From the NCBI RefSeq assembly GCF_009914755.1, contig NC_060931.1: DNA of 64,000 nt. One strand, 5' to 3'. Below the pieces are notes generated by a model. It saw only the letters and a list, made by a program, of their open reading frames with translations. It was not told the origin of the DNA and did not search any database. Positions within the stretch are counted from its first letter, which is position 1, and each line of letters opens with the position of its first letter. The position numbers were made by a program, and so were the translations under genes. Positions 1 to 64,000 of the stretch are shown here, one piece after another. This DNA comes from the human T2T-CHM13v2.0 reference genome, Homo sapiens.

Positions 1-204
1 GGTGACAGATGGCACCTGGAAAAATCGGGTCACTCCCACCCGAATACTGCGCTTTTCTGATGGGCTTAAAAAACGGCGCACCAGATTATATCCTGCACCT
101 GGCTCAGAGGGTCCTACGCCCACGGAGTCTTGCTGATTGCTAGCACAGCAGTCTGAGATCAAACTGCAAGGCGGCAGCGAGGCTGTGGGAGGGGCGCCCG
201 CCAT
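1..204 (-). CDS. L1 antisense ORF0 homologue (open to the window edge)
   Basis: Manual translation from the CAT at 202-204 on the minus strand gives MAGAPPTASLPPCSLISDCCASNQQDSVGVGPSEPGAGYNLVRRFLSPSEKRSIRVGVTRFFQVPSVT, with no stop in 68 codons. This matches the primate L1 ORF0 N-terminus. Confidence 0.75.
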   Translation of the reverse strand, partial: MAGAPPTASLPPCSLISDCCASNQQDSVGVGPSEPGAGYNLVRRFLSPSEKRSIRVGVTRFFQVPSVT

Positions 205-1005
205 TGCCCAGGCTTGCTGAGGTAAACAAAGCAGCAGGGAAGCTCGAACTGGGTGGAGCCCACCACACCTCAAGGAGGCCTGCCTGCCTCTGTAGGCTCC
301 ACCTCTGGGGGCAGGGCACAGACAAACAAAAAGACAGCAGTAACCTCTGCAGATTTAAATGTCCCTGTCTGACAGCTTTGAAGAGAGCAGTGGTTCTCCC
401 AGCTCGCAGCTGGAGATCTGAGAACGGGTAGACTGCCTCCTCAAGTGGGTCCCTGACCCCTGACCCCCAAGCAGCCTAACTGGGAGGCACCCCCCAGCAC
501 TGACACCTCACACGGCTGGGTACTCCAACAGACCTGCAGCTGAGGGTCCTGTCTGTTAAAAGGAAAACTAACAAACAGAAAGGACATCCACACCAAAAAC
601 CCATCTGTACATCACCATCATCAAAGACCAAAAGTAGACAAAACCACAAAGATAGGGAAAAAACAGAGCAGAAAAACTGGAAACTCTAAAAAGCAGAGCG
701 CCTCTCCTCCTCCAAAGGAACGCAGTTCCTCACCAGCAACGGAACAAAGCTGGACGGAGAATGACTTTGACGAGCTGAGAGAAGAAGGCTTCAGACGATC
801 AAATTACTCCGAGCTAGGGGAGGACATTCAAACCAAAGGCAAAGAAGTTGAAAACTTTGAAAAAAATTTAGAAGAATGTATAACTAGTATAACCAATACA
901 GAGAAGTGCTTAAAGGAGCTGATGGAGCTGAAAACCAAGGCTCCAGAACTACGTGAAGAATGCGGAAGCCTCAGGAGCAGATGCAATCAACTGGAAGAAA
1001 GGGTA
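1..1005 (+). mobile_element. Young LINE-1 (L1PA2/L1PA3-like): 5'UTR plus start of ORF1, abruptly lost after ~1005
   Basis: Matches L1 5'UTR (GGCACCTGGAAAAATCGGGTCACTCCC; GACCTGCAGCTGAGGGTCCTG) and ORF1 5' end (GKKQSRKTGNSKKQSASPPPKERSSS...). The ORF1 ATG reads ATA at 652-654. Homology stops after GAAGAAAGGGTA. Confidence 0.95.
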
Positions 1006-1963
1006 AAATTGTTTTTCTTTTAGTCATCTTAGCATACCTGTAGTTACATCCATGATATTTTGCATATGAAAGCCTATCTCTAAATTAAAATATAGTTTTA
1101 TTAAATTATCAGACTTTCATGTAAAAGTCCATCCTTAGTCTCTTCATGGAGCCCTTTTGTCGAGCTGAAAGGAATTTTGGCATGTTGCTTAATTAGTTGG
1201 TTTCAACGAGGATATGAAAGCTATTCTCTGGATTTTGTCTAAATCAAAGACTGAGTCCTAATTGGACTTGTCACTCAAAACATTTCTTATCTTTTACAAG
1301 TTGGACATGAAAAATACTTACATCTTAATCCTGCAAGTCCGATAATTTCTGTTTTTTTCTCTTTTAATTCTTCTAAACTGGCCAGTGCTTTTCTGAGCTC
1401 ATCTTTTTCTTGTAGCACTTTTTGTCGCTCTAGTAAATGTAGCTAATTAGTGGTTGGGGGAGAGAGTGATATGTTAGTAACATCACCAGGAGCCTGTTTG
1501 CTTTATCAATTGCCTTTTAGGTACTTGCAGCAAATAGTTTTACCAAATGGTTTGTTACTGCATTTTATTCAACCATTAATAATAAATCCCTTGCTGCCTG
1601 GAGCCTGCCTCCAAAACCAAAGCCACATAATTTAATAAAAGCTTTCTATTTATAAGTAATGATTACTTTATTACTTAGCTCTTGCTGGGCTAAGTTGTGA
1701 TATCAAGAGACATGAAAGTCTCTAAATCATAATGATGAAAACAAAAAGATTCACTTGATTTTCTCCTTACATGGTGGTAACAAGTAGTCTACTGTTCTGT
1801 TCAATGTCCTGTTTAATCCAGAACCCACAGTAAAGAGGCAGCCTTGTTTGACTACACAGTGGCCTCATGGCAGAGGGAAGAGAGCTGTAGCAACCATTAA
1901 ATGGATCTTTCATCTTTTACTCAGAATTTGCAAAAACTTTAAATCATGTTCCATTAGCCCAGG

Positions 1964-2665
1964 TGTTATGGACTAAATTTTGTCCTCCCAAAATTCACAT
2001 GCTGAAGCATATAACAGCCCATGTGAGTGTATTCAAAGATACAGCCTTTAAGGAGGCAATTAAGGTGAAATGTGGTCATTAAGGTGGGGCCCTAATCCAA
2101 TAGGACTAGTGTTCTTTGGTTGTTTTATTTTTTTTATTTTTTATTTTTTTGAGACAGAGTCTGGGTCTGTCGGTCCAGGCTGGAGTACAGTGGCGCGATC
2201 TCGGCTCACTGCAAGCTCCGCCTCTTAGGTTCACGCCATTCTCCTGCCTCAGCCCCCTGAGCAGCTGGGACTACAGGCACCTGCCACCACGACCGGCAAA
2301 TTTTTTGTATTTTTAGTAGAGACGGGGTTTCACCCTGGTCTCGATCTCCTGACCTCATGATCCGCCTGCCTCAGCCTCCCAAAGTGCTGGGATTACAGGC
2401 ATCAGCCACCACACCCAGCCAGGACTAGTGTCCTTTTAAGAAGAAAGCAAGAGGCACCAGGGATGTGTGCACCCAGAAAAAAGGCCATGCAAGGACACAA
2501 AAAGAAGGTAACCATCTGCAAGCCAAGGACATAGGCCTTGGGAGAAAACAACCCTACAGGCACTTTGATCCCAGGCTTCCAACCTCCAGAACTGTGAGAA
2601 ATCAATGTTGTTTTAGCCTCCTAGTCTACAGTAGTTTCTTATTACAGCACAAGCTGACAAATGCA
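1964..2665 (+). mobile_element. MLT1B-like MaLR LTR interrupted by an Alu
   Basis: TGTTATGGACTAAAT...CCCAAAATTCACATGCTGAAG...GCCCTAATCCAATAGGACTAGTG and CCATCTGCAAGCCAAGG...CCTCCAGAACTGTGAGAAA. Confidence 0.8.
2117..2420 (-). mobile_element. AluY (AluYd-type 12-bp deletion in left arm)
   Basis: Alu body with TSD AGGACTAGTGT(T/C)CTT at 2102-2116 and 2421-2435. It reads GAGACCA^GGGTGAAACCCC on the minus strand, lacking TCCTGGCTAACA. Confidence 0.9.
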
Positions 2666-5600
2666 CCAACAAAGTCACATCCTCAACCCTGACAGTAGCG
2701 GTGTGAAGTATATTCCTCCCACAGAGAAGCAGTGGGTGTTACATGGTATTAGCAAGGAATATATGAGCTGCTTTGATGAGGACAGCAATAATTTTGAATA
2801 ATAATCTCACCTAGCATGGATATTTTGCTGGCTAAGAGTGAAGAGATATAAAAATAATTTTAAACTTGGTTCCAGTTTTCACTTGACCTAGTATTTTAAT
2901 TGTAATCAGCAATTATTATCTAGACTGGTATAACACACATCCAAATTCCTAAAATCTGTAAGCTTTTTGATGGAATAAAAAACACGAAAACAAAACAGAC
3001 TCCAAAAACACCTGAAAATATAACTGTAATTATTCAAAAGCAAAATTATTAAAGATATACTTCAAGTGTATATTTTTTGACATGGGCCATTAGTTGTGAA
3101 AATGTTAAGTTGTATAATAGGTGTGTCTTTGGACTCATGCGTGAAGCCTCCAATATCAAAAAGTCTTGTATCGTACATTCATATTTTAACAATTAATACA
3201 TTGTCCCATATAAGTTAACATAGATATATGAATATTCACCAATCATGAGCCCTGTTCTTCATAATGTTTAATCTTGAAGGAGAGACAGAGGTGGAAACAT
3301 ACTTCCAATTATGAACATTGACTAATAAAAACAGAGACTTAAGGTTAAGATAGTAGATCTCCAGAGATGGTAGAAATGGATATTTTAAGAAAAGGGTAAT
3401 AAACCCTAAAATAAATCTCAAAACTTTTTTCATTAATTTAAGTAGAAGAAATAGGATATTGTTAGCTACTTACTCATCTTAGAAATTCTTGCATGGTTTA
3501 ATTGGCCCTGCATATACATGGAGTGATAGGTGGTAGTTCCCTCCCTCCTGCTCCGAATTAGGGGGCCAGAATACCACTTCCCTTCTTTTCTTACAGCCTT
3601 ACTGGCATTACATTGTGTTTTGATGATAGCTGGTTTAAGGCAAAAGACATAAAGGGAATACTAATGGTCTACACTTACGTGGTTTGAAGAAATCATATAT
3701 TGCTGTATATTAAAGGTATCAATGTAAATATAATTATGTCCTTTTGCTACATCAAAACTTGACTGTAACATTGAGGGCTATGGTTTTAAAACTGGTTATG
3801 TGAGCCGAAATGCATGGTTCTTGAAATTATTTCCACATTCCCTGAGGTTTAGTAGAAGCTTCAAATTTCCTACTGTTTCTCCAACTGAACTTCAGTGCTT
3901 ATCTAAGGTCCATGTTAAAGTAGCAAAACCTTTCTTTTGAAAAAAAAAAAAAAAAAAAAAGATATCCATAGCTAAAGTGTAGTTGGAAACCTCCATGAAA
4001 TTCTTTACCTTCACATACCATATTTTTATGTTGCTTCCTCTTTATAAAAATTTAAAACAATCTTGAAGCATTTTGTTGACTTTATTATGTTTTCTTTGCC
4101 CAGATGCTTTCTTCAGTCTACAACTCCCACATTTTACATAACACTACTTATCACATTGTACATTTATTTTCTTAGCAGTATGTAGAACAAAATTTCACAA
4201 CTGGCCAGGAAACAAGGGCACAGGGAGAACTGGGGCAAATATAATATTTCGGAGTGTACCTCGGTGAGATAGAAATGTATCTAATTGATATAGACAAGGT
4301 CTAGATAATAAGAAAGAAGCAGGTGTCTCTTTCATGCACAATCCTCCACTAAAAGCACTGGAAAGGGTTAAATTTTGAGACAAAAGAGACAACCCTAAAA
4401 CTTCAGGATCTCGGCTTACTCTTGGTCATTGCTCATGTTCTACCAGACATTGTCCCAAACAGCTAAAAGTGTAAGCCTTGATCTCTGTGGTATTTTGTAA
4501 CTTCAAAGCAAAGGAGCTCAGAGATGGAAAACTGAGGCTCAAAGAAGCCAGGACAACATGGTATCAGAAAAGAGGAACCCTTAAAATACCAATTGATCTT
4601 TCCTCCTACCTTTAAGTTGAATGGCTCATAAATTATCTCATATGTCTCTACATCTTACAAGAAACAAAACTATATGGTTGCATGGTCCTCTGACTAAAAT
4701 TCCCATTAGAAATCTACAGACAAAAATCTCTTCTTCATGTCTCTCATATTAAGTCTAAGCTACATGTGACTTCAGTGAAGATGGCAAATAGCTGTTCCTC
4801 TTCCTTAAGCTCACCGTATATTTAACAAAAACTCTATTAAATAGCCCTTCCTCTCTCTTCTTTAACCTGCAATCAAATTATATTTTATCATTATTTTAGG
4901 TTGGCATTTATCTTACACAACTAGCCTCTTTTTCTGTTGTGTGTCTTTTTACAAGGAGTTTTGTAGGTCATAATGTGAGTCACTGCAACATGAAGATAAA
5001 TTGTTCGGAGTAGGGAAAAAATAGAAAAAAAACGGGATTGACGAAGAGGAAAGGAAATTGGTCAGGTTAGCTAATGACCCAAGAATGTGAGAACATATAT
5101 TTACTGATTTTTTTTTCTTCTTTCTGCATCTATAAAGTATCTCCATTTAACAACCTCCTGGGCTTACATATGTGTAACAAGAAAAAAATATTTGAAGAAT
5201 ACTTTACTGTCCCTAATTATCAATTTTGCCCTGGCAACCATCTACTGAAACTAATAATAAAAAGAACCATGATTTGTTTCTCCTACAGTTGGCTGAATTT
5301 AGTTAAATTAAAAATAAAGTGTTATTGACATTAGCTTCAGAAGATAAAGATCCAAAGCTGACTTGAGCAGTGAGTTAACCAGAAAGTGATTAAATTCTGT
5401 GAATATATATGATGGACCTTATGTCTGAAGATTTTTATATTGACTCTTCTTATGGGCCTTGTTTTAAAAGATCCCAGAACAAATATCTAACAATAATCTA
5501 AGGCAATGGCTAATGGAAATGCTACTTTTACAGCTCGAGGGTAACATATTTGTTTAAGAAATAGGTGTGCTAGCCTTCCCTGAGACTCTTTCCATAATTG

Positions 5601-8600
5601 AGATGATCAATTGTATTTGTACTATAAATGATGATGTCTGGATAATGATTACTGACCCATATGCAGCTCCCAAACCACAGCAAACTTTGAAAATTCAATT
5701 ACAAGTCCAGATGCTGTATACTGCATATGTAAACTGTTTCAGGAAGGAAGATTGCATATTAATAACTTAGTCTATGTGGGTTATCTCTGCAAGCTAGTGG
5801 ATATTTTGCAGAAATAGTTCTTGGGGAAAGCAAAAGGTATACAGACACTAGACTGTTTCAAGTTTATTTCAACCTACAGCTACATTACAAGTTTACTCTT
5901 ACAATTAGTATTTGTTTCAATTATTAAAATCTCTCCATTTTAAAAAATTACTTATTTGATTAATATCTTTCAAAGATAAAAATAAATCTGAAGTATCAAG
6001 CTGTGTATTCTTGATACCACAGAATATTATGTCATTTTTATGTGCTCAAACTGACTTCCTTCTGATTGTATAGAGTACGGAATAGCAACTGATATTTTTT
6101 GGAAAAGTGTAACAACCAACACTTTGGTAAAAGAAGACCACCACCAACCAAAATCTATATCTAGTAGTAGATACGTACAATTTTTAAAAAAATATTAGCA
6201 TTTATTAAGTTTTACTGCTTATTATAGTTATTAATTCAATTTAACTATTTACCAATCATGTATTTTCTAGGCACCTCCTAGGAACCAGGATCTGTACTTG
6301 GTGTCCCAGTGATAAAGTAAAACAGCCTGTCCTTCCTGCACTCAAGGAGACAGCTCCATAAGTGGGGAGCTTTTTGAAAATGCAGAATTTGGGGAACTAT
6401 TCACAGATATTTCTATTAAGTTACATTGAAAAAAGCCTGGGACTAGCTATGATCTCCTGTCTGGTGATTTGGATGTGATAGTCTCAAACATATTTTGAAA
6501 TATACTTGCCCAAAGAATGGAGAAAGACCCAGCCAGCCCTCCTCATGTGGCTGCTGAGGTAGATATATGTATAATAAAAAAACTGCCAAAAACAAAGTCT
6601 CCTGTTCTTCTTTTTCTCATTTATTTTTTTCTACCACTTCAGTTCACATCTTATTTTCTTCCATTTAATAGTTTTCTGCTGTTAGACAAGACAACAGGAA
6701 ATTTGGATGCTTCATTCCACACCAAATGAATCAGGACCTCCAGGTGAAAAAAAAAAAAAGTGGAGATCTGCTTTTTCTTTCTTCTTTTCATTAATCTCTA
6801 TTTGGAGAAACACTGGTCTTGGAAATGAATTGACAAGTAACATGACCTTAGACAAATCAATTAAGTTTCTTGACCCCTGACTTTTTTTCATCTGTATAAT
6901 GCTATTTTTACTAAGGATTTATTAATGTCCTTCCAGCTCTGATATTTTCTTATTGATTCTAATTACATTTCAGCTTTGTTCATTTTCTTTTTGATACAAA
7001 TTCCTTTGATGGGAATCTCTTTAAACAAAAATTTTGAGATTTTAAAAAATTTTAATCTTTGATAACTTCTACATTTTTCATCCTCCTTATTTTAAATTTA
7101 TTTTCTCTTGTTTACCACTAGCTAATCTTCAAGTCTTGAAGTCAGCTCAGATTGGAAAATATATGAAAGCCCAGTTCTTGTTTCTTTCCTATTTGCATTT
7201 GCTTTTTATAGAAATCTGGAAAAATTAACAAATTATAAAATGGTTTGTAATAATTATTTCAAATATCTTTTCTAGGGTTTCTAATTGCTTTTCATTCATT
7301 GGAGATGACAGTTCCAAATATATTCACCTTTGTAAATGAAGAGGATAGAATTTTAATCAGACGAATGAGAAAATAAAAGTGCTATGATTAGAAAAACTTG
7401 AGGATTATTCTAACCAGCAAGCGAAGATCTCTTAAAATCTTCAGAGGAATTGCAGAATTAAAAAAAATATATGTGGCAAGAACTCGATTGGATAGATAAA
7501 TACAGGTAATAGATATCTTTGAGGTAAAATAGAACCTCAATTTAAATAGATTAATGTAAGAATTTTAAAAATGCTGATGAACTTGATATATTACAATAAT
7601 CCTTTCTGGGCTGAAGGAAATAGGAATAAATAGGAGCAAGCCACAGTGAAAAAAACATACAATCTGTCTCACTGGGTGAGAGGGTTGTCCTGAAAACATC
7701 CGACGTCTGGAATGCCCTTGTCTCCAAGTATGCAAGTCCTCCAAACACCCTGAGGCTAATATAATGCCAACAAGTAAATGGACTTTGTTTATATACATGG
7801 GAACTTTTTAAGAAATCAAAACATTAAAATTCTTGAAAGCAGTATGACTGATCAATAACTAAATCTATCCATAACTGAGAATTTGCACAACCTGGGCAAC
7901 AAGCATTTTCCAGGAATAAATTGCTGTTCATCCATAGTGTGTAAATGACTCTTCCAAAACAGTTTTAAGAGATGTCACCATTTTATCTTATTTTTTTTCT
8001 TCCTGTTCCATCTTCCACTGTCTCAAACTCTCTTTACTTCGTTCCTCAGGAACAGCTTTCATCTGCTCTTATTTCCTTTAAATATGTGATAATCTTTGCT
8101 CTTTGACTCTATTTTCCTAAGGTATGGTTGTTCTAATTAATTTTACCTCAGCTGACATTAGGAGCATTGTAAAAATTAATAACAATCTTACACAAGAATC
8201 TTTCTTAATACTATGAAATGTAATCAGGTTTACCATTTTTATAAATGTCTTTGTTTAGAGTAAAACAGGTGATGATATGGCTTTATCATCAAAGGATTCA
8301 TCTCAATGCTAACCTAAAAAGAGAGGAAATTAGTTCTGATATAGGATCCAAACACAATTAAGCATTTTAACTCATGCATATAACAATCTCTTTATCTCAG
8401 TCAACTGCTACTCTTCTGTTATACAATGAATTTCCTTCTTTCAATTATTTTCTAAGCAGCATTCTATTTTTGGCATAAAATATTGATTTCTGTAAACAAA
8501 AATTCATGAACGTACAACATAAGCATGAAGACTTTAGATTTATGTATGATTTCTGAGCAGGGGCTGTTAATTTTGGTTGACTTTGAGAGAACATTTGAAT

Positions 8601-8721
8601 TGATAAGTATTAACTATTTTTAAATCAGTAGAGACTGAGTTATATACATATAGATGTGTATATGCATATGTATGTATGTATTTTTCTTCTTTTTTTTAAA
8701 TAATAGGAGTAATGGGGCAAG

Positions 8722-8773
8722 ATAAACTCGTATAGACTAAAGAAAATAAACTTGTATAGACTAAAGAAAATAA
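8722..8773. repeat. 24-bp tandem duplication
   Basis: ATAAACT(C/T)GTATAGACTAAAGAAA x2. Confidence 0.85.
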
Positions 8774-10762
8774 GTTGGCACATTTGAATTGTAGTATACA
8801 AAAGTACAACCTATTATAAATGTATATATGTATTAAGTATGATGAGTAATTACTCCTGTAATAACTATGTCTCCGAAAATCCTTCCTGGAAAATTGTTTC
8901 CTCCTAAATGTGCTGCTGCAATTAACTTGTATTTTCCTATTGAAACACACACTATTGCAATATGCTATGTTGCTTCCTTGCTTGAGTACACGTTATTTGA
9001 GTAAACTTTGTGACAGCAGGGAGGGACCACACCTCTCTTTTTCTCATTCTTTTTTCTCCAACACCTTGTCTAATATATGAACAGAGTTTTGGCTTCATAA
9101 ATACCTATTGAAATAAATGAGAGGCATATTTTAGGCCCTTGTCTTTCCTGCGACGTCATGCTCAACCTCAATGCCAGTAATCTGGTTCATTATTTTTTGT
9201 TATCTTTTTTTCTAACAGTGGAATAAGTGTTGCAGTGATTTTATATTATTATGTCCTATGTTATTGACCCTGACACTTCCATTGGATACCTTAACACCAT
9301 CTGTTCTATGCATCACTGCAGAGAAAGGTTGATAAAAGATTGATACCTGTCATCTTAGGAAGTCATTTGTGCACTAGTTAAAGCAATTATAGGTGGGATG
9401 ACAGTCTCTGAAAAATGTCCATTTTCCTTTTGTAAAGTAATTCTGTTGTTTATGTCATGTCTCCATTGATGAGCCCATTGTCTCTCAAACTATTCACTTG
9501 CCACTTTCTAATTTTATAATCTCCACACCTTTGGAATTTGCCAATACAACAGAGCAGTAGACAATTTTCTTGGACTTCATGCTTGATCTGCTTCAATCTA
9601 TACTATTTGTTATAAACCTTCATGACTGACAGATCAGACCTATCATCTTGGATCCTCTGTAGTGGCATAATTTTGTCTTTGACAGATTATAACTTAAAAT
9701 TGCTGAGAATACTCTGTCAACTTTAAAATGTATCTGTAATATTTACAAGTATATCATTCATCTTAAGTACTACAAAATACCTTCCCCTTATGAGAGTCAG
9801 CTAACTATTTTTAACTAGTTGCATTAAAAAGTGAAAACTATTTTTCGTTTCTAAATATGCTATTCTCTTCTAAGTAAATTAGGATAAAGTACTTTCTATT
9901 GAAAATCAAACTTATAAATCTCTTATCTTCAAACTTACTATATACTTGTGAGTTTTTTATGTTAGGGAGTGCTTGAGTACAATGGGAGATCAATATAAAA
10001 CCTCATTTAAGAAACATTTTTGCATCTAAAATCATGCCTAATAGAAAGCTGAGGCAGTAGAACTGGTGAGCGTTCCTGATAAAATTCTTCTTTATGAGTA
10101 AAAAAAGTTCAAGACAAATGTATTATGAATCTGATTTTTTTCATATTTGTACCAAAATAAAGAATGTTACATTATGAAGTCATGGGTGGTTTTTACTGAG
10201 AGTGTTAAATTGTGGAGAACTAGTTATTTTCTCATAAGCCTTTTTTGTCTGTGGTTACTCTTCAGTTGCAACTGATGTCCTTAATGGCAGAGGAAACATC
10301 CATATCCACCATATCAGTCACATTCCAAGTAGCTGACTGTTGAATGCCTGGTGCATTAAGTAAGAGCCATCGGCCAAGAATGTTGAGAAAATTAAAGGGT
10401 TGTTAGAATAGAAAGAAAAAAGCTGAAAAAATATGGTTAGTGAGAAATGCTGTACAGTATCATCCTTTAAATTTGACAGAAAAGTTGATTTCATCGAGAG
10501 CAGAAGAGAGGTTACAGTGTCATTTTTAACATAAGTTGAATATGTACTTAATTTTTAGTAGGAATGGTATATTTTCTGAATTTGTAGATAACGTTTTTAT
10601 TTAATCAGTTTCTACAGCCTTTCACCTTTCTTATGATCTACTTTATTATGACTATCTATAAATATTTACCATTTATTATCTTGTATATCTTCTTTTAAAT
10701 TTTCTTACATGGATCTCTTCGAGTGAAGCGACCAGACAGTAGACACTTTTTATGAGTAGCTG

Positions 10763-11517
10763 TGATATGGGAGTGCTGGGAAGTGAAGGGCATGGTCCCT
10801 TTAAATGATACGGAAGTGGGGAAGGGAAGTGCTGGGTAAAGGAGGGCATGGTCCCTGGCTAGGGTTTCACCTGCCTTCTGCCCAAATGTTGCATTTCCTA
10901 AGACCACCCTTGGCCGCTATGCCCGCATCCTGTGTCTATAAAAATCTCTGAGACCCTAGCAGGCAGACACACAAGCGGCTAGACATCGAGAGGATGTCAA
11001 GAGGAGCAAGCAGGTGGAAGATACTGGCAGGCCAGCAGGCCATCGGCCAGCAGAATGATGCAGAATTTGGCCAGAGCAGTTGGAGAAGCTCCACGGCCCC
11101 ACATCAGGGTAAAACCATCTCCCTTCTGGCTCCCCCATCTGCTGAGAGACACTGCCACTAAATAAAACCTTGCACTCATTCTCCAACCCCAAGTGTGAGC
11201 CAATTCTTCCAGTACATCAAGGCAAGAACCTGGAGTACAGAAAGCCCTCTGTCCTTGCAGCAAGGTAGGGGGTGTAATTGAGGTGGTTAACACAAGCCTA
11301 TAGATGGCAAAACTAAAAGAGCACCCTATAAACACTCACCCACTGGGGCTTCAGGAGCTGTAAACATTCACCCCTGGACACTGCCGTGGGGTCGGAGCCC
11401 CACAGCCTGCCCATCTGTATCCTCCTGGAGAGGTCTGAACAGCGGGGCACTGAAGAAGCAAGCCGCTTCCCCTGTCACATGCCCTGCAAGGGGGACAAGG
11501 AAACCTTTCTCCTTTCA
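10763..11517 (+). mobile_element. Solo ERV1 LTR (LTR1-like family)
   Basis: TG...CA termini, near-4-bp TSD GCTG/GGTG, duplicated 5' motif GTGCTGGG..AGGGCATGGTCCCT, TATA (CTATAAAAA ~10936) and AATAAA at 11161. GC-rich island in AT-rich DNA. Confidence 0.8.
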
Positions 11518-13305
11518 GGTGCTATCACATTACCTGTATAAGTAGTCATTCCACAAATGTAACTTGAGCTAAATTTAATAGATTATGGAGATTAATTGGA
11601 ATAAAAAAATGCTTCAAGTATAATCATTTCTTTTCCTCTGTTATCTGGGACATAACCAACAGTTAGAAGTTTAATACTAAAAAGATGATTCTCACACAAA
11701 CCTAGGATAAACATATTTTAAGATTATATACAACTCATTAATGAGGGAACCAAAAAGAAGGTAAAACTGGTTTAAAATACATTTTGTGGAACAGGCATAT
11801 AAAGATAATGTGGGGAGAACTGTTAAAATAAGACTGCTAGATAAAATACAGCACTTGTTAACAGCCTATAAAACAATATGTTAATCTTTCATGTTTTCTT
11901 TTCTACAAAGAGAAATCTACAAGTTGGCATGTAAATTCATACAGTCAAAGTTACATACATATAATAATAGTTCTGTTGGTGTGTTTGTAAGCCAATGTTC
12001 AAGCTTTAATGTTCAAGTTTCAATGTTCAGTGTTCAGCATTGAAAGTTACTTCCGCACTCTGCTTTTTTTTGAAGTTTTTAATGATTTTTTTAAACAGAG
12101 TCAATAAACTCTTAAATAGGGCCTAATAAATATGTCTGCTTTTTCCCCAACTGTTTATATGGAAGAACTCTTAACTCCTTTATCCAAAAGAAAACAACTG
12201 CTATCATGTTTGTCTCTCTAGGCTGTGAATGGTAGACTTGAATCCCAAAATCCAAGAGCCAACCATAAACTGCAATCAGAATTTAAGAGGACTTAATGAA
12301 TTCATTTTCTCAAGAATTTTGCAGAAGAGTCTCGGTAGAGGAATTAATAAGAAATCAGTCACTATAATATACAGACATTGGTGAATAAACAGTAATAGAT
12401 TAAGACCTATATAAGGAGTCTGGAGAACAAAAACAAAAATTTCTTTACCAGAGCCTTGGGGTGGTGGGAGGGGAGAGGGACACAAGGAGAAGCATATGAA
12501 TACACAGCCATACTTGGATTGTTTTAATCTCATTCCAGTAGAATTGAATGACTGGTTTGCAAGAACATTGCTAAAGGTCAAAAGTATAGGCTGCTCCAAA
12601 GTAACCTCTGACTATCTAAAAGATGCTGTGTAAATCAAGGCCTCCAACATGATTGTATTAATAAATATGTTTAAATGCATATGCACAGGCAAAGACATGT
12701 TGTCTCATTTGTTAATTACTTCAAGGCGTTAGGCCTTGGGTTCACTAAATTTTAAAACTTGATATTTTTATGTATTACTGAATCTAAAAAGAAAAGCAAA
12801 AAATAACAAAAAAGCAAAATCTAATATTTTATAATACAAAGTGAAAAAAGGGCGTTATATCAAATTTGATGTACTGTGATACTAACATGTCACATCTAGT
12901 TAATCAGATGTCCTGTTAGGCTTCATTGCCTACATGCTACCATAACTAGAGGTGACAGTTTAGAACATTCTATGTGTTAAAAGACATAAATAGAAGTACA
13001 TTCTTTACAATATCAGGCAGGGAATTCTAAGTCAATTGGTCTGGGCTATCAAATACAAGTGAAAAAATTTCTAAGTGCACAAGAAAAAGGAAAAGCTTAG
13101 CTTCAAAAGTTGTGCTAGTGGGGTACTTTAATTATGCTATCAAATTATATTTGAAAGAGGACTGATTATTTCAATGCTGAAACATATACACACAAGGGCA
13201 AAAGATCATTTTTAAACACAGCAGGCTCCTCTACGTCCTGCTACAGGATCCTACTTAAAATGGCAAATGCAGATTTCATTGTGATGTTGATACTCTGTTT
13301 CTTCC

Positions 13306-13392
13306 CCCAAGGCTTGCTTTTCAACTTTTCTTGCTTGCAAATTTTCATTCCCAAGGCTTGCTTTTCAACTTTTCTTGCTTGCAAATTTTCAT
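13306..13392. repeat. Near-perfect 44-bp tandem duplication
   Basis: CCCAAGGCTTGCTTTTCAACTTTTCTTGCTTGCAAATTTTCAT at 13306 and again at 13350. Confidence 0.95.
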
Positions 13393-15319
13393 CCTATAGC
13401 GTTAAGCAAGCATTTAGAGGATTTCACTTGGGATAATTCATTCTCACAGTCAGAATCAGTTATGTGTGCAACAATGGCCTGTCTATTCTGACATTATTGG
13501 AAATGAAGAAATGATTTTTTTTTCTTTCAGCAGACGATAAGCCTTGTAAAATCTTTGTTTCAAACACCTTAAGAGTCCCTATGTATTTTCTAGCAACTTT
13601 TAGCTTAAAGTCTTGTACTGTTTGGTGACATGTTCAGCGTAAAAAGTATTTACATCCTACAGATTCAAATAAAAAATTGCTATAAATCATAGGCAAAAAT
13701 TAGTGGTTAGATCATCTGTTAGAATATCTGCCAATGACAAGGTTATTTCAATATCTAAATTGATTTTGTATGTTGAAAATAAAATGCTACAACCCTTTTC
13801 TCTGGAGGGCAAATTTAAAAATAAATTTAACCTATTTATAGGGCATTAATTTAAAAATCAGTTACTTGGTTTACAAATGAGATGTGGAAGAACTACAGAA
13901 TGTTAGAATTTAAGTTTTTTTAAAAGTATTGAGTCTACTATACATCTTATTTATGTTTTTTTTGGGATGAATATACATTTAAACAGGGACAAGTAATTTT
14001 TCTAAAATATAAATTGAAAAAATAAAAGTGAGAATCTCCAATGGGTAGACATAATTTGAGCACATTGGTATCACAAGTTTTAATACCTAGCCTTACAATT
14101 TCTAAAGAATGTATTATTAAAGAAATAAAGAAAATCATTATTTAAAAGATGGAGTAAACTTTGCTCCCCCAGGCTCACTTCCGATGTCCTTGATTTTTTT
14201 TATACTTCCTATTTTAGATAATTTCATCTTCTTATTTTCTGCTCACAATATCTTATGCTTCTAACTATGTTGCTAGCCATATTTCATCTATGTTAATAAA
14301 TATCTAAAGATATCCAGTGACCTTTAGATTACTTCATTTTCATTGATAAGATCCTAATTCCCAGCCCCAAGTTCTTCCTTCAGACAATGCTGGGTCTAAT
14401 TTTAAGAATTTGAGAGAGTAGAAGAATAAGAAAAAGACTTGGTGTTCGGGACAAGGGATACATGTTATAGTGACACAGTTGAGAGTATCAGAAAGTGTAT
14501 AGAACTAAATTGGCCCCACAATAGTGGATGGCCTTAATGCTTAACAGCAATGACCCCTACATAGGAGAATTTCAGGTGACAATTTTATTTTCAGATTAAT
14601 TGATTAGTTGGCTTGCCTTTATTGGATAATTTTACTATTCTGGACTTGTATTACCTATAAAATATTGGCGAATTCATTTTTAAAAAAGACAATAAGAGAT
14701 GACTGGGATTCCATATGATATTTGGAGTAGCAGAAAAATCCCCAATTAAACAATGACTACAAACTATTGGAAGCAAATCTAATGAAGTTCACTGTATCTA
14801 CCTGGAATACATGGATTTGGGAAGAAAAGCTTAATCAAGCCATATAGACCTAAAATAAACAAAAATAAAGGCATTTGCAACTTTTTCTTTCAATAAGTTT
14901 TTTTCTACTAATTTTTCATGTGTCCCCAGCTTCAGCTTATTACTTGCCGCTCTAGTCTTCCCCTTCTTTTTTCATTATTCAAACTTAGTCAATCACGTTT
15001 TTGTCTAATCAACTTACTATTTATTGATCTCCTAAAGAAGACATTCTTCATACATTAGAGCCATGTTCTACTGTTTTTATCCTAGATTGATAGTACCTCT
15101 CACTTATTTTCATGTTCTAGGCAATGGGTAGCTTTCTTCTGCAGCTAAAATATTCTACGACGCTATGATCAAAAGTGCCATGAACAAAAGTGAATGGACT
15201 TTTAATGATGAGAACGTGGGGTTCACTAAGTGTGTTGCATTCTATATGTAAAATGTAAGTTTTGGAGTCAAGATTGGAATACAGATTTTAACACATATTA
15301 CAATCTACTATTACAAACT

Positions 15320-15380
15320 AAAAGTAATCTGCCATTGCTTTTAGTGGCAAAACCACAATTGCTTTTGCACCATCCTAATA
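15320..15380. mobile_element. MADE1 (Hsmar1-derived MITE) remnant
   Basis: AAAAGTAAT..TGCCATTGCTTTTAGTGGCAAAACCACAATTGCTTTTGCACCATCCTAATA matches the MADE1 palindrome; left end truncated. Confidence 0.75.
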
Positions 15381-16099
15381 CTTTCCATATATGATCTTAA
15401 ATAGAAAGATATAACTAGAGACTTACTCATATTTAAAATGAAGATAAATAATGTTAATTATGAAGTTGTCTTATTTTATCTAAAGAGATAATATGTAAAA
15501 GTTTTTAGCACAGTGTTTGAAATATAGTAAATTTTCAAGAAACATATTCTCATTACTAGTTAGTATTTTATACTGTATGTGTATATTTTTGGAAAGAGTA
15601 TGCAATAAATGTTTAGCAGTTCCTTTCTCCAATTTTCTTTGATGGAATAATGTTTTTAAGTTTGAATCAATGAGGTGTAGGTGAACCTGATAAATCTGCA
15701 AATTCTAGAAGTTGTCCATGACCCAGTTCTGACTAGTGTATTCTAACTGGATGGCTGTAATTAATTTGTCCAGATGTGAACATGTGACCCAATCTAGATG
15801 TAAAATTAAATCTTAGCTATTCCCTAGATGAGAGAATTAAAATTCTGACCACATCATTTTATTTCCTGACTCTAAAACTAGCTATAATTCTAGACTTTTT
15901 AGTTATACACAATTGTGTTTGAGAGCTATCTCATATCAACTTATGAGATACAACTATGAAATTATTAGAAATATTTTGAGGTCATTTTTAGACACAGAAA
16001 TTATTAAAAATAAACATTTTAATTTATAATTAAATTATATTAAAAATAAGGAAAATACATTTAAATTTAAATATAAAAATAAATTTAAATTTAAATTCA

Positions 16100-16740
16100 T
16101 CACTTCCTAAGTATTTCGCTATATTTTGCTGTGATTTATGCTACCGAAAATATTTACATAGATGATGTTTGTATCATGGCAACACTAAATAATGGCAAGC
16201 TAAAGTGCATCTCTCCAACTTCCTATTAATGGTCTCAGGTTGTAGCTTGTAATTCAGTCATGAAGAGAGTATTTACAGCATGAAAATTAACACCGCATAT
16301 CAGGGTTTGATTTAATATTTTGTTGATTGTGTAGAATAAAAGTAATTAATAAAAGTAAAAATAAAGAATAAAAGTATGTTAATAATGCAAATTATTTTTT
16401 AAATTATGTCTGTAACCATTACATTGTGAACTGCCCCAACATACACGGACATATTATCCTTGTATTAAAAAATTCTGATTCTCAGAAGAGTGTATCATTG
16501 GTGAACAAGTAATGCTTTTAATGCTACTTTTATCTTACCACTAATGTATATAAAAATAGTAACCAATATTCATATTGAAACTCTATTTATTTGCTAATTG
16601 CAGTCAGTTATCTATGGATTTAAGAGTTTGGCAAAAATTAACAAAAACTCCCCCTGAAAAAGGAACTAATATTTTATTACTTGTGCGTTATATGCTATGC
16701 ATCTTCATATTAGTAAAACATAAAAAAAAGTTGCATATAA
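16100..16740. mobile_element. MER63-like hAT DNA transposon remnant
   Basis: GTAGCTTGTAATTCAGTCATGAAGAGAGTATTTACAGCATGAAAATT...ATCAGGG resembles the MER63 core. Boundaries approximate. Confidence 0.45.
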
Positions 16741-16761
16741 AACTTTTTTGAGAGATAATTC

Positions 16762-17067
16762 TTTTTTTTTTTTTTTTTTTTCTGAGACAGAGTCTCACTC
16801 TGTTGCCCAGGCTGGACTGCAGTGGCGCAGTCTAGGCTCACTGCTAGCTCCACCTCCCGGGTTCACGCCATTCTCCTGCCCCAGCCTTCTGAGAAGCTGG
16901 GACTGCAGGCGCCCGCCACCATGCCTGGCTAATTTTTTTGTGTGTTTTTAGTAGAGATGGGGTTTCACCATGTTAGCCAGGATGGTCTCGATCTCCTGAC
17001 CTCGTGATGCACCTGCCTCGGCCTCCCAAAATGCTGGGATTAGAGGCATGAGTCATCACACCCGGCC
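16762..17067 (-). mobile_element. AluY
   Basis: Poly-T followed by full antisense Alu with Y diagnostics (TTCACGCCATTCTC, GTTAGCCAGGATGG). Confidence 0.9.
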
Positions 17068-17254
17068 AGATTCTGAAATTTTAGAGAAGCTACAAGCCTA
17101 GCCAAAAAAAGGCTATTATTGCTCAACCTCTAAGGCAAATTCTGTGATGTGAATCTCAAGTTGTTACTTACTGAAGTATGACATTTATCAGAAAGACAAC
17201 TTTTCTCAATACCTTTCTAAAATATGATCAACCTTAAAAAAAAAACAAAACCAA

Positions 17255-19707
17255 GACCGATCTATCTGATGTCTTCAAGAGACCCATCTCACATGTAATG
17301 GCATCCATAAGCTCTAAGTAAAGGGTTGGAGAAAGATCTACCACACACATGGAAAATTTAAAGGTGAAGGAGTCACTATTCCTGCATCAGAAAAAACAGA
17401 CTTCAAACCAGTAACAGTAAAAAAACAGCAAAGAAAGGCATTACATAATGATAAAGGGTTCAATTCAACAAGAAGACTAAGCTATCTTAATTATATTTGC
17501 ACCCAATATTGGAGCACCCATATTCATAAAACACATACTTCTAGATCTACAAGGAGCCCCAGACAGCCCACACAGTAATTGTGGGGAACTTCAACAACTC
17601 ACCAACAGTATTAGACAAATCATCAAGGCAGAAAACTAACAAAGAAATTCTGGACTTAAGATTGATATTTGGTCAGCTGGACCTAATAGACATCTACAGA
17701 ATTTTCCATTCATCAACGACAAAATACACATTTTTCTCATATGTATATAGAACGTATTTCAAGATGGACCACATGCTCAGCCATAAAGCAAGTCTCAATA
17801 AATTAAAAAAAAAATAGAAGTCATACAAACCACATTCTCAGAACACAGAGGAAAAAATATAAATCAATGCCAAGAAGATATCTTAAAATCACAAAATTGC
17901 AAGGAAATTAAACAACTTACTCCTGAATAACTTTCAGGCAAACAACAAAATATAGGCAGAAGTGAAAAATATTCTTTGAAATAAGTGAAGAGAGACAAAA
18001 CATATTAAAATTTCTGGGATATGGTGAAAGCAGTGTGAAGAGGAAAGTTTATAGCTAAACACCTACCTCAAAAATTTAGGAAGATTGCAAACTAATGATC
18101 TAACATCACATCTAGAGGAACTAGAAAAAGAATAACAAGCTAACTCCAAAGCTGGCAGAAGAGAAGTAGTAACTAAAATCATTGTGGAGCTGAATGAAAT
18201 TGAGACCTCAAAACCCATACAAAGAATTAACAAAACCAAAAGTTTATTTTTTGAAAATATAAACAGGATTGTTAGACCACTAACAGAGGGAAGGTCTAAT
18301 TATGCACAAACAGAAATGAGAGGTGACATTACAACCAATCACACAGAAATACAAAAGATCCTCAGAGACTATCATAAGCACCTCTATGCACACAAACTAG
18401 AAAATCTAGAAGAAATAAATTCCTGAGAACATGCAATCTTCCAAGATTGAATGGGAAAGATATTGAAACACTGAACAGACCAACATTGAGTTCTGAAATT
18501 GAATCAGTGATTAAAAAAAAAACCTACTAATCAAAACAAGTCTGGACCAACTGGATTCACAGCCAAATTCTACAAGATGTATGTAGAAGAGTTGTTACAA
18601 ATTCTTCTGAAACTATTTCAAAAAATTAAGAAGAAAGGACTCCCCCACAAGTCATTTTACAAAGCCAGCGTCACCCTAATATCAATGCATGGCAAAGACA
18701 CAACAACAAAGAAAACTACAGGCCAATATCTCTGATTAATAGAGATGCAAAAATCTTCAACAATTTACTAGGAAACCAAATTGAATAGCACATCAGTTAA
18801 TTCACCAAGATCAAGTAGGCTTCATTCCTGGGATGCAAGGTTGGTTCAACATGTGGGATTTAATAAATGTGATTTACCACATAAACAGAATTTGAAACAA
18901 AAAAAATATGACCACCTCAAGAGATGCAGAAAAATATTTCAATAAAATCCAACATCTGTTCATGATAAAAATTCTCAAGACACTAGACATTAAAGGTACA
19001 TGCTCCCTAATAACAGCCATCTATGACAAACCCATGGCTGACATCATACTGAAGAGGCAAAAGCTGGAAGCCTTCCCTTAAGAGCTGGAACAAAATATGG
19101 ATGGCCACTCTCACCACTCCTATTCAACATAGTTCTGAAAGTGCTAGCCAGAGAAATCAACAAGAGAGAGAGAAAAAAAAGAGCATCCAAATAGAAAAAG
19201 AAATCAAACTATCTCTCTTCACCTGATATTATTCCACACCTAAAGACTCCTACAAAAGGCTCCTGGAACTGATAAATTATTACAGGAAAGCTTCAGGATA
19301 AAAAAACCAATGTACACAAATTAGTCACATTTGTGTACCCCAATAACGTTCAAGCTAAGACTGAAAACAAGAACATAATCTCATTTAAAATAGTTACAAA
19401 AATTAAAATACCTGGAAATACATCTAACCAAGGAGGCAAAAGATCTCTAAGAAGAAAACTGTAAAACGCTGGTAAAAGAACTCATAGATGACACCAATGC
19501 AAAATTATTCCATGCTCATGAATTGGAAGAATCAATATTGTTAAAATGACCATACTGTCCAAAGCAATCTACAGATTCAATGCTATCCCTATGAAACTAT
19601 GAATACCATTTTTCACAGAATTAGAAAAAAAAAACTATTCTAAAATTCATTTGGAGCCCCTAAAAGCCTGAGCAGTCAAAGCAGTTCTATGAAGAGAGAA
19701 CAAAAGA
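17255..19707 (+). mobile_element. Degenerate L1 ORF2 fragment (endonuclease-RT; L1PB/L1PA-old type)
   Basis: ORF pieces GNFNNSPTVLDKSSRQKTNKEILDL...DLIDIYR and [14 protein letters not shown]...[10 protein letters not shown]; CAAGTAGGCTTCATTCCTGGGATGCAAGGTTGGTTCAAC. Many stops and frameshifts; no 3'UTR or poly-A. Confidence 0.92.
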
Positions 19708-20629
19708 GAAATATCTAATATCCAAATTGTAGTTGTAGGTAAGCCATGGCATTTTGCCTATGCCCTTTCCTTTTCACTCCGAAGTAGGTTTTACAATTCC
19801 AAATGTCTCACGTACGTGCATACAAATCTGTGTATGTGTGTGCATGAGTGTGTGTAAACTAAGAAAGCCCTTTTAGTCCACATTACCTGGGAGCAATTAA
19901 TAGTCATATGATACATAAAAATAAGTATAAAAAAATAAAAATTACCTTTACAGAAGCTAAAAATCAACAGAGTAAAAATCAACACTCTTAATATTCATAG
20001 AAATGTGGAGACACACCATCTATTTCCATAAGATGTTCAAACAATGTTTGAGTTAAGCTTCTCGAATTCTCAACAGTTTACACAGATGTCAGTTCATAAG
20101 CAGTACACATAGAACACGGAGACAAGTATAATTCCTGAAGGGTTAATTTACAAGTGGATGGATTAGGGTTGGGGTACAGATACCACAAAGGATAGTGAAG
20201 TAACCTGTCACTTCCTAGCAGCCATTTCCTTACCACAAGCACATCTGAAGGAGAAGGTGCATTACTCAAAATCAGAAGTAAAACATCTTGTACAGTCTGT
20301 GCTTTGTTTGAATCAGTGGTTAAAGATGTAGCTACTTACAGGGAAGAAGCAAGATGAATTAGTATGCTGGTCTAACTCTTTATCCTTTGCAGCTCCTGTT
20401 AAGGGTTCACCATGAGCTGAGGCCATTTAGAAGTCAGAGGACCCAGAAGACATAATGTATGTTAAAAAAGGTAATGGGAAAAAGTGGCACATGAATTTAA
20501 AGGAGCAAATAAGGTATCTTTCACAGTTTAGAAACATTAGCTTTCATAGGGATCTTTTTCAAACACATACATGAGATAGTGTCTCTAAAATGCTTAGGAC
20601 AATGTCTGGCTTGCACGGAAGAGGTTCTA

Positions 20630-20952
<323 letters not shown>

Positions 20953-21070
20953 TTACTAGATTCATTCTTCTTTCTATATTTGCAAAATTTTCCAGCAAGA
21001 ATGAGTAAATAGAAGAATCAAGGCCCCTTTTCTCTCAGAAGAAAGCATTTACTGTGTTAAAGGAACACAA

Positions 21071-22114
21071 GCTGCATGTTGATGATACATCATTACATAA
21101 ATATTTGACAATATTTGCTCCTTTATGAAGTAATTGGCATCAAGATTTAAGCTATCAAATACATTTACTATGTGCCATTTTGTATAAAACATATTTATAT
21201 TGCTTTGAAATGAGCAGATATTTGCAATGATACTGTCCTTGAGTGGAGATGTTGTGTTCACATTAATTTGGTCTGATAATTATGGGTAGCAAAATCTAAT
21301 GGTTGTGGGACACAAACTCTGTTAACATTGCTAACTGAGGTATGCATTCAACTATTTTTGAATATACTTAATAGTTTTTGATGCTTCCTGGTGTACTTCT
21401 TGCTGTGGATTTCAAACCAGCATCAAATATCTTGTTTGTATATACATATATTGGGGAGATATAGCGAAGTAAATAGTTTCTACAAGAATCCATGTCATTG
21501 ATTTCACACCCTGATAGGCAGCAGTTGTTCCAGGATCTCTGCTAAAACTCCTCATATCTAATAGCACTGCAAATAAGAGAATGGACTTTACTCATGCCAA
21601 AGTCAAACAGAATCCTCTAAAAATTTAAGGGAATAATGGTTTTAATGCAAATATTTCTTTTTTGATTTCTAAAATATAGCTTTAGAAATTTACTTGAAAA
21701 AATATATATGGTCTACTCTTGAAACCTTGAAGAAAAATCTGTCCTGAATTTTTGTACATTTTTTTCTCTAGACATAAATGAAAAAGCATTTTAGAAGACT
21801 ACTTAACCAGAACTGTTAACGTCTAGCATCTTTCAGTTGTATGTGATTTGGGAAGAGAAGAGGAAAGAGGTAAGGTATTAGATACATTTTTGCCAATGAC
21901 AGTTAGTAGACAAAATTAAAATAACATGGACATAACATGTCTAGCCAAGGACAATTTCATTAAAAATATCTGTTCAGCTCAAACCAATATAAATCTATTT
22001 TATACAAAATGTTATACAGCAAATATATTCAATAGCTTTGATCTTGATGACAATTACTTCATAAAGGAAAAATATTTCAAACATTTATGCAATGATATAT
22101 TGTCAACATGCAAC
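21071..22114. repeat. Diverged inverted repeat, arms ~21071-21300 and ~21877-22114
   Basis: Left TCCTTTATGAAGTAATTGGCATCAAGAT versus right-arm reverse complement TCCTTTATGAAGTAATTGTCATCAAGAT. The supplied ORFs 21049-21261(-) and 21926-22186(+) are mutually similar. Confidence 0.9.
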
Positions 22115-24704
22115 ATGCCCATGCCAAATATGTACTTCATTGTTTTCATTATCAACAATAATTCTTTAAATCTCCTCTTGTTCTAGCTGCCACTTAATTT
22201 GTCAGCAGAATTTTCTAGAAAGGTGTTAGAGAACAAGAATGTTTTTTAAAATGCTGACAAAAGAGGAAAAGGACATTATTAGGAAAGAACAGAGAAACAG
22301 TGGTAATAACCAATTTTAACATTTTTTCAGAATACAAAAGTAAAAATTAAAAAATGATAGTAGATTCATGTTATGACATGTAAAAAAAAGTATGCTTAAG
22401 AAGAAGTGTTTCTATTTTTTATTTTGTCTATCTACTAGCAAACTCCTCTGTCTGCTATAAAATGCTGCTAGAAAAAGATGTTATAGAGAACTTACAGATA
22501 TTTGTATAATTTTATATCTCATTTTAAAAAGTATGCCAATGACCAATAGATGTATACTAATTAAGGTAATCTGCGTGGACCAAATTGAGCACCCCAGATT
22601 TCAAAAGGTATTCAAAATAATTTACCTATGTGTATCTTGATTCTGGTAGAGGCTGTCTGTAGACCTGGTGGTCAGTGAGTAATTACATCATAGTAAAAAT
22701 CATGTGGGTTCAATTAAATAAAATATTATTTCCTTAAGAATATAACAGTATGCCTCAAATATGTACAAAATGTATTTCTACTCTGATATGTAAAAACCCA
22801 CTTTTCTAATATATTGTGTACAAGAAGCATGACGGTTTGATGTTGCAAACCGTAGTTGGGTGGTCTGTTAGATTTTACAATAAACATACTGCTCTATAGG
22901 ATCATAGAGGAATGTGTGGGAATCAGGTAAGAGTGATGAAGTGAATATATTGGCAACCTGGAGGTTTGAAAAAGACATCTGAGCAACTCTTGTAATTCTT
23001 TATATTTCCACACTATATAGCAAAGGCAGAACTAAACACAGAAAAAAAAAATGGTAATAAGGCAAAAAGAAGGAGAAAACATGATATCCTTTCATTGTCT
23101 AGCATGATTTTTGCATGATACATGAAATAAAAATACAAAAAAACTTTCATAAGCAATATAATCTAACTTGCTTATAAGCAAAAAAAGCTGTCTTGATCAT
23201 TAATATCATGTTTAATCTAAAATAATTTTCATTTAGGGAATTTTATAGATTCTTTGAAGTATCAAAATATATCTGTACATAATTATAGCACCAATTATAT
23301 GAGTTGCAGAGGTAAATTCTGCTTGAGCAAACATAAGAAAAGAGCATATGTTTTCTTTTTTTTTTGCTTCAGACATTTTTTCTTTTTAGAATAAAACTCT
23401 CTTCAACCAGAAAAATATATTTCAATATGGTTTTTAATTTAAAAATAAGTCATGTGGTTTTTCATGATTAGTCCCTAATTTGAAAGCTTAGTCATTTGGG
23501 AAAAAATAAATATTGTTCAATCAACACAGTATTTTCTTCTTTAAACCTTTTATTCACATGGCTTTTAGTTTACCAGTACCAATCCTGAAATACCTAAGAC
23601 TGAGGGTTTAAAAATTTCACATCTTTAATATTTTTTTAAATTAATATCCCTTTTAAGACCTAGAACTCATTGCCTAGTGAATTCCTTAATGTAGTCTCCA
23701 ATGCATAATACATAGCTAAGCTTCCTTTGGACAGGTAATACCTCCTTTTTGATTGATTAAAAGGAAGTAATAAAGTATTAAGTAAAACACTAATTGAAAT
23801 ATAAATATTTTAGATTAGATAACCATCATAAAAATTATTCATACATGAAATTGAAACCATTTCACTGCACGTATTTTACTGATTACAGAATTTGTAATGC
23901 ATGTTCTACCCTGTGAAGAATAAAAATACTATCTTTCCAGAGTATCAAATATGTCATTGAAAATTTTATAGAACATGCTGCCTGGGAAGAAGTAGGATCA
24001 CTTGACATTGTTAAACATTAGCAAAGACAGAAATAACAGCTTGTGCCAATGCAAATTGCCTGGAAGTTTGTTGATACAGATGAACATGGACAGATGGTTT
24101 TCTGTAAGCAGTATCATCATTGGTTTTCTACTTAACAGAAATGAAGGACCTCATATTTATGATAACATATTAGAAATCATGAGAATGAAGTTGCTCATTT
24201 TTCTTCTAATACTTTTCTCTATCAAGTAGAGACACTACTAGGAGAGTGCCTAGTGAGTACTTACACACAGTGTAAAGTTATCCATTCTGTTTAGGTGATC
24301 TTGCCTATAATCATGGTCCAATATAGTATTCCACTCTTGCAGTAAAGAGTGGTTATCCATCCATTTTAAAAGTTCTAAGTCTATATCCTTATTGGAGGAT
24401 GCAGACAGAAGAGGGAATTGTTTGAAGTTTATGAGTGTAGAGTAGGGAAAAGTAACACATGCTTGCATCTTACTTAAGGGTTTTCTGAGTGGTCATAAAA
24501 TCAAACCACCTGTTTAGGGACGTACTTAGTGGTAACAGAAACCAATAAGACAGAACACATCTTCAACGTCCCCAGAAGGAGAAGATGCATAAAGAGCTAT
24601 CACAAAAGGTTAAAACTAAAGGAGAGAAGAGGGATCAGTGAAACAGGAAGATATATGTACAGTGATAGTTCTGAGAAAGGTTCTTTTACCCTAAAATGGC
24701 TTTT

Positions 24705-24975
24705 GTTTTTATTTTTTTGAGACAGAGTCTGGTTCTGTCACCCAGGCTGGATTGCAAGCTCCGCCTCCCGGGTTCATGCCATTCTCCTGACTCAGCCTCC
24801 CGGGTAGCTGGGACAACAGGCACCCACCACTATGCCAGGCTAATTTTTTGTATTTTTAGTAGAGACGGAGTTTCACCGTGTTAGCCAGGATGGTCTTGAT
24901 CTCCTGACCTCGTGATCCGCCTGCTTCGGCCTCCCAAGGTGCTGGGATTACAGGCGTGAGCCACCGTGCCCGGCC
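24705..24975 (-). mobile_element. AluY with ~25-bp internal deletion
   Basis: TSD CCTAAAATGGCTTTT at 24690-24704 and 24976-24990. GGCTGGATTGCAAGCTCC lacks the GTGGCGCGATCTCGGCTCAC segment. Confidence 0.9.
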
Positions 24976-25056
24976 CCTAAAATGGCTTTTAAGTGTTTTC
25001 TTGAATGAAAACACCAGATATATTCAACAGCAATACTAACACAAAAAGACTTGGCA

Positions 25057-25353
25057 GCTGGGCGCAGTGGCACAAGCCTGTAATCCCAGCACTTTGGGAG
25101 GCTGAGGCAGATGGATTCATTGAGGTCAGGAGTTCAAGACTAGCCTGACCAACATAGTGAAACACCATCTCTACTAAAAATACAAAATTAGCTGGGCATG
25201 ATGGCGGTTGCCTGTAATCCCAGCTACTCAGGAAACTGAGGCGGGATAATTGCTTGAACCTGGGAGGCGGAGGTTACGGTTAGCCGAGATAACACCACTG
25301 CACTCAAGTCTGGGTGACAGAGCAAGAGTCCGTCTCAAAAGAACAAAACAAAA
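25057..25353 (+). mobile_element. AluS
   Basis: Full Alu; TSD CAAAAAGACTTGGCA on both sides. Confidence 0.9.
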
Positions 25354-26701
25354 CAAAAAGACTTGGCAAACAAACCACTGTCGTTCTTTGGATAACAATG
25401 TTTTAACCATTTCCAATATAAGGTCCAAGTGTCCAGACCCCCACGTCTGTAAGAGATCATTGCTAGTCACAAACGTTCAGGAAAACAATCCTAGCTTGTA
25501 CTTCCTAATAACTAATTAGAAGTGTCTCTTCTGCAATTTGATTGAATCATCTCCAAGGAAAACACTGTTGTAAAAAATATATGTATATAAGTATATATAA
25601 TTATGTATATATGGGTACAATTTTAAATACATTTCATTACATTGATGTGCTCTCAAAAATAATAAACATGCAAACTAAACTCCTAACTGTTGCTTAGACA
25701 ATACTATAGATACATGTAGTCAATAACCTTTCTCCTGAACTGTAATCTCAATGAAATAAACTGATCTTTAACCCAAAGAAATGTGAACATCATCAGTATG
25801 GGATTATGTTTCCTTTATAATGGCTTTAATCAAGTGTCACTATACTGCTGAGTTTTAACTACAATTGCATTAAATTGCAATTTACTTAAGAATATTCAAG
25901 AGTCCTTAAATTTTCTAAATATAAATACAACCTAACTTAAAACTGATTTTCAACAGAAAATGTTTTTACCTTGTATTAAAATTATTAGACACACTATGAT
26001 TACCCAACTGAAACCTGGTTCCAGTTAGATATTTTTCTGAATCCAGATGCTAGTAACATATAATATCTCTGTACATAACATCTTTACAAGATATTTAAAA
26101 TATGACATATTTACAATCACTTAAATATTGTTTTTGCTACCAATTGACTAGTGAAAATTCATACAATATCCTCATTTTTCAAGTAATAAGCTATTTTATA
26201 GTAGTTAGCATTGAGATTGCTCCACAATCCATTTTCCTCAAACTATATTTTCTTCCTCTGAAATCCAAATTAATCATAGATGGTAATATCTTTTGTGGAA
26301 GTAGAACTAAGGAGGAGATTTAATGGGCAATTAGTGGACAATTATGTTAGCTCTTTTTAAAAAATTAGAAGACTTAATTTTTAAAACAAATTCAAAATCT
26401 TTTTTAAATTTGAATATCTTATCAACTGCTTGGATATGAAAACTTATATTTTTTTATGTTTCTACACTCTAGTTTCGAGTTACCTTTGTACCATAATCTA
26501 TTATGGACAAAAAATAAAAATACCTATAGAGCACAAAATTTGAGAAAGAATGAAACATAATCCTTACCCCTTCACCCTTTCTATAAAAATTATAATAACA
26601 AGAATGATTATAAAAATACATATGTAGCATAAAAACTATTTTCAAATCCTGATTCTATTGCTGATAATAAGGATATGGTATCTCTTTAAAAAGAAGATAA
26701 C

Positions 26702-27231
26702 TGTGGCATTTTAAAAATATAGCCACGAATACTTTGAATGTCCTCACATCAAAGGGTAGACATCATGTTTCTTCCTCTGTTAGGCTGTGATTGCGTAAAC
26801 CGACTCAGCATTAAAGTAATTCTATGTGACTTCTGAGGCAAGATTATTAAAGGCAATACATTGACCCATTAACTGAAACACTCAGGCAAGCTACCTGTAT
26901 GATTCCATGCTGTGAGGAAGCTCAAGTTACATGAAGAAGCAATATTCAGACACTCTGGTTAAGAGATTATTTTGAGCCCAGCCTTTAAGTCATACCAATG
27001 CAGGAGCCAAACATGTAAATGAAGAGGCTTTCAGAAGATTTCATTGTCCAACGTTTAATTCATTCCTAGACATCTAGGACTTCTCAGAGGCCCCAAATAC
27101 TGTAGACCACAGAAATATCACCCCACTTTGCATTTTCAACCCCGACCCCAGAATATATGATGACAAAATGATTATTGCATCACGCCACTGAATTTGAGTA
27201 GTTTGTTTTGCAGAAATAACTAGCAGAAGCA
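26702..27231 (+). mobile_element. MLT1F/G/H-like MaLR LTR
   Basis: TGTGGCATTTTAAAAATATAGCCAC...TGTGACTTCTGAGGC...CCATGCTGTGAGGAAGCTCAAG...GCCACTGAATTTGAGTAGTTTGTT. Confidence 0.65.
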
Positions 27232-30214
27232 ATCACAAATAGAAATGTTTTCTTTCTCCACAGTTTGGAAGACCATCACAAAAAGGAAAGAAGAGAAAAT
27301 GTGACATAGTACAAACCTGAGTCTTCCATTTGATAGCTGTAAATTTTAGTAGTTGGTATGTAAATCATGAATGATATTCTGATATTCTGGGCATTTATGA
27401 GAAGTTAAATTAGATAGCATAATTAAAGTATCAGACACAATTGTGCTTTCAACCAAAAATGCATAGTTATTTTATCCCTCCCCTTAGTATTAAATAAATT
27501 TTAATAGGTCTTTTTATAGGTGAAACATTATTGTCAGAAAAGAATTTCAAACTATATAAATGAGAAAAAAATAATGTTTGGCTTCTTTGAAATTAAGGAA
27601 AATTTCATAGTGCAAGAGGTATTGGTAACGCAGTCTACAGACACAAAAATTTCATTCATTTTTATAATACATGACTGTCTCACAGGAAGAATACAAAGTT
27701 TGAGACACACAGGTAAATAAAAGGATTGCATTTCCAGTCCTCATGGAATTTAGAATCTAGCAGGTAAATAAATGGGAATCACAAACAATTTTTAGCCCGA
27801 TGAGTTTTTAATAAAGACCACAATACTGTGGGAATATAGAGCAGCAAAATTTGCCCTTGTCTCCTCGAAAATAAACCATTAAACTGATTCAAAGTAATAG
27901 TGGCTAGTAAATATTAGAGAAGTATGCCTTGAAGAAGCAGCAATAGACATAAAAGCTGTGAGAAGAATGCAGAACATCTTAGTGAAATCGAGAGACAACT
28001 AGTGTGTTTGGGTCGTAGACACCAGTAAGGGCATGTGACTGGAGAGAGAAGTTAGCGCTATATGAAAAGGACCTTTAGTAGATTACCGAATTTCTCTTAA
28101 GGGAAATAGTACATTATTCAAAGGGGTTAAACAAGTGATTTCAGATATTTGTTTTAAAATGTTAGCTAAATAATGCACAATCTATATGACTCTCCAGAGT
28201 AAAACTCTTAGAGATTTTCATACTTTTTTTTCTGTTTTGATGCTCATGACATACCCTCATTCAAAAAAGGTTTGGGCATTATTCTTCTATAATTATACAA
28301 TGGACATAAGAATACTTGATTTATGATTTGTACTGCCATGACCTGATTTAGGAATCAGAAATATAAAGCCTTTTTATCACATACATGATTCAATTGGCAA
28401 AACTATTTAAATTTATCACTATGTTGTTTCATGATTTAACAAAAAAAAATCCCACAAAATGAGTTTACACTCTAAACTGTATTCCAAGTATAGCAGGAAA
28501 TTTCATAGAAATATATTTAAAGAGGATTAGTTAAGTTTTGAAAAACTATATATAATTACTAAACTGAAGAAAATATTAAATTAGGATAAACCTCATTATT
28601 TTTGTCATAGTATCAAATGTCTATATATTTGCTTCACATTTAATATTGACACTTGTAGTTTGAAAGCCTCTTAGTCTTTCTTGCTGTCTAATGGATGTTT
28701 GCTTAATAGGCCTTGATACTATTGTAGGCTTGAATTTACATAAATCTTACCTCCAGGACACACAATATGATAACTACCTATCCTATACAGAGGGTCCAGA
28801 TATTCTACCTATGTCTTTCTGGTCTCATTCATAGAACTTACTTCTACTACTAGTACACTCTTCTCATGAGAAAACAAATAAAAAACAAAAACAAAAAGAA
28901 GTCTACTTCCTCTTCACTCTCTTGCTTCTGCTCCCTGTCTCGTAAATTCAATGTGCTGGTTCTTTGCTCATGGAAACATTGCTTGGATCCAGAATGTGAC
29001 TTTGCTTTCTGTGGTGTTGGCTCTTCTGCTAGCTTCTTTCCTTTTATCCTTTTATTAAAAATTATTCTAACATATTTTCAGCATATTTTCTACCAACATT
29101 CATCAGAATTAGTAAGGAATCTCTGATTAAAGTTAAGCATTATGGCTATGTAAGTTAAATGAAAGTTAAGTATATTCAACATATATAAATATTGGCATAC
29201 AGCATAGCATCCAAGGACATAGTCTTGAAAGATAATTAAAACACTTAACTTTGATATGTGAGCTTGGTATGAGAATGAAACTGCACACACACACAAACGT
29301 AACATTTACCAGAAAATTTTCAAGTTATTTTTTTCAAAGGAATGTCACCTACTATGATCACAAAAGTTGGATGTCAGGAGTAATTAATTATCTCATACTT
29401 TTAGCCACAATGCTTAGACAGTAGGAATTAAAGTTTAAAATTGGGACATAAATCTGGAAAAAAAGGTTAAGTTGGCTCTGTGGGATCTTATGTATAACTA
29501 AAAATGCTTATATTTTTCATCAAACTATTCTCTTTTAAAGGTTTGCTTTACAGCCAATTAGTTTTGCTGTATTATGAGTCATATGTTTAATAATGAGAAA
29601 AAAACACGTTTTCTATATGTTGTTTTAGAAGAGATGGAAAAGCACTTCAGAATTTTGTCAGAAAAAAAGAAATACCTATCAAAGTAATTTTTCACTGTTA
29701 CAAATTCGAGTGTGTCAACATCTACTCTATATATTAAAGTCTATTCAACACATGCATAAATAATGGAATTAATAATATAAAATATAAATGACTGCAAATA
29801 AGTTGACAAATTGTTGAAAGTTATTTGCTAGAACATGAAAGTCAAATAATAAAAGTTGGGGAATACCAAAATATCATGTGCTTATCTGTCTAGGGAGATT
29901 GATTACTTAATCCACTTCTTTTTAAAGCTTCATGAGCACTCAAATATATTGTAATTCTTTCTGAATGAAAAGATAATATTCGTACAATGAATGTGAGGGT
30001 TTCATGTTGATCTTCCTATTGTCTTTTGTTTAACAACAAAACAACCTTTCAAACATAACAATATAAAACAAAAATTATTTGAGTACCTAGCAGACTTCTC
30101 ATGGAGAAAGAAAGGCACTGAGACCCAATTTGCTGTAGAGTGAGATTCCAAAGTATATTTTAGAAGAAAGAAGAGAAATTAAAGAAAGCCTTAATTTCCT
30201 TGCATAAGAAATAA

Positions 30215-33200
30215 ATGCAGAAGTTCCACCTCTAGAATGGCAATGTGAAGAGCTCCATGGATCTTTTAAAAAATTGTTGAAAATTATAAAACAACCATGA
30301 CCTATGTCACTTGAAAAGTCATAATGGTACGTAGAAAATGATGAAGTATTTATTCAAGAAAATCTACTGAAACTAAGAACAGTGAGAGTTTTTTTGCATT
30401 TGATCCACAATCCGTTCTTACCTCTCTTTCTCACAGCCTATCTTGATACAAACTCTACTCAAGGCAACGTAGCCAAGTGGGGTCTTTTTACTAGACCCCA
30501 CTGGGGGGCTATAGTATCTTTCTGGGAGTAACAGTACATCAGAATTTTTCACTTCAACCCCCACCTGCTGCCACTACTTGTTCTTGAGATTAAGCTTTTG
30601 TTGAATGTGGCCAAGAAGTAGGATGTCACTTCCTCCTACCAGCTCTAATTCCTGAAATGAGGACTGTTTGGGTGCAACACACTGAGAACACTGAGCCCTG
30701 ACTGCCTTCTTTCTGGTTTGTCTGTCAGGCAAAGTTCTCATTCCAGGAGTGGCAAACTGAGATTGCCAATGGCTACTTCTCATCCCAGTGACCCAGTCTC
30801 AAAGTAGGGCTGTCACTCCTAGAAGAGAATGCTGCTCTCTTTGCTGCAATCATCAGAGCCAAAGCTCAGAAGTTTTGCCCAAAGGAAGGGGCAGAACATA
30901 CAGCACAGAGTGTAAAGCTTTTCCCAAAAGAAGAGTTTGGGGAAATTCAACCATAAGGGTACTTCAAAAAACAATGAACTGATGGTAAAAAGCAAATAAG
31001 AGAGACTGGCACTTTATTACAGACATATGCTTTGAAACAAAAGTCAGCTAGTTTACCAGGAATAACCCAGGAAAAAGACAGCTAAGAAGAGCCCTTCTGG
31101 TGTCAGGAAGAAGTTTCAAATGCTGAACAAATGAAAAGACCTGAAATAATAAATAAGACTGTTAATACAATAAAAGCTGTAAATACATAGTACGTTTCTT
31201 TTCCTCTCTTTTTTTAAGACATAAAATTATGTCGTGTGTTAGTCTGTTCATGCTGATATATATATATATACACCAGAGACTGAGAAATTTGTAAAGAAGA
31301 AATTTATTTCTCATAGTTCTGCAGGCTGGAAGTTTAAGATCAATTTGCTGGCAGGTTTGGTGTCTGCTGAGGTGCCCTGAATACTGCATTTTGCAGAGGG
31401 GGTGAATGCTGTATTTTCATATGGTGAAAAGGATGAAAAGGCAAAGGGTACTAATTCCCTCCAGCCCTTCCATAACACACTCATACCATCCATGAGGACA
31501 GAGCCCTAATAGCCTAATCATATCCTCAAGGTTCCAGCTCTTAATGCTGTCACATTGAAATTAAGTTTCAACATGAACTTTGGAGGGGACAAAACAACAA
31601 ACCATATCATCAGGTAACAGTTATAACAATAAATTACTGGGTATATAGCATATATAGATGTAATGTGTACAGCCATAATAGCACAAAAAGAAGGACAGCC
31701 AAAGTATACAAAAGTGAACAAAAGTAAAATTTCTATATACATATGTCACTAGAATTGTTATGCATCTAAAATTGATTGTGATAAGATGCATACAGTAAAC
31801 CCTAAAGTAACAGTTAGGGGAAACATTGAAAAATATAGATAAAATATTATTAAATTTAAATTAAATGTTTTATAAAAAATACCTAATTCAAAAGAAAGCA
31901 GTAGAGGAGGAATAGAGGAATGAAAAGACATAAGGTATACAGAAACTGAAGTAAAATAATGCATGTAAATCTAACTATACTAGTAACCTCAAGTGAAAAT
32001 GAATTTAAATATTCAAATAAAAGACAGATTGTCAGACTGGAGGAAAAACAAATTAAATAAACAAGATCCATCTACATGTTGTCTGCAGGAGACACACTTC
32101 AGATCCAAAGATGAAAATTCATAGAAAAAAAAGGATGGAAATGTTATATGATGCAGGCAGTAACCACAAGAAAGCTGGAATTGTTACATTAATATCAGAA
32201 AAAATAGACTTTATAAAAAGGGTTACAGAGGTAAAGAGAGATATTTCATAAAAATAAAAGGGCCAATATCTCAAAAGTAAATAATTATAAGCATATATAT
32301 GTGTGACAAAAAGACTTCAAAATCCATTGACATAGAAACCTCCAAAAATGAAGATTAGACAATTTAACATACTTCTTGCAGCCTTTAATACTCACTTTCA
32401 CAAATGGATAAAATGACGAGGCAGAAGATCAACAAAGAAATAGAACACTTGAACAATACTATAAAATAACTAGACTGATTAGATATTTAAGAAACACTGT
32501 AACAACAGTAGATTCTCAAGTGCACACGCAACATTATCCAGGAATACCATATCCCAGGCCATAAAATAGACCTCAATGATTTAAACATTGGAATAACACA
32601 AAGTATATTTTCAGACAATAATTGAGTAAAATAATAAATCAGCAATAGGAAAATTCGGGCAACTCAGAATTATGTGGAAATTAAACAACATTCTATTAAA
32701 TAACCGATGGGTCCAAGAAGAAATAATAAGATAAATTAGAAAATACTTTAAAAAAAGATAAAATACTTTATGAAGGCATAATATCTCTTATGTGATGCAG
32801 TAAAAGTAGTTCTCATACTCAGAAATGACATTCTCTAACCTGCCACCATAAGGCACTGAAAAAAGAAGAGCAAATTAAAACTACAGCAACCACAAGAAAG
32901 TATTAGGGATATACAAATTAGTGAAATACAAAATAGAAAAACAATTGAGAACGTCAACAAAGCCAAAAATTGTTTCTTTGAACACATCAACAGTGGCCAC
33001 AATTTACATAGACTGACCAACAAGAAAGAGAAACTATTCAAGTATTAATGAAATTTTTAAAAGGACACTAAACTTAAAGATATAAAAATTATTATAAAAT
33101 TACCTATGAACAATTATATCTAAAATTTAGATTTTTTTAAGAACTGGACAAATTCTAAGAAAGATTCAAATTAGCAAAAATGAGTCAAGGAGAAATATAA

Positions 33201-33585
33201 AATCTTAACAAGTAAAGAGATTTAGTAATCAAAACTACCACCTCAGGAAACAATGACAACAGCAACAAATCTTCTAGCCAAGAATGCCTCTACCAAACTT
33301 TCAAAGTTGAATTAATACAATTATTTACAATCTCTTGCAAAAAAAAAAAAAGAGAATACACTTCCCAGTTTATTCTATGAAGCTAGTATTACCCTAATAA
33401 CAAAACCAGACTATAGCGTCAAAAAAAAAAAAAAAAAAAAAAGAAAACAAAAACACATAACAATATCTTTAACAAAAATCGATGGAAAAAATCCTCAGCA
33501 AAATGCTGATGATCAAAATCCAGCAATACATGAAACATATAATGTACTATAACCAGGCACGACTTATCTCAGGAATGCAAGAAAA
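30215..33585 (+). mobile_element. Ancient L1M element (5' region, inter-ORF and ORF2 EN/early-RT remnants), interrupted by an MST LTR
   Basis: ACATGTTGTCTGCAGGAGACACAC, GCAGAAGATCAACAAAGAAATAGAACACTTGAACAATAC, TGGAAATTAAACAACA and ATTCTATGAAGCTAGTATTACCCTAATAACAAAACCAGAC. The 5' boundary is uncertain. Confidence 0.75.
31235..31608 (-). mobile_element. MSTC/MSTD-like MaLR LTR
   Basis: TGTGTTAGTCTGTTC...AAATTTATTTCTCATAGTTCTGCAGGCTGGAAG...TTTCAACATGAACTTTGGAGGGGACA...AAACCATATCA. Confidence 0.75.
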
Positions 33586-36500
33586 ATGTAAAATGCATGC
33601 ATCGTTACATTAACTAGAGTCAATTATATTGAGTTTCATTTTCCCTATTGATTACCTACTAAGTTGCTTCCAGTTTTACAGTTATTTCGTACTGCCATTC
33701 CTAGACTCATATCTGGACTGTTTCACAGTATCGACTTTAGAGAATATAGAGGAATAATCTTGGAAACAGAGAAACAATATTGTTCATTGATTTTAAAATC
33801 ATATATATACACACAAATAGTCAAAAAGTCATTTTAGCCAAAATGAATTCCATGTCAATGAAAATGAAATAACGAAATGATACCATCAATCAAAAAGAGA
33901 TGAGAAAATGGAGGAAATGAATATTGGAAAATAGAGTCACTGACTTAATTGTTGTATTTCTAGTGAAGCAGGTAAACAAATTAAATTCTCTTCTGTAGAG
34001 TTATCCAATCTAGGGCCCCATGTCTTTAACCTGGCACCAACAAAGTACTAAAACCATATAACAAAACATTCTTTTATTAATTCCATATTCATCAAATGAT
34101 TTTCTGGTATACATTTGGGTCCTCATGTAACTTTGTCTATCTAGAAAGAACACTTTTGTTAATTTAAAAGGAATATTTCAGTTCCTACAGCATTTCTTTA
34201 CATTAACTGGTTTAAACACCAATCTCCGTTAGTTAGTATACCTCTAACAAAAACTGGATTAATAATCAGGTATCTGGGCAGGAAATGCTGTGCCTCAGGG
34301 TCTACTAGCAGTGAGTGAGTAAGGAAATGATTCTTTGTGTCTTTCTGTAGTAAGGCATTCATAGCTTCTGTTTTACAAAGCATAATTAAAGCTACCAATA
34401 TTTTGGAGCCATAGATCATCAGTAAAAGGCTGTATTTGTGTGCAGAATATTTGATATAAAAAGTTAAGGCTTCCAGTCTTATTTTGTTATAACTTTTCTA
34501 ATTATATGGTATTGTATTTTCAGATATCAGTACACACAATGAAAACAATTAAAAAAAAAATTACCATTCACAGTTTGCCTTCTTTCCATCAAATTGGTCT
34601 CATGTCATATAAACGTAGTTTATTTTAGAGATGCAGTGTTCCTTTGTATTCATAGCATCATCACTCAAGATGGTAATTATGGTGAACATTTGGGTCATTA
34701 CACTGGCTTATCCTTTAACAAATTGCTATGAAACTGGATCTTACCCTTAAGCTCCAATGTCTGTATGGCCTTGATAATATAGAAAATGCAGTCCTCATTG
34801 GACCGAACCTCAGGAAATGAATAAATGGCTATTTGGAGTCCTGGCTCCCTTTGTGCTTTTATATTCCTGAGGGCATGGTTTTATAATACTTCACAGAATA
34901 AGACTAATTGTGAAATATTTGGATGTAAGTTGATTTGGATGTCCCTGATTACACAATATCTGCATTTAAGACAAGACACTATTTTCAATTATGATTTTGT
35001 CAGGTTTTTGAAATACAGGATTGACTTTTAACAGAAACTGTTTGTGTGCTGGCATAATACCATTTGTGCTTTTATATTTATTCTGTATATTAAAAAGGGA
35101 TATTAATTAACTAAAAGGGTTTTTGTGCTTATTTTAGACAATAAAGAAATTTATTATGAAAGTTTACTCATAAATATGCTGGACAGTCATTTCATAATAA
35201 AGTATGACATTCTTTTATTTATGTCTCCCCAGGGGTAAAGATCATTCAAGCAGAACTATCTCCTGTATTAGTATTTATTCACCTAAATAGACTTTTGGTT
35301 AAAATTTTAATGAAAAGTCATGCTTATATTACTGCATAATTTTGTATATGCATGGATATTTATCTGTTCAAAGTAGAGATGTAGTTGACATGAAGGGATG
35401 TCTGCCTAGTTCACAAAAGTATGACCATGAAAATATCATTTCTATGATCCTCCCTCATTAGGGAGCTATCCCTTTGTCACTCCAACCTTGAAACTGTAAT
35501 GTCAGAGATTATAGTATCTACTTCCCTGTGCAGTACTTTTTGATGCAAGCAATAGATCCATGATCTGAGAATAGTCAAAGTGCATCTCAGATTTTTCAAG
35601 AGTTGGAGACAGTGGAGGTTTTACTTCTGATGGTATATGTTGTAAGAATGAGTCTGTATCTGTCAGTGCCAAATTAAGTAAGATGGAATAAGAATAAAGC
35701 TGATGCTCAGAGAAGGGGGAATGAGAGTTAGAGGTATTACTGACTATTTAAAATCCGTCCTGAGGTCAGACCCACAAATGCATTTTGTTATTTTATTTCA
35801 ATACTGATAAAACCTTCTTTTTATGGTTATAGTTAGTTCAAATTAGTTTTTTTCAATTTCAATTGAAATAACAGGTGTAAAAAACCACAAAAGTATCCCA
35901 TTTCCCCTTGCAAATGTATTGTTCTGAAGCTAGACTGATGTTGAAATACTCGAGGTTAACCTAAAATGATACTGTTTTACTGATGCCTTCATTTTTAGTA
36001 TATTTTCCTTAGATTTTACAAGAGGTAAAAACATCTACTATAGATGTGTTACCTTTTGAGGTTGCTTGTAGTCTTCCTATCTGGTGTGTGTGTGGCTGGG
36101 ACAGTGGAACACGATGGAAAGACTGAAAATGATACAATTCCAAAAAGCTGTTTTTACAGTGTGAAGCCTAGCCTCCGAGTAAAATCCCAATACTATCACG
36201 CAAAAAATTACTAGGTTTGCACCATATATTAATAGGTTGGAAAACTAAAAAGGCCTATGAGGCCCTATAAGAACCACCTTATTAGTGTTTAATAAAGGTA
36301 AAGGTAAAGTACAACAGAAAGAAAATGCAGGAAATCATTGAAAGTCTGTCTTTCAGGAACAGAGCCTTTCTCCCTAAAGATCGTTCTCAGTCTCATGGAC
36401 ACATTTTATCTGTGTATCATGAACCTTCAAGATTTGAGCTTACTATAATAATTTAAGGGAAGTGCAGAAAAGTCTTTATAGCAGGCTCCCTCATACATTG

Positions 36501-37394
36501 TTGGTCATATACTTCTTAAGCCAAGTTGTGTAAACCATCAAACTCAACATTCTCAACGATGTAGACCAGTTGGCACTAAACTTAAATCAACATATTATGA
36601 ATCACTAACTAGCACATGCCATTTTCATCTTGCTCACGAATCAGTGTTATGTTTCCAATTCATATCTAGATATAAATATCAAGCTGTTCCAGTCCAACTG
36701 TAAGAGAGCCCTCTCTTATGTAGCCATACATTAACATATGTGAGAATATAAGATGTGTTGAGGAAAAAGTATCAAAGGATTGAGAAATCAACATAAATTT
36801 TAAGAAGAATTAAGAGGAGACCAGGCTACATTTAATGTCATCAAAGATAATTCTAGTGCATTGGCATTATTTTTTCACGTGCCTTTTCTCTCTTTTCCCC
36901 TCGACAGATTCTCTAACTAGTTTTAATCAATTTTATAGAATAATTTGCGTATAAGGCACACATTTTAGTCCAGTTCAGTTTTACAAATTTATAAAGCTAG
37001 ATAACCACCTACACAATCAAATATAGAATATTCCCTTCACCTACACGTTTATTGCATGACCTTTGCCAATGAATTCCCCACTTCAACCCCAGAAAGGTTT
37101 AATGCATTGTCTTTATATAATTTCAAATTTTATTTACATGGAAGCATACAATACTTATTATTTAGTATCTGCCTTCTTTCCTCTAGTATCTGATAAAAAT
37201 TCACGTTTAATTTTTTTTTTTTGTACAAAGGAATGACAATCCTTCAATTGTAAAAGCTAAAGAACATGCCACCCAACTAATCACATGCCTTAGGGTATAT
37301 TTCTGAAAAATAAGATACATATTTTAAAACCAACTTTAATAAAACTCAGGGCTATTAAAGTATATATACAAATACAACACTAAAAAATAAAGTT

Positions 37395-37698
<304 letters not shown>

Positions 37699-37709
37699 TT
37701 ACGTTTCCA

Positions 37710-38500
<791 letters not shown>

Positions 38501-39710
38501 CTACCCCAAAACTTTGTCCCCCACCATTATTTCCCTACCTTCTTTTCCTGACGGACTTTGGCCCCCTCCCTCTCACCACCCTTTTTCTTTCACCATCTGC
38601 CCCCAAACTTCTTCATCATTTTTTGCCCACCCTCATTTCATAAAGCCTTCTCTACTCTCCTGCTCAACACCCTTTTCCGCATCCATCTACCCAAACCCTT
38701 TCCCCAGTTTCTTCCCACCGTCTTTTCCCCTATCCCTGGCCACCCTCTTTTTCCCCGTCCCGCTCTTATCACCCTCTTTTGCTCCTTTATCTAAGCAAAA
38801 ACATTTTCCCCCGTCTTTTCCCAAAACCTTCTCTCCACTCCTGGTGCTCACTACCCTCTTTCCCCCCTTCATCCAACCAAAAACTGTTTTCTTCATCGTC
38901 TTTCCCCCGGTTCCCCATTTCCATTCTCCTTCCCTTCTCCATCTACCCAAAAACATTTCCCCCCATCTTTACACAAAGCCTTCTCCCCATGCCTATTCAC
39001 CTCCCTGTTTCCCCCTCCATCTACACCCCAAAACTTTCCCCACAATCTTTTCAAAGTCTCCCCACTTTACCACTAGTGCTCTTCTTTCCCCCCATCCTGC
39101 TTGCCACCCTTTTTTCCCCTCCATCTACCCCAAACTATTTTTCCATTGTTTCCCCAACCCCCTATCCCTGCTCCCTCTTGCCACCCTCTTCCTTCCTCCT
39201 TGTCACCCTCTTTCCCCTCTCCATCTATAGAAACACTTTTCACCCACCGTCTTTTCTTTCTTCACTGTCTTTCTTTTCTGCCACTGTCTTTTCACAAAAC
39301 CTTGTCTTCCTCCTGCTGGCTACCCTTTTTCCTTCTCCCACTTGCTACCCTCTTTTGCTCAACCCAAAAACTTTTCCCCCCTACTGTATTTTCTCCCCAC
39401 TGTCTTTTCACAAAACCTTCTCTCCCTACCGCTCGCCCCGTTTTCCCCCATCACCTCCCTCTCTTTCCTCCGCCCACTTGCCACCCTCTTTTCCCCCTCC
39501 ATCTACCCTTTAACTTTTTACCCACCGTCTTTCTGCAAAACCTTCCTTCCCTCCCGCTCCCCGTGATGTTTTTACCCCTCCATCTACCCAAAAACTTTTT
39601 TCCCCACCATCTTTTCACAACGCCTTCTCCTGCTAAGCTATCCTTTTTTCCCTTTGGCACTAACTACCCTCTTTACTCTCCTCTATCTATCCCAAAACTG
39701 TTTTCCTTCT
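38501..39710. repeat. Degenerate pyrimidine-rich tandem repeat (unit ~70-105 bp)
   Basis: Recurrent CCATCTACCCAAAAAC-TTTTCCCC..CCGTCTTT..CAAAACCTTCT..GCCACCCTCTTT; anchors near 38593, 38683, 38939, 39017, 39121, 39221, 39499, 39580. Confidence 0.85.
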
Positions 39711-39901
39711 CCTACCGCTCCAGTCGCGCTGCTATCTCTCCATCACTGCCAACAACCGCAGCAAGGCGAGCCGCGTTCACGTGGCTCCAGCCTCCAGCAT
39801 ACGGCCACTGACTCCTGATTCCTAGTCCTCTACGTTGGGCAGCGACCAACTCGACATGAAGATACAGGAACCTGAAAAAACGTTATCTCTCTTCAACATC
39901 A

Positions 39902-40145
39902 TTTATATACTGCGGTAATGCCCACGGTGGTTCCTGGACTGCATGTCTTGATTGGATGAGAAAAAAACCTCCAGGCTTACTCTGATTGGACTTTATGATC
40001 ATGTTCTGGTTGGATGAGAGCAAGTCTTAACACAACCAATCACAGCATGAAAATAAAGTCCAATCAGAATAGGCCTAGAGGTTTTTTTCTCGTCCAATCA
40101 GAACATGTAGTCCAGGAACTGCATTTGCATAACCTCATATATAAA
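39902..40145. promoter_or_regulatory. Palindromic bidirectional Pol II promoter
   Basis: TATATAAA on minus at 39902-39909 and on plus at 40138-40145. ATTGG at 39951 and 39985, GTTGG at 40009; CCAAT at 40036, 40060 and 40094. Octamer ATTTGCAT at 40123-40130. Symmetry axis ~40024. Confidence 0.8.
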
Positions 40146-40169
40146 GCATGCTGAGGTCGCATCAGGTCA

Positions 40170-40498
40170 TTTCAGGCTCTTCGGTGTCGAGCAGAGGAGC
40201 AACTCTGTGCCCAGCTTAGAGGACTGAAAGAGGCCACAACCTTCCGCCTGCTGGAGGGTGGAGGATGGATGGAGCCTGGAGCCTGGGTCACTACCTTGTT
40301 GCGGTTTGTGGTGGCGATAGAGCAGTAGGATGGTGGCCGGCAGCAGGAGCTTCTGCTGATGGGCTGGGGGACTAGAAGGAAGAGGCACTGCCACGTGCTG
40401 GAGGCTGGAACCTGTGCCACCATGGCTCGCCTCGCTGTGGTTGGTGGTGACGTCGGAGACTGCAGCTCAGCCACAGTAGTAGAAATGTGATGGGGTAG
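40170..40498 (+). other. Predicted non-coding first exon ending in a strong 5' splice site
   Basis: Starts ~30 nt after the TATA and ends at TAG|GTGAGT (GT at 40499-40500). No transcript evidence available. Confidence 0.45.
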
Positions 40499-40519
40499 GT
40501 GAGTTTTCCGGGCCTGCCC

Positions 40520-41095
40520 TTTATGTCTCTTGGGGCAAGGGTTGGGTGTCCTATTGGGGCTTACTGCTAGAGGCTACCCTGCCTGTGGCAGTGGTCTGGT
40601 TGGGGGCACTCTCCGGGGTTGCATTGCTGGTGGTGGGGCAGGTTGCCTGGCTATCTGGGGCTATACTGCCCGTGGTGGCAGGGGTGGTGGGGGGAGGCAG
40701 ATTGTGTACACTAGCTTGTATTGCTGGTGGCTGGGGAAGGATTAGGGGCACTATCTTCTGCTGCACTGCCCGCAGCAGGGGGTGGGTTGGGTGGAGTTAT
40801 GCGGGGCTACAATGTTGGCAGTGGGGGGTGATTTAGGGGCGTTGTTGGGTGCTGCATTGCCTGTGACTTGGGGGTGCATCATTAGGAGCTGAACTGCCCG
40901 TGGCTGGGTCAGATTGTGGGCACTATTGGGTGGTATGCTCCCTGAGGTGTGGGGGAAGTGCTTTTGGGGGGGGTATTGGGGTTACATTGCCTGAAACTGT
41001 AGGGTGTGTTGGATGTGCTATCTGGGGGCTACACTGCTAGTGGCAGGGGGCAGATTAGGGGTGCCATGGGGGCTACACTGCCAGTGGCATTGGCG
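40520..41095. repeat. Degenerate G-rich tandem repeat
   Basis: About 12 copies of GGGGCTACACTGCC-like cores separated by GGTGG/GGGG runs. Confidence 0.75.
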
Positions 41096-42579
41096 AGCTG
41101 AGGAGGTGGCAGCAGCAGCGACAGCAGTGGCCTTCTTCTTCTCGTAGCTTCCAAGTAAGGGATCGTTTTCCTCTTCTCAGACTCCAGACTCCAGAAGGTG
41201 ATTTTCTCCCCCTCGAGCTGGATTGCAGGACAGGGCCTCCACACCCACTGTGGTTTCCCGGCCTGCCCTCATGCTTTGTGTTGTGAAGACCGCCTGGGAC
41301 TACCGGGCAGGGTGTAGTAGGCACCATGGGGGAAGTGGGAGACAGGACACTGTGGGTGGAGGTGTCAGGAATGGGAACCAGCCCTTGGGTGGGGAGGGCT
41401 GGCTGGGTCTGAGTTTCTCCTACTCAGGCTCCCCAAGGAGGGCAGCCTTGGGGGGCCCAGCAATTCCTGGCCAGCTGGACTTGGCCAGGGGCCGGTTTCA
41501 GTGAAGGCACTCACTCCCACCCCAGGCCCCAGGTCCTGGCCAGCTTTTGCCAGAAGGAGAGGCTGGACTTTGGAAGGTGGGTGTGAGTGCCTTCAATGAA
41601 ACTGATCCTTGACACCCAGTCACCAGCATAACGAGGTGAGGCTCTAATGGTTCCAATCCCTGAGTCCTGTTCTGGGCTTTTCTGGCTTTGCCTGCCCAGC
41701 TGCTCCAAGCCAGGCTGAAGGAGGAGAAGGGGGAGTTGCCTGTGGTACGGTCAAGCAGATGATGTGGCTGTGCAGCTTGCCTCATGCAGTTGGTGGTGGA
41801 GATGGAGACCACAGCTCGACTGGAGTGGTAGGAGGGCACTCACGGGGGCCTGGTGGTAGGAGCCTGGTAGGGTGGGCTGGTACGTTGAGGGTGACTGGTT
41901 GTATTGGCATTGGCACAAGTGGTGGTAGCAGTAGGAAGTCTGGGGGCCAGGAAGGGGGAGTAGGAGCACTGCAGGGCCCATCCCATTCTGGGGTGGGGAG
42001 GAACCTGTGGGTGTTGTAACGAAGGTCTCGGTGGCAGTGGTGGTGGTACACCTAGGGCAAAGAGGAGTCCTCCCTCTTCTCCTGCAATCTCTGGAGTATG
42101 CCCTCCTCCTGCTTGTGCCTGAGCTAGGCGTGAGTGGCAGCATTATCTCATTCTTAACAAAATTTAGGGGGTGACTATTTGTGTATCCTTTTGCTTGTTC
42201 TCTGTTGTAATACTCTTGGAGTTACTCAAATTTTATGAATCGAGGAGGGGATAAAAGGTATCATAATAGGCCTTCCAATTCCCCACACCTGTTCTTTTTC
42301 CTTTCTTCCATTGTGTATTTTCTTCTCATTTTCTTGTTCCTCTTCATTTTCTTTTGCTACTGCTTCTATTTCATGTTTGTATTCTTGTTTCTCCTCCTGT
42401 TTTTGTTTTTTTATGCCAAGCAATGGCCTTAACAAACCAAAACTGAGTTAAAAATAAAATACTTGTCACTGTTGTATTTTTTAAATAACTGATCCCTTAC
42501 TATGTTTTAGAGATGAGGGAAAAAAAAGTCAGTTGTATAATTAGTTACTTGAATAGCTATGCTTTCATAATTGTGTTAA

Positions 42580-42710
42580 CCCACTTATGCCTAGTGTTCC
42601 ACACTAAGCATGTGGGAATTACTTATATCTTACTGCTAAATGTCATTGACAAGGTCTGATTTTTCACTTACGCAAAAATTCAAAAAATTGTAACCTCTGG
42701 CATAAATAGG
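42580..42710 (-). mobile_element. MER85 (piggyBac/PGBD3-derived MITE)
   Basis: TTAA|CCCACTTATGCCTAGTGTTCCA...AAGGTCTGATTTTTCAC..GCAAAAATTCAAAAAATTGTAACCTCTGGCATAAATAGG|CTAA; 131 bp. Confidence 0.88.
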
Positions 42711-43749
42711 CTAATGCGTTGTAAATGTTATTCAAGGAATCAAAAAATGAAGCATCACATAAAATATTGGTAGCAAACAGCCATTTTATCTCTCTCACAT
42801 ATTTTTTCTGGAGCTATGCAAGAGTCACAGGGGTAATAAGTTCTAATTTATGAGATGATCAATTGAACTGTATTCCTTTCAATTTTTTTCTCTGTCCCCA
42901 TTTTCAAGAGTATTGTCATCTGCATGAGCAAACCTGGTTCATCACCACAACTTTGCAAGAGGAAAAAGAAGGGGGGAGAGTCATATGTATAATGTTGTAA
43001 GGCAAAGATTCACAACCAAAAACAAGGTTTTATTAACTTTTGCCTTTAAGAACCTGCAATGTTTAGCCCTCTTTGATTCCTAGTGTTACTACCTTTGGTA
43101 TGAACTCTTTTTTTAAACTGATCACTGTAGAAGTTTATGCATTTTGTATCATTTTTCAAGCCAACAGAAATGTGTAAGGCCTATAATTCTGACACTTTTT
43201 AGTTATTTTTAAGGCTATGAGCATGTAAGATACTGTTGATATATGGAAGAATATGTATAAATACCACTAGGCAGCTTATTTTGAAGAGATAGTATCTAAA
43301 TTTTTGTCCAGAGTAGATTGGTTGCAGTTTCTTAGGTGTGTTTCTTAATACTTTGCCTCAGTGTTTTAAATCATGTAGAAATTTGAATACAGTTTAATTT
43401 CATATAGTCCTTTGTTTATAGGTTTAATATTTCTAAAGACTAAAGACATCACAGCTCCGTTTAAGATTCAGTAATATTAATAAAATTTTAGAAATACAGG
43501 GTTAGAATCCAACAAATTCAGAGGAAAATTGATAATTATATAGCTGTAGAGCAGGAATGAAACCCAGCTTCTAAGCTCTAAGGGGGCCATGAGGTACCAT
43601 ACAGGTGCATCAGTGACTGGGCAAAGATTCAGCAAAATTAAAGGATGGTTAAGAGAGTGAGCTGTGAAGCCCAACTCTAGGCAACATGAATTTTTAAACT
43701 GCATGGTGCCTCAGTTTATCCATCTTTACAGTGGGGACTGTAGTAAGTT

Positions 43750-44447
43750 TTTCTTTTTCTGCTCAGTTGTCTGTCTTGTTGCCACTGTTCCCTAGTCTGT
43801 CTTGTTGCCACTCAGTGCCCACATGAGAGGACCTAAGGTAATTTCTGACAGGCTGGGACTCCTTAAAGAAAAACAGAAGGTGCTACTAACCCCATTTTAG
43901 GAGAAACCTCTGTTGTCCTCATGGAACCCCAAGAACTTCAGGCAGACAGGTCTCTCTCAAAATCTAAGGCTCTCCTCTGTTTTGCTTTGCATTATCTGAC
44001 CTTTTAGGTTTCGGTGGGCATCAGAAATCAGTCGGGGAGAGAGATCTAAAGAAAGTTGTGGATATGAAGATGTATTTATGGTAAGAAAAGTTATGAAGGA
44101 AAGAAATGTTATATGAGAGAGGATCTTGTATGGCAAATTTTTGTCCTAAAGTAGAATGACTAATTATCAAAGAGGGAAATACAGGAGAAGTCACAAAGTT
44201 CATGTCATAGATGGTCTGTGGAAGTTGTGTTAGGGTTCATAAAATGAGAAAGAAAAACTTACAACTGCTAGATCTTTTCCTGTCTAGAAGTGTTGTGTAT
44301 GTGATGTATACATAAAGGAGCCCTAATTACTTGGCTTAGAAGAAAAGGAAGGGTCTTAACTATTTTGTCAGAAAAATAGAATCTCTAATGCCTTTTATTT
44401 CACATGACTTAGTAATCTTTGGGAAATAAAGACTGTGTTAAAATCAT
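43750..44447 (+). mobile_element. ERV1 (MER4-group-like) internal fragment
   Basis: GGACCTAAGGTAATTTCTGACAGGCTGGGACTCC...GAGAAACCTCTGTTGTCCTCATGGAACCCCAAGAA...CTCAAAATCTAAGGCTCT; ends abruptly at a half-Alu. Confidence 0.6.
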
Positions 44448-44572
44448 TTTTTAGTAGAGACAGGGTTTCTTCGTATTGGTCAGGCTGGTCTCGAACTCCC
44501 AACCTCAGGTGATCCGCCCATCTTGGCCTCCCAAAGTACTGGGATTACAGGCGTGAGCCACTGCACCTGGCC
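44448..44572 (-). mobile_element. AluS left monomer only (truncated at the middle A-rich linker)
   Basis: TTTTTAGTAGAGACAGGGTTTC...CACCTGGCC with no right arm. Confidence 0.85.
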
Positions 44573-44708
44573 TACAAATAGGTTAAATTATTTTGTAAAT
44601 TAGCTGTTGTTTGTTTTGCCTACTCTCAGACTTCTGGATTTTTTTTTAAGTATGAAGGATTTCAATTGTTATATTAATATAAAAGCTTAGATAAATAGCA
44701 CAAACATG

Positions 44709-46108
<1,400 letters not shown>

Positions 46109-46315
46109 TTAAAAGCATTTCTTTAAAAAAAAAAATTCTGTTTGTTGGGATTTGGGGGAGGAAGAGAGAGTAAATATGGGATTGGTTCATCCTAGATAGC
46201 ACTCGTGGTTCTAGATAGTGTTAGAATGCAATAATGTTTTAATTTATATATGCAGGGAATTTTGGAGTAGTTTCAATCCTAGGAAAAAACTCTGAGTTAC
46301 AAATATGGAAAGATT

Positions 46316-46731
<416 letters not shown>

Positions 46732-46898
46732 TTAAGTAGATTAGTCAGGAGTAAAGGAAAAGTCAAGATTCCCAACTTATTTGGATTTCTTTCCCCCATT
46801 ACGGTGTACTCAAGGAACAAAATTTGGGCTGTTTGGCTGTTTTTATTCTTTGTTATACACAAATAAACTGATATAAAAACCAAATATATTGAGGTTAC

Positions 46899-47208
<310 letters not shown>

Positions 47209-47932
47209 GAAGTTTACATTTTTCTAGGAAAATTTGACTCAGATTTATGATGAGAGTCACCTTTATGCTTATAGATTGCCCCTTTACCCCATACTTGGTT
47301 GAACTGACAGACATTCTTCTTGCCATTATCACTGTCATACACTGTTCACATTCAGAGTAATTTGTTTTAGGCAATTCACTTCCTTTGGCAATAACACAGA
47401 GATTTATGTAATTTTGAAAATGTTTAAGTAGTCATCATCATGACTTTGAGTTTCTGTTCAAAGATGTTTAACTTTGCATTACTTTTAAGATTTTTAAATT
47501 CATTTTTAATACAATAACTTTTATGTATTTGGAGGTATTTGGAATGAAATCAAAACTTGTGCTATCTAGGAGTTATAACCTAAAATATGCAGAATGTAAA
47601 TATACCTGATGTAGGAGTATATACATTCTGTTGAGGGGGGAGAAAGAAGTTACTTTATATTCACACAAAATCATTTTAACGCATGAAGGAGGATATGCTA
47701 TTTTAAAATCTTATCTTTCACTAATTATAAGTAATACATTATTTTTTATATATACTGAAATTGAAAGAACCACTTCCTGGATGTAATCTACTGAGTTTGT
47801 TGCATATTCTTGCAGTTTTTTTTTCTGTGTTTGTATAATTTTCTATAATATGGGATCATAATATACTATTCTTTTGTATACTACTGTTCCAAGTTTGTCT
47901 ATTTATTTCAGAGTTAACTCTATCAATCATTA

Positions 47933-48265
<333 letters not shown>

Positions 48266-48690
48266 GAAAATACCATAATTTGCTTAATCAACTTATGGTC
48301 ACTGGATTTTTATTTTTTTGCCAGAAAAACAAAGCTGTAAACAGTTGCGTGTGTGTATGAATATTTATGCACATGTACATATGTATATGTATTTTGTGTA
48401 CTTGTACAAACAGCTTGGTAGGATAGATTCCTAGAAGTGGAGTTGCTGAAATCAAAAGATGTGAATAATGTAGATATGGATAGATATTTATACATTTTCT
48501 TTCCAAAAGGTTGTTGTACCAATTTGTAAAGCTACCAGTAGTATTCAGGTATGCCCCATACCCTGGCCAATACTAGATATTACAGTTTCAGACATTTTGA
48601 CAATTTAGGAACTGAAAAAATGTGATTCTGATTGGTGTTTTATAAATCACTATTGAGGCTGAACATTTTTTAATATGGAGAGAGTTATAT

Positions 48691-49729
<1,039 letters not shown>

Positions 49730-49799
49730 TTATTCACTTTTTTTTGTACGTGTGCACATATCCCCCTAGCTATTCTTTTGTAATGTTATGTAGTCAGAT

Positions 49800-49950
49800 A
49801 AATCCAAACCCAGCACTGTGCTGCTGTGGGACTTTGGGCACATTATTTAACCTCTGTACACCTTCATTTCCTTATTTGTAAAATGAAGATAATGTAAATA
49901 GCATTAGGCATAGTGGCTGGCACAAAGTAAGTAAGTAATAAATGTTAGTT
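49800..49950 (+). mobile_element. MIR
   Basis: ACTTTGGGCACATTATTTAACCTCTGT..CTTCATTTCCTTATTTGTAAAATGAAGATAAT...GGCACAAAGTAAG..AATAAATGTTAG. Confidence 0.7.
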
Positions 49951-50989
49951 GTGACTCTTATTAATTTATTTATGTGACTTTTGTGTTTTGTGCTCTACTT
50001 AAGACTTTCCTTGCTCCAAAATGTAAAATATTCACCTATCTACTAAACTAGAAAAACAAAGTGAGGAACATTGTATGCCTCTATGTGTCTTTGCTTTAAA
50101 GATGAAAAACAATGTATACATTTTTGCTTGTGTATCACAGGATATATGATACTTACAAACATTGGTTGTCATAGTAAGAAGAATGAGTGAGAGGAGGACT
50201 TTTTAACTGCATGCCTTTGTGTATTTTTAAAACAAAGAAGTCCCCAGAGTGTATTTAATACTTCAATGGTTTCTTTTTTCCTTTTCCTTCTCTTTTTAAA
50301 ACTTCTAATTCTTTGATCCATCTGGAATTTATTTCTTGTATAAGAAGTGAGACATATTTTGGGGGATAAAATTGTGTGTGAATTCTACCCCAACTAGCTA
50401 GTTGTGTCAGCACCATTTAGTGAATAATCTGTTTTTTGCCCCACTATTAGAATTGCAGCTTTTGTCATTTACTAAATGTGTTTGGGACTATTTCTGATTG
50501 GTCTTGTTATTTTGGTCTCTTGTGTATTACCATACACTTTAAATTACTATCATTTTATAATTTTAATACAGATGGGGTTAGTTACCTGTTCATTACTCTT
50601 TTTTTCAGACTTTGACAATTCTGGTCTATGTGTTCTTCTAGATGAACTTTAGAATCATTCTGTGACATTCAAAAAGAAATCATAGAGATTTTTATTGAAT
50701 ACTGAATATTGATTGGGAATACTGAAATTGTAGGTGAAGTTTGGGGAAATTGACATCTTTATGTACTTTCTGTCCTGTGTTCTAATAGATTTTTATCTCT
50801 CAATAGATTTTCAAACTTTGCTTTAAATGAGTCCTGTACAAATAAGTCTTGTATATTTCTTGTTTATTTATTTTAAAAAACATCAGACCCATGAATGGGA
50901 GTTTGTTTGTTTATTTTATTGAACAAATATTATAGAGAATCAAACAGGTAGTTTTTATTCTAGTGAGAGAAGACAGAATATACTCAAAT

Positions 50990-51520
50990 AAAATGAAGTA
51001 TGTAATCCATTTCAGATTATGATAAACCTATAAAGGAACCAAAAGGGTGATGAGATTGAGAGTAACTCGTGGGAGCTTACCTTTTATGTAAGGTGGTTGG
51101 AAAGACCCTTCTGAGATGACATTTGAACTGAGACCTTAAGTTTGAGGAGGAGCTAGCTACCTGAATGAGGCAGGAACAGCATTCCTGGCAGAGAGTAAAG
51201 AAGGACAAGGGCCCAGCTAGGAAGGACCTGGCAGAGAAGGGCTCCTGAAGAAACTGAAAGGAAACTCATGTTCCTGGGGCCTAGTGAGCAATCTGGAAAG
51301 TAAGCAGGCCAAATCAAGTAGGGCCTTGGGTCATCGTAAGTAGTTGAGACTTTATTTGCAGTGCGTAGGAAATCCTTGGGGAATCTGAAGCAGGAGAGTG
51401 ACATGTTCTGATTTAAGGTTAAAAAAGAACACTTGGCTTTTGGAGTTGAGAAATTATTGAAGTGGGAAGCCCAGTTAGGAGTTTTTGCAGCAAGAGGTAA
51501 GGATGGTGGTAGTTACATGG
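50990..51520 (-). mobile_element. L2 fragment
   Basis: GGAAAGACCCTTCTGAGATGACATTTGAACTGAGACCT; GCATTCCTGGCAGAG; GAAGCAGGAGAGTGACATGTTCTGATTT. Confidence 0.65.
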
Positions 51521-51541
51521 AGAGGCCTGGGAAGTTTCAGA

Positions 51542-51544
<3 letters not shown>

Positions 51545-51583
<39 letters not shown>
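51545..51583. repeat. (TG)n microsatellite, ~19 units
   Basis: Directly visible. Confidence 0.97.
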
Positions 51584-51585
<2 letters not shown>

Positions 51586-52217
51586 GGAACAGCTAAACAA
51601 CTTGCTGTTGGAGTGGGTGCTACTGAGAGCTAAGTACTGCTAGCTGCTGCAGAGGCCGTGTAGAGCAGAACAGAGCTGATCTTTGCCTTCACAGGTGTTT
51701 GATAGTTCTATTTGTTTCTAAAGTGTGTACCAAAATAAAGTAGGCTAAGAGCATTTGACTTTAAGATTTATGGAGCTCTGGGGTGTTGAGAGGGGTGCAG
51801 CAAAAAACACAGTCTGTTAATAACCCTTGTTTTATATTGCTTAATAACCTGTAGTCTCTGTTAGTGGGTCAAAGGGGAGGCAGCAGCAGATGATCTTTAA
51901 GGTATCTGTCTTTGAGTTAGAAAAACGTAGCTTGAGGAAGTTATGTAGCCTCCCTACAGCCTTAGAGCTAATAGTGGAACCAGACTTTTAGGTGAGCTCA
52001 TGCACACACTAAGTCTTAGCACACTGCCTAGTATATATCTAGAACTCAATAAATGGTAACTTTTAGTAATATCCACTTAGATATTGTTATATCTATTAAT
52101 TCAGGCCAAATATCTACATTAAAATTTTTCTTATCTCAATTTCTTTGTTCTTCTTTTGTGTTAATCAAGGAGGGAATTGGCATGTAGTCATCCATTTTGC
52201 TTGTGAAATATGTTTGT

Positions 52218-52823
<606 letters not shown>

Positions 52824-53012
52824 GGTTTTGAAATATATTTGTTCTTATAAGTTGAGTGAGTGAGTGTTATTCAGTTCAGAGAATTAGTTCAATGTAGTGC
52901 CGACATACTACAGAGTTCTCAGTTGGATATTGTTACATTGTACTGCTGTCTTGGGACACCACTTTATGTAGAGGTAAAGTAACATCATTTTTCTTTCATT
53001 TAAGAATTATGT

Positions 53013-53310
53013 ATTTATTATTATTTTTTGAGATAGAGTCTTGTTCTGTTGCTCAGGCTGGAGTGCAGTGGCATGATCTTGTCTCACTGCAACCTCTACC
53101 TCCTCAGTTCAAGTGATTCTCATGCTCAGCCTCCTGAGTAGCTGGGATTACAGACATGTGCCACCATGCCCGGTTAGTTTTTGTATTTTTAGTGTAGACG
53201 GGGTTTCGCCTTTTTGGCCAGGCTGGTCTCAAACTCCTGGCTTCTAGTGATCCACTTGCCTCGGCCTCCCAAAGTGCTGGGATTACAGCCATAAGCCACT
53301 GTGCCTGGCC
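53013..53310 (-). mobile_element. AluS
   Basis: Full antisense Alu. Confidence 0.9.
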
Positions 53311-54090
53311 AGAATTACTTATTGAATATGTGTACCCATAGATTTATCAAATAATTATATCCTTATTAAAATTTTTCTTTCAGTATCATACTTTATAAGA
53401 GGTAGGATAGGTTAACTAAAAAGCTTTTTTCTTCAGCTTCCATTTGTTTCTCTGTCTTTAAGTAAGATGTCATGATGTCAAAAGAGGCTGCAAATAAAAT
53501 ACCTTGTCAATGGCAATCCCCCAGATTAGATCCTAACCAAAAGGCTGAGAAGCAGTAGCTTTTTTCCCCACAAAGGGAAGAAAGCTTTAGTTTATTTTAC
53601 AGGAGAAAATTTATTCCAGTATAGCACCACTCTGGTCTTGTACAAATTACAGAATTCACTTAGATAATTTCTAGTCTCTCCTCTCCTGGATGCTGGACTC
53701 TGTAATAAGTTTAGGAGGTCGGCTTTCTTTAAATTATCCCCAGGTTGGAGGATTTTAGGTGTCGGGATGCCCGGGGTGGTGGTCCTTCTTAGCCTTGTCT
53801 TGCCTAACATACTTTTAGAATTGGTCTAGAGCTGGACAGCTTTGTGGGACCTGGTGTGACCTGATTTGCTTCAGTTTAATAACTAATATTTTAGCATTTG
53901 AATGTCATAGAGGCATTGCCCTATCCCATACTTTTGTATCAGGAGGTTTTATTATTTTATCAGTTAAAAATTGCATATTTTGTAGGATCCTTCTTCTGCT
54001 TTGGTGAAATGTGGGCTTCACCTGTATTGTGACGCTTGGTGGATTCGTTCTTGCTCATCTGAAGTGGCATCTGTGGTTCTGCCACAGTGA

Positions 54091-54398
<308 letters not shown>

Positions 54399-55786
54399 CA
54401 TTTTTAGCTTTTTTTCCAAGATAGCTTAGGCCACCTTGAACTTTGCATAACACATTTTGGTTATGCAAAGGTTGTGGGCCAAAAGCCAGGAGTTCCTGCT
54501 GAGAGGAAAAATTGCTTCTTTTTTGGCAGGATAGTATTTGAAATTTTGTTGTTGCAAGATTTTCCTGTTGAGTAAATATGTGTGTGTTTATTTAGTATGA
54601 GAAGATTTAAAAAGGAACTTAAATAGATCAATTTCATTTTGCAATATTGTGTTACCTGTTTGCAATATGTAAGAGGCTAGTTCTGGGTTTATCTGTATAA
54701 TTCAGTTAGAAGTGCTATTGTCTTTTATGACAGTGATGTATAATTATCACTATATTGTTCTCATCCTAAAACATTATATGTTGATATTTAAGAGATGAGG
54801 AAGTTGCTTATAAAATCTTGATCAGATTTCTTGAACAATTCATAGAATTTTTTTAGTTCATGAGTCAACCATGTAACTACCCTGAGTTAATGAGTTTTGG
54901 TGCTAAGAACTGAAATTATAATTTGATACTGCCACTTAAGGTGCTCCCTTCCCCTTCAGTCTGAACTTTAGATTCTTTCATTTCAGTAGGTTTCAAATGT
55001 AAAGTATTCTGCCAAGGTATCTTAGTGAGCCAGGACTGGAGTGAAGGGTGGAGGGAGGGATGGGGAAGGGCAGGGGGAGACTGAAAAGATGAATCCTAGG
55101 TCTTCCATTCTCACTAGATCAGAATGTTTCCCCATTGTACCTTTTGCACATTTAGCTTTCATTTAAGACTTTTGAGGAAAACATTCTGGTTAAAAAACAA
55201 GATCTGAGCACTGTTGCCATGTATCTCGTGGATAAGTTTTGAGGAAGGAGGTTGTAGTGGTCTCCAGGCTGCAGTTCATGTGAGGACAGGAAGGGCTTGC
55301 TTTGACCTGTAAATTTGTATGCTAGTAGGGGCTAATTTCCTGATTTTGCTAGTTTTTTTTTTTCCTTCTGTATTTGGCGAATAGTACTTTTAAATAAAAC
55401 TGACTTTTTTGTTTTTTTTGAGATAATAAAGTTAAACTTCATTAAAGTCATACCACAAAACCAGGAAAACAGGAAGGATTACTGAGACGAGGGAAAAAAT
55501 GGAGAAGTCACTTAACTTGTGACTTTGAGTGACATTGAGTGTAATTGTTGAACTCAGGACTTACCATAGTTGAAAGTTAAACAAAGTGCAATAAAAAATT
55601 GTACCTCATGGGTTTCTAATCATTTAGGCCACTGTTAGAAAAAAATGGGATGACCCTGGGTTAAAATCTTTTTTTTTTGCCTCTGCATTCCATTTATAGC
55701 TTTATTTATTTGGGATGTCTGAGTTGGGAGGAGAGTGCAGAGATAGATCACTTAAAGCATGTTTTAGGACAGCAGATCAGAATTAG

Positions 55787-56644
<858 letters not shown>

Positions 56645-57192
56645 TAACTGGGTAGCAGCTGGAGGAGAAGGGTGAGGAGATTTTTCACTTTGTATTCTGT
56701 GGTACTTTTAAAAACTCTTAAGTCCTGCATATAATGTTTATTTCCAAAAAGATCAACCCTCCCCACAATGCCACATGTTGGCTTTTCCCCTTCCACCTGG
56801 AGCAGTTGCAGATGTATAGATGAGGAGAAAGTTCCTCAGGTGGTTTTAATGTGTGGTCTCATGGAACATCTCAGCTCCTCCTCAGTTCACTACTTGCTGA
56901 GAAAGCCGCAAAGCATTGCAAAAAACATTAGTTTTTCCCATTTTGCCACAGACAATTTTGTGATATTGGAGGAATTATTGACTTTCTCTGATCTTCACAT
57001 TCCTCACCTGTCAAATCAGTGTTAGTTGGGTAATCTCAACCTTCCAATCCTTAAGATTTGCTGACCTCCATGCCTCGGGCCTTGGAAGGGAGCAGGGAGA
57101 AATCAAACTGAGGGACATCTGGTCAGTCTTCTGACTCTTCTCCTGGTCAGCTTTCACAACAGCAGGAAACGTGACATCAGGAGAAAGGATGA

Positions 57193-58175
<983 letters not shown>

Positions 58176-59022
58176 ATAAGTTTTGTTTTAAAGTTAGATT
58201 GAATGACAATTCCCTAGAAAATTTTATTTTCTAAACCTAACTGGATAAAGAATATATTGATAAAAACTGGGAATTTGATCAATTTGTCATACTGAATTAT
58301 TTTTTGAATTTGCCCTCTTCCCAAATACCTTGAAGTGATGGAAACAAAATTAAAACTTTACTAATAAAGTATTAAATGGGTGGAGATTTTATATATATAA
58401 AATTATATGTTATATTTTTATGTATACAATTATATAATTTTCATCTTATATTTAAATTCTATTTTTTAAAACCACCCAATTAGGTAATAATAGAACTCCG
58501 GTCTTAAAGTAAGAGTGTATGTACACACATGCACATGTGTATATGTGTATATAAAATTTTTGTCATGGGAGTTTTATATATAATTAAGATAGAAATTATA
58601 TATTATGGCACACATTTCTATACATACGTAATATTCTCTACCGTATGTATGTAAAATACTCCCATATTAATTATGTGTAACATAAATATTTGTGTTATCC
58701 TGAAACATAAACATAGATAATCATGTTTTAGGATGGGAATACTCAGGAGTATAAGGGTACCTGTTCTCCCATTAGTCAGTCTGTGAATTCAATATTTATG
58801 TGTTCTCATCCAGAATTTCTCTGGGACCTGACAAGCTGACTCTGATGCTTGTGTGTAAGAGGAAATGTGCTAGAATAGCTGGGAAGGTGGTGAAAGTAGC
58901 AGCAACAACAAAGCACAGTGAGGTGAAACTTGCCCTGCTGGATATGAAACCTCGTAATACCAGAGTAATTTGAAAAGTGTGGCATTGGCACAAGAAAAGA
59001 CAGACAAATCAAATTAGTCTAG

Positions 59023-59401
<379 letters not shown>

Positions 59402-59898
59402 TAACAAATGTCCATCTACCTACCATCTGTGATTACAAAACTTAGTATTTGATCATCCTTGCTTCAGAATTATTTAATAAAGACAATACTTCCTCTGTAC
59501 AAATGCTTACCTTAAAACTACTCTTGAATTCTTTTCACAATTGACTTATCAACTCCCAAATTTAAAACCATGTATTTTTGTCTTTATATTCCTCAGACGT
59601 TTATAGAAAGGTATTTACTGAGCAGTTACTATGTGCCAGATATTATGCTGTTTTTTATATACTGGTTTTACTTTATATAGCTAATTATATTATTTGTCAC
59701 ATATTAACCTATTTTAAATATGAAAAGAAGTGACGTATTAATGTTTTCAAACCTTGGTAACTTTTATTAAGTAAATACTTGAGAGGAAGCTTTTACTGGT
59801 AATTGTGGTTTTATTTATGTAGCTGTAGTTATAATTTATTAGAAGTACACTTGGTGTTTTAGTTCTTATTAATTCTATTTTTTTCCCATCCTGTTGAG

Positions 59899-60076
59899 AT
59901 GGTTTCCTAGAAACATGATTGTTTATTGGCGTTGATCTTACAGTCTGGTGAGGACTTCTTTACTGATAATGTCAAGTTCAGGTTATCCTCCCAACCAAGG
60001 AGCATTCAGCACAGAATAAAGTTGTTATCCTCCTCACTCTGTAAAGTATACATTTCCCAGCACCTGCCACCAGCAG
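59899..60076 (+). pseudogene. NCOR1P: Unprocessed NCOR1 pseudogene: copy of the first coding exon (exon 2), within paralogous introns
   Basis: ATG at 59969 gives MSSSGYPPNQGAFSTE*SCYPPHSVKYTFPSTCHQQ versus NCOR1 MSSSGYPPNQGAFSTEQSRYPPHSVQYTFPNTRHQQ. TAA at 60017-60019; donor CAG|GTAAGG after 60076; pyrimidine tract and AG at 59897-59898. Which numbered paralogue it is cannot be determined here. Confidence 0.93.
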
Positions 60077-61003
60077 GTAAGGAACAAATACTATGCAAAT
60101 TGCATGTTTTTTGTGTTTTTCTTTACTTTTCCTATTTAATACACATGTTGGTAGAAACCACCAAATTTACCTTTTTTTAAAGTGGCAAGAGCTATTTACA
60201 AAGACGAGGAACCAAAGGTTGGGAATTAATTATTTCTGTCTTCTTACTGTGGCTTTATGCCAATTTCAGGAGTTGAACTTGTCTTTGCTTTTGATGATAG
60301 GAGTTGATGATAAATAGAAAACTTATCAATTCTCTAGAATTTCTAGGGTAAGACCTATATTTATACTCCCAAGTTGTGGTTGAGTTTTAAGCTGGCCAGA
60401 TAACTTGGCATGTCTTGAGTGATGGCCAGGATAAAGACCTCTGTCTTCTTGAGAGATTGATGGTAGGAAGATTTGCATAGTAGGTAGGAAGGAAGGAAGG
60501 GATGGTAGATAGGAAGGAAAACTTTATCATAGGAAGAGTTTGTAAGAGATTGATTTACCTTGTGAAAAATAAAGTATGAGGTGAAATAATCATCTCAGAG
60601 TAGACCAAGGATATAGGTGTAAGAGGTTTAAAGAAAAATAGGAAAGGATGGGATAAAACAGTCATCTCAGAGACTAAGAAAGCAGATTTGTCAACAAAAT
60701 GTACTACGGGGTCCTACTGAGGACTCCTTTGAAGTGTAGGCATGATTACAGACTTAGAATGGACATTCCTATGTTGTTTCTGTGTAGGGAGGCATTTAGT
60801 CTTTTACCATTATGTGTAATGTTAGTTGCACGTTTTTTTTTGATGCCTTTTTTGGTTGAAGAGGTTGCTTTCTGTTCCAAGTTTGAGAATTTCTGTCATG
60901 ACTGGGTGTTGAATTTTGCTTGTGTTGTCCCCCTACCCCAGTGTTATTCATCTGATTACCAATTTTCTGGATTATTGTTGCTGCTGGTTTTTTCATAAAA
61001 TCA

Positions 61004-61298
<295 letters not shown>

Positions 61299-61797
61299 AA
61301 ATTAACTTTGCAGTTTAGTTTATATATATACGCACATATATCTATATTAGAATGCATTCATTATATGTGTACATTGTAACAAATTTTGACAAATTCATAA
61401 ACTCATAGAACCGTCACCAAAATGAAGACGAACAACATTTCTAACACTCCAGCACGTTCCTTGGCACTCCATCCTCCTTGGCACCCTCCCGTGTCAGTCC
61501 TCCTCCCCCACTTTGTACTAACTTTATCTCCTAGGAAACCACTGATCTGCTTTCTATCATAAAACATTGTACACGTTCTGAGCTTCATGGGAACTCTTTC
61601 ATCTATGACCTCTTTTGCTTCGCATAATACTTTTGTGATCTATCCATGTCTGGCATGTCTCAGTTCATTCCTTTTTATTGTTGAGTATGGGTATACCACA
61701 ATTTGTTTATCCAGTCACCTATTCCAGTTTTTGATTATTATAGGTAAAATTACTTAGAAAACATATATCTATATATTTGTTGTATCTAAATTATTAA

Positions 61798-63064
<1,267 letters not shown>

Positions 63065-63082
63065 TTTTCTTTCTTTCCCTCT

Positions 63083-63157
<75 letters not shown>

Positions 63158-63318
63158 CTTTCTTTCTTTCTTTCTTCTTTCTTTCTTTCTTTCTTGTCTT
63201 TCTTTCTTTTCTTTCTTTCTCTTTCTTTCTTGTCTTTCTTTTTTTCTTTTTCTTCCTTCCTTTCTCTCTCTCTCTCTCTTTCTTTCTCTCTCTCTCCTCT
63301 TTCTCCTTTTTCTTTCTT
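63065..63318. repeat. Expanded (TTTC)n/(TC)n microsatellite derived from an Alu tail
   Basis: ~250-bp almost pure pyrimidine tract immediately preceding antisense Alu 63319-63595. Confidence 0.95.
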
Positions 63319-63595
63319 TGAGTCTCGCTCTGTCACCCAGGTTAGAGTGGGCAATTGCGTGATCTCTGCTCACTGCAACCTCTTCTTCCTGGTTCAAGCA
63401 ATTCTCCTGCTTCAGCCTCCCAAGTAGCTGGGATTACAAGCGCCCGCCACCATGCTTGGCTAATTTTTTGTATTTTTAGTAAGGTTTCGCCACGTTGGCC
63501 AGGCTGGTCTCAAACTCCTGACCTTAGGTTATCTACCCGCCTCAGCCTCCCAAAGTGCTGGGATTTCAGGTGTCAGCCCACTACGTGGTGGCCAG
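63319..63595 (-). mobile_element. AluS
   Basis: Antisense Alu body. Confidence 0.85.
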
Positions 63596-63609
63596 GATTG
63601 ATACTTTTT

Positions 63610-64000
63610 CATCCTTAGAAATTTGATAGAATTTATCAGTGAAACTGTTGGGCCCAGAATTTTTTTTGTGGAAGAATTTAAATATGAATTCAATTGCTTT
63701 AATAGTTATAATTCAGATACTCAATTTTTTCTTGAGTCAGTTTGCATATATTTTGTTGTTTAAGGTATCAGATTTATTGACATAATTTGTCTCAATATTT
63801 CCTCATCATTTCAGTGCCTTTAAGATATGTTGCGATGTTGTTCCTCATGTCGATAATGTTTGTTTTTATTATTTTTTTAATCAATCTGCCTAGAGGTTTA
63901 TCAGTTTAATAGATTTTTGAAGAACTAGCTTTGGTTTCAATCATTTTCACTATTTTTCTATTTCACTGATTTCTACTCTTTATTGTTTTTTTCCTTCTCT
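63610..64000 (-). mobile_element. Old L1M ORF2 fragment
   Basis: ATAGAATTTATCAGTGAAACTGTTGGGCCCAG; CTAGAGGTTTATCAGTTT..TTTTGAAGAACTAGCTTTGGTTTCA. Confidence 0.7.

What the first reader, a model, noticed from the sequence alone, without database searches (positions are those of the whole stretch)
39902..40145. Mirror-symmetric promoter: TATA and three CCAAT boxes per arm
Seen: arms of ~110 bp are reverse complements (GGTTCCTGGACTGCATGTCTTGATTGGATGAGAAAAAAACCTCCAGGCTTACTCTGATTGGACTTTAT versus the right-arm reverse complement AGTTCCTGGACTACATGTTCTGATTGGACGAGAAAAAAACCTCTAGGCCTATTCTGATTGGACTTTAT). All three CCAAT pairs map to the same axis (40024.5), with 24- and 34-bp spacing, and an outward-facing TATATAAA ends each arm. 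Known: multiple CCAAT boxes ~32 bp apart are the NF-Y cooperative arrangement. Inference: a single promoter was inverted-duplicated into a portable two-way promoter (predicted TSS ~40170 on plus and ~39877 on minus) that could also extrude a cruciform.
Basis: partly seen in the sequence, partly recalled or inferred. Interest (0 to 1): 0.72.

Follow-up and report, generated by a model that had tools for sequence, protein, structure and literature searches.

The report
Palindromic CCAAT/TATA core of REP522-type repeat
The mirror-symmetric CCAAT/TATA block is real, but it is the centre of a many-copy human palindromic repeat (most likely REP522) already reported to supply promoters that switch on in cancer, so this copy is an ordinary, apparently silent member of a known family.

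Summary
Arms 39930-40016 and 40033-40119 are 85% complementary. The palindrome extends with gaps to 39785/40263. The CCAAT pairs share axis 40024.5 with 34/24-bp spacing, and outward TATATAAA boxes lie at 39902-39909 (minus) and 40138-40145 (plus). One correction: the innermost left box reads CCAAC in this copy only.

It is not a unique promoter. The same core occurs at 53 or more places in this genome, in pericentromeric, acrocentric and duplicated regions. It sits inside a unit of about 3.8 kb or more with a C-rich left arm and a G-rich right arm. [quoted passage not shown]

The CCAAT array is the best-kept part: 203 of 240 boxes are intact in 40 copies found through their arms alone. The TATA boxes and an octamer are kept far less well.

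Best reading: a latent two-way NF-Y/TATA promoter that is silenced epigenetically. NF-Y binding, start sites and activity of this copy are untested. Cruciform extrusion and "portability" are not supported. Novelty is low.

The parts
38375..39784 (.). Left outer arm of the repeat unit: C-rich on the plus strand (GC skew about -0.7 to -0.83), made of degenerate short direct repeats. A minus-strand (outward) transcript would therefore be G-rich.
   Evidence: Composition; direct-repeat families D1-D9; family homology starts at 38375-38380 in 21 of 53 copies; 4 G-quadruplex motifs on the outward sense strand and 0 on the antisense.
39785..39901 (-). Left-arm region beyond the TATA box, homologous in mirror image to 40146-40263. 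Would-be 5' end of a minus-strand transcript, with predicted start about 39873-39878.
   Evidence: Gapped palindrome alignment. The start site is inferred from TATA spacing only. No initiator match was seen by eye in the sequence printed.
39902..39909 (-). Outward-facing TATA box (TATATAAA on the minus strand).
   Evidence: Exact in 21 of 53 copies and relaxed in 27 of 53; 3.25 parsimony changes per site.
39930..40016 (.). Left arm of the tight inverted repeat. It holds ATTGG at 39951-39955 and 39985-39989, plus a degenerate GTTGG at 40009-40013 (ATTGG in 39 of 53 copies), and an A7 tract at 39961-39967.
40017..40032 (.). 16-nt spacer at the centre of the palindrome (axis 40024.5).
40033..40119 (.). 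Right arm of the tight inverted repeat. It holds CCAAT at 40036-40040, 40060-40064 and 40094-40098, each followed by CA(G/C)A, and a T7 tract.
   Evidence: Boxes R2 and R3 are intact in 51 and 50 of 53 copies.
40123..40130 (+). Octamer ATTTGCAT, 7 bp upstream of the right TATA box. Right arm only.
   Evidence: Exact in 17 of 53 copies and 4.0 changes per site, so not conserved.
40138..40145 (+). Outward-facing TATA box TATATAAA.
   Evidence: Exact in 25 of 53 copies and relaxed in 30 of 53; 2.38 changes per site.
40167..40173 (+). Initiator-like TCATTTC. The A at 40169 lies 31 bp after the first T of the TATA box and is the predicted plus-strand start.
   Evidence: Read. The exact 14-mer around it is kept in 10 of the 51 copies that cover it. 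Start-site use is not tested.
40146..42184 (+). Right outer arm: G-rich on the plus strand (skew +0.2 to +0.47 up to about 41100). It contains a 147-bp tandem duplication (40241-40262 resembles 40388-40409), a Kozak-like ATG at 40422 with a 22-codon ORF, and a donor-like TAG|GTGAGT at 40496-40504.
   Evidence: (D12). Family homology reaches 42184 or further and runs on colinear with the chr21 copy to at least 47000.

Best explanation
The 244-bp block is the centre of one copy of a multi-copy, largely palindromic human repeat, most likely the family that RepeatMasker calls REP522.

Its anatomy is that of a two-way RNA polymerase II promoter. Six CCAAT boxes in the family's majority state (five here) span 148 bp with A/T tracts between them. 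Each side ends in an outward TATA box. On the right side there is also an octamer and an initiator at the canonical distance.

Inferred mechanism:
1. NF-Y trimers occupy the CCAAT array and hold it open.
2. TBP/TFIID assembles at either TATA box.
3. Transcription runs outward on both strands into arms that are G-rich in the sense direction.
4. In normal somatic cells the copies are kept silent by DNA methylation and H3K9me3. They fire when that repression is lost, as in tumours and the 8-cell embryo.

The inverted duplication that made the promoter two-way is older than the spread of the family. This copy reached chromosome 7 as a passenger in a large pericentromeric segmental duplication. It has no annotated transcript and carries a private mutation in one CCAAT box.

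Shown here: the anatomy, copy number, conservation pattern and age order. Taken from print: promoter activity and silencing of the family. Inferred: NF-Y dependence, the start sites, and any activity of this particular copy.
For: Anatomy.

Family:
- 40 distinct places from a core query (40 of 65 candidates scored).
- 13 more from arm queries, on chromosomes 2, 5, 7, 9, 10, 13, 14, 15, 17, 18, 20, 21 and 22.

Conservation:
- In the 40 copies found through the left arm alone, so unbiased for the core, 203 of 240 boxes are intact and 20 of 40 copies keep all six.
- Over all 53 copies, parsimony changes per site are 1.10 at CCAAT positions against 1.76 elsewhere in the core (Mann-Whitney p 0.009; permutation p 0.04), and about 5.1 in the immediate flanks.
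- Window 40000-40099 is the least diverged of 33 100-bp windows in distant copies (6.6%) and third-lowest in close copies.

Age order: the majority state has 79 of 87 complementary mirror pairs, and the mismatches are shared by 23-50 of the 53 copies.

Passenger status.

Print (passages read):
- PMC4896275: REP522 is about 1.8 kb, largely palindromic, and enriched among the most cancer-activated CAGE promoters.
- PMC3560060: a large REP522 region at BAGE carries H3K9me3 in human liver and is transcribed in Tc1 mouse liver.
- PMC6545021: expression rises at the 8-cell stage.
- bioRxiv 10.1101/189753: enriched in lncRNA exons.
Against: - No direct comparison with the REP522 consensus was possible, so the family name rests on matching descriptions.
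- No NF-Y, TBP, CAGE or methylation data could be consulted for this or any copy.
- The hub's annotation shows no transcript here.
- The conservation signal is moderate. In 13 copies aligned over 3.3 kb, transversions in the core are 0.15 per site against 0.22 elsewhere (p 0.02), and several other 190-bp windows are as low (0.12-0.14).
- The core is AT-rich and nearly CpG-free (1 CpG in 190 bp), which lowers its mutation rate. The immediate flanks are unusually fast-evolving, which exaggerates the contrast.
- The TATA boxes and octamer are near-neutral.
- Five chr9 copies have only three boxes and a sixth has four, after a 58-bp deletion.
- CCAAT spacing (19 and 29 bp edge-to-edge) is not the 31-bp peak of PMC4982600.
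- A search for REP522 in the supplements of the NF-Y/transposon paper PMC12065363 found nothing (2 small files). Those of PMC3730095 could not be read.
Confidence: 0.65

Rival explanations
1. Inert fossil. The block is the relic of an old inverted-duplicated promoter that no longer does anything in most or all copies. It looks conserved because it is AT-rich, CpG-poor and copied passively with segmental duplications.
For: - The core has 1 CpG in 190 bp, whereas the flanks are CpG-richer (observed/expected 0.97 at 39700-39901).
- Over 3.3 kb the core is only modestly slower than the rest (0.15 against 0.22 transversions per site), and other windows are as slow.
- The TATA boxes and octamer decay at near-flank rates.
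- This copy has lost one box.
- The hub table shows no transcript here.
- Spread is by large duplications.
Against: - CCAAT positions change less than the rest of the equally AT-rich core (1.10 against 1.76, p 0.009).
- Boxes R2 and R3 are intact in 51 and 50 of 53 copies, although the arms differ by 23-30%.
- Printed CAGE and RNA-seq evidence shows that REP522 copies do initiate transcription in tumours and at the 8-cell stage (PMC4896275, PMC6545021).
Confidence: 0.25
2. Structural palindrome. The block matters as a fold rather than as a set of protein-binding sites. It could be a cruciform in DNA (fragility, recombination) or a long hairpin in read-through RNA (a Dicer substrate or annotated miRNA precursor).
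For: - Strong predicted hairpins: DNA -74.4 kcal/mol, z -15.9; RNA -124 and -115 kcal/mol for the two strands of 39930-40119.
- A preprint lists hsa-miR-5701 as overlapping the Rep522 repeat (bioRxiv 10.1101/2021.12.09.471935, passage read).
- Sub-threshold Rfam hits to unrelated hairpin miRNA families lie over 39958-40091.
Against: - 13 of 87 mirror pairs are mismatched, the spacer is 16 nt, and only 2 of the first 8 positions from the axis pair.
- The longest perfect run is 16 bp.
- Of 92 mirror pairs, 14 show a second Watson-Crick type, almost all in 1-4 copies, so there is no convincing compensatory change.
- Arm mismatches are old and shared, so the arms are not being homogenised.
- No Rfam family reaches its gathering score.
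- Where in REP522 the miRNA lies was not tested.
Confidence: 0.06
3. NF-Y-bound element that is not a promoter. The CCAAT array could act as an enhancer, boundary or nucleosome-excluding site for neighbouring genes, with the TATA boxes incidental.
For: The CCAAT array is much better kept than the TATA boxes, octamer or initiator. The six boxes span 148 bp, about one nucleosome's worth of DNA, with A7/T7 tracts.
Against: - Printed evidence concerns promoters (CAGE start sites) and lncRNA exons in REP522 (PMC4896275, bioRxiv 10.1101/189753).
- Arm homology covers the TATA boxes and the downstream start regions.
- A donor-like site 330 nt downstream is kept as TAGGTG in every variant listed, at least 28 of the 34 copies that cover it.
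Confidence: 0.04

Closest known systems
REP522 (RepeatMasker class Satellite/telo; unclassified interspersed repeat)
   Same: - Largely palindromic, multi-copy, and found in pericentromeric, acrocentric and subtelomeric duplicated DNA.
- Copies lie on the juxtacentromeric short arms of chr21 and chr13, where a REP522 block at BAGE is described (PMC3560060).
- The family is reported to hold cancer-activated CAGE promoters (PMC4896275).
   Different: - The shared unit measured here is 3.8 kb or more (38375-42184, and colinear further in many copies), against the quoted ~1.8 kb.
- The consensus comparison could not be run.
- I did not find the six-CCAAT/TATA architecture and its conservation described. 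REP522 occurs in 14 papers of the library, and I read the passages of 11. The primary paper (Kaczkowski et al., Cancer Res 2016) is not held and may describe it.
LTR12 (ERV9) promoters bound by NF-Y
   Same: A repeat-borne promoter with several CCAAT boxes, silent in normal cells and switched on when epigenetic repression is lifted (titles and abstracts of PMC5085097 and PMC12065363 seen in listing; the rest is established knowledge).
   Different: LTR12 is a one-way retroviral LTR with tandem, same-strand boxes. This element is an inverted duplication with boxes mirrored about an axis. It has no LTR or retroviral features and is spread by segmental duplication.
Divergent histone H2A/H2B gene promoters
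   Same: A short shared region with a TATA box at each end, several CCAAT boxes between, and an octamer just upstream of one TATA box. The layout is established knowledge, recalled. The right arm here has CCAAT, then 24 bp, ATTTGCAT, then 7 bp, TATATAAA.
   Different: - No histone or any other coding homology flanks the block (0 significant Pfam hits for 13 open frames).
- The octamer is not conserved in the family (17 of 53 copies).
- Histone promoters are not sequence palindromes.
Palindromic AT-rich repeats (PATRR) and other cruciform-forming palindromes
   Same: An AT-rich inverted repeat lying in low-copy-repeat regions, including chr22q11 copies of this family.
   Different: PATRRs are near-perfect palindromes of several hundred bp with almost no spacer (recalled). 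Here the arms are 85% complementary, the spacer is 16 nt and pairing at the centre is poor.

Membership tests
REP522 repeat family | Sequence match to the Repbase/Dfam REP522 consensus | not testable with these tools
   No Dfam or RepeatMasker library is on hand, and window.fa carries no soft-masking.
REP522 repeat family | Largely palindromic unit of about 1.8 kb (wording of PMC4896275) | tested here: met
   - Alignable palindrome 39785-40263, plus 39749-39828 against 40369-40447.
- The arms mirror each other in composition over 38375-42184.
- Some copies (L024, L025, L030, L035) carry the same arm type on both sides in inverted orientation.
- The unit measured is longer than 1.8 kb.
REP522 repeat family | Interspersed, multi-copy, in pericentromeric or subtelomeric duplicated DNA | tested here: met
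   At least 53 places on 13 chromosomes.
REP522 repeat family | A large block at the BAGE locus (PMC3560060) | tested here: inconclusive
   Copies lie on chr21p and chr13p. The two 10-kb stretches searched beside the chr21 copy, one abutting it on the right and one starting about 10 kb to its left, match chr4, chr17 (NCOR1 region), chr20 and this window, not a recognisable BAGE source.
REP522 repeat family | Start sites (CAGE) inside the repeat, raised in cancer | not testable with these tools
   No expression data are available. Known only from the abstract in PMC4896275.
NF-Y-dependent multi-CCAAT promoter | CCAAT pentamers with favourable flanks | tested here: met
   Five perfect boxes here and six in the family majority state. 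The right-arm boxes read CCAATCAGA, CCAATCAGA and CCAATCACA. That these flanks favour NF-Y is recalled knowledge.
NF-Y-dependent multi-CCAAT promoter | Box spacing that allows joint occupancy (preferred 31 bp edge-to-edge, then 41 and 52; PMC4982600) | tested here: inconclusive
   Spacing is 34 and 24 bp start-to-start, which is 29 and 19 bp edge-to-edge. That is near but not on the reported peak.
NF-Y-dependent multi-CCAAT promoter | NF-Y occupancy in cells | not testable with these tools
   No ChIP data are available. REP522 is absent from the 2 readable supplement files of PMC12065363.
TATA plus initiator core promoter | TATA box about 30 bp upstream of an initiator (YYANWYY) | tested here: met
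   Right arm: TATATAAA at 40138 and TCATTTC at 40167-40173, with the A at +31 from the first T. Left arm: TATA present, but no initiator match seen by eye in the sequence printed.
Annotated bidirectional promoter (two head-to-head transcripts) | Two divergent annotated transcripts starting within 1 kb | tested here: not met
   The hub's RefSeq table for this window lists no gene or functional element between 10174 and 59900.
Histone H2A/H2B divergent promoter | Flanking histone coding sequences | tested here: not met
   13 open frames from 38496-42221 were scanned against Pfam. There was no histone hit and only one sub-threshold DUF match.
Cruciform-forming palindrome (PATRR-like) | Near-perfect arms with little or no spacer | tested here: not met
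   74 of 87 pairs, a 16-nt spacer, and a longest perfect run of 16 bp.
Curated RNA family (miRNA precursor) | Score at or above an Rfam gathering threshold | tested here: not met
   The best hits over the core are 43 bits (gathering 74) and 42.6 bits (gathering 100), to unrelated hairpin families.

The most novel reading that the evidence does not exclude
The REP522 core may be a selectively maintained NF-Y landing pad. It is a nucleosome-sized (148 bp) mirror array of six CCAAT boxes that a pioneer factor can open from either side. That would make every copy a poised two-way promoter, firing whenever methylation and H3K9me3 lapse (embryonic genome activation, germline, tumours). Purifying selection on the boxes across 53 or more copies would then mean the family has a normal role, for example in early-embryo or germline transcription of pericentromeric DNA, and is not mere passenger DNA.
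Probability: 0.2. Interest if true: 0.55.

Novelty: already known. Interest (0 to 1): 0.27.

Why it matters
If the reading is right, a single repeat family scatters dozens of ready-made two-way promoters through pericentromeric and segmentally duplicated DNA. That would help explain why REP522-linked transcripts appear together in tumours and at the 8-cell stage.

- six mirrored CCAAT boxes, the best-kept part of the element;
- flanking TATA boxes that are dispensable in many copies;
- predicted start sites.

Existing NF-Y ChIP, CAGE and methylation data, re-mapped to the complete genome, could check all three. For this particular window the result is mundane: an unannotated passenger copy with one box mutated.

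Tried and rejected
- **Histone-gene origin.** The CCAAT + octamer + TATA layout prompted a Pfam scan of 13 open frames across the unit. There was no histone or other domain. The long stop-free frames in the left arm are a composition effect.
- **BAGE first exon downstream of the core.** ORFs beside the chr21 copy show only the same short 22-31-aa frames as the window. By my recollection of the BAGE peptide, which I did not check, none resembles it.
- **BAGE link by flank searches.** The flanks of the chr21 copy match chr4, chr17, chr20 and this window instead, so this is inconclusive.
- **Rfam.** Only sub-threshold hairpin look-alikes were found.
- **Arm-to-arm compensatory evolution.** No convincing double changes.
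- **Core against immediate flanks.** The first comparison suggested a 3-4-fold conservation. Widening to 3.3 kb and counting transversions only cut this to a modest effect and showed the immediate flanks to be unusually fast. I report the weaker figure.
- **Ascertainment bias.** I checked this by re-finding copies with arm-only queries.
- **Sources not available.**
  - The primary REP522 promoter papers were not held.
  - The supplements of PMC3730095 could not be read.
  - The paper cap stopped a look at PMC11417402.

Full report

Yes. The repeat finder reports arms 39930-40016 and 40033-40119: 87 nt, 85% complementary, 16 nt apart. A gapped local alignment of the left half against the reverse complement of the right half runs from 39785 to 40263. 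BLAST scores it at E 2.7e-32 with axis 40024.

A second piece (39749-39828 against 40369-40447) has its axis shifted by 73.5 bp. The cause is a 147-bp tandem duplication in the right arm (40241-40262 resembles 40388-40409).

Motif positions:
- ATTGG at 39951 and 39985.
- CCAAT at 40036, 40060 and 40094.
- TTTATATA at 39902 (TATATAAA on the minus strand).
- TATATAAA at 40138.

One correction is needed. The innermost left box is GTTGG (CCAAC) in this copy. The other 39 copies of the first alignment all have A at that position. Over 53 copies the box is intact in 39.

An octamer ATTTGCAT lies at 40123-40130, in the right arm only. A perfect initiator TCATTTC lies at 40167-40173, and its A sits 31 bp after the first T of the TATA box.

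The cluster is far above the window's background. It holds 5 boxes in 148 bp against 0.28 expected, although the boxes are not independent events. As single-stranded DNA the block folds at -74.4 kcal/mol, z -15.9.

**2. What is it part of?**

The block is not unique.

- A search of the window's own genome with 39902-40145 gave 80 matches at 40 distinct places. Each place usually matched on both strands, because of the symmetry (40 of 65 candidates scored, so this is a lower bound).
- Queries taken only from the arms (40400-41100 and 38700-39400) found 13 further places. I fetched those as well.

That makes 53 loci on chromosomes 2, 5, 7, 9, 10, 13, 14, 15, 17, 18, 20, 21 and 22. They lie in pericentromeric, acrocentric-short-arm and low-copy-repeat regions.

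Homology among copies begins sharply at 38375-38380 in 21 of 53 copies and reaches 42184 or beyond. In many copies it runs on for a further 2.7 kb.

The left arm is strongly C-rich on the plus strand (GC skew about -0.8). The right arm is G-rich (+0.2 to +0.47). Transcripts leaving the core in either direction would therefore be G-rich in the sense strand. G-quadruplex motifs occur only on those strands: 4 and 1, against 0 antisense.

This copy is a passenger.
- The chr21 copy's left flank matches window 11235-28045 as well as chr4, chr17 and chr20.
- Its right flank is colinear with window 41693-47000.
- It then continues into sequence from the NCOR1 region of chr17. That fits the NCOR1P3 pseudogene in the hub's table.

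**3. Which family?**

I could not run Dfam or RepeatMasker, and window.fa has no soft-masking. The printed descriptions of REP522 fit, all from passages I read:
- RepeatMasker class Satellite/telo (PMC4240582).
- A large block at the juxtacentromeric BAGE locus on chr21 (PMC3560060).
- An overlap with hsa-miR-5701 (bioRxiv 10.1101/2021.12.09.471935).

My attempt to tie the chr21 copy to BAGE through its flanks was inconclusive. I put the family name at about 85%.

**4. Is the core conserved?**

In the first 40 copies, 207 of 240 boxes are intact and 21 copies keep all six. Those copies were found with the core itself, so the figure is biased.

I therefore repeated the count on the 40 loci found by the left-arm query alone. 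There, 203 of 240 boxes are intact, 20 of 40 copies keep all six, and R2 and R3 are intact in 40 and 39 of 40.

Parsimony changes per site on a tree of all 53 copies:

| Region | Changes per site |
|---|---|
| CCAAT positions | 1.10 |
| Rest of the core | 1.76 |
| Core as a whole | 1.65 |
| 70 bp outside either end | about 5.1 |
| Left TATA box | 3.25 |
| Right TATA box | 2.38 |
| Octamer | 4.0 |

The CCAAT-versus-core difference has Mann-Whitney p 0.009 and permutation p 0.04.

The contrast shrinks in wider context. Across 13 copies aligned over 3.3 kb, transversions are 0.15 per site in the core and 0.22 elsewhere (p 0.02). Several other 190-bp windows are equally slow, and the shoulders next to the core are the fastest part of the unit.

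Against distant copies, window 40000-40099 is the least diverged of 33 windows (6.6%). Against close copies it is third-lowest.

The core has 1 CpG in 190 bp. Part of the effect is therefore mutational.

My reading is moderate evidence for constraint on the CCAAT array and little or none on the TATA boxes and octamer.

A natural variant exists. Six chr9 copies lack 58 bp between the internal direct repeats 39942-39961 and 40000-40019, and keep 3-4 boxes.

**5. Age and symmetry**

The family's majority state has 79 of 87 complementary mirror pairs; the window has 74. The eight majority mismatches are each shared by 23-50 of the 53 copies.

The inverted duplication therefore predates the spread of the family, and the arms have not been homogenised since. 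Mirror pairs show almost no double (compensatory) changes. Symmetry persists because each arm is conserved, not because pairing is selected.

**6. How it most likely works**

The anatomy is that of a two-way polymerase II promoter, with an NF-Y-type CCAAT array flanked by outward TATA boxes. The right arm adds an octamer and a TATA-initiator pair at canonical spacing. About 330 nt downstream it has a donor-like TAG|GTGAGT, kept as TAGGTG in every variant listed, which is at least 28 of the 34 copies covering the site.

Print supplies the functional part at family level:
- REP522 is strongly enriched among the most cancer-activated CAGE promoters (PMC4896275).
- It is enriched in lncRNA exons (bioRxiv 10.1101/189753).
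- It is up-regulated at the 8-cell stage (PMC6545021).
- It is covered by H3K9me3 in human liver at BAGE, but transcribed when the human chromosome sits in mouse liver (PMC3560060).

NF-Y dependence, the start sites and any activity of this copy are inferred. The spacing (29 and 19 bp edge-to-edge) is close to, but not on, the 31-bp peak for tandem boxes in PMC4982600.

**7. Rivals**

- Inert relic kept by low mutability: about 25%.
- Structural palindrome or hairpin RNA: about 6%. The predicted folds are strong, but the arms are imperfect, pairing at the centre is poor and no Rfam family passes its threshold.
- NF-Y-bound element that is not a promoter: about 4%.

An origin from a divergent histone gene pair was tested and rejected: no coding remnant was found.

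**8. Novelty and verdict**

The element is a copy of a catalogued repeat. Both its palindromic shape and its promoter activity are in print.

I did not find the mirrored six-CCAAT architecture, or its conservation across copies, described. REP522 occurs in 14 papers of the searched library, and I read the passages of 11. The primary paper (Cancer Res 2016;76:216) is not held and may cover it.

For this window the finding is ordinary, so interest is low to moderate. The useful outcome is a set of concrete predictions that public NF-Y, CAGE and methylation data re-mapped to the complete genome could settle.

Noticed in passing
window 39942-39961 and 40000-40019; loci L041-L046: Each arm is built from a 58-bp direct repeat holding two CCAAT boxes. 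Six chr9 copies have lost exactly the 58 bp between the repeats and keep 3-4 boxes, which makes them natural deletion variants of the promoter core.
   Followed up: partly
window 40241-40262 and 40388-40409: A 147-bp tandem duplication in the right arm shifts the outer palindrome axis from 40024.5 to 40098.
   Followed up: partly
window 40422-40504: A Kozak-like ATG opens a 22-codon ORF, followed by a strong donor-like TAG|GTGAGT. The chr21 copy has the same short ORF (L004 1994-2089), and the donor's TAGGTG is kept in every variant listed, at least 28 of the 34 copies that cover it.
   Followed up: partly
window 41486-41521 / 41576-41611: A second inverted repeat inside the right arm (36-nt arms, 83% complementary, 54-nt loop). 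It could be the hairpin annotated as a miRNA in this repeat family; this was not tested.
   Followed up: no
window 11235-28045 and 41693-47000: These stretches are colinear (91-93%) with the flanks of the chr21 copy. The left stretch also matches chr17, chr20 and chr4:33.8 Mb. The whole neighbourhood is a mosaic pericentromeric segmental duplication of 40 kb or more.
   Followed up: partly
window 38375-38380: A sharp common left boundary of the repeat unit in 21 of 53 copies, here directly after an Alu tail. No target-site duplication or terminal repeat was looked for.
   Followed up: no
window 38496-39811 (+): Stop-free frames of 244-289 codons in the C/T-rich left arm with no Pfam match. This is a composition effect, not a gene.
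   Followed up: yes
window 39700-39930 and 40120-40400: The shoulders just outside the core, which would be the start of any transcripts, are the fastest-evolving part of the unit even for transversions (0.3-0.5 against 0.2 per site). The cause is unknown. Misalignment around indels is possible.
   Followed up: no
window 37395-38384: Three adjacent Alu-like units (TRF period 315; sub-threshold Rfam SRP and mir-1268 hits) abut the left end of the repeat unit.
   Followed up: no
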